A stretch of DNA of 58,425 nucleotides, filler included, from Jimgerdemannia flammicorona (lineage: Eukaryota): assembly GCA_003990765.1 (NCBI GenBank). It is 2 parts of 2 records of this genome, joined end to end, with 100 filler letters (N's around TTAATTAATTAA, not from the genome) between each part and the next. Parts side by side here need not be neighbours in the genome. Positions count along the whole stretch, not along the records: positions 29,286 to 58,425 come from RBNJ01000513.1; 1 more part is not named here. One strand, given 5' to 3'. The notes under the pieces were generated by a model. That model saw nothing but the letters and a program-made list of their open reading frames with translations. It made no database searches and was not told the DNA's origin. This document shows positions 1 through 58,425 of the stretch, piece after piece (position 1 is the first letter of the stretch; the number at the start of each line of letters is the position of its first letter). A program made the position numbers and the translations under genes.

Positions 1-1262
1 CTGAATTGACTGACTTTATTTCAGAGGAAATAAGAGAGGTATTTATACAAAATATAATTCAATGGTTGCTAAGATATAAAGCTAAATATAAATTCCAATA
101 ACTAAAACTACTAAGTTCCAGGGCTGGCATTATTTAGTGTCACATCAAAATACCAGTGCTGGAATAATTTTGCATCACCTCAGAATGCTGGTGCTGGCAT
201 TATCCAGTGTAACAAAGAACTTAGAGCAGAAAGTTCAGGATTATGGGGGCTTCATCATCATCACTGAAGAAGATAAGATCCACGAATTTGTTATTTTTGT
301 ATGCTTGAATGTCATGCGGGATGATGTCATCGATGACATCATCACATTCGGCTGTGGTGGGGAAATCAGGGACAAGGTCTGGAGCTGTCCAGTCTATGAG
401 GTTCTCTTCCACAAAATAAGGAACAAATGTGGGGTCTTGGGGAGATCTAACCCAGATGCTTGGGCCTTGGAATACTGAGATCAATCCTTGCAGGAATTGA
501 TCTGGGTTGTCCTGAAGGATAGGGTGCCAGAAGTCTTTTACTTCTTCACTGTTGAGGGTGATAGTGGACTGGGCTTCTGTAGCTACCCTGGCTTCTAGTG
601 CATTGATATGGTAGAATGATAGGTCTCTGAAATCTGAGACTCTAACATACTCTAAGTTGGGGATCGACCATGGTGCATGCCTGAAGATCTGATGGATCTT
701 CCTAGCTGTTCTTGTTTCGTGTATATCTATGGGAGTGGCATCTTGTAGCTCTTGGGTGCTGGCCTGTGGGAACTCCCAGCAGAGGAGGTTTCCTATTTCA
801 TACTCCTGCCACATTTGGAGGCATTCGGTAGCAATGGTGATCCTTGATCCATTTCATGGTAGTAGAGGATAAAGTGATAAGGGTCTGCAATACCCAGGTT
901 GACACTAGGAGTCCTTCTTGAGCAGGTCCTCATGGCTCTTCTGATGTCTTGGAACATCCTTTCCTTGACCAAGATACCTTGGTGATTCCTTGACCTTGAG
1001 GTTTGGCAGGCAGCAGGCATTTTGTTTGTAGTAAGTCTTTGAGCTATTTTGGGATTGGTGGTTCTTGTTGGTTGCTGCTACTGCAGTTCCTTGATCCTTC
1101 TTTTATATTCTTCAAGATGCTCATGCTGTGATCACAATGACTCACAGTTGGTCATCATTGCTCATCTCATATGCCATATGATCTTCTTGTGCTCTGATCT
1201 GGTGGCTTATAAGAAAAGGCTATCTCCTGTGCTGATGTCATCATTCTGGGGTCACCATTATA
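1..1262 (-). mobile_element. Gypsy family-A LTR, truncated by the window edge
   Basis: The reverse complement begins TATAATGGTGACCCCAGAATG at 1262 and is colinear with the LTRs at 40250-41833, 47533-49104 and 23403-24890. Confidence 0.9.
221..1020 (-). pseudogene. LTR-encoded protein of unknown function (family A), split by a 1-nt deletion
   Basis: ORFs 793-1020 and 221-814 join into one frame if GGATCAAGG is restored to GGAAACAAGG as in the solo-LTR copy. The equivalent spans 40490-41341 and 47776-48612 are exact multiples of 3. Confidence 0.75.
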
Positions 1263-3294
1263 GTATCTATAATTTATTCACCAAGCTACTTCAGATCATT
1301 CTTTTAAGGCTTAATTTACTGATATATCCTAAGTATTGATATAATATATTAAATATATCAGATATAGTTATTATATATGTGAAGGCTTTTACACTATTCC
1401 TATTCAGAATATTATTGATCATATAAAGATTGCTATATTTCGAGACTATTGTTAGCTCATTATGATCTAAATCATATATAGTTATGCTCTTTGAATATAT
1501 GTATATGTATTCCTTTATTGCTATAAAAAATCATCTTGTTTATTGAAAAGAGGTTTTTACTGATTTCTGAAGTATATAGTATATCCAGGAAGATATTAGT
1601 GAGTTTTACAATATTGCCATAGAAGTGTATCTCTATATTTTCCTTTCTTTGAGTATAGATGATATTGTTATCTCCTAGTTTGATAGATATAAGATACTAA
1701 AAGACTCATATATAGAGAACTATTTTCTGTATGGTATCATATTTATATAGCTTCAGAATCTATGAGCTAGATATAATTTTCATTGACTATATTTACAGTA
1801 AATTCATCAGATATAGAGCTAGGAGTACTGCTCACTTTGTTGGTGTTTTTGCTGCTAACAGTATTGACATTATTACTACTTTTTATTAGCTCAAAAGTAT
1901 TTTACCAATCAGAGTTTATAGATAATGAGTTGGTACATTTGGTAGTAAAAATACTGTCATCTATATATATTGCTTGTATGAAAAATATATCACTATTATC
2001 ATTTGTTTTAGCAGTATTTATATTATCATACTTCTCTTTGTCTCAATAGTTCTCTCTACTACTCTCATATTATTAATACCGGCTCCTATATTATCATTTT
2101 TTATTACTCTTCTTATCATATTCCCAGTAATAGCAATTGTGCTTCCTGTATCCATACTTACTACAGTATTTATAGTGAGTGGACTAGTTATTATATTAAT
2201 TTTGAGTTTGGATTTTTTGGTCTTATTTTGTCTGCACTTTTGATCTCATTTGGCACTATATCTGTAAGATCTATAGAAGGTATTTTTATCATCATCACTA
2301 CTATTTCCTTTGTGTATTTCCTCAATTATGAGGCTTGTTATCATATGGGTATACATAGTCCAAGAGTCTGTCACTCATATATATGGCTGTGAAAATAATA
2401 TTATATATCTGGAAGTTCTCTTGTAAGTGCTATAATCTTATCATTATTGTTAATATAATCTGAGGAAATTCATTTGAGTCATCAGATTATTAATATAACT
2501 GATATATTTATAGATACTTTTCTTAGGTTTTATTTATATATTAAATAGCTAAGATTTCAGAAATAATCAATTTGTTATATAAGCTTATATGTATATGATA
2601 ATTATATAGAGTTTTCCATACTGTTATAAAAGAAAGAGAAAGAGAGACACTTTATTGAAGTTACATAGGTTGCATATTTTATATATTACTGATGAATAAT
2701 ATAAATCTGATGAAATAGCATAATCATATATTGACATATTGAGTTATTATCCCAATATATATCTTATAAGCTATTATTACATATATTACAGGCTTTATTT
2801 GTAAATTTGATAATATAAATATGATCTTATATAATGCTCAGTAATTATTTATAGTATTATAATCTTGAATCAGTATTTGTAGCTTCATATACTCTACCAA
2901 GCCATATTTTTCAAGAAGATTCATCATATTAAATATCCAGATTATATAATCTTTCTTATTAAAGATCAGAATAGATCTCTTTGCTGTGTTTATACCTATA
3001 GCTAGGACTGTATTTCCTATATTTATTGAAGTTATATCTATAGAAATGCTCATAATTAATATATCTATATTACTAGACTAATTGTCTGATATTTCTAATA
3101 TAGTATATATTAAAGAGGTATTAATATTTACTATAGCCACTTAGTACTAGTAGAGCTCATAATCTTTATTATAAAAGAGAGGTGATTTTATTAAAGTTAT
3201 ATAGATTGCCTATTTCACACATTACTAAAAAAATAATGTAAAATTAATAAAATAGCATAATTATATATTAATATATTGAGTTGCTATCTCAATA
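1263..3294 (-). mobile_element. Degenerate Ty1/copia 5' half (LTR, gag, protease, pre-integrase)
   Basis: 128-bp LTR at 3167-3294 followed by a GATTATGAGC PBS-like motif. The gag N-terminus reads FNKKDYIIWIFNMMNLLEKYGL (2838-3053). Decayed W-x-I-D-S protease and NLFS motifs lie at about 1780-1540. Confidence 0.7.
2622..2757 (-). mobile_element. Copia solo LTR nested in copia gag
   Basis: Matches the LTRs at 3167-3294 and 33169-33296. Flanks CATAC/TATAT fit a 5-bp TSD with two C>T changes. Confidence 0.65.
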
Positions 3295-3476
3295 ATTACC
3301 ATAGTAAGTATAGATATATATAAAATAATTACTATTATAAGGATAAGAAGAATGATAAAAATAAGTATAGAAGTCAGTATTGATAATATGGGAGCAGTGG
3401 AAAGGATGTGATAGCAAGGTATTATATAATATAAATATCTTTAAAACTGATAATAATTATGATATATTTTTTATAT

Positions 3477-3958
3477 TATGATGGTTGATCTGAATTAGAA
3501 ATATGAATCAGGAGAATTAGACATTTGATCATAGTATCTGAACCTAATTCCTGATATAGTATAGTCTTACAAATAGCAGTCATTATTATTTCACAACTGT
3601 TAATCTCTTTGCAGATGTTAAGATTTCACAAATATTGAAGATTTTGCAGATGTTGAAGATTTTGCAGATATTGAAGATTCAATACTTGCAAAAAGTGACT
3701 CATAGGAAATATTGTCATAACTTAGCCACCTCATAGCTAGCAAACTTGTATAAATAACTCAGTATCTTAGAGTAAATAAACCTCAGATTAAAATAGTTTA
3801 AAGCAAAGAGAAAGTAAAGGAACTACTAAGCCTGTAGGCAGATATACTTCAAACTCACTCCCCTATATTCTGAGGACTCTGTGAGAGTCAGAACAAGTCA
3901 AGTTTTCAAGATATAGAAATCTGCTATACTTCTGAGGTTAGACATCCACTATGTTACA
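3477..3958 (+). repeat. 5' LTR of gypsy B
   Basis: Direct repeat of 21692-22190. Ends GTTACA before the PBS and contains TATAAATA, AATAAA and 18-bp GATATTGAAGATTTTGCA repeats. Confidence 0.9.
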
Positions 3959-5190
3959 ATTTGGTGCCCATTGGCTGGTGATTCAAGATGAATTCCTCAC
4001 TTTTAAGCTGAACAATGAACAACTGCTACCACCTAAATAACCACACAAATTGAACCAAGACATTCAGACAAGATGGATATAAGACCATCAGTATTCTATA
4101 GATATATCTCAGATGAATCAATCATTATCTTTTTGATGATTTCAAGCAGTATACTGCTGTAAGAATGCTGACAGCAATACAGCAAGTAGCCCTTCTGCCC
4201 TATAGTCTCTAAGGACCAGCAAGAGCAGCATTCACAGCTACAACCTATTTGGAAAATGGTACTAACAGCACAGAAGGTCTGGCTTTGAGCTATCTACTAT
4301 ATAGATGAGATCAAGCAAGCCCTGAAGGATCAGCTCAATACAACTTACCAAGGAATGAGTGAGGATCCAAACACATTCTACACCAGAATCTGATATCAGA
4401 TAATTCTTACAAATTATGCTGCCATTATCTGAGATCAAGTAGCTGAGACAATCTTTATAAAAGGAGTTCACCCAGAAATAGCCCTAGCTATCTGCTCATC
4501 ACTAATAGTCCTGGATCTATCACAAAAAGTCACCTATGCCCAGTGATACTGGATTGCCAGACACTCTCAAGACCATATAATAGAAAGGGTCACCAGAGTT
4601 ATAATCAAGGCACCCAAGGCAACTAGTGTTATCTCTACTACAGTGATCAATCAAAATGTACCTCAGCTAAGAGCTACTGAGCAGCAGAGGAATAGTGACC
4701 CTATAGAGGAACTTGTCAAGAAGTTCACTGAAATGACAGCTCACTTAGGAGATATAGTAAAGGAAATTAAAGGAAGAGATGGCTGCCCAGTTTAGAAATT
4801 TGCTGCCAACTTGGACAAGAAGAGAAGAACCTACTATACTTATAGAGAAGAAGGCTACTACTCATATGAATGTATGAGTGAAACCAAGTACAAGATCCAG
4901 CCAAGCAATGCTACTCAAAATAAGGAATAGGCTAACATTATCACCTTCAAAGAGATTGGAGAATCAGATAAAGAAGAATGGAAAGTCTACCCTATCAAGA
5001 CCATTAAGAAAGAAATCCACAAACAACCCTACAAGAGATCATCAGGGAGACCCAAGAAGAACCCTGTGGAAAAGCAGATGGAGACTGCTACAGAAAGTCA
5101 AGGTGAAGAAACAGATCAAGATTGGAGCTAGAATAGGCTGTCCAAGATATCATTCAAGGAACTACTCCAGCCAGTGAAGAAGAAAAGAAG

Positions 5191-8100
5191 ATATCTATCT
5201 CTGCCAACATTCATGTCACACAAACTTTGAAACATATTTTGAATCATTTATTAGAGAAAGATACTAAGGACATGGCTACAAACCAGTGAGCTGATACATG
5301 TACTGAGTCAGGGGGACCTGGGGCCTTCGACTAGCAACATGTTAGAAGAGAGTATAGACTAGAGATGGGCTCTTTTGGAGGTATGAAGGAGGGAGAGAGC
5401 TCTGGAGAGCAACTGGGGTCTAGTGGAAGTGGGGGAGGTTCTGGGCCCCTGAGTTTTGCAGACAAGGTGAAGGGGAGTGGATGGCCAGTGGGTGCTTGAG
5501 CTAGTGGAGCTGGGGGGAAGGACAAGACTAGCTGGGGAAGAGCAGGAGGCTCTTTACAGAGAGGAGCTAGTATAGGGGCAGGAGGGGCTGTGGCTGGGGA
5601 CAGTAAAGTAACTGCTGATGGGAGTGTGATAGTGGATCAGAAAGCAAAAAGAGATGTAACTATTGATGGTAGTACTATGCAGGGAGTCCAACAGGAGCAA
5701 GGGGATCTGACTGATGGTATAATAGACCTGGTGGTGGCCCTGTTACTCAAGAAGTCCATCTCAGAGTTTTCAGTCATGCTGTGCTTCTGGGGCTTAGTAG
5801 TAATGACAAGGATAGTTCTGGGCTAATCTTGAAGCAGATGGCTGGAGCAGTCTCAGTGAAGTTTCTGAAGGGGCTTGAGGGAATAGAGGTGGGCTTTGAG
5901 GAGACTGCTCCCTTGGAGGAGGTAATCAAGTCAGGGCTAACTGTAGGAGAGATCAGGATTCCAATAATGTATTATTGAGATATGACCCCAGAGTGGTGTA
6001 GTTACTGGTGAAGAGAGTACCTATAGTGATGATGGTTAAGATGAGGAAGAGAGTGGAGGAAGTTATAGCAGAGTTTGATTAGGTGGTGGATATTGGCTTC
6101 CAGGTCTAGGAGGAGACCTCACTCAGAATAGAAGATGTAGATGTCAGGCTCAGGTTGGCTGGAAGGGAGACTATAGAGAAGCTGAGGGACTGGCCCTTAG
6201 TATTGATGAGGGGGGCATTTATCTGCAAGGTGATGAGAGTGAAAGGGAGTATAGAGGAGGAGGAGGATCTGGTGGAGGAACTGAAGAAGCTAAGTAGTGC
6301 AGTGGACCACTGGGCCAAGGCATGGCAGGCATATGTGGATTCAATACACTTAGAGGTGGTGGATGGAAAGTGTATTCAGGTAGACAAGAGGATGTAGAAG
6401 AGGGCTCAGAAGTATAAGAGACAGAGAGAGCTATTGGTGAGCATGAAGAAGAAGGAGAAAGAGAAGACAAGCTTGGAAGGAGAGGCTGGGGGAGTAAAGG
6501 AGAGCATCTGGGCTATAGTGGGGATTGGGTAGATACTGAAGTTGAGAAGCAGGGACCAGGAGGAGAGAGATTAGGCACTCTATGATAATGGTATACTGGA
6601 GGTATGAGAGGAGAGCAAAGACACCAAAAGGAGGGCTCAGGCCATCTGGCCAGTGGCTGGTGAGGATGTGGAGATGTTGGGGACTTGCCACATTCGATTT
6701 GGTATACCTGAGATAGTAAGTGGGGGGTAGGTGATTGGGGTTGGGAAGGAGGAGCTGGTGGATATCTCTGAGGAGTGGGATAAGTCTGCAATTATAGAGG
6801 CAGACACTATGATGCTTGGAGCTAGCTGGCTGGCAATACCTGGGGGCAAGGAGATTGGGGACTTACAGTGACTGTGCCAAATAATGAACAACTTGGTGGC
6901 TAAGAAGTTGGGAGAGGTAGACTTGAGAGTCATCAGTGAGGAGCACTGGACAAGAATTCTACAGAGTGATGGTATGGTAGAGTTTCTGGTGAAAGAGGTG
7001 TTAGCAGTGTATTTGGATGAGGAGGGCTATGTGGTGGATGTTGAGAGGGAGGCAGAGATAGCTATGGCTACTAGAGAGTATGCAGTTTTCTGGTGGGAGC
7101 AGAGAAGTGGGTTGGAGATTTGGCAAGGGGCTTGTTTAGAGTATCAGGAGGAGATGGAGTTGAAGAATGATGCAGAGATAGATGAGCTTTTGGGTAGACT
7201 GGAAGCTAAGCCAGTTGAGGGAGCAGAAGCTGCTATTGAGCTTAGATTGAACTTGACTAGAGAGAAAGTAAGTATGGAGGATGGATCTACTTTAATATTA
7301 TTCCTTATGAACAGTACAACTAACATTTTCTTGTTGAATATGAATGGCCTGAGGGATGCTGGGAGACAAAAATAACATTTTTACTTAGTTGAGAGGCTTA
7401 GAGGCAGATCTATTTCTACTACAGGATGTGTGATGTGAGGAGGATCTTGATCAACAGGAGTGAACAAGGAAATGGGGTGGAGTGGCAGTCTGGAATGACA
7501 AGGTTGGACTACTGGTGCAGAAAGGGTAAGGGGAAATATGTGAAAGCAGGAGCTGGGGGGATTGTATGGTTTGGAGTAAGTAGCATTGACCTGGATGAGA
7601 GTTGATTGTAATAGGATCTTGCTACTGCTCTGTGGTAAGGAGTGAGTATATGGAGTAGATTGATAGTCTCTTGGATAGTAGAGTACTTGCAGATGCTAGA
7701 GTGGAGGTGCTTGGAGGGGACTTCAATATGGTTCACTTGGTGCAGTTGGACAGGACAGATGGGGGGAGAAATATAAGGAGCAGGAGTAGTGGTCTAGAGG
7801 GGTAGGAGGAGGTGGAGCAACTTAGCTTCTTGGTGGATGCTGGATAGATGATGTGGGGAGATAGAAGGGTCTATACTCATTGGGTGGATGGCTTGGAGAC
7901 CAGAATTAACTGGGTACTGATAGCTAAATGCTGAGATCTGGACATCTGGAAGTCCCTGGAGGTTGAGTGGTATCCATGATCAGAACATTAGAGCTGGGCA
8001 GTTTGGGGGAAGTGGGGATGGGCCTGGACATTGGAACCTCAATTCCTCTTTTTTGGCTGAGAAGGAGCTTTGGGACAAATGGTCCAAGGACATTCAGCAG

Positions 8101-11031
8101 AAAGTAGAAGGTTGGGTACATAAGAGTGTCCCAGTGGGTATTCATTGGGTATAGTTGAAGGAGGCAGCTAGAACTTACTAGAGAGAAGCTACATAGCAAG
8201 GTGGTAGAGAAATAGAGGAAGAGGAGAGTGACCTGGGCTTCTGCTAGATTGGCTCAGCTTCTGGAAAATTGAGTAGAACTTTTGGCCCTGGAAGGGGTGG
8301 AGGACTGGAGGTTGAGGAGGGCAAAGCTGGAGGTTGCTGAGCTACAACAGGTGTTGAGAGAGGAGGAGGAGATGCAGGTGTGGAGTTTAGCTATGTGGTT
8401 ATGCTGGCAGAGGCTGGAGGAGGGGGAGAGGCTCTCTAAGTATCTCTCAAGGATCCTTCAGGCAAGGAGAGTGAGGCAGTGCTGGGAGGGAGTACTTGAT
8501 TCTAATGGTCTGCTGATATATAGTCTATAAGACATTTTAGACTCATTGAAGGAGAGGTGGAGTGATTTGTGGAGTAAGGAGTAGGGTGGGGCTGATGCTG
8601 CTGTCATTGATCTTGCTTTGGAGGATTGGTACTCACTACAGATAGATTGGGAAGCTTAGTGATATCAGTACAGGAGGAGGAAATTTAGCAGGTACTTGCT
8701 GCAACTATACTAGGCATGGCACCAGGAGAGGATGGTCTATTCTGGGACTTTTGGAAGAAGTTGGTGGGGGTCTAAGGAGTGCTGGAAGAGATGATGGCAA
8801 TTTGTAACTTAGTACTATAGTCAGAGAAGTGGGTGGGAGAACAGGATCTGGGGCTGGTAGTGCAGTTGTATAAGAATAAGGATAGGAGGGAGGATTGTAA
8901 GAACTGGAGACCCATTATGCTCTTGAACATAGACAGGAAGTTGGTCACTAAGGTAGTGGTAGTGAGACTGCAAAAGATAGCCCAGCAGGTCTTTGGTGAG
9001 GAGCAACAGGACTTTGTAAGGAGCCAGCTTTTTGGGGATGGCACAGCTTGGATTCATGGCATCATTGAAGGGGCTCAAGCATATGGACTAGATTAGAGAT
9101 TGGTCTTCTTAGATCAGGAGAAGGTATATGATCATGTTCAGTGGGTTTGGTTGGTAAAGATACTGGATAGAATTGGTGTCCCTCAATAGTTCTGAGTGGC
9201 AATGATCAGCCTACTGGAAGGAAGTAGAGCAGTGCTCATGTGCAATGGTCATCAGGGGGTGGCATTTCCCCTGGATAGAGTTGCTCCCCAGGGGGACCCA
9301 CTGTCTCCTATTTTGTATACTTTATCCTTAGAGCCATTGATGGACAGGATTTAGTGAAAGGTGATAGGGCTCTCAGTATTTAGAATTGTCTGGAAAGTTG
9401 GGGCCTTTGCAGATGATATAGTGGTTGGCTTAGGATCAATTACTGATGTCAAGGAATTCCAGAAAACAGTTGAGTGGTATGAGGCATACTCTGGGGCTAA
9501 ACTCAACTGGCACAAGTGTGAAACAATGGTGTTGGGTAATGGCCTGGTGGGTGGGGATGTTATTTGAACAATTGTCTCTGCTGGAGATGCTGTGAGATAC
9601 CTGGGCATTTATCTTTTAGTCTATGGGTTGGTTCTACCAAGACCTTGGTGGGAGCAGTGGGTGGCTATTTGGGGGAAGACTCTATAGAGTTGGAGAGATC
9701 ATCATATATCCTTGGCAGGGTGTGTTTCAATTCTGAATGTCTACTGGCTGCCAAAGCTGTGGTATCTGGTATATTATCTGGACTTCTCTACCTGGGTGAT
9801 GAAGAGACTATTGAAGCTGGCCAAAGGTTGGATCTGGGCTGACAGGAGGAGTCAGATTAGCTGGGAAGTCTTGTTATTACTGGTGGCTAGAAGAGACCTT
9901 GGGCTGGTGGACTTCCCAAAGAGGCTGTATTGTCTGAGAGCATGGTGGCTGAAGAGAGCTGTGGAACTGAGGGGTGGTGGCTGGGTTCCTCTGTTGAAAA
10001 AGGTCTGAGAGATGAGGTTCTTACCAAGAGGCTCTACAGGAGATCTACTGTCCTTGGTTGGCCTTCAGAATAGTGGGCACATGCAGTATAAGGGCTTCTG
10101 GTGGAGAATAGTTGATGGGGTATACCACATTGATATCTGCTAGCAAAGGGCTGAAGGAGAGATACCTTGGGGCCCAGAGATATGGAGATGAGATTGAGTA
10201 TTGCTGGGGGGTACTCCCCTAATTGACTTTGATATTGGTGATGGGGTTAAGTGCCAGAGAGGGTTGGGACAGGATGTTTGGCCTAGTGGCTGACAGATGG
10301 TGGATATTAGAGAGGAGTGAGACTGGAATGGAGCTTGGGTCTGGAGTGTAGAGGTGTGAAGATAACTGTCACCTAAGTACTGAGTGGTTTGGTTGTGTAT
10401 GCTGTAGAGGAATATTATGCTCAACTTTCATTCAGGCCATCTTGTAGAGGGGAGAAGTTTTGACTGTAAGGAGTATTATAATGTAGGTCAGGAAGAGTGG
10501 TGTGTACAGATGCCAGAATATTTGCTAAGAGAGTGTGAGGTACTTGGAGACTTCTGGCCAGTTATTGAGAATCATCTAGACATCATGCAAAGGGAGAATA
10601 GTGAGAGGGATCAGTGGAAGGATCTGAGAGATAGATTGGTGAGGGGGGTTAGCAATGAGTGGTTCACTATTGGTTGGATATTAGCTATATGGGTGGGGCT
10701 AGTGGGATATTGGCTGTTTGTTTTTGAGGAAGGAAGGTGTTTGGGTTTGGGAGAGCAGCTGTCAAGGTGGGAAGGGCTGATGGAGGACATCTTGACAGGT
10801 TGGTGGCTAGGATGGGATCTGCAGAGAGGTTGTCAGTAGTGCTTGGTGGAAAATATTTGTGGGTAGAGTGGGGGGAGGATTGAAGTAGTTGGTGGTAAGG
10901 TAGTATTTAAGCATGAGGGAGTGGGGGATGGGGGGGGCCCTTGGCAGATTGGGTAGTGAGAAGGACTACTATATTTATATTTGATAGACTGATAATAAAT
11001 GGGGAAGTCCAAGAGACTATAAAAAAAAAAA
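5191..11031 (+). mobile_element. Full-length L1-clade LINE (copy 1), degenerate
   Basis: ORF1 from about 5272. APE endonuclease (NMNGL, GGDFN, SDH-like), RT (NWRPIMLLNID, QGDPLS, FADD at about 9406), C-terminal Cys motif and polyA at 11021. 14-bp TSD AAGAAGAAAAGAAG (5177-5190) / AAGGAGAAAAGGAG (11032-11045). Confidence 0.9.
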
Positions 11032-11990
11032 AAGGAGAAAAGGAGTAAAAGCTCTACAAAACCAAGACCTTCAAGTATGACATCTTCAAGGACCTCAACC
11101 AACAAAAGGTCAATACAACCTTTGGCCAGCTGGCAGAAATACCCACATTTAGATAGCAAATGAGATATGGACTTACTGAGACAACTAAGGAGTAAGGTTG
11201 GAAGATAACAGAGGCCAACAATATTCAAGAAGACTCAGGAGAAGAGAGCAAAGACAACTGCAAGACCTCTGCCTATGCAATCTATCAGATTGCAGATAGA
11301 ATCTTTGAAGCCATTATTGACACAGGAGCAGGAGGATATCTCCTCAGCAAGAAAGCAGCAGACTGCCTAGGTTGGGAAGTTGAAGAAGTAATCTAATTAG
11401 TATTTGTCACAGCAGATGGCATAAGAGCCACACCTCTGGAAAAGATCTGAGATGTTCCCATCAAGTTTGGGAGAGCAACTATTCCAGTAGATGTGATTAT
11501 GACCAATACCACCAACTATGACATCCTTATTGGCAATCAGTGGCTTTATAAAGCTAAGGCAATAATTGATCTGAATCCTCAGAAGATGCAGATCATCTAC
11601 TGAGGCCAGAAGATGTGAATTCTGATTAATGTCAACAAAGGAGTACTGCCTGAGATGGAGGAAGAAGAAAGTGGGCAAGAAGAAGCCTATATGGTGACTA
11701 CTCAGAAAAAGAAGAAGAAAGTCGGATAAATTAGTGAAAAAGAATAATGTAAGATGTTCACAGAAGGATATACACTACAAGGAGTCTGCCCCCATGTAAT
11801 CAAAATGTACTGTGGTGAGCACATCAATAACTGCTACCAATATAGCATCAGTCTCAGAAAAATATATCAGGAAAGAAGAAAGAAGGCTCTTGAAAAGCAG
11901 GCAAGAGAAGAGGAGGAGGAGGAAGAGGATGACAAACCACCAGCCCTCCAGGAGAACAGTGATGATGAAGAAGAAATCAAGGTCAAGATT

Positions 11991-14900
11991 GAAAAGGGCA
12001 ATTAGGACTTCTTTTGCTCGAACCACACAGAGTGAGCTAAGTTACACAAGCACCTTTCAGCGAAAGACAACACAGTTTCAAGTTTTTATTTCGAACAAAC
12101 TAGTATACATTGTGCAGCAGGAGTCTACCTATAAGGCACAACAAGTTTTGGAGAAAACCATCAAGTTTTGGCAACATGGCTAGTCAAGGTTCCTCTAGCT
12201 CTGAGTGTCTGGAGAGAAGGAGGCCTGGTCTGGGTATTCCCAAGAGCTTTACGGCTGTTGCTGGGGCTGGCATGGCTGTGAGAGGGGCTGGTGGTCAGGG
12301 GAGGGCTGGTGGAATCGAGGCTTAGCATACTGTAGTTGGAAGCAGGAGGGCTGCGGCTAGGCCCTTGGAGGTGGGGCAGGGGGGGCAGAGTGTTGACAGT
12401 GGGAGGGGTCAGGTGACAGGTCAAGTGATGGGTCTGGTGACTGGAAGGGGACAGGGGTCTGGTGGTGTAATGCTGGAGACTGGTTCTTCTGTGGCTAGGC
12501 TGGTGGCTGGGGAGAGGACTGCTGGTGGCACAGCAGCGACTGGTGAGGCAACTGCTGGTATTTCTGGGATCAAGAGGAAGGTGACCCTAGTGGCCAGAAC
12601 AGGCAAGTTGGTGGTGAGGCCATTCTTTCACAAATCAGTTTTGACATGGGCAGTTTCAGCAAACTTCCTGGGATTGGTGATGTCAGCCAGAAAGGTTCTG
12701 AGGCTGGTGGGGGAAGAAGTGGCAGGGGCTAAATCCTTGAAGTTCATCCCTTCAGCAGAGGCTGTGGAGATTGGATTTGTGGAGGAGGATGTAATGGTGA
12801 AGGTACTGGAAAAAGGAATGGTGGCAAGGGTGTCAGGATTGGGATGGCAAGGTATTTGAGATGGGACCTGAGAGCTGTTTGACTGGTGGTGGAGAGTTTG
12901 CCAACTCTGGGCAGACAGGAGACCAAGGCAATGGTGGTGGAGGTAAAGGGTGGCTATGGTGAGATGGTGCATTTCGGATTCATGTTTTGGGAGGGCACCA
13001 AATTGAGAAATAGCAACTGCGAGGTAATGCTGGGACTAGAAGACAAAGAGGTGACTGGTCTGGGATGAGATTGGTCTGAAGGAATTCAAGTTGGAGGGCA
13101 GGAGTGTAAGGTGTGGAGGAGGAAGGGGGCAGATCATGAGGAGGAAGAGTTGGCAATTGCTCTAGAGGAAAGAGAGGCTGCGAAGGAGTTGAGAAAGAGG
13201 AAGTGGGAGGAGTTTGCCAAGGATTGGGTCTGGATTCAGGCAGATGGCAAGCAGAAGTGATGGCAGAAAGGAAATTGGGAGCATCTGCAGGCAGCTCTTC
13301 AGGGGGCAGCAGTAGAAGAGAAGGTGAGAGTAGAGGCAGCTATGAACCAGATGGAAGGTGTGGAGGCAGCAGAGGTGTCTTTCTCCCAGCTGGGTAGTGT
13401 GGAGAGCTCAGCGCATGCACTGGTAAAAGGTAAATAGGCAGATAGGGAGGAGGTGGGAGAAGGAGGCTTTGAGGCAGATATTGAAGTGGTGCCAGAGATG
13501 CAGGTTGAGGACATCCATATGGCTGGGGCAGTAAATATTCATTGGGAGTGCCCTGAGGCTGGTGAGGTGGTATATCTGGAGAAGGTTGTGGAGGAGGATG
13601 AGCTGGTGGATGTGGCTTTGGACATGTTGGCAGATAGAGAACAACTGCAGGAGCTGAGCAGGACCCCAAGGCCATCAACTCCTGAGCCCCTGGTGATGAT
13701 GGTAGAGAGCTGGTACCAGGCAGTACTTGAGGAACTTGCTGAGGAAGACATCAAGAAAGTGGACATATTTCATGGATCTCAGGAGGCATGGGAGGGATTT
13801 CTCAATATTGCGATACAGGGGCCTAAGCTGGTGACAGCAATGGTTGCAGCTCTTCTGGATGATGAAGGATATGACATTGATGAGAGCAGGATGGCAGACA
13901 TAAGGAAGGTGGCAGTGGAAAGAGTGGACCTTTTCAGCAGTAGTGTAAATGATGATCAAATCTGGAGGGTGATTTGTAAAGACCAGCAAGAGATCATTAG
14001 AGGAAGGGCAGAGAAAGTGATGGCAGTCCTAGCTAAGCTTTAAACATTTCTTTGATGATGATGAACAGTTTACATATATTATCAATCAACATAAATAGGT
14101 TGCATGATGGTATTAAGAGGTGGAGACTATTTCGATGGCTTAAAGTCAGAAGATATGATATTGTTTTCCTTCAGGACATTCGGGCATATGGCAAGCAGGA
14201 CTTTGAGATGTGGGGTAAAGAATGGTATGGTAGTACAGGTTGAAACAAGCAGGTGGGTGTCCTAGTTAGTGTTGGTAAAGGTGAGCTGGTGGAGGTTGAG
14301 ATATATAGTGATAGATTGGTGTGGGGAAGGCTAAAAGGAGGGACAGGTGATGGTCTAGCAGTAGACATGGTTTATCTCCCTGCAGTTGGCAGAGAGCAAA
14401 AGCAATGGATTGAGGACTGGTGGGCTTGGGAGGGTCGGGAGGTGATAGCACTGGATATTCTGGGGGGGGATTTCAATATAGTGTATAATAGGATACTGGA
14501 CAGATCAGATGGAGGGGCAGACATATGTAGCAGTTTCCCCTGGGCTGTCTCAGTGGCTTCAGATGGAGTGTGATATGGGACTGATGGATGGCATCTGTCA
14601 GCATCAGGGAGATGAGTCAGGACCATTCACCCTGTGGTACCCAGTGGGAGACAAATTAGTTGGAATACAAATTGATTGGGTGCTGGTAGCTGAGTGTTGG
14701 AGTAATATACTGGATGTTGCTGAGGTATGTTGGTGTCCTTGGTCAGATCATTGGGGAGTAGAGGTATGTGGCAGATTTCAAGTGGCAAACAGTGGTAGTG
14801 GGCGCTGGCATCTCAATGTGGCTTTACTTAGGAGGAAGAAGGAAAGAGATCAGTTTGTGGCCATTGTGTGGTAGGAAGTAATGTGGTGGCAGAATGATGG

Positions 14901-17790
14901 GCAGTTGATAGTGGAATGGTGGGGTAAATTCAAACATTTGACTGGTGCTTATTGGAGGGATGTTGGAGAAGTAGCTGAGAAGGAGCAGAAGGATAAGGCA
15001 AGGAGGGTTGAAAGGGGACTGAGGTGGTGATTGAAGCTAATGGAAGGGGGGAACCTGTCTGGAGAGAAGTGCTACCAGTAGGCAGTGGAGGTGGCAGAGC
15101 TACAGACTGAATTGAGGGCTGCCAAGGATAGGGCAGTAGATGGCCTACTTGTCAGACTATGGGCAAGGCAGTTGGAGGAGGGTGAGAGGCCAACTAAATA
15201 TCTGCCTGGAATCTTGAAGGCTAGAAGAGTGTGACACAGTTGGGCCTCTATACTACATGAAGATGGAATAGAGGTCACTGCAATTGCCAATATGTTGGGA
15301 GAGGTCTCAGGACAATGGCAGACTCTCTGGTAGGATGGAGGGGAGCAGGGAGAGTATGCAGTGCTGGGGGAGGAAGATGGCAATATGGTAGACACTTGGT
15401 CAGTAGCAGTGGTACCTGAGATAGCAGGGGCAGTGTTGGGTGAAGTGTCTTTGGATGAAGTCTTGGAGATATTGCAGAAGATGCAGACTGGTTCATCCCC
15501 TGGAGAGGATGGGTTGCCCTGGGAATTCTGGAAGGGGTTCAAGGCAGAGTTTGGTGGCTGGTTGGTAGAGATGACCAACTTTGTCCTGAAAGAGGGCAGC
15601 TGGATTGACAATGGTTCCTTGGGATTAGTTTTCCTCCTATATAAGGAAAAGGGTGATTGGCAGGTGTGGCGGAATTGGTGGCCTATTATGTTGCTAAATG
15701 TGGATAGAAAGCTGGTCTCGAAGATCCTGGCAGGAAGAATGCAGCAGTATATGGGCGTGCTGGTTGGTGAAGAGTAGTGGGGCTTTGTTAAAGGAAGGCA
15801 GATCAGAGATAGTACAGCTTGGGTGCAGAATGTTTTAGAAAGCTGTAGGAGCCGGCAGATGGATGGTATGATGGTTTTCCTGGACCAGGAGAAGGCATAT
15901 GACAGAGTGCAGTAGATATACTTAGAGTCTGTTCTGAGGAAGGCTGGATTTGGAGCAGCAGATACAGGGAGATTGATGGGCTTGGTATGGGGATGCAGAG
16001 TGGCAGTTATGATGAATGGATGGAGTGATCTGGAGTTTGCTTTTGGGCATGGTGTGCCACAGGGAGACCCTCTCTCCCCCCTCCTTTACATACTCTCTCT
16101 GGAGCCATTGCTGGTATGGCTGAAGGGGCAGCTTTCTGGACTGTGAATGGGTGGTATAGTATGGCAACTGGGTGCATTTGCAGATGATATGGTGGTTGGG
16201 TTGGGTAGTATGGAGAATGTGGACCTTTTGCAGGAAGGGGTCGGATAGTATGAGAGACTGGCAGGGGCAAAACTGAACTGGGGCAAGTGTGAGACAATGG
16301 AACTTGGTGCCGGTTTGGGGAAACATGGACAATTTGGACGATTGGTAGCTACTGGAAGTGCTGTTCGATATCTCGGTTTTTGGTTCTCAGTTTATGGGAC
16401 AGTCCTGCCAAAGGAGTGGTGGAGTGGCATAATTCAGAAGTTGGAAGGTGCTTTGACTGGTTGGTCTGGGAGGAGTTTCTCCTTGATAGGTAGGATTGTG
16501 GTCTTGAATATATATTGGCTACCTAAATTGTGGTATCTAGGATATCACTCGGACTTTCCAGAATGGGTAATGAAGAGGCTGAAGAAGATTGTAGAAGGCT
16601 GGTTATGGTATGGGAAACAGCCACAGATTGGGTGGGATGCACTGGTGATGTGGACAACTGATGGCAGCCTGGGGTTGGTAGACTTCAGGCAATGGCTGAA
16701 GGTGCTTAGGGGTTGGTGGGGGTGTCAATTGGTGGAGATAGAAGAAGGGGGTTGGGGCAGGTTGGCAATGAACAATTGGGAGATTTAGTTCTACCCCCAT
16801 GGTGAGGTTTGGAAGGATATGTGGGATTTGCTTCAGGTTGGAAAGTTAGTTGACTGCAGTATAAAGGATTCTGGTGGGGCATAGTGGAGACTTGGCTGGC
16901 CATAGGGTTGGCAGGGCCTGAGATGGAGGATGGTGAGGATCCTGAGCAGAGGTGGCAATTGAGGGGCCTCCATATTGGTAGACATAGTCTGAAGGAGTAC
17001 TCATTGGTTGAGGCAATGGAGTGGATCAGGTCTGGCCCTCTGGAGAGGTGGCTGGTAGGTTAGCAGAAGGCTGGATTGGGTGAAGGCTGGGAGTGGGGCC
17101 GAATCTGGAGTTGGGAAGATACCTTGCTCAAGATGGTACCCCCCAAGTACTGGGTTGTTTGGTAGCACTTCCTGAGGAGGAATGTGATGCTGGGGTATTG
17201 GACAGGATGGATGGAGATAGATGGCTGTTGGAACTGTGAGTAGTGCAGTGAGGTAGATGGCAGGGTGGTTCAATCACCAGAGTATGTTTTGGCAGCCTGC
17301 CCTGGTGTAGAAGAGTTTTGGCAATGCTTGGAAGATTACTGGCACTTAGCTGGCAGAAGAACTGGAGATTCTGTCAGTCTGGTGGTCAAGTGCCAGCTGG
17401 TGGGGGAAATAGGAGATATCTGGAGGGGACTAGATCGGGTCCTAGGGGTCTGAGTCCTGATGGCAGTGTACTGGAGATGGGTATTTGAGTAGGATCCATA
17501 GTTAGGGATTGGTGAGCTAGTGGAGCAGTGGAAGGGGCTTCTTCGAGAGGTGGTACAAGGGTGGTGGTATCAGGGGAGGCGGCTTTAGCCAGGGGCCTTG
17601 CAGAAAGTACAGGACATTATTCAGCAAAGCCGAGGGCATCTGGTGTTGGAGGAGCATAGTATCAGATGGAAGGAAGGGGTTGGGTAACTGATTCTACCTA
17701 AATATGATATATTACATATTACTGTAGCAGGTGGGGTTAATTTCATGATAATAGTGTTTTAGATAGTCCAAATAAAGAAGTCCAAGTGAC

Positions 17791-17835
<45 letters not shown>
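11991..17835 (+). mobile_element. Full-length L1-clade LINE (copy 2, divergent family)
   Basis: ORF1 about 12177-14043. ORF2 from about 14052 (VFLQD, GGDFN, WSDH, PGEDG, QGDPLS, FADD), followed by a long polyA. 17-bp TSD AAATCAAGGTCAAGATT (11974-11990) / AAATCAAGGTTAAGATT (17836-17852). Confidence 0.92.
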
Positions 17836-17841
<6 letters not shown>

Positions 17842-17852
17842 AGGTTAAGATT

Positions 17853-18255
17853 CAGAGGATCTACCCTGATGTAGTTCTACCACAATACAAGTCAGAGAAT
17901 GCAGTCAGAATGAATATTGCCACAGTTGAAGAAACTATATTAGAGCTCTAGACAACTACCCTACTTGCAACTAGTCTGGAGATGACCATTCCAAAGGACT
18001 ATATCAGAATCCTCAAGACAAGAAGCAGCCTCACTAGGAGTGAAATCACAATTGAAAGAGGAGTCATCAATTCAGATTACATTAGAGAAATAGTACTTAT
18101 TGCTAAGAACTATAATCCTATGATTCTATTTCTAATTAAGAAGAAGGACTGACTGGCACAGATGTTGATCTTCCCAGTTCTTCAGCCAAGGATCATGGAA
18201 GTCAAGAAGTTGAAGGAAATAGAAAGAGAAAAGAAAGGATTCAGATCCACAGAAA
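17853..18255 (+). pseudogene. dUTPase domain of gypsy B pol
   Basis: Decayed motifs II (TRSSL), III (GVINSDY), IV (D-LAQ) and V (REKKGFRST), placed between protease and RT. Confidence 0.8.
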
Positions 18256-20896
18256 GAGGAGTATTCACCCACACCAAGATTACTAAACTGGATTACAAGA
18301 AGGAGGAAACTATGAATAATTATAGCTACACTATTGGAAATGAATTCCTACTCAAGAAGGAACTTAAGAAGATACTCTATGAATTTGAGGATGTCCTAGC
18401 TACTGATTTCAAGAATATCAAAGGAAAGACCCCACACTACTATCATAATGTAGATACAGAAGATACTGAATTAATCTACCAAAAAGCAAGGTCAATACTA
18501 CCAGTCTACTGTAAATGGCTCAGAGAAGAAATCAAGCAGATGGAAGAAGCTGGTATTATTAAAAAAGCCAGCAGCCTCTGGGCTTTACCAGTTATACTAG
18601 CTCCAAAAAAAGGAAGTAAGCCAGGAGAATTTTCCCCAAGACTCTGCACAGATTACACAAAGCTCCACTTGATTACTAAGAAGGATTGCCAACCATTAAC
18701 CCTTATCAGTGACATCCTTGTAACTTTGGAAGATGAAGCACAGTACTACAGCACCTTGGACTTATACTCAGGATTCTACCAAATTAGCCTCACTGAAGCA
18801 GCAAGCAAAATGTCAGTCTTTATCACCTCAGATGAAATCTACCTCTATCTGCAAATATATTCAAAATATGCAATACCCCTGCAAGCTTCCAGCAAATGAT
18901 GAACAAAATCTTCTGCTATGATATGGAAATATAGATGATAGTTTATATAAATGATGTTATCATCTACAGCAAGATAGCCAAAGAACATCTACAGTATATC
19001 CAGCAGATGATAGAGAAGCTGAGATAGTATGGTCTTTACATCAAGTCCAAGAAGTATAAGTTTGCAGAAATCAAGATCATCTATCTTGGCCATATCATCA
19101 ATCAAAATGGAATACACATAGACCCTCTCAAGATTCAAGCAGTAGCAGCATACCTAAGGCCCACCACAGTTACTAAAGTCCAAGCCTTCATGGGGCTTAC
19201 CTCCTACTACCAAAGATTTGTCAGAGGATTCTCCAACATTGCAGGCCCCATCTACAAACTCAAACAAGAAGAATACTAAGTTCCAATAGACTGGTAGGTA
19301 ACAAAAAGCATTTGATAAGCTTAAGGTCAGACTGACCCAGGCTCCCATTCTCAGAAGACCCAATTGGACTCAAGAATTTATCATACAGACAGATGCAAGC
19401 ACCCAAGGACTAGGAGCAGTCCTAGCTCAAAAAGAAAGACAAAGTGGAATATGTCATTGTATACCCGAGCTGAGAAATCAGAGAAGCTGAAAAAGAATAT
19501 AAATCCTATAAGTTGGAATGTCTTGCAGTCATCTAGACTATAGAGAAGTTCTACTACTATCTTGCTGAAAGACACTTCACCATTCAGACAGACCACTCAG
19601 CCCTCACCTAGCTACTGATCACTGAGCAACCTAAAGAAATCTATGCCTGATGGATCATGAAGTTGCAAGCATAGATATAACCATCATGTATTACTCAGGA
19701 AGAACTAATGTCAATGTAGAAACCCTCTCATAGACACCCCAAAGGACTCCCAACTAGCAAATCAATCATGAATAAGAAGATCTACTATAAATCATCACCT
19801 ACCTGAGATAGTGAAAGATGCTCTAATATCTGGAAGAATAGATATAAATTATTATCAACAGAACATGGAAACAATTCAAACTAATAGAGAAATACTGAAG
19901 AAAGGAAAACTACTAGTTATACCTAAATATAAGAAGGAGCAAGCAATGAAATCAGTATATGAACTTAGTTATCTAGGAGGAACAAATATATATAATAAAG
20001 CAAGAAGAACAATGTGGTGGCCAGGAATAGAGGAAGATATCAAACAATTCATCAAAACCTGTAACAAATGCCAAAAACAGAAACAAGACCAATGAAATCA
20101 GACACTATAATCAGCACACATAGAACCAGTACCCTTTGCATACATTACAATAGATATAATTGGCCCTCTATCCTTGACTTTGATTGGCAACTGATATATA
20201 ATAGTCATTGTAGACCTTTTTATGAAATAGATAGAGACAGGACCCCTCAAGGAAGCCAATGTTCAGTCAATTGCTGATTTCTTCTACAAAGAAATTATCT
20301 GTCAATTCAAGAGTCCAGGACATAGAACCATAGACAGAAGAATAGAATTTGTGAACCAGTTCTTTGAGGTTCTCTACAAGAAGTACAAGATTCAGCACAT
20401 TCTGACCATAGTCTATTACCAACAAGGAAATGGACAAGCAGAAAGGACTAACAATACCCTTAAGAATATTATTGTCAAGATATAGGATAACTACAAAAAC
20501 TCTGCCAATAGCATTGTCTGCTCTCCAGGATATTTGATCACAAAGTACCCACTTTACCCCTTGAGAAATATTATTTGGAGAAGAAAACCCCTATTATTCA
20601 ATAGAGATGCTGTATGGAAATGCATAGATACAGAGATATGAAGACTACATCAAATCAGAAAGAAGGCCAAGGATTATATAACTAAGGTACAGATACTATA
20701 ATAGAATAATGTGAAAAAGATTTACAAGCCCCTAGAGATTATCAAGATAGGAGACAAAGTCCTAGTATATTGGAATATAGTAGAAGCTTCATGATTATGA
20801 AAACTGGAGCCAAAATGGGAAAGACCTTACCTGGTGCAAGATATAAAAGGAACTACCTTTTGGCTATGAAAACTCTCAGATACAATCATCCCTACT

Positions 20897-21181
20897 TTTT
20901 TTTTTTTTAAGACGCTTGGACACCCTTCCTTTGTTAATACCCATCTATCCCATATAATTACAATGATCCCACCCCCTATCCAATCCCCCTAGGGGGGCCC
21001 CCCCTCCCTACCTCTTCTCTGTGAAAGACCACTTTGTCGAATACTATCCCCACCCTCCCACCACTCTGCTCACATATTCATATCACCAAACCACGACAAC
21101 GTCCCCCCTGAGGACCCCAACCCACCCACCATCCAGTCAGCAGATCTTCTACCAGCTCCTCCCACCTCAACACCTTCTCTC
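20897..21181 (-). mobile_element. 5'-truncated LINE 3' end inserted in the gypsy B integrase
   Basis: PolyT at 20896-20908. The translation RWEELVEDLLTGWW matches the LINE ORF2 C-terminus. 16-bp TSD TACAATCATCCCTACT / TATAATCATCCCTACT. Confidence 0.85.
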
Positions 21182-21691
21182 TATAATCATCCCTACTACC
21201 ATTTACTAAAACTGACTCAAGAAGTATTATGGCTAACCAACAGAGTACTGCAACAGCCCTCAAGATCATCAGTACTATACAATGAGTTATAGAAAGACAA
21301 TGGTGTACTACCAAGCCACTGATTATAGAAAAATCCTTTGACAGTATACAAAATATAGTTCAGACACAGTTATCATAAATCTCACACTTCAAGGTCTAAC
21401 AGAACTGAACTGAGTTTCAAGAATACTTTAGTTGGAACAGCTACTGAACTTACAGCCAGATATAAGAAAAGAAGACTGGATTTGAGAGTGCCATCTCTCT
21501 CATACTCGCTAAATAAGTCAATAAGATATTCAAGAATGATGAGCCAGCTCTAGCCCATCTTTGTGAAGTAGTCCTAGGAGACTTTGAATATATCTAAAGA
21601 CAGTACTAGGAGTATATAATAGTACAAATCATAGAAGCTTGGGAGTTTGAATAGAATATTTCAGAGATGAATCACCTATTTAGAAGGAAGT

Positions 21692-22190
21692 TGTGATGGT
21701 TGATCTGAATTAGGAATATAAATCAGAGGAATTAGACATTTGATTATAGTATCTAAACCCAATTCCCAATATAGTATAGTCTTACAAATAGCAGTCATTG
21801 TTATTTCACAACTATTAAAGTTTTTACAAATGTTAAACTCTTCTCAGATATTGAAGATTTTGCAAATATTGAAGATTTTACAGATGTTGAAGATTTTGCA
21901 GATATTGAAGATTCAATACTTACAAAAAGTGACTCATAGGAAACATAGTCATAACTTAGCCACTATAGCAAGCAAACTTATATCAATAACCCAGTATCTT
22001 AGATTGAATAAACCTTAGATCAAAATTGTTCAAAGCAAAGAGAAAGCAAAGAAACTAGTAAGCCTGCAGGCAGATATACTTTGAACTCACTCCCCTGTAC
22101 TCTGAGGACTCTCTGAGAGTCAGAACAAGTCAAGTTTTCAAGATATAAAAATGTGCTGTACTTCTGAGATTAGGCATCCACTATGTTATA
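21692..22190 (+). repeat. 3' LTR of gypsy B
   Basis: Begins TGTGATGG after the PPT, ends GTTATA (decayed CA) and is followed by ATAT. Confidence 0.9.
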
Positions 22191-23402
22191 ATATAAATAA
22201 TATTTATATATATCTACTAATAAAAATATAGCTGGTGAGAGTACCAATACTTCTAATAATAATGATATTTGACTTATAGATTCAGATATTATATAATATA
22301 TAATAGTTTATCAAAAATAATTCTCAATATATAAACCATTCAAATATTATACTTTAAGTTAGATAACAACAATATTATATATATTTAAAGGAGAGGAAAT
22401 ATTGGTATATATCTTCATAGAAGTGTTTTAGAGTCTGCTGGTACTTTCTAAGATATACTATATGCTTTAAAGATAGAAAATAATCTTTTTTCAATTAGAA
22501 AAATGATGGCTCATAGTGGTAAAGTAATATAATACACCTAATGAGAGCAATAGAATATAGTTAAAGAACAATAAGAAGATTATAATAGTGTTAAAATGAG
22601 GCAATCTTTATATAATCAATAGTATATTAAGTGATATAAAGACCTCTATATATGAGATAACTATATCTGATATATCTAATATATAACATCAATACTTAAA
22701 ATATTTAGAAAAATTGAACTTAGAAAGAATAATCAGAAATAGATCTGTATGAGAATTATTAGCAATACTCTCTAATAATAACTTCTGTAAGAATTATATA
22801 ATAAATAAAGTATCCTGATATTTATTTGAGAAGTAGATGAAATATATATCTAGTATACTTAATTTAATCTATATAGATATATATGGCCTGATGCATACTA
22901 CTTTCTATAGAGAGAAGAGATATTTCACCATATTTATTGATAACTCTATATATAAGATATATATATATATCTTATTAATAAAGCATGAAGTCTTAGATAA
23001 ATTCAAAGAATTTAAAGTAATTGCAAATAACGAAATAGATGTAAAATCTATGTTATATATTCAGATAATAGATGCAAATATATCAATAGTACATTCAAGA
23101 AGTATCTGAGGAAATATAAATATGTTATTAGACAATAGCACTATATATATTATAGCAGAATGATATGGCTAAGCAATTTACTATACAGTTATAAAAATGG
23201 TGAGAATGATAATTAATATAACTAGAATATCATATTTTTATTAGGCTATAGCTATTAATATAATAGAATATATATATAACTAATTTATATTTTAAGCATT
23301 AAGTAAGGAATCTGATAATAATAATAAGTATTTCAGAGATGATAATCTTATTTCTGAAGAATTATGAAGCAAAATAAAGTCAGATATATTATATTGATAT
23401 AT

Positions 23403-24890
23403 TGTCATGTAGTGGTCACTAAGTCCTTCAAATATGTCAGATTCTCTCCAAGGTATATCTCTTAGACTAACCTCAAGTTTGTTATAAGTAAGTTCTTATT
23501 AGAGTGCCTTCCCAAGGTCTTATAGTCCTCAAACTTCTTATCTTTAAACTGTCTTGTTATCTCTTAGATTGCTAAGTTATAAAGCTAAATATAAATTTCA
23601 ATAACCAAATAAAATACTGGAATACAGAAAACTATAGTTATCTGTATAAGTGGTTGCATAAGTTTAGGATATCAGTAGAATTTTGGTGGTATAGAAAAAG
23701 AATATCAGAAGAATTATGAGTTATATAAGATCAGAATGCCAGAAGAATTACAGTTATACAGAAAAAGGATGCTGGTAGAATCTGGTGTTACCAAGAACTT
23801 AGAGTAGAAATTTCAGGACCATGGGGGCTTTATCTTCATCACTATTAAGGCCAGAGGTTAGAGATAGAATGTCTTCAAAGAAGATGAGGTCTGTGAACAT
23901 TTCATCTATTTTGTATACTTCATGCATCTTACATATGTTGTGCAGGATGACATCATCACCAATGAGATCATCATGTTCAGTGGTAGAGAGAACAAGAAGG
24001 TCTGGGACTCTTCATCATAACATTCTCTTCAACAAAATAAGGAACAAATGTATAGCCTTGGAGAGGTTTAACCCAGATACTGGGGCCTTGGAATACTGAG
24101 ATCAATTGTTGCAAAAATTGATCTGGGTTGTCCTGGATAGTATACCAGAAGTCTTCTACTTCATTACTATTGAGAGTAATAGTAGACTGAGCTTCTGTAG
24201 CCACTATGACCTCTAGTACATTGGTGTGGCAAGCTGACAGTTTCTTAAAGTCTGAGATCCTAGTATACTCCAATTTGGGGATCAACTATGGTGTATGCCA
24301 GAAGACCTGATGAATCTTCTTTGCTATCCTTATTTCATATCTATCCATGGGAGTAGTATCTTGAATCTCCCAGGGGCTGGCCTGAGGGAAATTCCAGCAG
24401 AGAAGATTTTCTATTTTATACTTCTGCCATATTCAGAGGCATTTGGTAGCAATGGTGATCCTTGTTTCCATTTCATGGCAGTAGAGGATATAATTATAAT
24501 GGTCACTAGTACTCAGGTTGATGCTAGGTGTCCTTCTTATATGGGTTTTCATAGCTCTTCTAATGTCTTGGAATATCCAATCCTGAACTGAGGGGCCTTG
24601 GTAGTTCCTGGACCTTGAGGTTTGGCAAGCAGCAGGTATTTTATTTGTAGTAAGATTTTAGAACTATTTCTGTAAGCTTTGTTTGAATTGCTGCTACTGC
24701 AATTTCTTGATTCTTCTTTTATATTCCTTGAGATGCCTGTCTTGTAGTTGCAATAACTCATGGTTGGTCATCATTGCTCATCTTATAGCCCAGATGAGTC
24801 ATGCTGTATGATCTTCTCATACTCCAATCTGGTAGTATAAGGAAAGGCTGTCTCTTATGCTGATATCATTATTCTGAGGTCACTATTACA
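23403..24890 (-). mobile_element. Solo LTR of gypsy family A carrying the LTR ORF (about 23799-24639)
   Basis: TG...CA termini, ATAT on both sides and no internal domains. Contains IPKLEY...LISVFQGPSIW. Confidence 0.9.
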
Positions 24891-25786
24891 ATATATATAT
24901 TCATATATAATGTATATATTCTTAATAAGAGTAATACTAATTGGTACAAGTTCAAGCTAAAAGCCAGCAAGAACATATTTCTTGACTCTAGGATTATACA
25001 AATATTATATATAATATATAGTTCAACAAAAAAGAAAATTAGAAACTCTGTGTAAATATATCTATTGGAATCTCTACAATAATATCTCAGTCAGTATAAA
25101 TATAGCAATCAGTACCAGCCTCTCCAAATAAAGAAAAAATATTTTTCAAATATAGCCAGTTGAAAATTTTCTGCTATAGACTAGAGTTATCTGAGCAAAA
25201 AATAATAGAAATTAAGAATGATAAGATCTCTGATAATAATAAAAGGTCCTCTACAAAGAGTAAGCAAAGATACTCTAATGTTTACTGAGAAACTTATTTC
25301 AATTTAGAGAGTTATTGGAATATTCTAAAGTTATCTCAATATAAAGATCATATGAGCTATGTTAAGATATATGAATATATATTTATTATAACTTCTAATA
25401 AGCCAAATATATAATAAGTAATAATTTTTCCTAATAATATGAAATAAAAGTAAGTTATAGATAAAGAGTATAATTCACTTATTGAGAATAGTATATAAGA
25501 TCTGGTACCTCTTCTGAGCAATTAACAAGCTATAGAATGATATTAGGTCTACAAGATTAAGTACAAGAATAATAAAAGTATAGAGTAATATAAAGTATGT
25601 TTTATTGCTAAGAGTTATTTGTGAGATTATAATATTGACTATAGTGAAATATTTTTTCTAGTATTCAAGCTTACATTACTGAGAATACTTCTTAGAATTA
25701 TTACTATATATAATTTGAATATTTATCAGATAGATATAAAGATGACTTTTCTCAATAGTAATATAGTGTGACATACACAATTGACA

Positions 25787-26959
25787 ATGGAGTACCAGTG
25801 ACTGCTAAGATCAGACGACATAATGGCGTAACAATCAAATAGACAGCCTGACCCATTAAGTGATCATCCCAAATGAAGACAAGATGATCCAAGCCAAAAT
25901 GAAGACCACATTATTTAAGGAACCATACTCCACCTCAAGGATTGGCACTAAAGAACCAAGTACCCACCACACAATATCTCCCATTCGCTGAACCAACCAG
26001 ACCTCCCGCTGCTCTACCCCTTTGCCTGGCCCAATGACCCTGATCTTTGAAGCATTAAGAAGGCCATCTGGCACCCAGATACTTCCGAACACTTGAACTT
26101 CTACACTGAGGACCTTGGACACTTCATCAACTACTGGTATATAATGACCCAATAGCTCAAAGATACTACCGAACGAATGACCCTCTGGCATGACTATGAA
26201 ATTGGACACTGCCTTCGCAATGAGACTCAAGAAGGCGACCAGGAAGACCTCATTGCCGAAATGTTAACCACCAGCTGGCTAATCAAGAGAGCCCTCCATG
26301 TCCATCAAATCTTCTGCCATATTCCTTGGGCTATAGCACACTTGCAAGGAGTAACAGCTGGCAGTCTCTCTCACCTTTCAACTGAAGATGCTGACTGGAT
26401 AGAATCTGAAGTAGCCAATGCTATTGGCAGCAACTACATCGCTATAAGAAGCCAACAAACTGAATCTACTCAGCCAGGTTTCCACACCACCCCACTCCGA
26501 GACAACCATCAAGATCACCTAATGAGTCTTATGGAGATATTTGAAGGACCGCCCATCACTATAGAGACACCCATTGGAGCTACCCCAACCACCCACCACC
26601 CTGTCAGCCACAATTCACACCTCATCATTTGGGAACCGAATTAAGAAGAAGCCCAAGAAGTTCCTGTCTTTGAAGAGGAGGCCCAAGAACTCCAAGACCC
26701 TGCCCCTGAAGAAACCCCCTCTGACACTGAAACTGATGAGCCTTCAGAAGAAGAAGAGGAGTAACAGAGAGTCTACCAGTCCTCTGTCCGCATTCAAGCT
26801 GTTCAAGGGTTGGAGAATGTTGTTGAAGATGACTGGCCACTTTTCTACCCCCTCACCTCTTGGCCAGTGCTTCCCCCCTTTGAGGAGAGATATGATGAAG
26901 AAGAAATCACAACCCAGCAAGATTTGCCCACCATGGATGAAGGGTACTATTTCCTCTAG
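25787..26959 (+). pseudogene. LTR-encoded protein, family C homolog (up to about 390 codons, several internal stops)
   Basis: ATGs at 25787, 25823 and 26177 and the TAG at 26957 share one frame. The core aligns to the family-A LTR protein and the tail is acidic. Confidence 0.7.
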
Positions 26960-27310
26960 AGTACCGCCCATCAGCCATAAGAACCCAGCTTTTGTCAGCA
27001 AGTCCGTTTCCAGTGTTGCTACCCAGTACCACCATTTTCAGCATTTTGTCAGCAGGTCCAAATCCAGTGTTGCCACCCTCCACAACCACTTCTGGCAACA
27101 ATCATCGTATCATGTCAGCCCATCCGAATCCAGCATTGCTATCCTCTATAACCCAATCTGTAGTAAACAATAGCCTGCACCTCGCATCATACAAGCCAAT
27201 AGCATAGCGAAGTTCGCCACAACATAGTATACCTTAGCCTTAGTCGCGCCCCCTCCCCCATAGCTAGCAAACTTGTATAAATAACCCATATTCTTAGAGT
27301 GAATAAACCT

Positions 27311-27826
27311 CAGTCAGCTTGTGTTTAAAAAGTAAAAAGGATTACAAAGAAACCACTGCCTCCAAGAGACCGGAAAATTCTGAGAACAAGATAACAACCT
27401 AGAGTAATGGATCGCTCGGAAGTTTGAGTTAAGGAATTTCTCTTGCCGCCTGAATTTCAAGTTTTGCCGCCACGAAAAGGATTCAAGACCACGGACCACC
27501 CACAATTCAGTCAGTTCTAGTTTACAAAGAAACCACTGCCTCCAAGAGACCCGAAAATTCTGAGAACAAGATAACAACCTAGAGCAACAGATCGCTCGGA
27601 AGTTTGAGTTAAGGAATTTCTCTTGTCGCCTGAATTTCAAGTTTTGCTGCCACGAAAAGGATTCAAGACCACGGACCACCCGCAATTCAGTCAGCTTGTG
27701 TTTAAAAGTAAAAAGGATTACAAAGAAACCACTGCCTCCAAGAGACCAGATAAATTCTGAGAACAAGATAACAACCTAGAGCAACAGATCACTCGGAAGT
27801 TTGAGTTAAAGAATTTTCTCTTGCCA
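27311..27826 (+). repeat. About 180-196-bp tandem repeat (about 2.7 copies) in LTR C
   Basis: TTACAAAGAAACCACTGCCTCCAAGAGACC recurs at 27342, 27522 and 27718. Confidence 0.9.
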
Positions 27827-29185
27827 CAGAAAGAAAGAAAACGTTACCTGACTGCCGCCATTTGACCGCCATTTGACCGCCATTCAGACCGCCGCCATTC
27901 AACTGCCATTCAGACTGCCGCCATTTGACCGCCATTCGAGATTCAAGACCCGGAAACCCAAGGATACCCAGCTAAAGAATACTAGACTGCCAAAGACAAG
28001 ACCGCTGCCAAAGACCTGAATGACTGCCATGAACCATTTAAAGTCAAGACGGAGGAGCGAGCTGTAAACCTCTGTTTCCTGACCTACTGCGCCATGGACC
28101 ACTATAATTGACCATATAAAGAGCAAGACCATCAAGACCATTGCCGCATAAATTCAAGTTTGCCACCAAGTTAATCGCCACCAGGAATGCCCTTTTCCAC
28201 TGGATATTGAGCCATTGAACAATCAAACGACCTCATCCACTAAACAATTGAGCCACCATCATTGAACGATCTCCTGCTATTATTATTACCGCACGAATCG
28301 AACAACCTGTCACATGACCATCAACTTGTAATCATCGCGAATGCATTCAGTTATATATTGCATGCTTCACCAGTGGCACACATTGAGCCGTGCAGTTGAA
28401 GTTCATTATACATAACCAATGCCACATTTTGGGGGCTCAACTGGGAAAGTTTTCAAAAGACTTGACCATTTGGCTCAAGAACCCAGCTATCTACAGTGGA
28501 GAACTTAGCAGGACCAAGTCAGCAACTGAACCAGGGGCAGCAACAGCCCTCCTCAGCAGAAAAGAAAGCCCACACCCTTGTCAGAACAGTAGCCAGGACC
28601 CTACTCAACACTAGTAGCCAGAAAACCGAATCAGAAGAAAGAAGTGACCCAGATTACGGTTTGACTTCAAGAGAAAGGAGACAACTCAGAGAGCAATCAG
28701 AACCGCCCCTTCAGATCCAAGACTTAGGCCAAGAAGAAGAAGAAGAGGATATCCCCGAGGGGTATCAGACCCTTATCCATAGGAAGAACTCAGACAGGAG
28801 TGACTACATAACTACTGTTGTTACCTGAGTCACTCCACTAGACCAGGTATACTTTGAAACATCAGAAGGAGAAGAGGACTACCATCCATATCAACCAGAG
28901 CAAGATGACAATTGGGGATCAGAGCATCAAAGGGACGAATTCAACCTATACTATTATCCAGACAGCGACACTGACCCACAACAAGGCAAACCAGACCTCA
29001 CTGCTTCACAACAGCAAGGGGCAGACGAACTCACTATCAGTTATATCAGTCCACTCCCACCATCAGTTGCTCGAACTTCAGTACTCTGGTCACTCACACC
29101 TCACCACTATCACCAGTCAATCAGAAGATCTCCACCACTACCCAGGACCTCTCCCACAGCATTAATTAGAAGAGCCAGATTACCC

Positions 29186-29285
29186 NNNNNNNNNNNNNNN
29201 NNNNNNNNNNNNNNNNNNNNNNNNNNNNNTTAATTAATTAANNNNNNNNNNNNNNNNNNNNNNNNNNNNNNNNNNNNNNNNNNNN
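29186..29285. other. Artificial contig spacer
   Basis: 44 N + TTAATTAATTAA (stop codons in all six frames) + 44 N = exactly 100 nt. Confidence 0.95.
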
Positions 29286-30934
29286 TGGTCCATCTCTTCG
29301 GCTTGACTTTCTGTGGCAGTTTCCATCTGCTTTTCCACTGGGTTCTTCTTGGGTGTTCCTGGTGGTCTCTTGTAGGGTTTTTTGTGAACATCCTTCTTGG
29401 TGGTCTGAGCAGGATAGGCCTCCCATTCTTCTTCGTCAGAATCTCCGATCTCCTCGAAGGTAATTATATTGGCCTGCTCCTTGTTTCATGTAGCATTGCT
29501 TGGTTGAGCCTTGCGCTTGGTTTCGCTCATGCATTCATAGGAGTAGTGGCCTTCTTCTCCGCAGCTGTAGCAGGTACCTTTCTTCTTGTCTGAGGTGGCG
29601 GCAAACTTCTGAACAGGGCGGCGATCTCTTCCTCGGATTTCCTTTACCACATCTCCCAGGTGGGCAGTCATTTCGGCAAACCTTTTGGCAAGTTCCTCCA
29701 TAGGGTCGCTGTTCTTTTGCTGCTCGGTAGCTTTTGGCTGAGGTGTGTTTCGATTGATCATTGTGGTGGGGATCACACTGGTTGCCTTGGGTGCCTCGAT
29801 TCTGACTCCTGTAACTCTTTCCATTGTATGGTCTTGTGGGTGTCTGGCTGTCCAGTATCGCTGAGCATAGGTGACCCTTTGTGGCAGATCCAGAATCACT
29901 GGTGATGAGCGGATGGCCATGGCTATTTCTGGATGGACTCCTTTCATGAAGGTTGCTTCGGCTACTTGATCTCGGGTAGCAACAGCATAATCTGCAAGGA
30001 TTATCTGGTATCGAATTCTGGTATAGAATGTGTTTGGATCCTCACTCATTCCTTGGCATGTTGTGTTGAGCTGATCCTTCAGGGCTTGCTTGATCTCGTC
30101 TATGTAATATGTGTTTCGGAGCCAGGTCTTCTGTGCCATCAGTATGGCATTGTCATCATTTCCTGCATGGGTTGCGGCTGTAAATGCTGCTCTGGCAGGG
30201 CCTCATAGGCTGAAGGGCATGAGGGCTACTTGCTGTGCTGCTGTCAGAGTCCTTACGGCAGCATACTGCTCGAAATCATCAATGAAGGTAATGATTGATT
30301 CATCTGAAGTATATCCATGGAATACTGGCGGTCTCATATCCATCTTGTCTGGGTATTGGGGCTCGGTTTGTATGGTTGTTCGGGTAGTGGCAGTTGTTCG
30401 TTGTTCAGCTTGAAAGTGAGGGATTCGTCTTGAATCACCAGCCAATGGGCACCAAGTTGTAACGTAGTGGACGCTTACTCTTGAAAGTACGTCGGATTTC
30501 TGTATCTTGAAAACTTGACTGTTCTGACTCTCGAAGAGTCTCTTGAAGTGGCAGGGGAAGGGTGGGTGAGTTCGAAGTGTATCTGCCCGCAGGCTTACTA
30601 GTTCCTTTGCTATCTCTTTGCCTTGAACTATTTCGATCTGAGGTTTATTCACTCAAAGATACTGGGTTATTTATACAAGTTTGCTAGCTATGAGATGGTG
30701 GCTAAGTAATAAATGAGTCATTTGGACTTTGTCGAAACATTTGGACAATGTCTAAATGCTATACTAAATCGGGGTATTCAATTTGGATAATGTCTAAAAT
30801 TTAGACAATATCTAAGAAATTAGACAATGTCGGAATCGAGGACTGCTAACTATAATGCTATACTACTTTGGGAATGAGTGCGATCAAGTGTCTATTCCCT
30901 ATTTCCTTCTTCCAAATCTGGCTGTACCGTCACA
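29286..30934 (-). mobile_element. Young gypsy B-related element: 5' LTR (30458-30934), PBS, gag
   Basis: TGTGAC...GTTACA LTR and PBS TGGTGCCCATTGGCTGG (30438-30454). The gag ORF 29486-30139 has an intact CYSCGEEGHYSYEC knuckle, and CpGs are retained. Confidence 0.9.
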
Positions 30935-33082
30935 CTATATCTATGTTTTAGTCAGTATAATAATCAGTACTGTCAATATCTCTAATAATTCCAGTGATAA
31001 ATCAAAATTATTATCAACTACTATATATACTTAAGTCAGAGTTATCTGAGCCAAGAATCACTGAGATCAAAGATGATAACAGTGAATTCTCCAATAATGA
31101 GAAATCTTCCATTAAGGGTAAGAATAAGCAAAAGCCAAAGCATTAGCCCAGGAATAAGATATATTCAGAATTAGAAAGTTATTGGAACATATTAGTGAGC
31201 TCTAGATAGCAGTAATGTCAAGACTATGTGAGCTATACTAAAGCATATGAATGTATATATATCATAATATCTAGTAAGTCAAATATATATGACAAAGCTA
31301 TAAGCAATGCTGATAATAAAAAATAGTAATATGTGATAAATAAGAAATACAATTTGCTTATTGAGAATAGTACCTAGGATCTAATACCCCTTCTGCTAAA
31401 TTATCAAGCAATCAGATCTAAGTGGGTCTATAGAATCAAGTATAAAAGTGACGGAAGTATAGAGTAGTATAAAGCTCATTTTATTGCCAAGAGTTATTCA
31501 TAAGATTATAGTATAGACTATAACAAGACATTTTTGCCAGTATTCAAGCTTACTTTGCTTAGAATACTCCTTGCAATTAGTATGATATATGATCTCAAAA
31601 TTTATCAAATAGATATAAAGATAATGTTTCTAAATAGTGATATAGTTATCAAATTATATATCTGACAATTACAAGAATATAAACTATATAATAGCCCAAA
31701 TAGTAAGCTTATATGTAAATTACACAAAAGACTATACAGTATTAAGTAAGCAGTATAACTATAGAATAAAAGAATCAATAAGCATCTATTTAACAATGGG
31801 TTCACATATTGTGAAGCAGATAATTATATATATGTCTAATATTATAATAATAGCATAGTATTTATTAATATATAGGTTGATGATATAATTATCATTACTA
31901 GTAAGAACAGGCTTAACAGAGTAAAGAAAACCCTATACTGAGAATTCAAGATGACCAACATGAGTGACATATCCTTTCTTTTGAAGATATCAATTATATA
32001 TAATAGGAATATATATACTATATATCTCTCATAAGAAACTTATACCAAAGCCATTCTTAAATGCTTCAATATAAGTGAATGTAAGCCTGTGAGTACCCCA
32101 ATGGAGACTTCTATAAAGTTAAGGAAGCCTAATAATATGCCTGAGAATGATGACAATATGTTTACTAAAAATATTCCCTATTGACAAGCAGTTGGTTCTC
32201 TTATATATCTCATACTAAAAATAAGATCCAACATATTATATACCATAAATAAGGTGGCACAGTACTCCTTCTACTATAATAATTTATATTAAAATACCAT
32301 TAAGAGGATTTTCTAATACTTAAAGAGATCTATATATTATATACTTATATTGGATAGTAATATTAGATTAAGTAGGAGCAATGATAAGAGTAATGATATC
32401 TGACTATCTGGTATATATAATACCAATTGGGTCAGAGACTTAGATAATCACTAGTCTATAACTGGATATCTCTTCTATATTGGCAAAAACAACAAAGGGT
32501 CTATAATCTTGTGGTAAATATATAAGCAATCTTTCATTGTAATATTATCTATACAAGCTGAATATCAGGTTTTATCATTGATAACAAAGGAAGCCATCTG
32601 GCTCTACAAACTATTAAAGAAACTTAGATTTATACAAAAAAGCACTATACTATACCAGGATAACCAGTTTATAATTATACTTACCAAGAATCTAGTATAT
32701 TACAATAGAATAAAACATATTAATATATAGCATTATTTTATATGTAAATGTATAAAAACTGATACTATATATCTAGAATATATATATCTCTATAGAGTAT
32801 ATAATTGTAGACTTATTGATCAAAATCTTTCCAAAGTCAAAGTTCAAGCAATATACTAAATAAATGGGTCTTATGAGATATATACTAGTATACAATTGAT
32901 TTCAGAATACTTTTTGACCTGTGAAAATTTCTACATTAGTTCAGACCTATATTATCAGTTTTTTACTATATTTTTTATCTATTTTTATATTTATAAGCAG
33001 AGAATTTTGATCTTTTGCAGTTATCTAAATAGTACCCTATTAGTTATATGTATATAGTTTACTCTAGTTTGCTTCTATTTTA

Positions 33083-33119
<37 letters not shown>

Positions 33120-33296
33120 AGTATATGTTGTATTCTTTTTTTTAGTTATATATCTCATTGAGTAGAAGTATTGGGATGACAACTCAATATGCCAGCATAT
33201 GACCTTATACTATTCTATCAAATTTATATTATTTATTAGTAATATGAGAAATATATGATCTATATAACTTCAATAAAATCACCCTCTTTCATAATA
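30935..33296 (+). mobile_element. Degenerate Ty1/copia 3' half (RT, RNase H, PPT, 3' LTR 33169-33296)
   Basis: Decayed KWVYRIK, VDD, AVGSL, STQAEY and KHINI motifs. The LTR matches 3167-3294. Confidence 0.8.
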
Positions 33297-33369
33297 AAAA
33301 TAATATAAAAGAGAGTATATATATACTTAATATGTATATTTTACTAGAATATTTATTAAATTAAACAAG

Positions 33370-33540
33370 TCAGATTAGATAAGCCAAATTAGATAAGCTA
33401 AATTAGATGAGCTAAATCGAATGAGCTAGATTAGATAAATCAGATGGATGAGTTAGATTATGAGTCAGATTTATAAGTTGGATTGAATGAGTTGGATGAG
33501 TTAGATTGAAATCCAGATCAAATTCAGATCAGCTCAGTTA
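33370..33540. repeat. Degenerate tandem repeat with a unit of about 14 bp
   Basis: Recurring AGATTAGATGAGCT-like units. Confidence 0.6.
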
Positions 33541-33599
33541 CATGGTGAATTAAATCTGAATTCAACTCAGATCTAAATATTATATAATAAATTATATTT

Positions 33600-35900
33600 A
33601 AGTTTGATTCAAATCAGTTCATTTAAAGTACTACTGATAGATATTATATCTTTTAAGTATATTTCTAACTTATATTCAAAGATGAGATCAGTATTAGTAT
33701 ATTTTTTACAATTTTTCTTCTATACTTATCTGTTCTTAATAAGTCTTCTAATATTCTCATTAGGTGAGATTCTCTTACTCCTTAGTAGTTGTAGGAACTT
33801 CTTTTAGAGTATAGTTCTAGAATATATTCTTTTTCTAATTTATTAGATTATATAGAAAAGTATATCAATATTATTGTAAACTTTTTCTACTTTATAAATA
33901 ATAGTAATTTTGTAATCTTATAGAATTAAAATCTAGCAGATAAAAATTCTAGTAGGTTTTTTATAGTGAAATAGTTATTTAAGAATAATTTAGTCAGTTA
34001 TTAGAGTGATTCTTTTTCTGATAAGATAATACTTAAATAGAATAACTGTCTATATAACTAATAGATATTTCAATTTAGTGCTATTATAGTTGACTTGTTA
34101 CTTTTTAGTAGCTTAGCTTATATAAGCTATTATATAATACTACTGATTATATTCTTCTTAGCTAAAACTACTGAGACTATCTTTAGAGATATTATATATA
34201 GAATAAATGGCTTCTATAAGTTAGGTTATATAAGAACTAATATTATAGTTATATAATATTTGAGCTTTTTAAAGATTAGCTCTTATAGTTTTTTTTTATT
34301 TATATAGTATTTTTTTCTTAAGTAGAGTTCAGATTAGTATAGTAGTTTTGGTAAAATTTCTGATAAATCTTTTATAGTAGAATACTAGTATCAGAAAGAA
34401 TAGTACTTTATTTAAAGTCTTAAATACTAAGCAATTATTAATTTTTTCTATTTTCTTTAAATCTATATAAGTTTCTATTTTTCAAAGTAGTATTTCTTAA
34501 TATTGAGTGTCAGATAGTTCTTTTGAGTAAGCTGAAAGAATATCTCTAGATATTGTAAGTATTCTTTAAAACTTGCTAAGTAAATGTTAGAGTTATTTAT
34601 ATAGTCAATTAGATAGTAATAAATTAATGAGATATAGACCAAGTTTATTATTCTCTAAAAAGTTGAGAATATATTACAAAGTTTAAAGAGTATTCAGAGA
34701 TATTCAAATAGTTTCTTAGGGTAAGAAAGGCTGTCTTTTGAATATTCTTAGAGTTTATAAAAATCTTATAGTATCTTACAAAGAGATCTATATTACTAAA
34801 GTATTCAGTATTTAATAGTTGATCTAAGAGATCATTAATTCAGGTTAAGAGATAAGCATTATTTTCTATTACTAAATTAAGTTTTCTATAATCTATACAG
34901 AGTCTCTATTCTTCTTTCTTGGGTATAATAAGTATAGAACTAGCTCAGAGACTGATAAAAGATCAGATGACTCTATTGTTCAAGAGTTTCTAAATATATT
35001 CTTTCTTAAATATCTTTAGATAATAGAGTATTCTATAGAGTTTCAGTTAGATAGATGTTGTATTTTCTATATTTATGCTATAGTAATATGATGAGTTATA
35101 TAGTAGGTTATTATAGTTTATAGTAAAGATATTCTGATATTTATAAAGAAGTTCTGTTAATTAATATTATTACTGAGATATCAGTTCTTTTTCAATATTA
35201 GTAGAAGAGTTTACTTTATTCTAAGTTATAAAGAGGCCTTTTCTTTCTTCTAAGATCTTTTACTATTTTCCAATAGGTTTGATTTATAGACTTCTTAATA
35301 TGTATATCTGATTAAGATAGAATACTATATATATATCTTATAATAATTTCTTTTAATAAAATAATATTATCTCAGTTTTAATTAATTGCTTAAGAATATA
35401 CTAGGTTTATCTTATTAGAAAATATATATCCTTCTATATTAAGATTCTAAAGATCTTTATTTAGTTTAAAGAGATTCCTGAAGTCTGATAGTGTAAAGAT
35501 TTCAAAAATAGTCTATTTCTCTAATTTTAAGATAAGATTCTTGTGAAGTTTTGACTAGCTAGTAATATATTTATTAAGATATATATATTTTTTTAAAATA
35601 GCTAACTTAGAGGAGATATACTTTCTTCTTATCTGAACTCTTAAATTTTTTAGTCTATTTTATACCTTAGATTAGTTCAGAGACTTCTTGCAGTTAGAGT
35701 ATTTTGACTTTCATAAAGACTACTTATATGATCTTTTCTTCTCTATAAATTCATATCTATTCAGAGCTGCTATTTTAAAGAGACCTTAAATATCTTCAAG
35801 TAATAATATAAACAAAAAGAGCAAAATATATCTCTGAGACCAAGCTGTGATATAAGTGTTTTAATAAGATCTTAAAATCAAGTCTCTTCTAATTAATACC
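33600..35900 (-). mobile_element. Heavily decayed gypsy relic (same family as 49361-53060): partial dUTPase, RT, RNase H
   Basis: Colinear with about 51200-52620. An LCIDYRKLN-like RT motif lies on the minus strand at about 34900. Confidence 0.7.
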
Positions 35901-36231
35901 ACTTGTAATGTCAGTAAGAATAAAGTGAGAAGGATATAATTGTTGATATTGTTCAAGATCACTTTATTGCTTAAAGCTTAAGACTCATATATAAATATAT
36001 TTAGAAGATTATTCAATAGATATAGAAGATATGATTGAGAAAAATATGGCTAATATTGTAAAGACAGACACCATCATAGAAGTACTCTACCTTGAATGTA
36101 CCAGTGACAAAGGGTTTTAGAGGAAACTCCAAGCTGTTTAGATGATTGATGGGTAGAAAGAAGGATCATTGGGAATGGCAGAGCACAAAAATACTTAGAA
36201 ACATGCATACATTATATATACCTGTGCTGCT

Positions 36232-36340
36232 AAGAGAGATGAGGCTGCCACGTAAGAGAGGCTGCCGCGTGAGAGAGGCCGCGTAAGAGAGGCCACCGCG
36301 TAAGAGAGGCCGCGTAAGAGAGGGAGGTGCCGTGTAAGAG
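36232..36340. repeat. CpG-rich short tandem array GAGGC(YRC)CGCGTAAGA, about 6 units
   Basis: Directly visible 13-17-nt units at the edge of the gene island. Confidence 0.8.
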
Positions 36341-36839
36341 AATTTCATTGGCCATTAATAGCCAATATTTCAAGATGAACGACGTTCTTTTCTTTGTCTC
36401 AGGAAGAGCGAAAGCTTGCTATATAGAAATCGGTCTTCCTATCCAAAGTATCCTACAATGATCTTTGAACCTTGGACCCATGCATTCGTGCTGCTCATAG
36501 CGGCTTGACATCTGAGATGGCCAATTGCCGTATGTTTTTCTTTTTTCCGTGTGCTCAAAAGTCATTCTGTTGATCATGTTATCCATGAATTATACCAATG
36601 TTTGTCATCAGCCAGAATCTCATATAGTATTCGACCCCTCTGGCTAGAATTCGTTTATTCCATGTTCTTAAATAATATGCAACGTTGACTTGGCAACCAA
36701 TAAAGGATGCATGCGTTTGGAGCGTGTTAAGCTCAATTGAATTTCTTCCATCGGCTAACAGCACATGCTCAACATGTTGACAAGAAACCGAATCATCTAC
36801 AATACCATCTTATCTGCCAAGACACCAATTGTGAGCAAC

Positions 36840-39760
36840 TTACAATTTGGCTAGCAGCTGGTTTCCATCCTTGGCGGACTCCATCAACTCGCGATACAGT
36901 GCATCAATCTCGATCCTGTACTTTCCCGCGCATTGGGGCCGCTTGACCTTGAGACTGAGAGCGATCATTCATGTTATATACTCGGTAAAAGATTACAGAA
37001 AAGATATTGCAGGTGAAGTCAGTGAACAATGTAAAATTTTCCGAAAGTCTTACGTTGGCGTCAAAAGATCATTCTCAATAGAGAAGGGGACTGTGTCGAT
37101 GTAAATGGCCTTGACACACTCGAACCTGTAAAATTGATGAACATATCAATGCGACGAGAACATAATCAATTAGAGGAAAAGGGTCGAAATAACGACCATG
37201 TCGTATTCCAGATATCCCAAAAGCCCTGGCTTCCTCTCTCCTTCCCCGACTAATTTCAATGCAAAGGAAGGTAAATCTATTACCCACCCCTGTAAGCCAC
37301 CTTCCTTTGCAGTCTTATCCATCTCTACCAATGTTGCCTTCCTCACGCGGTCATCGCGGACAAGTTCTTCGAAGGGTCGTTTAACACCAATAACTTTCTG
37401 CCCAAAAGGCACGAAGACCAGGGGGTCTGGTACAATAATGGCCACCAACTGGTTCTGCAATGAATCGCCGTGAACTGGAAAGTGGGTAAGAGGGTTCAGT
37501 GAGCACCACTGTTACATACGAAATGGTTAAAGGGCAGTATTCCGCAAGACTTACCGTAAATCTGCGAGAATATGGTGTTCTTCAAATATACGTTTTCGAT
37601 TTTCTCCGGTGCGATGTATTCACCTTCAAGAGAAAACAAGACCAAGCACAACATAAAAACACACATACACTAAAGCCCGAACCCATGCATGATTTCGAGA
37701 AAATACAGCATCACCCGCCAGTTCAAACTATCCCACACCTGTAACATACCTTGTGCAAGCTTGAAAATATTTTTCTTGCGATCAATAATTACAATCGCGC
37801 CCCTTTCGTCAATCATGCCAATATCTCCTGAATAGTACCATCCTTCCTTGTCAAGGGCCTCCTCCGTTTTCTTGGGATCCTTGTAGTATCCGACGAACAC
37901 GTTTTTGCCCCGTATGCAGATCTCACCTCGGGGATACGGGTCCGTAGCTAAATAATTCATCTCGGGCACATCCACCAGCTTGATCTCGTTACATGGGAAT
38001 GAAGAGCCAAGATGGCCTCCACGATACTCGCCAGGGTGAGTTACAGAGGCTGTAGCACAGGTTTCGGTCGCGCCATACCCTTCATAAATTTCACAGCAGA
38101 AAGCGATACGAAGGAAAGAGAGGATCTCTTTGGCGATGGGAGCGGAGCCACAGCAAATGCTACGGACACGCCCACCAAGAGCGAGGCGCATCTTGTTGAA
38201 AAGAAGACGATCCCATATAGGGTGAGTAAAACCGCGGCCGGCTTCGAGGTTGGCAAGTTTGTCGGCAACAGCTTTGCGGGCGAGGATCCCAACGACACCA
38301 GGTGCTTCGACAGACGAGGAAACTATTTTCGCGTAAATACGATTGAGAAGGCGAGGGACGGAAATCATCACGGTTGGTCTGAGTGTTTGCATATCCTCGA
38401 CGAGAAGGTTGATGTCGCCGCTAAAGTATCCAATGGCGGCGCCAATTTTAATGGCGCTCAAGTCGCACATACGACCAAAGATGTGCGCAAGTGGTAGGTA
38501 GGAAATTACAACATCTTCTTGGCGGAACGGCATAGTAAAGGTGGTACCACTGGCGGAAGCAGTGAAATTTTCATGGGTCAACATAGCACCCTGAGATGGA
38601 ATGAAGAAAATACGACGTCCGATGAATACAAAAATCAATGAGAATATACTATCAAAATTGAACAGACTCGAGTCATCCTGAAATTACCTTGGGAACACCA
38701 GTGGTACCACTCGTATACATAATACAAGCCAAATCATCCGGTTTAGGCGGATTGTGCTTCCTCTTGTTTTTTTTGCCCAGCTCCTCAACTGCCGTAATAT
38801 CGATCAAGTAAATACCCTTCTCGGCTGCCCACGCCTTAAGTGCGCTCGCCTTTGTCGGGATATTGGGCGCGGCCCATTTCGTCGCATCGTCTTCCAAGCT
38901 ATCCATCGAGATAACTATCTGAAGTCCAGGGATCTTAGGACTGAGCTGAATCAAGCTGATTATATGATCTGCCGAGGTAATCAGGATGGGGATCTCGGCA
39001 TGGTTAATTACGTACTCGACCGTGTCAGGACCAAGGGTATCGTACAAAGAAATGGTAAAGAGATTGTATGAGGAGCACGCGGTATCGGCGATGCACCATT
39101 CGGGCCTGTTCGTGGACCAGATTCCAACTGGAAATTTTTCGAGTTTGGGGAGGCGCGCCACGGTTTCTGCGAGATGAACGAGACCAGAACCAAGGTTGGT
39201 TACCCGGTTGGCAACCTGGCGATAAGTTTGCCAGACATAGACGCCACGTTTGCCAGTTTTGGGATCAATGACACGGGTGCCAAGGAAAGGTCTATCCTTG
39301 GAAATCTTCAGACCTGGAAACAAAGTTATAGGTGAGAATCAATATGACGACGCGGAAATAATTTGATCGGAAACTTCGCTTTGATTCATCATCAATCCAA
39401 TCGGAACAATGTTATGAGACGCACACAATTTCGGGAACGAAAAGCCCGTGGTGTTCACGAGTTATAACACTACTTTTGATGATGACAAGAGAACACCTAC
39501 CGTAGCGGAAATTTTCGTAAAGGGTGGTGATCTTGGGGTTGCTAGAGATGACCAACTTGTCGGCATAGAGCGGGTGGCGGTAAATGCCTGCACGAAGCCG
39601 AGAGAATCGAAGTCAAAAGAACAAAAAATATAACTAAATGCAAATGCATCGTGTTTGTCGAGGCAAAGGAAAGAATTTTACCCGTCTGACCAGGTTTCCT
39701 GGTACCAGGAAGCTCAATGGTTTGCTTTTCCAAGCTGATTTTTTTCAGAACGGTTGTCAT
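36840..39760 (-). CDS. Long-chain fatty acyl-CoA synthetase (ACSL/Faa2-type), 691 aa, with C-terminal PTS1 (AKL)
   Basis: Exons 39760-39682, 39587-39501, 39313-38688, 38590-37750, 37623-37555, 37474-37288, 37125-37054 and 36954-36840 total 2076 nt. All introns are GT-AG and phase-consistent. Motifs: YTSGTTGVPKG, YLPLAH, GYGATE, SGDIG, DRKKNIFKLAQGEYIAPEKIE, LTPTLKVKR. Confidence 0.95.
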
Positions 39761-39880
39761 CGGGCGTGTTGGTATGGAAGAGTGAGAGAGAAACTCATAA
39801 AGATTCCGGTGATGTCACTGGTAGAGATTGTCCTCTAATAATGGGTGTAAAAGTCACATGTGAAGTGACTTTGCACAAAG

Positions 39881-39945
39881 CATTCTACAATTAATCCGCG
39901 GGACTTCAAAAAAAAAAAAAAAAAAAAAAAAACATTCTACAATTA
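39881..39945 (+). mobile_element. Micro retro-insertion (14 nt + A25) with 13-bp TSD
   Basis: CATTCTACAATTA - ATCCGCGGGACTTC - A25 - CATTCTACAATTA. Confidence 0.8.
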
Positions 39946-41959
39946 GGAAATCGCTCTTCATTTCTGGGTTTTTGATGCTTAAAATAGCAATAATAATTAC
40001 AGAGGGTTTTTGATTGTGAAGAGTGTTATAATGTAGGGCAGGAGGGGAGATTTGTACAGATGCCTAAATATTGACTGAATGAGTGTGAGATACTTGGAGA
40101 CCTCTGGGAGTGGGGAGACATGAGGGTGAGAAGGGGGGCCAATGGGATGACTTAAGGGTGTGATTAGTGGGGTATGTTGGTAATGAGTGGCTTATTATTG
40201 GGTAGGCTTTAGTAGTATAGGTAGAGTTGGTTAGACATTAGTTATATATTATAATAGTAACCCCAGAATGATGACATCAGCACAGGAGATAGCCTTTCCT
40301 TGCAAGCCACCAGATTGAAATACAAGATCATACAGTATACAAGATGAGCAATTATGACCCACTGTGAGTCATTGTGACCATAGTACAGATATTTTGAGAA
40401 ATATAAAAGAAAGATCAAGGAACTATAGTAGCAGTAACTCAATAAGACCTACCAATTCCAAAATAGCTCAAAGACTTACTATAAATGAAATGTCTGCTGC
40501 TCACTAAACCTCAAAATCAAGGAACTACCAAGGTATCTCAGTTGAGAAAAGAATGTTCTAAGACATTAGAAGAGTCATGAGGACCTATACAAGAAGAACT
40601 CCTAGTGTCAATCTGAGTACTGGTGACCCTTATCACTATATCCTCTATTGTCATGAAATAGAAATAAGAATCATCATTACTATCAAATATCTCCAAATAT
40701 AGCAGGAGTATAAAATAGGAAACCTCCTCTACTAAGAGTTCCTATAGGCTAGCTCTCAAGAGTTATAAAATACCATTTTTATAAATATATATAAAATAAG
40801 AATAGTTAAGAAAATCTATCAGATCTTTAGGTATACATTATAGTCGATCCCCAACTTGGAGTATGTTAGAGTCTCAGACTTCAGAGACCTGTCAGTCCAC
40901 CATATCAATATACTAGAAGCCAGGATAGCTATAGAAGCTCAGTCTATTATCACTCTCAATAGTAATGAAGTAGAAGACTTCTGATATTCTATCCTTTAGG
41001 ATAACTCAGACTAATTTCTGCAAGGATTGATCTCAGTATTCCAAGGCTCAAGTATCCAGGTTAGACCTCTCTAAGACTCCACATTTGTCTCCTATTTCAT
41101 GAAAGAGAACTTCATAGACTGGAGAGCTCCAGATCTCCTTATTTCTGCTACTACCAAATGTGATGATGTCATCAGTGATGACATCATCCCACATGATATA
41201 TATGAAACATATGACCCATGTAACCTATATAATAATGATGATGATGAGATGGATGAAATATTTGCAGACCTCATCTCCTTCAAAGACATCCTGACCTCTG
41301 ATGAGGATGAAGCCTTTATAGTCTTAAACATTCTGCTCTAAGTCTCTTAGTTATACTGAATAATACCAGTACTCTTTTTCTATATAATAGCTATTCCTTC
41401 ACTGGTATTCTGATGTGACTCAGAATTATTCCAGTACCATTTTCCTATACCACTGAAATTATATCAGCATCTTGAACCTATACAAATATCAGTACCAATA
41501 CTAGAACTTAATAGTTTTCTATATTCTGGTATTTTATTTTAGTTATTGGAATTTATATTTAGCTTTATATCTTAGCAACTATTGAATTATATTTTGTATA
41601 AATACTTCTCTTATTTCCTCTGAAATAAAGACAGTTCTGGTTTACTTATACACAATCTCTTGTAAGCAATCTAAGAGATAATAAGATAGTTAAAGATAAG
41701 AAGTTTAAGGACTATAAGATCTTGGGAAGATACTCCAATAAGAACTTGCTTATAATAAATATGAGTTAGTCTAAGAGATACATCTTGAAGAGAATCTAAT
41801 ATATTTAAAGAACTCAGCAACTACTATATGACAACTTGGTATCCATTGACTAGTGATTCAAGATGAATTCCTCACTTTTAAGCTGAAAAATGAACAACCA
41901 CTACAACAACTACTCTGACTACAAGAGTCACCCCTGTAAGAATTCAAGATAAGATAGAA

Positions 41960-44900
41960 ATGCATTCTCCTACAATCTATAGATATACTACTGAAGAGTT
42001 AATCCTGACCTTCATTGAAGACTTTGAATAATTCACCACCATATGAGCCCTTAGTGTAGATGCACAATTAGCTCTTCTATCTGTCAGCCTCAGAGGATCT
42101 ACTAGAGATAAGTTCAATATAGTCACTATTACTGATAATAGTATAGCCAAACTTACCAACATGAAGGCCTTCCTTAGAACAATATACTATATTGAAGAGA
42201 TCAAGCAAGCTCTCAAGGATCAACTCAATACTATCTGCCAGGGACTCAGTGAAGATTCCAACTCATTCTATATCCAAATCTGCTACTAGATTGTCTTGGC
42301 TAGCTATGATGATACCCTCAAGGAATAAATAGCAGATTCAACCTTCCTCAAAAAAGTTCACTCTGAAATTGCTCTAGCAATCCAGTCTACCCTAGCTGCA
42401 CTGACCCTTGATCAGAAAGTAGTCTTTGTATAGAGATATTAGACTGTCAGACATCCGACCAAACACTCAATAGAGAAAATAACTGGCATCAAGATAGAGC
42501 TATCAAAGCTAACTAGTATCATATCCATTACAGTTATAAATAGACAACTATCTCCACTTACCCCCAAGACAGCCAAAGCTGACCCAGTGGAGAAACTTGC
42601 CAAGTAGTTCATTGAGATGACTGCATATCTTAGTGATGTTATTAGAGAAGTCTGAAGTACCAACAGGAGACTAGTGTAGAGATTTGTAGCTGCTATAGAA
42701 GAATGCAATATTACATACTTCAGATGTAGAGAAGAAGGCCACTATGCAAAGAGTTACATAACTAAAACAAGATGCAAAGCCCAACCAAGTAATGCTAGCA
42801 GAACTAGAGAATAAACCAATATAGTAGTCATCAAGGAGATTGGTAATACTGATGATAAAGAATACTATGAGAAGCTTGAATTCTACCCTGCTACTAAAGG
42901 TACCAGAACCCAGTCTAAGCTCTATGACAAGAAGAGTAACAGCAAGCCAGTTGGAAGACCAAAGAAGACTCCAGCTGTTACTATTCAAAGTAAGACCCAA
43001 CTTAAGAAGATTGATCAAGATATAGAGTTAGATAAAGCTGCTCACCAAATTATTGAAGGCACTACTTCAGTCTCAGGAGAAAGCAAAAGTAAGAAGAAAT
43101 AGAAGCTGCACAAGACCAAGATCCACCAGTATAATATCTACAAGGACCTCAAGGAATAGAAGGTCAATACTACTTTTGGATAGCTAGCCAAAGTCTCTGC
43201 CTTCAGACAGTAGTTGAGAGTATGACTTACAACTACTGCCAAGAATCAAGAGTACAAGATTGTAGAAGCTCACAATGCATAAGAAGAATCCAAAAACTCA
43301 GGCAAAGAATCTGAAGACTAGTGCAAAATATCAGCTTATATCTCATATCAGATCAAAGATTATATCTTTGATGCTATCATTAATACTGGTGCTGAAGAAT
43401 GCCTTATGAGTAAGAAGACAATTAACTACCTAGGCTGGGACATCAAAGAGTCCACCAAGATGGTCTATGTTATAGCAGATGATATACAAGCTACTCTCCT
43501 TAGCAAAATTCAAGAAGTCCCCATTAAGATAAGAGGAGCTACTATCCCAGTAGATGTGATTGTTACAAGCACCACCAACTATGACATCCTCATTAGTAAC
43601 CAATAGCTTCACAAGGCCAAGACTATCATTGACCTCAATGCTCAGAAGATACAGATCAACTATAGAGGAAGAAAGATATGAGTCTCTATTAATGTCCACA
43701 AAGGAGTTCTACCAGATATAGAGAAAGGAGATAAGAAGGATATAGAAGTCTTCATATACTTAGTAAACAAGAATAAGAACAAAACACCTAAGCTCACAGA
43801 TGAGTAGTAGTATAACAAGATCATCAATAGCTATGCCCCTCAAGGAAGATGTCTTCATGGTACTAGGATATACTGCTCTGAACACCTGAATGACTGCTGG
43901 TCCTATATTAGTGAAGTTAGGAAAATCTGCCAAAAGAAGTATGAGTAAGAAGCCACTAAAGAAAAAAGAAAAGCCAAAGAAGATGACCAGCCCCTAGAGC
44001 TTTAAGCTGACAGTGATGATGAGAAGAAACAAGAACCAGACATCACCCTCAAGGTCAAGAAGTTTTACCCTGAAGCTAAGATTCCAGAATACAAGATTGA
44101 AGGAGCCATAGGAATAGACCTTGCTAGTATTCAAGATGCTACTCTCAAACCACAGACAACCACCCTACTTGGTACTGGAATTGGAGTCAAGTTGCTAGAG
44201 AACTATACCAGAATTATTAAGACCAAGAGCAGTCTGGCCAAAAGTAAAATCTCAGTTGAAGGAGGAGTAATTGACTCTGATTACACTAGCAAGATCTTCC
44301 GTATAGTCAGAAATTACAATCCCACCACTCTATTTGAAGTCAAGAAGCATGATAGAATTGGCCAGATACTGATCCATAAAATCAAGAAGCCCAAGATCAC
44401 TGAAGCCATCAAACTCATTAAAACTAAGAGAGGAGAACAAGGCTTTGAATCTACTGGAAGAGGAGCCTATACCACTACTAAGATTACCAAACTTAAGTAC
44501 AAGAAAGATAAGGACTAGAACAAGTACACATATACCATTGGAGAAAACTTTCTCCTGGAAGAACAACTTCTTAAGATCTTATATCAGAACAAAGAAGTAC
44601 TGGCTACAGACTTTAGAGATATCCACAATCAAGAACCCAAGTACTATTATGAAGTTGACACTGATGATACCAAGCCTATCTATCAGAAAGCCAGACCTAT
44701 ACCACCTGCCTACAGAGAATGGCTGCAAGCAAAACTCAAGAAAATAGAAGAAGCTGGAATCATCAAGCAAGTTATCAGTCTCTGGGCTTCATCTATTGTC
44801 CTTACTCCAAAGAAAGGAAGCAAGCCTGGAGAGTTTGTGCCAAGACTCTATATTGACTATAGGAAGCTCAATACAGTCACCAAGAAGGATAGGCAGCTCT

Positions 44901-45979
44901 TGCCAAATATTCAAAAAATCCTTACTACTCTTGGAAGTAAAGCCAAATACTACACTACTTTAGATCTATTCTCAGGCTTCCATCAGATTGGTCTCACTCA
45001 AGATGCTAGTGAGAAATCAGCCTTCATCATACCTGATGCCACCTATATCTATCTGTAAATGCCATTTGGAATGTGCAATACTCTAGCAAGTTTTCAGCAA
45101 ATAATAAACAGAGTCTTCAGTAATGAGATTGGAAAATAGCTCTTTGTCTATGTTGATGATATGATCATCTTCAGCAATACTATATGGAAACATGTCAATT
45201 ATATACAGCTAGCCCTCAAGAAGCTCAAGGAGTATGACCTCTACATCAAGCCTAAGAAATGCAAGTTTGTAGCTCAGGAAATTACCTACCTAGGACACCT
45301 CATCAACTAGACCAGAATCTATACAGACCCAATGAAGATTGAGGCTGTTGCAGCCTACCCAAGACTCAGAACAACTATAGAAGTTCATGCCTTTCTTGGA
45401 CTGGCCAGTTACTATAGAAGATTCATCAAAGGATACTCCAATATTGCAGTACCTATCTATGAGCTACTAAAGAAGGAAACCAAATTTGAATAGACTAAGG
45501 AATGCCAAGAAACCTTCAATAAACTCAAGACCAGATTGACCCAAGTATCTATCCACAGAAGACCAGATTGGAACCTAGAATTTATCCTGCAGACAGATGT
45601 GAGTACTATAAGACTTAGAGCAGTTCTAACTCAGAAGAAAGATAGATATAAATATATCATCTCCTATATAAGCCAAGATATCTACAGAGTAGAACAGAAC
45701 TATATGTCATGCAAGCTTGAATGCTTAGCAGTAGTTTGGGTAGTAGATAAGTTCCACTACTACCTAGCTGGGAAATACTTCACTATTTAAACAGACTATT
45801 CTGCTCTTGCCTGACTGTTCTATACTCTGAACCCTAAAGAAATATATGCCAGATAGATCTACAGACTGCAAGAGTATGGTTGTACTATCAAGCATTACTC
45901 AGGAAGAACCAATACCAATGCTGATGCACTCTTAAAGATACTCTGAAACACCCCTATCAAGACTATTCAATATGAATAA
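41960..45979 (+). pseudogene. Gag-protease-dUTPase-RT-RNase H polyprotein of gypsy A (1340 codons, internal point-mutation stops)
   Basis: The span is 4020 nt with no net frameshift. It contains a decayed CCHC knuckle (about 42716), AIINTGA protease (about 43373), dUTPase (44050-44460), YIDYRKLN/YVDD RT and QTD..NADAL RNase H. Confidence 0.85.
44050..44460 (+). pseudogene. dUTPase domain of gypsy A
   Basis: All five trimeric dUTPase motifs are present in order: AIGIDL, KTKSSL, GGVIDSDY, DRIGQ, RGEQGFESTG. Confidence 0.9.
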
Positions 45980-47177
45980 GGAGTTATACTATGGATTAAT
46001 TAGCTATCTTAGGCAGTAGAAGATGCCCAACTACCTCAAACCCTGGACAATCACCATCATCAACCAGACTTAGAAATAGTTTGAACTAGACAACACTATA
46101 CTCAGAAAAGGAGAAAAGCTAATAATACCCAAATACAAGAAGTATCAAATAATGAAGAAAGTATATAAGTAAGGATACCTAGGAGGAATCAACACATACA
46201 ACAAGATAAGAAGAACCATATGATGGCCCAAGATGGAAGAAGACCTGCACCAATTTGTCAAAGAGTGTGACAAGTGCCAAAAACAGAAACAAGATCAGTA
46301 AGATCAGACACCTGAGTTATTAAGAATCAAGCCTATCCTCTTCCACTACATCACAATAGATATCATTGGGCTACTATCAGTAATACTATCAGGAAACTGC
46401 TATATTATAGTTATTATAGACCTCTTTACCAAATGGATAGAAGTGAGAGCATTACAAGAAACCAATGCCCTCTCTATAGTCAACTTCCTGTACTGAGAAA
46501 TCATCTACTGCTACAAGACACCAAGACAAATCACCACAGACTATAGCATAGTATTTGTCAATAGATTTCATGAGATAATATATCAGAAATATAAGATTCA
46601 GTACATCAAGACCACCACATACTACTCTCAAGGAAATGAACAGACAGAAAGAACCAATAAGACCCTCAAGAACATCTTGACAAAAATCTCAGAGATATAT
46701 GAGAATTGGGATAACTATCTCTCAACTGCTCTCTCTGTCCTATGAGATATATGGTCACAGAGCACACACTTTACCTCAAGAGAACTGCTCTTCAGAAAAG
46801 AAGATTCTGATAAAACCTTAGCCATAAATCTAGACCTAACTTAGAGATAGATCAATGCAGAAATCTGGAGACTACACCAAATCAGAAAGAAGGCTGAAGA
46901 TTATATCATCAAGTTATAAGCACTGATAAGAAAGGATACAGAAAAGAATTACAAGACTCTAGAACCCATCCAAATTAGAGAAAAGGTCCTATTGTATCAA
47001 AATATAGTAGAAGCCTCATGGTCATGAAAACTGGAGCCCAAATGGAAAAGACTCTTCTATATACAAGATATCAAGAGAACTATCTTCTGACTTAGAAAAA
47101 TCTCAGAGATCATACTATCTACCATGGTATATAGGAATAGACTTAAGAAGTACCATGAACCTATACCAGAGAAGTAA
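45972..47177 (+). pseudogene. Integrase of gypsy A in a separate reading frame
   Basis: From ATG 45972 (MNKELYYGLISYL) through the decayed HHCC zinc finger (..WPKM..CDKC), DIIG, ITTD, ERTN and the C-terminal RNRLKKY; 1206 nt in frame. Confidence 0.8.
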
Positions 47178-47775
47178 AATGTAATAACTGCTCATGAGGT
47201 TCTAGTCTGCAAATCATAATAGCATATTCCATGACTAGCAGGCTATCTGTCTGGACCATTCTCTAAGAGATATGGTACCAGCAACTACTTATCTATGAGA
47301 CTTTCAAAGCCAGAGAAATTTGAACTATCAACTGATTGGTCAAGATCAGAATCAGGCCCTTGCTCTATATAAAGAGAGCAATTCTTCACCATTATACCAA
47401 AATATATAGGGAGGATGACAGCCCATAAATATCACTTTTTGACCTCTTACCAGAGGTTATAAGATCAGTAAATTTTTCAGGACTAGACTAATAAATAAGA
47501 ATATTTAAGAAGATCCTTATTCAGGAGAAAGATGTAATAATGACCCCAGAATGATGATATTAGCACAGAAGATAGCCTTTTCTTATAAGCTATCAGATTG
47601 GAATACAAGAAGATCATATGGCATATAAGATGAGTAATTATAATCTACTGTGAGTCATTGTGACCACAGTACAGGCATCTTGAGGAATATAAAAGAAGAA
47701 TCAAGGAATCACAGTAGCAGCAACTCAACAAGATCCACTAATCCCAAAATAGCTCAAAGACTTACTACAAATGAA

Positions 47776-48612
47776 ATGCCTGCTGCTCATTAAACCTTAA
47801 GATCAAGGAATCACCAAGGTACTTCAGTCAAGGAAAGAATATTCCAAGACATCAGAAGAGCCATGAAGACCCATACAAGAAGAACTCCTAGTATTAACCT
47901 AGACACTGGTGACCCTTATCACTATATCCTCTATCACTATAAAATGGAAATAAGGATCACTATTGCTACCAAATACCTCTAAATATAACAGAAGTATGAA
48001 ATAGGAAACCTCTTATACCAGGAGTTCCCACAGGCCAGCCCTCAAGAGTTACAAGATACCACTTCTATGGATATATGTGAAACAAGAACAGCTAAGAAGA
48101 TCTATCAGATCTTCAGACATACATTATAGTCAATCTCCAATTTGGAGTATGTTAGAGTCTCAGACTTCAGAGATCTATTAGCTCACTATATTAATGTACT
48201 AGAAGCCAGAGTAGCTACAGAAATACATTCTACTATCACTCTCAATAGTGATGAAGTAGAAGACTTCTGGCATCCCATCCTCCAGGACAACCCAGACCAA
48301 TTCCTACAAAGATTGATCTCAGTATTCCAAGGCTCAAGTATCCAGATTAGATCTCCCCAAGGCCCCACATTTGTTCCCTATTTCATGGAAGAGAACCTCA
48401 TAGACTGGAGAGCTCCAGACCTCCTTGTTCTCACTGCTACCAAATGTGATAATATCATCCCATGTAATATATGTGAAATATGTGACCTATGTAATCTATA
48501 CAACAATGGTGATGATAAGATAAATAAAACATTCATGGACCTTATCTCCTTTGAAGACATCCTGATCTCTGATGAGGATGAAGCTCCTATAGTCTTGAAT
48601 ATTCTGCTCTAA
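47776..48612 (+). pseudogene. LTR-encoded protein (family A) in the 3' LTR; twin at 40490-41341 in the 5' LTR
   Basis: 279 codons from MPAA to NILL*. The provided ORF 48142-48612 is its C-terminal part. Confidence 0.75.
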
Positions 48613-49360
48613 GTCTCTTGATTATACTGAATAATACCAGCACTCTTTTTCTATATAACAGCTATTCCTCTACTGATATTCTAATGTAACTCAGAATTAT
48701 TTCAATACTATTTTCCTATACCACTAAAATTATACCAGTATCCTGAATCTATATAACCATTAGTGCCAATACTGAAACTTAACAGTTTTCCATATCCTGG
48801 TATTTTATTTTAGTTATTGGAATTTATATTTAGCTTTATATCTTAGCAACCATTGAATTATATTTTGTATAAATACCTCTCTTATTTCATCTGAAATAAA
48901 GACAGTTCTGGTTTACTTATATACAATCTCTTGCAAGCAATCTAAGAGATAACAAGATAGTTAAAGATAAGAAGCTTGAGGACTATAAGACCTTGGGAAG
49001 GTATTCCAATAAGAACTTGCTTATAACAAACTTGAGTTAGTCTAAGAGATATACCTTGAAGAGAATCTGGCATATTTGAAGAACTCAGTAATCACTACAT
49101 GACAATATATATTTAAAGATAAAAGATAGACTTGAAAGAGTGAATAGCAAGATGGAAGAGGTTGATGATAGATGTTATGTCTGACTGATGGAAGGGGTGA
49201 AGCCCCCAGGGTAGTTGCTATTGATATCTAATAGAGAGAATTTATAAGTAGAATAGTAGAAGAGTTATAATAATTAATAGTCTAGTAGTATTTAATAAAG
49301 AAGAGTGGGGGAAAGAGAGTGTATTGAGATAGAGAGAGTAGAGTAAGAGAGGGTTAGGGC

Positions 49361-52300
49361 TGTCAGTATAATATGAGGATCTTGTTTTATTATAGAATTA
49401 TTAGATTGGTTTAATAATAAATATAATAGTTCTAGTTTTTTTAAAAGAAAATAGCTAAGTTCTGATAATTTTAATAAACCTAAAGTAGTTCAAAGAGATA
49501 TTTGTAGGTTCAAGTATTCTCAAAGAAATTCTGAGAGAAAATATTCTGAGTTTTATTCAAGCAGATAATATGAATATTTATATAGAATCTAAAAGAAAGA
49601 TCTAAAAGGATCTTAGAAATAAAGAGAAAAGCTAAGAAATAGGTTTTTGATAAAGATGACTAATAGAATTCTACAATGTTCTAAAAGATTTTATAATTAG
49701 CTAAGATAAGAGACTTAGTACTGAGAAAGACAAAAATGTCCTAATGAAGTCTTAGTATCAAGAGAAGATTTCTAAGCATTTGGATGATACTGGAATATAG
49801 TAGAATATTCAAGAAAAGATGAGAAAAGACTAGAAAAAAAGATATAAAAAAGTACTAAGACTAAGATATAACTATGAAATTATTACATCTATCTCCTCTT
49901 AAGAACTAATATTTTTATTAAGTTTTTAGATAATATAAGACTAAATATACTTAACTAAAATTTCTTAAACTTATATTAATATATTGGTAAGAACTAGTTA
50001 TTCTTATATAAAGCAGAGAGTCTATTACTAGACCAACTAACTGGAAGAAGTTCAAACCTAGCTAGTAGTTTTATTTCAGTAAACTTCTTATTCACTGGAT
50101 ATTCTACTAGTTCTAAGATTCTAAAGTAAACTTCTGATATATAAGATACTGATTATTATTATAGATTATTAATAATCTAAGAAAGCTACTATAGGAATTG
50201 AATAATATATTTTATCTCAAAGTCTTAGACCAGATCTTGAGAGTTCTTGCAATTGATCAGTAGTTCTTAGATAGTATTATATTCAGAGTAGTCCATAGAT
50301 ATTCAGGGCAATGATATTAAATTCATTTATTAAGAATTTTCTCAACTTTATACTCAATATGGTCTTCAATAATTACAGAAATAGATAGCTTGAGAATTTG
50401 ACCAGAGTAGGGTGGTGACTAGTTCTAGGTCTTAAAGTATAATATATGAAAGACTGAGTATACTCTTATAGTTTTAGATAGCTTAAGATAATAAGAGAAT
50501 GTAAAGACTTATTTAGTAATCTCAAAAAGTCCAATATACTTAAGTTGAAACTTATTTGATAGACAGTTAACTTGAGATTATATATTGAGGTTCTTAGTAG
50601 ACAGTAGGACTTGATCTAGCTAGAAATACATACTAATCTCAAATTCTAGTATATATATCAGCTAGAAATACTTTGTACCCTTATTTGGCTATTTAGGTTA
50701 TTTATATAAATTGGTATAGTAGGGTAGTTCTGGTTATCTAATAAACTTAATATAGTATATGACTAAATTATAATAACTAATTTGGATAATAACTTGGTAT
50801 ATTTTTCTGCCAGCTTATTATATCAGCCCCTACTAAAGAATAGTCTGTCCTAGGCTATCCTTTAGTTATCATTTCAATATAAGTAAATATCTTCTATATT
50901 GGCTTTTATTCTAATGTCTTTTTCAGTTTCAAAGCTACTCTATTCTAAGAGCTCTACTTCTTCTTTAGAGAATAGTACCTCAATATAGTGAATAATACTC
51001 AGATAGATAGTAGGAGTTATTCTTTAGATATCTCTAAGGTGAAATTGAGTCTAAATTAATGCTTCTGTATTTTATTTATAGATAGTATAGAGTCTGTTTA
51101 CTATAATGATATTTCTTCAAGTGAGATCTGTAAGATATCTGGTATAGGTATACTTAGAGATTGAGAGGTCTTATAGTTATTCTCTAATAGTATAGTATAT
51201 CTATAGCTAGTAGATTTCTAGGAGTTACTAGGCTATAGTGAGGTTTTCTTGATAAATCTAGATCAATTAGGAGTAATTGTTAATAGTTTCTCTAAACTGA
51301 GATAGGAAAATTAGCAGAGCTTGAAGAAAACTGAGAATAAGAGTCTAGAGATACCAATTAATTCTCTGAGTTATTATATAGAAAATAGATATATTTTGAG
51401 ACAATTAATATATACTAGAGTCCTTAGAGTATATCTATTTATACTTCTTATGTATATATATAATTAGACAGTAGTAAAATAGTAGACTATAGACTAAGTT
51501 TATTATTCTCTAGATAGTTGAAGATATATTACAAAGTCTAGAGAATATTTAGAGATATTCAAACAGTTTTTCTAGAGTAAAGAAAGCTATTTTTTGAATA
51601 TCTTTAGAGTCCATAGAGATCTTACAAAATTCTGTAAAAAGATCTATACTACTAAAATATCTGATATTCTATAATTAGTCTAGAAGATTATTGATTCTGA
51701 ACAAAGAGTAGATATTTTTTCTATTATTAAGTTAAGCTTTCTATAGTCTATATAGAGTCTCTACTTTCTTTCTTAAATATAATAAATATAAGACTGATCC
51801 AGGAGTTAGTAGAGAGTTAGATAACTATATTATCTAAGAGTTTCTGAATATATTCTTACTCAAATATCTTTAGATAATAGAGTATTCTATAAGACTTCTA
51901 TTAGATAGATATTGCATTTTCTATATTTATACTATAGTAGTATAATAGATTATATGATAGATTACTATAGTTTGTAGTAAAGATGTCCTGATATTTATAA
52001 AGGAGTTCTATAAGTTACTATTATTGCTAGTAAGTCAATTCTTCTCTAATTTTAGTAAAAGACTTTACTTTCTTCTGAGTTATAGAAAGGTCTTTTTTTT
52101 TTTTTTAAAAAAATCTTCTACTATTTTTCAATAGATTTAGTTTATAAACTTCTCTTTATATTCAATTAAGATAGGGTACCAAATAGTCTATGATAGTTTC
52201 TTTTATCAGAATGAGACTTTCTCAGCTTAGGTTGATTGCTCAAGAGTATATAGGATTCATCTTATTAGAAAATATATATCTTTCTATATCTAGGTTCTTA

Positions 52301-53060
52301 ATGTTATTATTAGATTCAAAGAAGAGATTTCTGGAATCAGGTAGTATGAAGATTTTGAAAATGATCTACTCTCTTAGTTCTAGAATAAGATTCTTATATA
52401 GCTTGACCAATTGGCTGTATACTTGCTAAGAAATATATTTTTTTAAAGTAATTAACCTGGAGGAGATATACTTTTTTCTTATCTGAGCTTCTAAATCCTT
52501 TAGTTTATCTTATACCTTAAGTTAGTTTAAGGACATCTTATAGTTGGAGAGTCTTGACCTTTATGAAGATTGCTTGTATAATTTTTTGCCCTTTGTAGAT
52601 TCAGTTTTACTCTATACTACTATTGTTCAGAGTAATCTTTATTTTGCCTATATATCCAGGGTCTATTATTTCTCCTTCTATAGTTATTTCTTATCTAGTG
52701 AGTTCAGACCTTGAAATTAGTTGAATATAAGTTTCTTTGAATAGTTGTATAGCTAGTTGTATATTAAGTATTATTGTTTTTTCAGACTTGATAGATTTAT
52801 CTCTGAGACTGTAAAGATTATATCTTATATCTTTCTGGTAAGCTTTTGTTGAGAGTTTGGCCTTGGGATATAGCAAGACATATTGGGAAATATCTTTGCT
52901 AAGTTTGGATTATTCTTGAGCTAAGACTCTAGTAGATATAAGCTCTTAGGCTCTGAGATTGAGATATATACTGTACCAAAATTTGAGATTTATATTTCTA
53001 ATAGAAATAGCTAAATATTATATATCAGAAATAGTAATCTATAGTTAGCCATATAGTAAC
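49361..53060 (-). mobile_element. Decayed chromovirus-type gypsy: dUTPase, RT, partial RNase H/IN, chromodomain, PPT, 3' LTR (49361-49887)
   Basis: Minus strand: dUTPase 52480-52880 (ISRSEL, IIDPGYIG, GQKIIQ, KGFRSSD), IDYRKLN RT at about 51750, KYIGLF (GPF motif) at about 50535, EYKVEKILNK chromodomain at about 50355, and PPT AAGAGGAGATAGA then TGTAAT. Confidence 0.75.
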
Positions 53061-53948
53061 TAAATAATAACCACAACTATATAAAATACTCTAAAGATTT
53101 AAATAAATAAATCTTAGTTCAAAATTGAAATCAAAAAGTAAAAGATAAGTCTATCTACTATACTTTAAGAGATATGTCTGCTAAGAGTTACTTGATCTAG
53201 GAAGAATTGTAATACTTAGGAGAAATACTCACTCTAAAGTCACTTCTAGAAGATTGTGAGCTTGATATCATTTTTTACTTCAGTTTACATTTTGATATAA
53301 AGAAGAGAAGTATACTATCTTACTATAAAGCTAGTTTATCTGATATATCTTTATAATTAATCTATTTATAAAAATAAAGCAGTCTTTGATATAACTTTGC
53401 TCAAGAATCTATACTACTAAAGTTATTTACTTTATCTAAAAAATCCACCAATTTAAAAAGAATTTATATTATCTATCATATTTAAGAAATTTATCAAATC
53501 TACCTCATTATACAGAATCTATACTATCTGAGAAATCTGTCAAATCTATCTTATTATATAGAATCTGTATTAGTCAAGATATCTACCAAATTTACTATAT
53601 TATATCAAATTATTACTAAATTAGAAAATTGCCAAAATTATCTATATTTATAAAATAGAGAAACTATAGAATATTTTATTACTTTTTGACAAAGTAACTA
53701 AAGGCTCAAGTTAAACTATATAGTAGCTCCAATCTTATAATTTATCTCTATTGAGCTAGTATATTATAATACTTATAATATATATAGGTAATATAAGTCT
53801 AAAAAGAATAATTAGAATTAGATCTATAAAAGGATTACTAGCAATATATTCTGAGAGTTTCTGTAAGGATTGTATAGAAAACAAAGTATTTTAGCAACTG
53901 TTTGAAAAATGATTAAAGTGTATCTCTAGAATTCTAGATCTTATATAT

Positions 53949-56900
53949 TATAATAGTTGATCTGAATTAAGAATATAAATCAAGAGAATAGATATTTAAT
54001 TATAATATCTAAATCTGATTTCCAAATATAGCTTAGCCTTATAAATAGTAGTTATATTTTACAAATGTAGAAAACTTTGGCAACTATAAAGATTCTATAT
54101 ATTGAAATACTCATAATTATTAAAATCTTATTAGATATGAAAAGAAACTTATAGGAAATATAGTTATAACTTAACCACTTTATAGCTAGCAAACTTATAT
54201 AAATATCTCCAGTATCTAAAGTAAATAAATCTCAGATCAAAATAGTTTAAAGTAAAAGAAAAAGTAAGAGAACTAGTAAGCCTGTGAGCAGATATACATA
54301 CTTTGAACTTATCCACTCCTATATTTAAAGACTCTGTAGAGTTAAAGAAGATCAAGTTTTCAAGATACAGAAATCCAACATGCTTATACAGTTACAAATC
54401 TACTATATTACAACTTAGTGTCTATTAGCTGATGATTTAAGATAAATCTCTTACTTTCAAGCTTAATAATAAGTAACTACTATTACTAAACTAAGATATC
54501 TAGACAAAATAGATATGAGACTACTGGTATTCTCTAGATATACTTTAGATGAATCAATTATTATCTTTCTTGATAATTTCAAGCAGTATATTATCATAAG
54601 GACTCTGACAGTAAGACAGTAAGCAGCTCTCATACTCTTCAGTCTCTAAGGCTCTGCAAGAGCAATATTAACAGCTATAATCCATATAGGAAATGATAAC
54701 AATACTATACTAATAGTATAGAAGGTCTAGCTCTAAGCTACTTACTATATAGACAAGATTAAGTAAGCTCTGAAGAATCAGCTCAATATAATATATCAAG
54801 GAATGAGTAAAGATCTAAATACATTTTACACCAGAATCTGATTTTAGATAATTTTTACAGATTATATAGCCACTATCTGAGATCAAGTAGCCAAAATAAC
54901 CTTTATAAAGAGAGTCTATCTAGAGATAGTCATTGCTATCTGCTCATCACTAGTAGTATTAGATCTATAATAGAAGATCACTTATACTTAGTAATACTGG
55001 ATATATAGCTGGACATCTACAAGACTATAATGAAAAGAGTTACTAGAGTTAGAATTAAAGTATCTAAGACAATCAGTATAATCCCTACTATAGTAATTAA
55101 TTAAAATATATCTTAGCCAAAAGCTACTGAGCAGTAGAAAAATAGTAACTCTATGGAGAAACTTACTAAGAAATTTGCCAAAATAACTACCCACCTAGGA
55201 GATGTGATAAAAAAAAATCAGGAAGAGACTATCACCTAGTTCAAAACTTTGCTATTACTTTAGACAAGAAGAGAGATATCTGCTATGTATATTTATAAAG
55301 AAGAGAATCACTATTTATATGAATATATAAGTGAAACTAAGTATAAGATCTAGTTAAGTAATATTACTTGAAATAGAGAATAAGTCAATATTATTACCTT
55401 CAAAGAAATTGGAGAATTAGATGAAGAAGAATATGTAGGAGGCCTACTCTATACAGACTACTAAGAAGAATATTTATAAGAAATTCTACAAAAGACTACC
55501 AGGGAGACTTAAGAAGAAATCTGTAAAAAAACAGATAGAGACTACTATAGAAAGCCAAGCTAAAGAAATAGACTAATATATGAAGTTGAAATAGACTATT
55601 TAAGATATTATTTAAGAAACTACTCTAGCTAGTGAGAGAAAAAAGGAGAAGAAGCTTTGCAAAACTAAGACCTTTAAGTATGATATCTTTAAGGACCTCA
55701 GCCAATAAAAAGTCAATACAACCTTTGGCCAGCTAATAGAAATTTCTATATTTAGATAGTAAATGAGATATAGACTTATCAAAACAATTAAGGAGCAAGA
55801 TTGGAAGATAACTAAGACCAATAATATTCAAAAAGACTCAAGAGAAGAAAGTAAAGACAATTGCAAGACCTTTGCCTATATAATCTATCAGATTGAAGAT
55901 AGAGTCTTTGAAGCCATTATTGATACTAGAGCAAGAGAATGCCTTCTCAAAAAGAAAGCAATAGACTGCCTAGATTGGGAGGTTGAAGAAGTAATCAAAT
56001 TAGTATTCATTATAGCAGATAGTATAAGAGCTATATCTTTAAGAAAAATCTAAAATATATATTCCCATCAAGCTTAGAGAAGTAAACATCTTAGTAAATG
56101 TAATTATAACTAATACAACTAATTATGACATTTTTTTTTTAGCAACTAATAGCTTCATAAAGCTAGAGTAATAATTGATCTAAATATCCAGAAGATATAA
56201 ATTATCTATTAAAAACAGAAGATATAAATCCTCATCAATATCAATAAAGAAGTTCTATCTAAAATAAAGAAAGAAAAAAGTGAGCAAGAGGAAGCTTATA
56301 TAGTGACTATATAGAAAAAGAAAAAGAAAGTTGAATGAATCAGTAAAAAAGATTAGTATAAGAAGATTATAGAAGGATACATATATACTATAAGGAGTCT
56401 GTTCTCACAGAATTAAGATATACTATATAGAGCATATTAATAATTACTACCAGTATACTAGCAGAATTAAGAAGATCTACTATGAAAGAAGACAGAAGGC
56501 TCTTGAGAAATAGAGAAGAGAAGAGAAGTAGAAAGAAGAGGATGATGAACCACTAGCTCTCCTAGAAGATAGTAATGATGAAGAGAAAATTAAGATCAAA
56601 ATTCAAAAAATCCACCTTAATATAGTTCTACCAGAATATAAGTTAGAGAATGCAGCTGGAATAGATATTACTTCAGTAAAAGAAACTATATCTGAACTCT
56701 AGACAACTACCCTACTTGTAACTAGCCTGGAGATGACTATTCTAAAAGACTATATCAGAATCCTCAAGACAAAAAGTAGCCTAGCTAGAAGTAAAATTAC
56801 TATAAAAGGAGAAGTCATCAATTTAGATTATATTGGAGAAATACTACTCATTGCTAGAAACTACAACTTTACAATTCTATTTTTAATTAAAAAAAAAAAA

Positions 56901-57106
56901 TCTAACTGATATAGATATTAATCTTCCTGGTTCTTCAGCCAAAGATCATAGAAGTTAAGAAGTTGAAGGAAATAGTTAGAGAAAGAAAAGGATTCAGATC
57001 CACTAGAAGAAGAGTATTCATCAGTACTAATATTACTGAACTGGACCACAAGAAGGAGGAAACTACAAATAAGTATAGCTATATATATTATTGAAAATGA
57101 ATTCTC
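53949..57106 (+). mobile_element. Decayed gypsy B-family copy D (LTR 53949-54412, gag, protease, dUTPase), interrupted by a LINE
   Basis: Colinear with 3477-5190 + 11046-11990 + 17853-18345. Contains AIIDTRA protease and AAGIDI dUTPase motif I; preceded by ATAT. Confidence 0.85.
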
Positions 57107-58425
57107 TTTTTTTTTTTTATAGTCACTTGGACTCCTTCCCTTTATTAATCTCATCTATCCCATATAAATACAGTGAGCCCCTCCCACCCTATCCAATCCC
57201 CCTAGGGGGACCCCACCCCCCTACCCCTTCTCGATGAAAGACCACTTTATCTAACACCATTGCCACCCTATGATAGATGTAGGGGAACTTCAGGAGACGG
57301 TGGAATGGTACGAGGCTCATTCCGGGGCAAAACTCAACTGGCATAAGTGTGAGACAATGGTGCTAGGGAATGGGTTGGTGGGTGGGGACGTCATTGGAAC
57401 AATTGTCCCTACTGGTGCGGTGGTGCGATATCTGGGCATCTTCCTCTCTGTCTATGGTTCTGTCTTGCCAAGGGTGTGGTGGGAGAGCAAGGTGTATAGT
57501 TGGGGGGAGGCCCTTCGAGGTTGGGGAGGCCGCCACATCTCTTTGGCAGGGCGGGTGTCAATCCTGAATGTATATTGGTTTCCTAAGCTGTGGTATGTGG
57601 CGTATCATCTGGACTTCCCAGCATGGGTGGTGAAGAAGCTCATAAAGGTGGCTAGGGATTGGATTTGGGCGGGGAGGAGGTCCCAAGTCAGTTGGGATAC
57701 TCTTGCGAGACCGGTAGTCAGGGGAGGTCTTGGCCTGGTGGATTTCCCTAAGAGGCTGCACTGCTTGAGAGCCTGGTGGTTGAAGAGAGCTGTGGAATTG
57801 CGAGGCGGCGGTTGGGTACCTTTGCTGCAGAAGGTATGGGAGATGTGTACGTCCCCTTGAGGGTCCTCCGGGGATCTGCTCTCTTTGGTGGGGCTGAATG
57901 GAGTTCGGAGGCTGCGGTTTAAGGGGTTTTGGTGGGGAGTGGCTGAGGGGGCACACCGTATTGGCCTGCGCTGGCAAGGCGATGAGGGGGAGGCGGCGTG
58001 GGGGCCTAATATGTGGCGTTGGGATAGACTGCTCCTGGGGGGTACTCCCTTGGCTGCATTCAATATTGGGGAGGGAGTGGAGTGTCAGCAGGGGCTTGGC
58101 CGGGATCTTTGGCTGGGTGGCTGGCAGGCAGTTGGGATCAGAGAGGAGTGGGACTGGGCGGGCATCTGGTCTTGGAGTGCTGAGGTCTGGCGATGGCTCC
58201 CTCCCAAGTACAGGGTGGTATGGTGGAGAATGTTGTGGAGGAATGTTATGCTGAATTTCCGCTCAGGGCATTTGGTAGAGGGTGGATAATTTGACTGTGA
58301 GGAGTGTTATGGTGTTGGGCAAGCTGGGGGTTATGTACAGATGCCGGAACATTGGCTGGGGGAGTGTGAGGTCTTGGGGGAGTTTTGGGCAGAGATAGGA
58401 GATAGACTGGGTGTTGGGCGTCAGC
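57107..58425 (-). mobile_element. Young L1-clade LINE with 5' inversion: minus-strand 3' end 57107-57268, plus-strand ORF2 segment from about 57269 to the window end
   Basis: PolyT plus the reverse complement of the LINE 3' terminus, then an open plus-strand ORF2 segment (57270-57860) very similar to 9440-10010. CpGs are retained. Confidence 0.85.

What the first reader, a model, noticed from the sequence alone, without database searches (positions are those of the whole stretch)
25787..26959. Divergent homolog of the LTR protein in an unrelated giant LTR
Seen: LTR C has no evident nucleotide similarity to LTR A and uses a different PBS, yet encodes a homolog at the same position. NFYTEDLGHFINYWYIM..TERMTLWHDYEIGHCL aligns with NLGIADPYHFILYYHEM..TECLQMWQEYEIGNLL. 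HQIFCHIPWAI aligns with HQIFRHAPWSI, and LRDNHQDHLMSLMEIFEGPPI with LQDNPDQFLQGLISVFQGPSI. Both end in acidic tails. Inference: protein-level conservation despite DNA divergence indicates purifying selection on an old, possibly undescribed family of LTR-borne proteins.
Basis: partly seen in the sequence, partly recalled or inferred. Interest (0 to 1): 0.8.

Follow-up and report, generated by a model that had tools for sequence, protein, structure and literature searches.

The report
Protein gene carried inside retrotransposon LTRs
A broken copy of an unnamed protein gene sits inside the long terminal repeat of a (probably fungal) retrotransposon, and related genes sit at the same place in repeats that otherwise look unrelated, so these mobile elements seem to carry an extra gene of their own there.

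Summary
The frame at 25787-26959 is homologous to the ORF in the 1.6 kb "A" LTRs (tblastn E 3.6e-12; 0 of 2000 shuffles reach the score; BLASTP between intact relatives E 4e-17). The LTRs show no significant DNA similarity.

The window copy is dead: its start codon is lost, and it has one frameshift and four premature stops. The true ORF is 25974-26959. All 5 family copies in the window are broken. Intact relatives of 247-342 aa exist in metagenome contigs, and soil-run contigs are open where the window copy is broken. Codon-position differences (3>1>2) and dN/dS of 0.18-0.34 indicate purifying selection.

25767-28426 is very probably an LTR. It has a sharp left boundary, TGTGACAT...ATGCCACA termini, a TGG-type primer site 3 bases downstream, and a 54-bp TATA/AATAAA core shared with a proven LTR pair. 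One soil contig places its start right behind a purine-rich tract. Its second copy lies beyond a contig gap.

In both LTR types the ORF lies upstream of that core, so probably in U3, behind its own TATA-like box.

The protein has a helical core and an acidic disordered tail. It has no Pfam, PDB or fold match, and only 10 relatives among 1.84 billion representatives. Its function is unknown; a trans-acting regulator is my guess.

The parts
25767..28426 (+). LTR 'C' (2660 bp), probably the 5' LTR of a truncated Ty3/gypsy-type element
   Evidence: The termini are TGTGACAT...ATGCCACA. Collinearity with a second copy of the flanking repeat stops exactly at 25767. A contig of soil run X2 starts matching at 25767, preceded by 24 unlike letters that end in a purine-rich tract. 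A 54-bp core is 85% identical to the LTR of a proven LTR pair.
25912..25919 (+). TATA-like box (TATTTAAG) 55-62 bp upstream of the former start codon
   Evidence: The aligned A copies, L001 and L002 carry TATAAAAG about 55-85 bp upstream of their ATG, followed by a conserved leader. Its function is inferred.
25974..26959 (+). Decayed ORF of the LTR-borne protein, about 328 codons. The start codon is lost, there is one frameshift near 26053, and premature stops lie at 25989, 26153, 26642 and 26762.
   Evidence: Relatives P0009 and P0008 are open at these places. Soil contigs differ from the window at the lost start, the frameshift and two of the stops.
26051..26773 (+). Part of the ORF matched by the family profile (helical core plus the start of the tail)
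   Evidence: hmmsearch of the A4 profile against the six frames gives score 253.5 and i-E 7e-79. Two rows of A4 come from the window itself, the C ORF among them, so this and the other window scores are partly circular.
26645..26956 (+). Acidic tail of the protein
   Evidence: It has 32 D+E against 3 K+R in 104 residues. The equivalent tail of P0011 is modelled as disordered, with pLDDT below 50.
27259..27313 (+). Conserved LTR core: TATAAATA (27276-27283) and AATAAA (27302-27307). This is the putative promoter of the genomic RNA and the poly(A) signal, and so the U3/R border.
   Evidence: The core aligns with the B LTRs (four copies), the A LTR and L002. blastn against the B LTR gives 54 bp, 85%, E 1.8e-13. 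Soil contigs of B-like LTRs share only this piece.
27337..27937 (+). Tandem repeats in the long putative U5: 180 bp x 2.6, then units of 11-26 bp
   Evidence: Tandem Repeats Finder and the repeat finder D15.
28430..28446 (+). Primer-binding-site-like sequence starting TGG, 3 bases after the LTR end. It differs from the one of elements A and B.
   Evidence: Read. The tRNA partner was not identified: there is no tRNA in the window and no genome is held.
28427..29185 (+). Start of the internal region of element C, cut off by an artificial contig join (N runs and a stop linker at 29186-29285)
   Evidence: tblastx finds no relative of it in the window.
224..1011 (-). A-type homolog inside an A LTR copy (191-1271). 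It has one frameshift and no stops.
23802..24579 (-). A-type homolog inside an A LTR copy (23397-24899). It has one frameshift and two stops.
40550..41341 (+). A-type homolog inside the 5' LTR (about 40250-41834) of a complete element. It has 10 premature stops.
47824..48612 (+). A-type homolog inside the 3' LTR (47534-49105) of the same element. It has 3 premature stops.
   Evidence: The internal region carries PR, dUTPase, RT and RNase H.

Best explanation
The frame at 25974-26959 is a mutated, dead copy of an accessory gene. That gene is a regular component of the LTRs of a clade of Ty3/gypsy-type retrotransposons of an unnamed host, probably a soil fungus.

SHOWN:
- The protein is homologous to the ORF of the A LTRs.
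- Intact relatives exist elsewhere.
- The gene evolved under protein-level constraint.
- In both LTR types it starts 200-250 bp from the LTR 5' end and ends 180-310 bp upstream of a conserved TATAAATA...AATAAA core.

INFERRED, about 0.55:
- That core is the promoter and poly(A) module of the element, so the ORF lies in U3.
- The ORF forms a self-contained unit with the TATA-like box 55-85 bp upstream of its ATG and uses the LTR's own AATAAA. Every LTR, paired or solo, could then express it.

GUESSED, about 0.25-0.3: the protein has a partly basic N-terminus, a helical core of about 170 aa, and a 65-125 aa acidic disordered tail ending in a conserved hydrophobic motif. I guess it is a soluble trans-acting regulator of the element, either an activator of LTR transcription or an antagonist of host silencing.
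For: Homology: (5 copies in the window, all inside LTR-type sequence).

Decay of the window copy, with open relatives elsewhere:
- P0009 and P0008 (73-74% identical) are open at the stops.
- Soil-run contigs carry one extra base at the frameshift in 4 of 4 runs. They read another letter at the lost start, at the first stop and at the 26642 stop in 3 of 4 runs each; the fourth run lacks cover there.
- Intact ORFs: L001 (291 aa), L002 (323 aa), P0001, P0003 and P0011.

Constraint:
- Differences by codon position are, for example, 0.354/0.239/0.507 for A1-L002.
- NG86 dN/dS is 0.36/1.86 for A1-L002, 0.57/3.26 for L001-L002 and 0.61/1.81 for A1-L001.

LTR status of C.

Position relative to the core:
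- C: stop at 26959, TATA at 27276.
- A: stop at 41341, core near 41597.
- L002: stop near 1040, core at 1214-1262.
- The short B LTR (485 bp, a proven pair at 3476-3958 and 21693-22190) has this core and no copy of the ORF. I saw no other clear TATA box in it by eye.

Upstream TATA box and conserved leader in 3 A copies, L001 and L002; C has TATTTAAG.

Protein features:
- AlphaFold2 model of P0011: residues about 20-170 are helical with block pLDDT up to 96, and the tail 228-332 is below 50.
- The tails are acidic.
- There is no transmembrane stretch: max 19-residue hydropathy is 1.05 in 9 proteins.
Against: - There is no RNA evidence of any kind, so no transcription start, poly(A) site or splice has been mapped. 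U3/R/U5 borders are inferred from motifs only.
- 0 of 5 window copies are intact.
- The second LTR of element C was not seen.
- The TATA-like box of C deviates from that of the other lineages.
- The core could be only a poly(A) module, with transcription starting upstream of the ORF.
- No fold or family supports any function. The best structural Z is 4.0, and winged-helix/MarR rows reach only Z 2.6-3.0 at rmsd about 8 A, which is noise level. The model of the C-type fragment P0009 is unusable, pLDDT 45.5.
- The family is tiny in public data (10 representatives), and all members sit on short contigs without context.
- dS is saturated, and the alignments behind dN/dS were guided by the proteins.
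Confidence: 0.55

Rival explanations
1. Leader ORF. Transcription of the genomic RNA starts at the upstream TATA-like box, so the ORF lies in a very long R (or R-U5) and is the first cistron of the full-length RNA. The conserved core downstream would then be only the poly(A) signal. This resembles the extra ORFs upstream of gag in plant elements, but pushed into the LTR.
For: - A TATAAAAG box and a conserved leader lie 55-85 bp upstream of the ATG in 3 A copies, L001 and L002.
- From my own knowledge of yeast 3'-end signals, not from a call: the core's TGTATA...AATAAA also fits a fungal-type efficiency plus positioning element.
Against: - Apart from this core I saw no clear TATA box by eye in the ORF-less B LTR, so the core must also act as a promoter there.
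- With the poly(A) signal 1.3 kb downstream of the cap in the 5' LTR, most transcripts would end before gag.
- An R of more than 1 kb is unknown to me (recalled).
Confidence: 0.15
2. A 3' accessory gene expressed like MMTV sag. The ORF is read only from the 3' LTR, on a spliced subgenomic RNA or by an internal promoter in pol. The upstream TATA-like box would be irrelevant.
For: - The ORF lies upstream of the core, that is in U3, which is transcribed only at the 3' end of the genomic RNA.
- MMTV sets the precedent. The abstract of PMC2118998 in the listing names the ORF of the 3' LTR; the rest is recalled.
Against: - No splice acceptor was looked for or found.
- Conservation of the TATA box and leader across lineages that share only about 40% of residues is easier to explain if they are used.
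Confidence: 0.15
3. Transduced host gene. An ancestral LTR captured a cellular gene fragment that is merely carried along, and the constraint seen dates from its cellular past or from host copies.
For: - LTR retrotransposons do capture ORFs (passages of PMC6431247).
- Most database relatives sit on short contigs whose context I could not see.
Against: - The profile search finds only 10 proteins among 1.84 billion representatives, none longer than 342 aa and none named.
- 5 of 5 window copies and L002 are in an LTR context.
- Constraint is seen between LTR-borne lineages themselves.
Confidence: 0.07
4. 25767-28426 is not an LTR but the 5' part of some other repeat, or the internal region of an element, so the C copy is not LTR-borne.
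For: - The other end of the element is missing: the contig ends at 29185.
- A U5 of about 1.1 kb would be unusually long.
Against: - TG...CA termini with a 7-of-8 inverted repeat.
- A TGG primer site 3 bases after the end.
- A core shared with a proven LTR pair.
- A sharp left boundary.
- A soil contig with a purine-rich tract abutting 25767.

Confidence: 0.05
5. Chance or non-coding similarity: the shared peptides reflect conserved cis-regulatory DNA, not a protein.
For: All window copies carry stops or frameshifts.
Against: - There is no DNA similarity between the LTRs, while the protein alignment has z 23.7.
- Codon positions differ in the order 3>1>2.
- Several intact ORFs of 250-340 codons exist.
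Confidence: 0.02

Closest known systems
MMTV superantigen gene (sag) in the U3 of the retroviral LTR
   Same: A protein-coding ORF lies inside the LTR, upstream of the promoter/poly(A) region. It is therefore present twice per provirus. It is an accessory gene, not needed for the gag-pol machinery. (The 3' LTR ORF is named in an abstract in the listing; the details are recalled.)
   Different: - There is no sequence or family relation: 0 Pfam families.
- There is no transmembrane segment, whereas Sag is a membrane glycoprotein (recalled).
- The host is probably a fungus and the element a Ty3/gypsy retrotransposon without env.
- Here a TATA-like box lies directly upstream of the ORF.
Extra ORFs of LTR retrotransposons outside the LTR: rice Retrosat2/RIRE3/RIRE8 ORF0, and the Boty/BcGypsy1 additional gene brtn
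   Same: These are lineage-restricted ORFs of unknown function carried by Ty3/gypsy elements with long LTRs. They evolve faster than pol yet stay conserved (passages of PMC3485330; PMC8365987; PMC6431247).
   Different: - Retrosat2 ORF0 lies upstream of the gag-pol ORF.
- brtn is called antisense in the title of a reference listed in PMC8365987.
- Here the ORF is inside the LTR itself in 5 of 5 window copies, in sense orientation.
- Sequence relation to those ORFs was not tested, as no sequences were at hand.
Regulatory genes at the 3' end of complex retroviruses that overlap U3 (foamy virus tas/bet, HIV nef) - recalled, not from a call
   Same: The position at the 3' end and into U3, the small soluble protein, and (for Tas) an internal promoter and an acidic activation region are what my function guess is modelled on.
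   Different: No homology or fold match was found in solved or viral predicted structures. Neither DNA binding nor activation was tested.
dUTPase-bearing fungal Ty3/gypsy elements (Postia PosPlaTy3-5, Phanerochaete, Tuber Tmt1)
   Same: Element A has PR-dUTPase-RT-RNase H in that order, as described for these fungal elements (passages of PMC2864245; PMC6431247).
   Different: The passages I read mention 'add. ORF' only in a figure legend, without a place. I saw no mention of an ORF inside an LTR. Their supplements were not opened.

Membership tests
Long terminal repeat of an LTR retrotransposon (for 25767-28426) | TG...CA termini forming a short inverted repeat | tested here: met
   The termini are TGTGACAT at 25767 and ATGCCACA ending at 28426; 7 of 8 terminal positions are complementary.
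Long terminal repeat of an LTR retrotransposon (for 25767-28426) | Sharp boundary against the DNA into which the element is inserted | tested here: met
   The flank 25338-25767 is collinear with 31214-31646. That second copy goes on differently exactly at the boundary. The X2 contig breaks at 25767.
Long terminal repeat of an LTR retrotransposon (for 25767-28426) | The same sequence repeated at the other end of the element, behind a polypurine tract | tested here: inconclusive
   The element is cut by the contig join at 29186. In one soil contig (X2, 330 nt) the LTR start is preceded by 24 unlike letters, and 10 of the last 12 are purines. This resembles the tracts before the 3' LTRs of A and B.
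Long terminal repeat of an LTR retrotransposon (for 25767-28426) | Primer-binding site complementary to a tRNA 3' end just inside | tested here: inconclusive
   A TGG-initiated 17-mer lies 3 bases after the LTR. No tRNA is in the window and no genome is held, so complementarity could not be tested.
Long terminal repeat of an LTR retrotransposon (for 25767-28426) | Homology to LTRs proven by pairing | tested here: met
   The 54-bp TATA/AATAAA core is 85% identical (E 1.8e-13) to the B LTR, which occurs as a pair at 3476-3958 and 21693-22190.
Long terminal repeat of an LTR retrotransposon (for 25767-28426) | Target-site duplication | not testable with these tools
   The right end is absent from the window.
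MMTV Sag-type U3 gene | ORF wholly inside U3 | tested here: inconclusive
   The ORF ends 180-310 bp upstream of the conserved TATA/AATAAA core in C, A and L002. The transcription start was not mapped.
MMTV Sag-type U3 gene | Membrane-anchored glycoprotein of the Sag family | tested here: not met
   No hydrophobic 19-mer exceeds 1.05 in 9 family members. Pfam finds 0 families for the C and A ORFs. Among the 15 members scanned, no family is hit by more than 2, with best E 0.026.
Extra ORFs in the internal region of LTR retrotransposons (Retrosat2 ORF0 type) | Located between the LTR and gag, or between pol and the LTR | tested here: not met
   5 of 5 window copies lie inside LTR sequence. Both LTRs of the complete element 40250-49105 carry one.
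Extra ORFs in the internal region of LTR retrotransposons (Retrosat2 ORF0 type) | Sequence similarity to those ORFs | not tested
Retroviral-type transactivator (working model only) | DNA-binding domain plus acidic activation region | tested here: inconclusive
   The acidic disordered tail is present. The helical core gives no fold match above noise: best Z 4.0 of 48161 chains, and Foldseek finds 0 hits at E<=1e-3 in PDB and BFVD.
Any curated protein family | Profile or sequence match | tested here: not met
   Pfam finds none. The best PDB sequence hit is E 1.6. The best Atlas score is 0.88, below the 0.9 lead level.

The most novel reading that the evidence does not exclude
Each LTR of this retrotransposon clade is a complete small gene: its own TATA box, an ORF of 250-340 codons, and the LTR's poly(A) signal. 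The gene encodes a new kind of element-made nuclear regulator, either an activator of the LTR or a blocker of host silencing. It would be doubled at every integration and still be expressed from solo LTRs long after the element is gone. Because genome annotation masks LTRs as non-coding, the family has stayed invisible except as metagenomic 'hypothetical proteins'.
Probability: 0.25. Interest if true: 0.8.

Novelty: new variant of a known kind. Interest (0 to 1): 0.62.

Why it matters
LTRs are treated as non-coding control regions and are masked before gene calling. A conserved protein gene housed in U3 of Ty3/gypsy retrotransposons would be a rare parallel to MMTV sag outside the retroviruses. 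It would add an accessory-gene layer to the biology of fungal mobile elements.

It would also mean that solo LTRs can remain protein-coding. That bears on how such elements are regulated or escape silencing.

The question is directly testable. Intact natural copies exist (L001, L002 and several metagenome proteins), and clear promoter and poly(A) candidates flank them.

Tried and rejected
- Whole genome: none is held, so tRNA matching, copy counts and the other end of element C could not be done.
- RNA evidence: no RNA holder is listed among the 9 runs (6 studies, all labelled soil metagenome, shares 0.05-0.19). This says nothing about expression.
- Viral contigs: 0 of 104 pattern matches were relatives.
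- Protein identity searches all gave nothing usable:
  - Pfam.
  - PDB sequences.
  - Foldseek against PDB and BFVD.
  - VIA-align against 48161 chains: best Z 4.0; MarR/winged-helix rows at Z 2.6-3.0 are not above noise.
  - ESM Atlas: best 0.88.
- Second model: the C-type fragment P0009 gave pLDDT 45.5, so it was not searched.
C has no pol in the window.
- Earlier notes of this scan: nothing on this genome or sequence.
- An intron across the stop at 26153 was considered. It was rejected because P0009 reads straight through with a sense codon.
- The overlapping +3 frame at 26565-27173 (202 aa) was considered as a second gene. It has only chance-level Pfam hits (E 0.11-0.12) and no homologs were sought, so it was left as probably non-coding.
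- Host identity was not established. 'Fungal' rests on the dUTPase-bearing Ty3/gypsy type and on the soil runs.
Full report
**Setting**

The window is a nest of LTR retrotransposons, with stretches at 22-30% G+C and others at 42-52%. Pfam on 87 stop-to-stop frames finds aspartic protease, dUTPase, RT, RNase H and integrase zinc-finger pieces. It also finds one cellular gene, an AMP-binding enzyme at 37673-39338 on the minus strand. At 29186-29285 two N runs flank a short all-frame stop linker. This is an artificial contig join. No whole genome is held.

**The observation**

The C frame, read with X at stops, hits three A-type copies by tblastn:
- 832-440: E 3.6e-12, 29% over 136 aa.
- 47851-48369: E 1.3e-9.
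- 24543-24049: E 6e-7.

A local alignment of the two longest open pieces scores 158. The shuffle mean is 31.6 (sd 5.3, max 71), and 0 of 2000 shuffles reach the score. Two intact relatives from public data, P0003 (A type) and P0009 (C type), align with BLASTP E 4e-17 over 165 residues from their first residue.

A profile of the family finds 5 copies in the window: C, plus four A copies at 224-1011(-), 23802-24579(-), 40550-41338(+) and 47824-48609(+). It finds nothing else. The profile alignment A4 includes two rows from the window itself, so the window scores are partly circular. Sensitive blastn between LTR C and two A LTR copies gives nothing better than E 0.03.

**State of the window copy**

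The copy is a pseudogene.
They read sense codons where the window has stops.
- In window terms the gene began at 25974, where the start codon is now mutated.
- It loses frame near 26053.
- It has premature stops at 25989, 26153, 26642 and 26762, and ends at 26959.
- Contigs of four soil-metagenome runs laid on the stretch carry one extra base at the frameshift in 4 of 4 runs.
- They read another letter at the lost start, at the first stop and at the 26642 stop in 3 of 4 runs each. The fourth run has no cover there.
- Across those four runs, most listed differences are transitions in the direction window T or A against contig C or G.
- The four A copies are broken too: 1 frameshift; 1 frameshift plus 2 stops; 10 stops; 3 stops. 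So 0 of 5 copies are intact.

**The family elsewhere**

- The word-index search with the A ORF gave 7 proteins among 103 candidates.
- The same search with the C ORF gave 2 among 7 candidates.
- The exhaustive profile search over 1.84 billion representatives gave 10 proteins at E<=1e-3, of which 6 are at <=1e-10 and 5 at <=1e-30. The longest is 342 aa.
- These include a third subfamily (P0010, P0011) that bridges A and C, and three remote members (P0013, P0015, P0016).
- For the seven clusters I looked up, the sources are JGI/IMG or ENA, with no accession and no name other than 'hypothetical protein'.
- The one metagenome scan returned two short contigs with intact ORFs: L001 (291 aa) and L002 (323 aa).

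**Selection**

Between lineages, differences per codon position follow 3>1>2:
- A1-L002: 0.354/0.239/0.507.
- L001-L002: 0.455/0.358/0.602.

NG86 dN/dS values are:
- 0.36/1.86 for A1-L002.
- 0.57/3.26 for L001-L002.
- 0.61/1.81 for A1-L001.
- For the C pairs, 0.78/3.10 and 0.73/2.13. One further C pair has undefined dS.

dS is saturated and the alignments were protein-guided, so only the direction is reliable. Together with several open frames of 250-340 codons, this supports long-term constraint on a protein.

**Is 25767-28426 an LTR?**

Element A is a textbook case.
- Its LTRs at about 40250-41834 and 47534-49105 are 84% identical.
- A purine-rich tract precedes the 3' LTR.
- A TGG primer site follows the 5' LTR.
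- PR-dUTPase-RT-RNase H lie between the LTRs.
- AT-rich 5-base flanks are compatible with a target duplication.

Element B (LTRs at 3476-3958 and 21693-22190, 485 bp) shares A's primer site and internal region but has no ORF in its LTR.

For C, the evidence is as follows.
- The left flank is collinear with a second copy of the surrounding repeat up to exactly 25767, where that copy goes on differently.
- The ends are TGTGACAT...ATGCCACA.
- A TGG-initiated 17-mer follows after 3 bases. It differs from the A/B site.
- A 54-bp core with TATAAATA and AATAAA is 85% identical to the B LTR, E 1.8e-13. It is also recognisable in the A LTR and in L002.
- In run X2 a contig matches from exactly 25767 onward. 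It is preceded by 24 unlike letters, and 10 of the last 12 are purines, as before the 3' LTRs of A and B.
- Soil contigs of B-like LTRs share only the core, at 27259-27313.

The second repeat itself lies beyond the contig join. I rate LTR status at about 0.9-0.95.

**Where the gene sits**

| LTR | LTR 5' end to ATG | ORF stop to core |
|---|---|---|
| C | 207 bp | about 310 bp |
| A | about 240 bp | about 255 bp |
| L002 | not seen | about 180 bp |

In B this core is the only clear TATA box I saw by eye. The AATAAA lies 19 bases after the TATA box. I therefore read the core as promoter plus poly(A) signal with a very short R, and the ORF as lying in U3. This is inference.

A second conserved feature lies upstream of the ORF. 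It is TATAAAAG (TATTTAAG in C), placed 55-85 bp before the ATG and followed by a conserved leader. It is present in 3 A copies, L001 and L002, lineages that share only about 40% of residues. This suggests a self-contained unit of box, ORF and the LTR's own AATAAA.

C's putative U5 is long, about 1.1 kb. It holds 2.6 copies of a 180-bp repeat and shorter repeats. Soil copies vary there.

**The protein**

- AlphaFold2 with the 15-row alignment gives for P0011 a mean pLDDT of 62.7 and pTM of 0.51.
- Residues about 20-170 are helical, with block pLDDT up to 96. Two short hairpins follow, and 228-332 is below 50.
- The tails are strongly acidic, pI about 4.05.
- No transmembrane stretch exists.
- Nothing is found in Pfam, in PDB sequences, with Foldseek in PDB or BFVD, with VIA-align (0 of 48161 chains at Z>=5) or in the Atlas.

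The function is therefore open. My working guess, at about 0.25-0.3, is a soluble trans-acting regulator of the element. It rests only on the architecture (folded core plus acidic tail with a conserved hydrophobic end) and on the analogy with 3'-end regulators of complex retroviruses, which is recalled.

**Literature**

Five full-text searches and passages of four papers were read. The results were:
- MMTV sag as the LTR-ORF precedent (listing).
- Extra ORFs outside LTRs in plant and fungal elements (PMC3485330; PMC8365987; PMC6431247).
- dUTPase-bearing fungal Ty3/gypsy elements (PMC2864245).

I found no description of a protein family housed in LTRs of fungal elements. Supplements were not opened, and subscription journals are not covered.

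**Verdict**

This is a decayed member of an unnamed, selectively maintained family of proteins encoded inside LTRs, most likely in U3 with its own promoter. It is a new variant of a known kind: accessory ORFs of LTR elements, and U3 genes of retroviruses. Expression and function remain untested.

Noticed in passing
window 29186-29285: Two N runs flank a 12-base all-frame stop linker. This is an artificial join of two contigs, so 29286 onward need not be adjacent to element C in the genome.
   Followed up: partly
window 5001-17000: There is a strong, sustained GC skew (+0.33 to +0.54 per kb in most of the stretch, +0.15 at 11001-12000) over two copies of a G-rich, C-poor element on the + strand. 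It has an RT fragment at 8821-9093 and a related copy at 57276-58392. The cause of the strand asymmetry is unexplained.
   Followed up: no
window 3476-3958 and 21693-22190 (B LTRs) versus 40250-41834 (A LTR): Elements A and B share the primer site and the internal sequence (67-80% DNA identity). B's 485-bp LTR lacks the ORF, so the gene is present or absent between sister elements. B's core is nearer to C's than to A's.
   Followed up: partly
window 191-1271, 23569-24899, 40250-41340, 47534-48640: In the four A LTR copies, C-to-T type changes hit CpG most (46-57% of sites), then CpA (11-41%) and CpC (14-33%), and CpT least (6-10%). This looks like methylation-linked deamination rather than classical CpA-directed RIP. 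The ancestral guess was crude.
   Followed up: partly
window 37673-39338 (-): The only cellular gene in the window is an AMP-binding enzyme. It is split into two abutting frames that overlap by 8 bases, with contiguous Pfam profile positions (18-178, then 179-384). This is a frameshift or pseudogene rather than an intron.
   Followed up: no
window 44006-44515 (+): A dUTPase domain lies between protease and RT in element A (E 1e-22), as reported for some fungal Ty3/gypsy elements.
   Followed up: partly
window 26565-27173 (+): A 202-codon open frame in another phase overlaps the acidic tail of the LTR gene and runs into a region with a 73-base repeat. Pfam hits are at chance level only, so it is probably not a gene.
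   Followed up: partly
window 1286-1784 versus 22255-22742: An inverted pair (68% identity) flanks element B between the two minus-strand A LTR copies. The nesting order of this part of the window was not resolved.
   Followed up: no

Follow-up and report, generated by a model that had tools for sequence, protein, structure and literature searches.

[quoted passage not shown] This fungus belongs to the Endogonales (Mucoromycota), an early-diverging mycorrhizal lineage. The DNA analysed is one stretch of 58,425 nucleotides, filler included, which is referred to below as the window. Accessory genes are a hallmark of complex retroviruses, and outside the present case a gene placed within the LTR is known mainly from a few retroviruses. 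The reading that we propose, and to which as a whole we give about an even chance, is that the 1.5-kb LTR of a dUTPase-bearing Ty3/gypsy family carries an accessory gene of 270-340 codons in U3, with a promoter of its own and a product acting as a trans factor.

The LTR copies and their carrier element

The region 47401-49250 was compared with the window by blastn, and four copies of the 1.5-1.6-kb gypsy-A LTR were recovered, two per strand. The initial annotation had these four copies at the right coordinates, two of them being on the minus strand, and the common sense frame that it had described is seen in the translations of copies A, B, C and D as one frame of about 280 codons. The same loci were recovered by tblastn with six family proteins and by hmmsearch on the six read-through frames, together with a fifth locus, E. 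The LTR copies and their open reading frames (ORFs) are the following:

1-1262, minus strand: LTR copy C, cut by the window edge (blastn, 79.6% to A)
221-1020, minus strand: LTR ORF of copy C, no stop, one 1-nt deletion
23397-24890, minus strand: LTR copy D (blastn, 73.6% and 92% to A)
23802-24639, minus strand: LTR ORF of copy D, start changed from ATG to ATA, 2 stops, 2-nt deletion
25974-26917, plus strand: copy E, a divergent subfamily of the LTR ORF (tblastn and hmmsearch)
40250-41834, plus strand: LTR copy B, 5' LTR of the 8.86-kb gypsy-A element (blastn, 84.4% to A), target site duplication (TSD) TATAT at 40245-40249
40490-41341, plus strand: LTR ORF of copy B, 11 internal stops
47533-49105, plus strand: LTR copy A, 3' LTR of the same element (blastn, junctions), TSD TATAT at 49106-49110
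47776-48612, plus strand: LTR ORF of copy A, 278 codons, 4 internal stops (codons 6, 69, 71 and 118)

None of the five ORF copies in the window is intact, each having transition-type stops, small frameshifts or a lost start; the stops are TAA, TAG or TGA where other copies read CAA or TGG. The downstream part of the ORF in copy C is open from stop to stop; this open stretch had been noticed in the initial annotation, its length being in fact 210 codons (221-853) and not 197 (221-814). Internal deletions are found in the non-coding part of the same LTR. It had also been stated that the stops fall at different positions in different copies, which holds only in part, four codon positions being hit more than once: codons 6 and 71 (both in A and B), codon 69 (in A and D) and codon 118 (in A, B and D). 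Such recurrence may reflect parallel hits; in the A/B pair, it may instead be that the stops are older than the insertion. Copy E, 78% identical to the relative P0014, has an ATA start, stops and a frameshift; it is a single copy in the window with an assembly gap after it, and its status as an LTR is putative.

Copies A and B belong to one element as its two LTRs, and TATAT is present outside both of its ends, a duplication so AT-rich that it is weak evidence alone. Between the two LTRs, Pfam searches on read-through frames gave, in order, protease, dUTPase, RVT_1, RT_RNaseH, Integrase_H2C2 and rve, and a CCHC knuckle is visible in the gag frame. The decayed primer-binding site (PBS) after copy B aligns with the PBS of a second family in the window, gypsy-B, which reads TTGGTGCCCATTGGCTGG. 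By its LTR pair and TSD, its PBS and polypurine tract (PPT) and the order of its domains, the carrier is a Ty3/gypsy LTR retrotransposon. Copy D is bordered by TATAT at both sides, with neither PBS nor PPT adjoining, and looks like a solo LTR; the ORF is thus also found in a solo-like LTR, as the initial annotation had it. The interior of the element and the LTRs of the sister family are located as follows:

3476-3960, plus strand: gypsy-B 5' LTR (about 485 bp, without the ORF), PBS at 3961-3988, partner LTR at 21691-22192
30710-30457, minus strand: other gypsy-B LTR copy
41835-47532, plus strand: gypsy-A interior with PBS/leader, gag (CCHC), protease, dUTPase, RT, RNase H and integrase, all decayed
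47523-47532, plus strand: PPT AGGAGAAAGA, directly before the 3' LTR (copy A)
53935-54400: other gypsy-B LTR copy

The two families are clearly related, with 67% nucleotide identity over the leader and the start of gag, the same PBS, the same LTR end (CACTA..ACAA) and a common TGTATAAATA...AATAAA core, in which GCAAACTTGTATAAATAACC is followed after 15-20 nt by GAATAAACCTCAG. The gypsy-B LTRs, of about 500 bp, contain no trace of the LTR ORF when the window is searched by tblastn and hmmsearch; this ORF-less family in the same window serves as a natural control. Rfam and tRNA scans of the window returned no match.

Position of the ORF in U3 and its possible expression

Two elements of the LTR, one on each side of the ORF, bear on the way in which it could be expressed. 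They were compared among the window copies and with L001, a metagenome contig of 1345 nt that contains an open frame of 323 codons.

47688-47695, plus strand: upstream TATA-like box TATAAAAG, putative ORF promoter, 88 nt before the ATG in copy A
48866-48900, plus strand: canonical LTR core of copy A, TGTATAAATACC (TATA) followed by AATAAA at 48895, common to the gypsy-B LTRs and L001

In copy A, TATAAATA at 48868 and the AATAAA are both 3' of the ORF, whose stop is 254 nt before the TATA core and about 285 nt before the AATAAA. This order of ORF and core is repeated in L001 and in copy E, where a TGTATAAATAACC..GAATAAA core, 93% identical to the gypsy-B core, was found downstream of the ORF at 27274-27307. 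Because the ORF stands upstream of a TATA/AATAAA core which is shared with the ORF-less gypsy-B LTRs, it is very probably located in U3, in agreement with the placement given in the initial annotation. The genomic RNA would start at the core TATA, past the AATAAA, and would meet the poly(A) signal only in the 3' LTR since, as judged from the biology of retroelements, the AATAAA should lie between the core TATA and the start site. Such an RNA would carry the ORF only in its 3' untranslated part.

The upstream TATA-like sequence GAATATAAAAG is present in all four gypsy-A LTRs, one of them with a single mismatch. The box TATAAAAG precedes the ATG by 88 nt in copies A and B and by 65 nt in L001, where it stands at the very start of the contig, and TATTTAAG is found in copy E at 25912, 62 nt upstream of the start position. 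With one mismatch allowed, the 11-nt pattern matched 8 times in the window for 3.9 expected, which makes the motif by itself weak evidence. The start context is CAAAATG in copy C, and an A at -3 is also present in L001. The conserved TATAAAAG at 65-88 nt from the ATG suggests a promoter belonging to the ORF itself, for which we estimate the chance to be slightly below even. The ORF would be transcribed from this box inside the LTR up to the LTR's own AATAAA, as an mRNA of about 1.2 kb, and any single LTR, solo LTRs included, would be a self-contained unit. The likeness to sag and nef proposed in the initial annotation is therefore kept for the position in U3 and not for the subgenomic RNA that it implied, the sequence hinting at a promoter of the ORF within the LTR. 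If this internal-promoter model is true, solo LTRs are potential expression units and not inert scars, which would have a bearing on the regulation of TE-rich genomes such as those of the Endogonales.

The same gene could also be expressed in the manner of retroviral U3 genes, an explanation that we consider unlikely and yet the most serious of the alternatives. The ORF would then have no promoter of its own and would be read from a spliced subgenomic RNA starting at the genomic promoter in the 5' LTR, whose leader would be joined to an acceptor shortly before the ORF in the 3' LTR. Known genes of this type, MMTV sag and HIV nef, are reached that way, and, whichever model holds, the genomic RNA contains the ORF in its 3' part. 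The CERV protein of the C. elegans element Cer1 is likewise described as the product of a spliced mRNA in the relevant part of its report (PMC10309623). However, when the LTR copies and L001 were inspected, no splice acceptor ahead of the ATG proved to be conserved; in L001, the 68 nt that precede the ATG are rich in purines, and the conservation of TATAAAAG is left unexplained.

If TATAAAAG were the promoter of the genomic RNA, R would measure about 1.2 kb and the ORF would be the first cistron of this RNA, in a position like that of ORF0/ORF1, which precede gag in some plant elements. The conserved upstream TATA is consistent with such an arrangement, and extra ORFs ahead of gag do exist, for instance Retrosat2 ORF0, placed upstream of gag-pol in the passages on this element (PMC3485330). 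We nevertheless hold it to be improbable. The second TATA and the AATAAA are nearly identical in the ORF-less sister LTRs of about 500 bp, which have no other candidate for a promoter or a poly(A) signal; with an active poly(A) signal inside an R of 1.2 kb, genomic transcripts would already terminate in the 5' LTR, and gag would be placed behind a cistron of 280 codons.

A CTAAT...TAG sequence upstream of the ATG of copy A was considered as a splice acceptor and rejected, because B, C, D and L001 do not conserve it: the CTAAT reads CCAAT in B and C and is deleted in D.

Relatives, constraint and make-up of the protein

Relatives of the LTR ORF were sought by several routes. A word-index search with P0001, the open part of copy C, gave 7 proteins and a profile search 12. 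An exhaustive HMMER search of 1.84 billion representatives gave 6 matches at E<=0.001, five of which are true relatives of 138-342 aa; the sixth, a low-complexity repeat, was discarded. Cluster look-up listed 23 members distributed over 8 clusters; every one comes from a metagenome contig of JGI/IMG or ENA and is either unnamed or labelled 'hypothetical protein'. The intact relatives measure 271-342 aa and form at least four subfamilies, with 27-55% identity between subfamilies. Full-length open forms were found at 271 aa (P0005), 323 aa (P0024, P0026), 342 aa (P0011) and 324-331 aa (P0014, P0019, P0023); measured against P0005, members of the same subfamily are 74-79% identical, those of the 323-aa subfamily 47-56%, and those of the remaining two 23-48%. 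When L001 was compared with the window LTRs by blastn, the ORF alone aligned, at 65-71%, the remaining LTR being diverged beyond recognition except for short core motifs.

A dN/dS below 1 and indels in multiples of three had been proposed in the initial annotation as signs of a coding frame, and both were found, the first in the form of pN/pS. Intact natural relatives were used in place of a genome-wide LTR consensus, and pN/pS was calculated from Nei-Gojobori proportions in the reading frame and in the two shifted frames. For L001 against A, B, C and D, the in-frame pN/pS was 0.35-0.49 versus 0.81-1.46 in the shifted frames, ratios which are rough because pS is saturated (0.69-0.77). For C against D, the in-frame value was 0.40, versus 1.01 and 1.03. 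The pair A/B, two LTRs of one element which have diverged only after insertion, was used as neutral control; its pN/pS of 0.53 in frame versus 0.48 and 0.76 contains no frame-specific signal, and its differences consist of 139 transitions and 3 transversions. Since the control is devoid of this signal, the constraint should have acted during the diversification of the family and not after the landing of the window copies. Nine of the 11 indel events in the ORF are multiples of three, versus 3 of 18 in the LTR flanks, and the two exceptions are private deletions of 1 nt and 2 nt. Taken on their sequences, these comparisons indicate that the LTR ORF is almost certainly a real protein-coding gene, retained under purifying selection as the family split into at least four subfamilies.

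That this gene is a passenger, a captured host or foreign coding sequence lodged in U3 and serving only itself, or nothing for the element, we regard as improbable. LTR retrotransposons do capture ORFs, as stated in the sections of the literature devoted to them (PMC6431247, PMC7264820), and the ORF-less sister family evidently transposes without the gene. Against it, no host or other homologue outside the family was found among the 1.84 billion representatives, a set that includes the annotated proteins of J. flammicorona (the acyl-CoA synthetase, ACS, of the window was found there), and it is difficult to see how a gene could have stayed open and constrained in four subfamilies, 27-55% identical to one another, unless the lineages that went on transposing drew a benefit from it. 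By sequence comparison, it is a gene without relative among the known families searched, and it defines a new protein family. The last explanation, a chance or compositional frame shared by a repeated non-coding LTR, is extremely improbable and was judged already refuted by the open frame of L001, the selection and the indels: although every window copy is broken and the Pfam, PDB and fold searches are empty, frames of 271-342 codons are open in several divergent relatives, the coding signal is specific to this frame and 9 of 11 indels preserve it.

The initial annotation had recognised no gag, pol or env motif, and this was borne out. No Pfam family was found for two window pieces or for 11 members at E<=0.01 (the best matches, at E 0.026 and 0.088, are unrelated), and alignment of the LTR ORF profile with the element's own gag by hhalign gave a probability of 0.1%. 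The PDB sequence search with two profiles returned no match at E<=10, PHROGs gave matches only at E about 0.1, the ESM Atlas offered nothing usable (best feature score 0.83, structure TM<=0.33) and two scans of viral contigs revealed no relative. Two AlphaFold models were poor (mean pLDDT 53.3 and 51.8); in both, a helix (18-31) precedes a helical core (about 47-150 and 173-184), which is followed by a small beta unit (about 200-212) and a disordered tail. With Foldseek, nothing in PDB or BFVD matched at E<=0.001, and the wide fold search with VIA-align gave a best Z of 3.9, results which are uninformative either way for models with a pLDDT of 52-53. A match to a known TE domain had been named beforehand as the outcome that would tell against a new protein, and no Pfam, PDB or fold match was found. 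For a family without known fold, the element itself is the only plausible client.

As also noticed initially, there is no transmembrane segment, the highest Kyte-Doolittle mean over 19 residues being 0.64-1.07 in the four full-length members analysed. Over the first 45 residues the net charge is +5 to +8 in three subfamilies, the fourth (P0011) having +1. The tails, of 60-127 residues, have a net charge of -14 to -26 and contain 18-40 hydrophobic or aromatic residues. Conserved motifs are W-x-[ED]-Y-E-I, H-Q-[IV]-F-R-H, N-P-[IL]-L-x-D-N-P-D-Q and F-[QE]-G-P, with a C-terminal [IV]-L-N-F in three of the four subfamilies, and P0005, P0010, P0011, P0014, P0019, P0023, P0024 and P0026 all start with MP. 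This make-up suggests, from composition only, a soluble and probably nuclear factor with an acidic effector tail, and not a membrane protein like Sag. A leucine-rich export signal was considered in the tail (LISFEDILI in A) and rejected, since it is not conserved in P0005.

Because of this composition, a mostly basic N-terminal helix, a conserved helical core and a long acidic tail, we tentatively propose that the product is a soluble trans-acting factor aiding the expression of the element, for example an LTR activator or an RNA-handling factor; the acidic tail is compatible with a transactivator by composition alone. The stops shared by A and B (codons 6, 71 and 118) suggest that the element may have transposed with a broken ORF, so that the gene would not be needed in cis. 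A further step, which we consider rather doubtful, is that the LTR combines an autonomous gene and a terminal repeat, about 1.2 kb of U3/R sufficing for promoter, ORF and poly(A) signal together. Each insertion would give two copies of the trans factor and a solo LTR would leave one, a pool which could serve ORF-defective or ORF-less relatives in trans. If true, neither an LTR retrotransposon nor a fungus would have provided such a case before, and the family would build up a pool, dispersed and proof against deletion, of retroelement regulators of a new kind.

Among known systems, MMTV sag lies in U3 and encodes a type II membrane protein/glycoprotein, while HIV nef and the foamy-virus bel/bet genes overlap U3. 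The resemblance to sag resides in the layout: the whole ORF is in U3, in sense orientation, thus duplicated in both LTRs and kept in solo LTRs. The differences are the absence of sequence similarity (Pfam on 11 members) and of a transmembrane segment, and the context of a fungal Ty3/gypsy element without env and with a possible promoter of the ORF itself. Nef has an N-terminal myristoylation signal, Met-Gly, whereas full-length members of the present family start with MP and have no Pfam match to Nef. Foamy viruses have an internal promoter for Tas. The resemblance to Tas/Bel1 and Bet lies in an accessory gene at the 3'/U3 end, a putative dedicated promoter distinct from the genomic one and an acidic C-terminal region that, by its composition, may be of the transactivation type. 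In contrast with Tas/Bel1, the gene and its putative promoter are here wholly in the LTR; no sequence match was found in Pfam or PDB, and the fold searches, made with models of pLDDT 52-53, are uninformative on this point.

The additional ORFs (aORFs) of LTR retrotransposons, such as plant aORFs, Retrosat2 ORF0 and Cer1 CERV, are similarly lineage-restricted extra proteins without known fold in Ty3/gypsy elements, and CERV regulates the RNA of its own element according to the part of the report that deals with it (PMC10309623). Unlike the present ORF, which is contained in the two LTRs of one element and also in a solo-like LTR, they are not inside the LTR, and the extra ORFs covered in the relevant passages of reviews lie between the LTRs. 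A review on large TEs places captured sequences downstream of pol, and the dUTPase between protease and RT in fungal and rotifer elements (PMC6431247). The carrier element shares this position of the dUTPase with the dUTPase-bearing fungal Ty3/gypsy elements, but the passages describing those elements mention no gene in the LTR (PMC6431247). In the literature searched as full text, a body outside which most subscription journals fall, there was no LTR retrotransposon with a gene inside the LTR, the 'LTR-encoded' matches that were checked being MMTV Sag, and no paper on LTR elements of the Endogonales. The layout of the MMTV sag type is thus extended to retrotransposons, with a conserved gene wholly in U3 of a fungal Ty3/gypsy element, and long LTRs deserve to be screened for genes and not merely masked.

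Decay of the window copies

The CpG observed/expected ratio is 0-0.12 in the four LTRs and 0.2 over the whole window, versus 1.04 in the neighbouring host gene. Most of the derived changes are C>T (or G>A) and fall in CA, CT and CC contexts. Soil metagenome contigs differ from the element mostly by T>C and A>G, that is, they have C/G where the window copy has T/A; therefore the window copy should be the decayed one. This pattern of substitutions indicates that the ORF copies of the window have been ruined after insertion by a TE-directed C>T/G>A decay, either methylation-driven or RIP-like, by which virtually all CpG sites have been lost as well.

The sequencing runs with matches were soil or rhizosphere metagenomes (DNA contigs) and one run of unknown kind, with small shares and no RNA run among them. 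In four of these runs, the matches to the element are DNA contigs of relatives and provide no starts, ends or trustworthy joints. The 7.3-kb 'skips' were discarded as LTR-to-LTR cross-matches.

The host gene of the window was identified by Pfam:

37670-39338, minus strand: AMP-binding acyl-CoA synthetase (ACS), first exon 100% identical to a J. flammicorona protein and 81% to one of Endogone sp.

This neighbouring gene is spared by the TE-directed C>T decay.

Transposon-directed cytosine decay and the spared host gene

The C>T/G>A changes and CpG loss affecting the transposable element (TE) copies of the window (cytosine decay) surround a host gene.

37670-39338 (- strand): long-chain acyl-CoA synthetase gene of the host, containing one or more introns and flanked by decayed TEs

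The first exon of this gene shows 100% identity to a Jimgerdemannia flammicorona protein. An LTR is found within 1 kb of the gene, which has been spared cytosine decay and has a normal CpG observed/expected ratio (1.04). Because a host gene located between decayed TEs keeps a normal CpG content, the cytosine decay in the window is TE-directed.

The gypsy-B element and its nested insertion

The element at 3476-22192 belongs to gypsy-B, a related family with LTRs of ~500 bp devoid of the LTR ORF.

5500-18500 (+ strand): nested ~12-kb stretch within the gypsy-B element
3590-3680 and 21810-21910: tandem 18-nt unit, approximately CAGATGTTGAAGATTTTG, three to five copies, in U3 of the gypsy-B LTRs

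In the nested stretch, a non-LTR-type reverse transcriptase was detected as two stretches (RVT_1, E 1e-50), with a FADD motif near 9420 in this region, and the CpG observed/expected ratio is 0.06. The GC skew, +0.36 to +0.53, corresponds to an extreme strand asymmetry; on the coding strand G is in excess over C. The 18-nt array is enhancer-like, and its copy number is unequal between the two LTRs of this single element.

Stops common to both LTR ORFs of one gypsy-A element

In a single gypsy-A element, the ORFs of the 5' LTR (40490-41341) and of the 3' LTR (47776-48612) have stops at codons 6, 71 and 118 in common. Either these stops are parallel C>T hits, or the ORF was already broken when the element transposed; in the latter case, the gene could be supplied in trans or would be dispensable.

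Surroundings of the divergent ORF copy E

Listed below are features next to or beyond the fifth, divergent copy of the LTR ORF (copy E, 25974-26917, + strand).

25338-25767 and 31214-31646: a pair of AT-rich fragments sharing 74% identity
27310-27825: nearly three repeats of a ~180-190-nt unit (90-94% identity), directly 3' of the AATAAA behind copy E
27850-27940: short CCGCCATT-type repeat downstream of these repeats
29186-29285: two 44-N runs separated by TTAATTAATTAA

Both AT-rich fragments carry the Ty1/copia-type RT motif YQIDIKMTFLN, and copy E starts immediately behind the first one. In contrast to the gypsy-A LTRs, the repeat region 27310-27825 has retained many CpGs. The 29186-29285 segment resembles a linker introduced by an assembler or scaffolder rather than biological sequence, and it interrupts whatever element comes after copy E.
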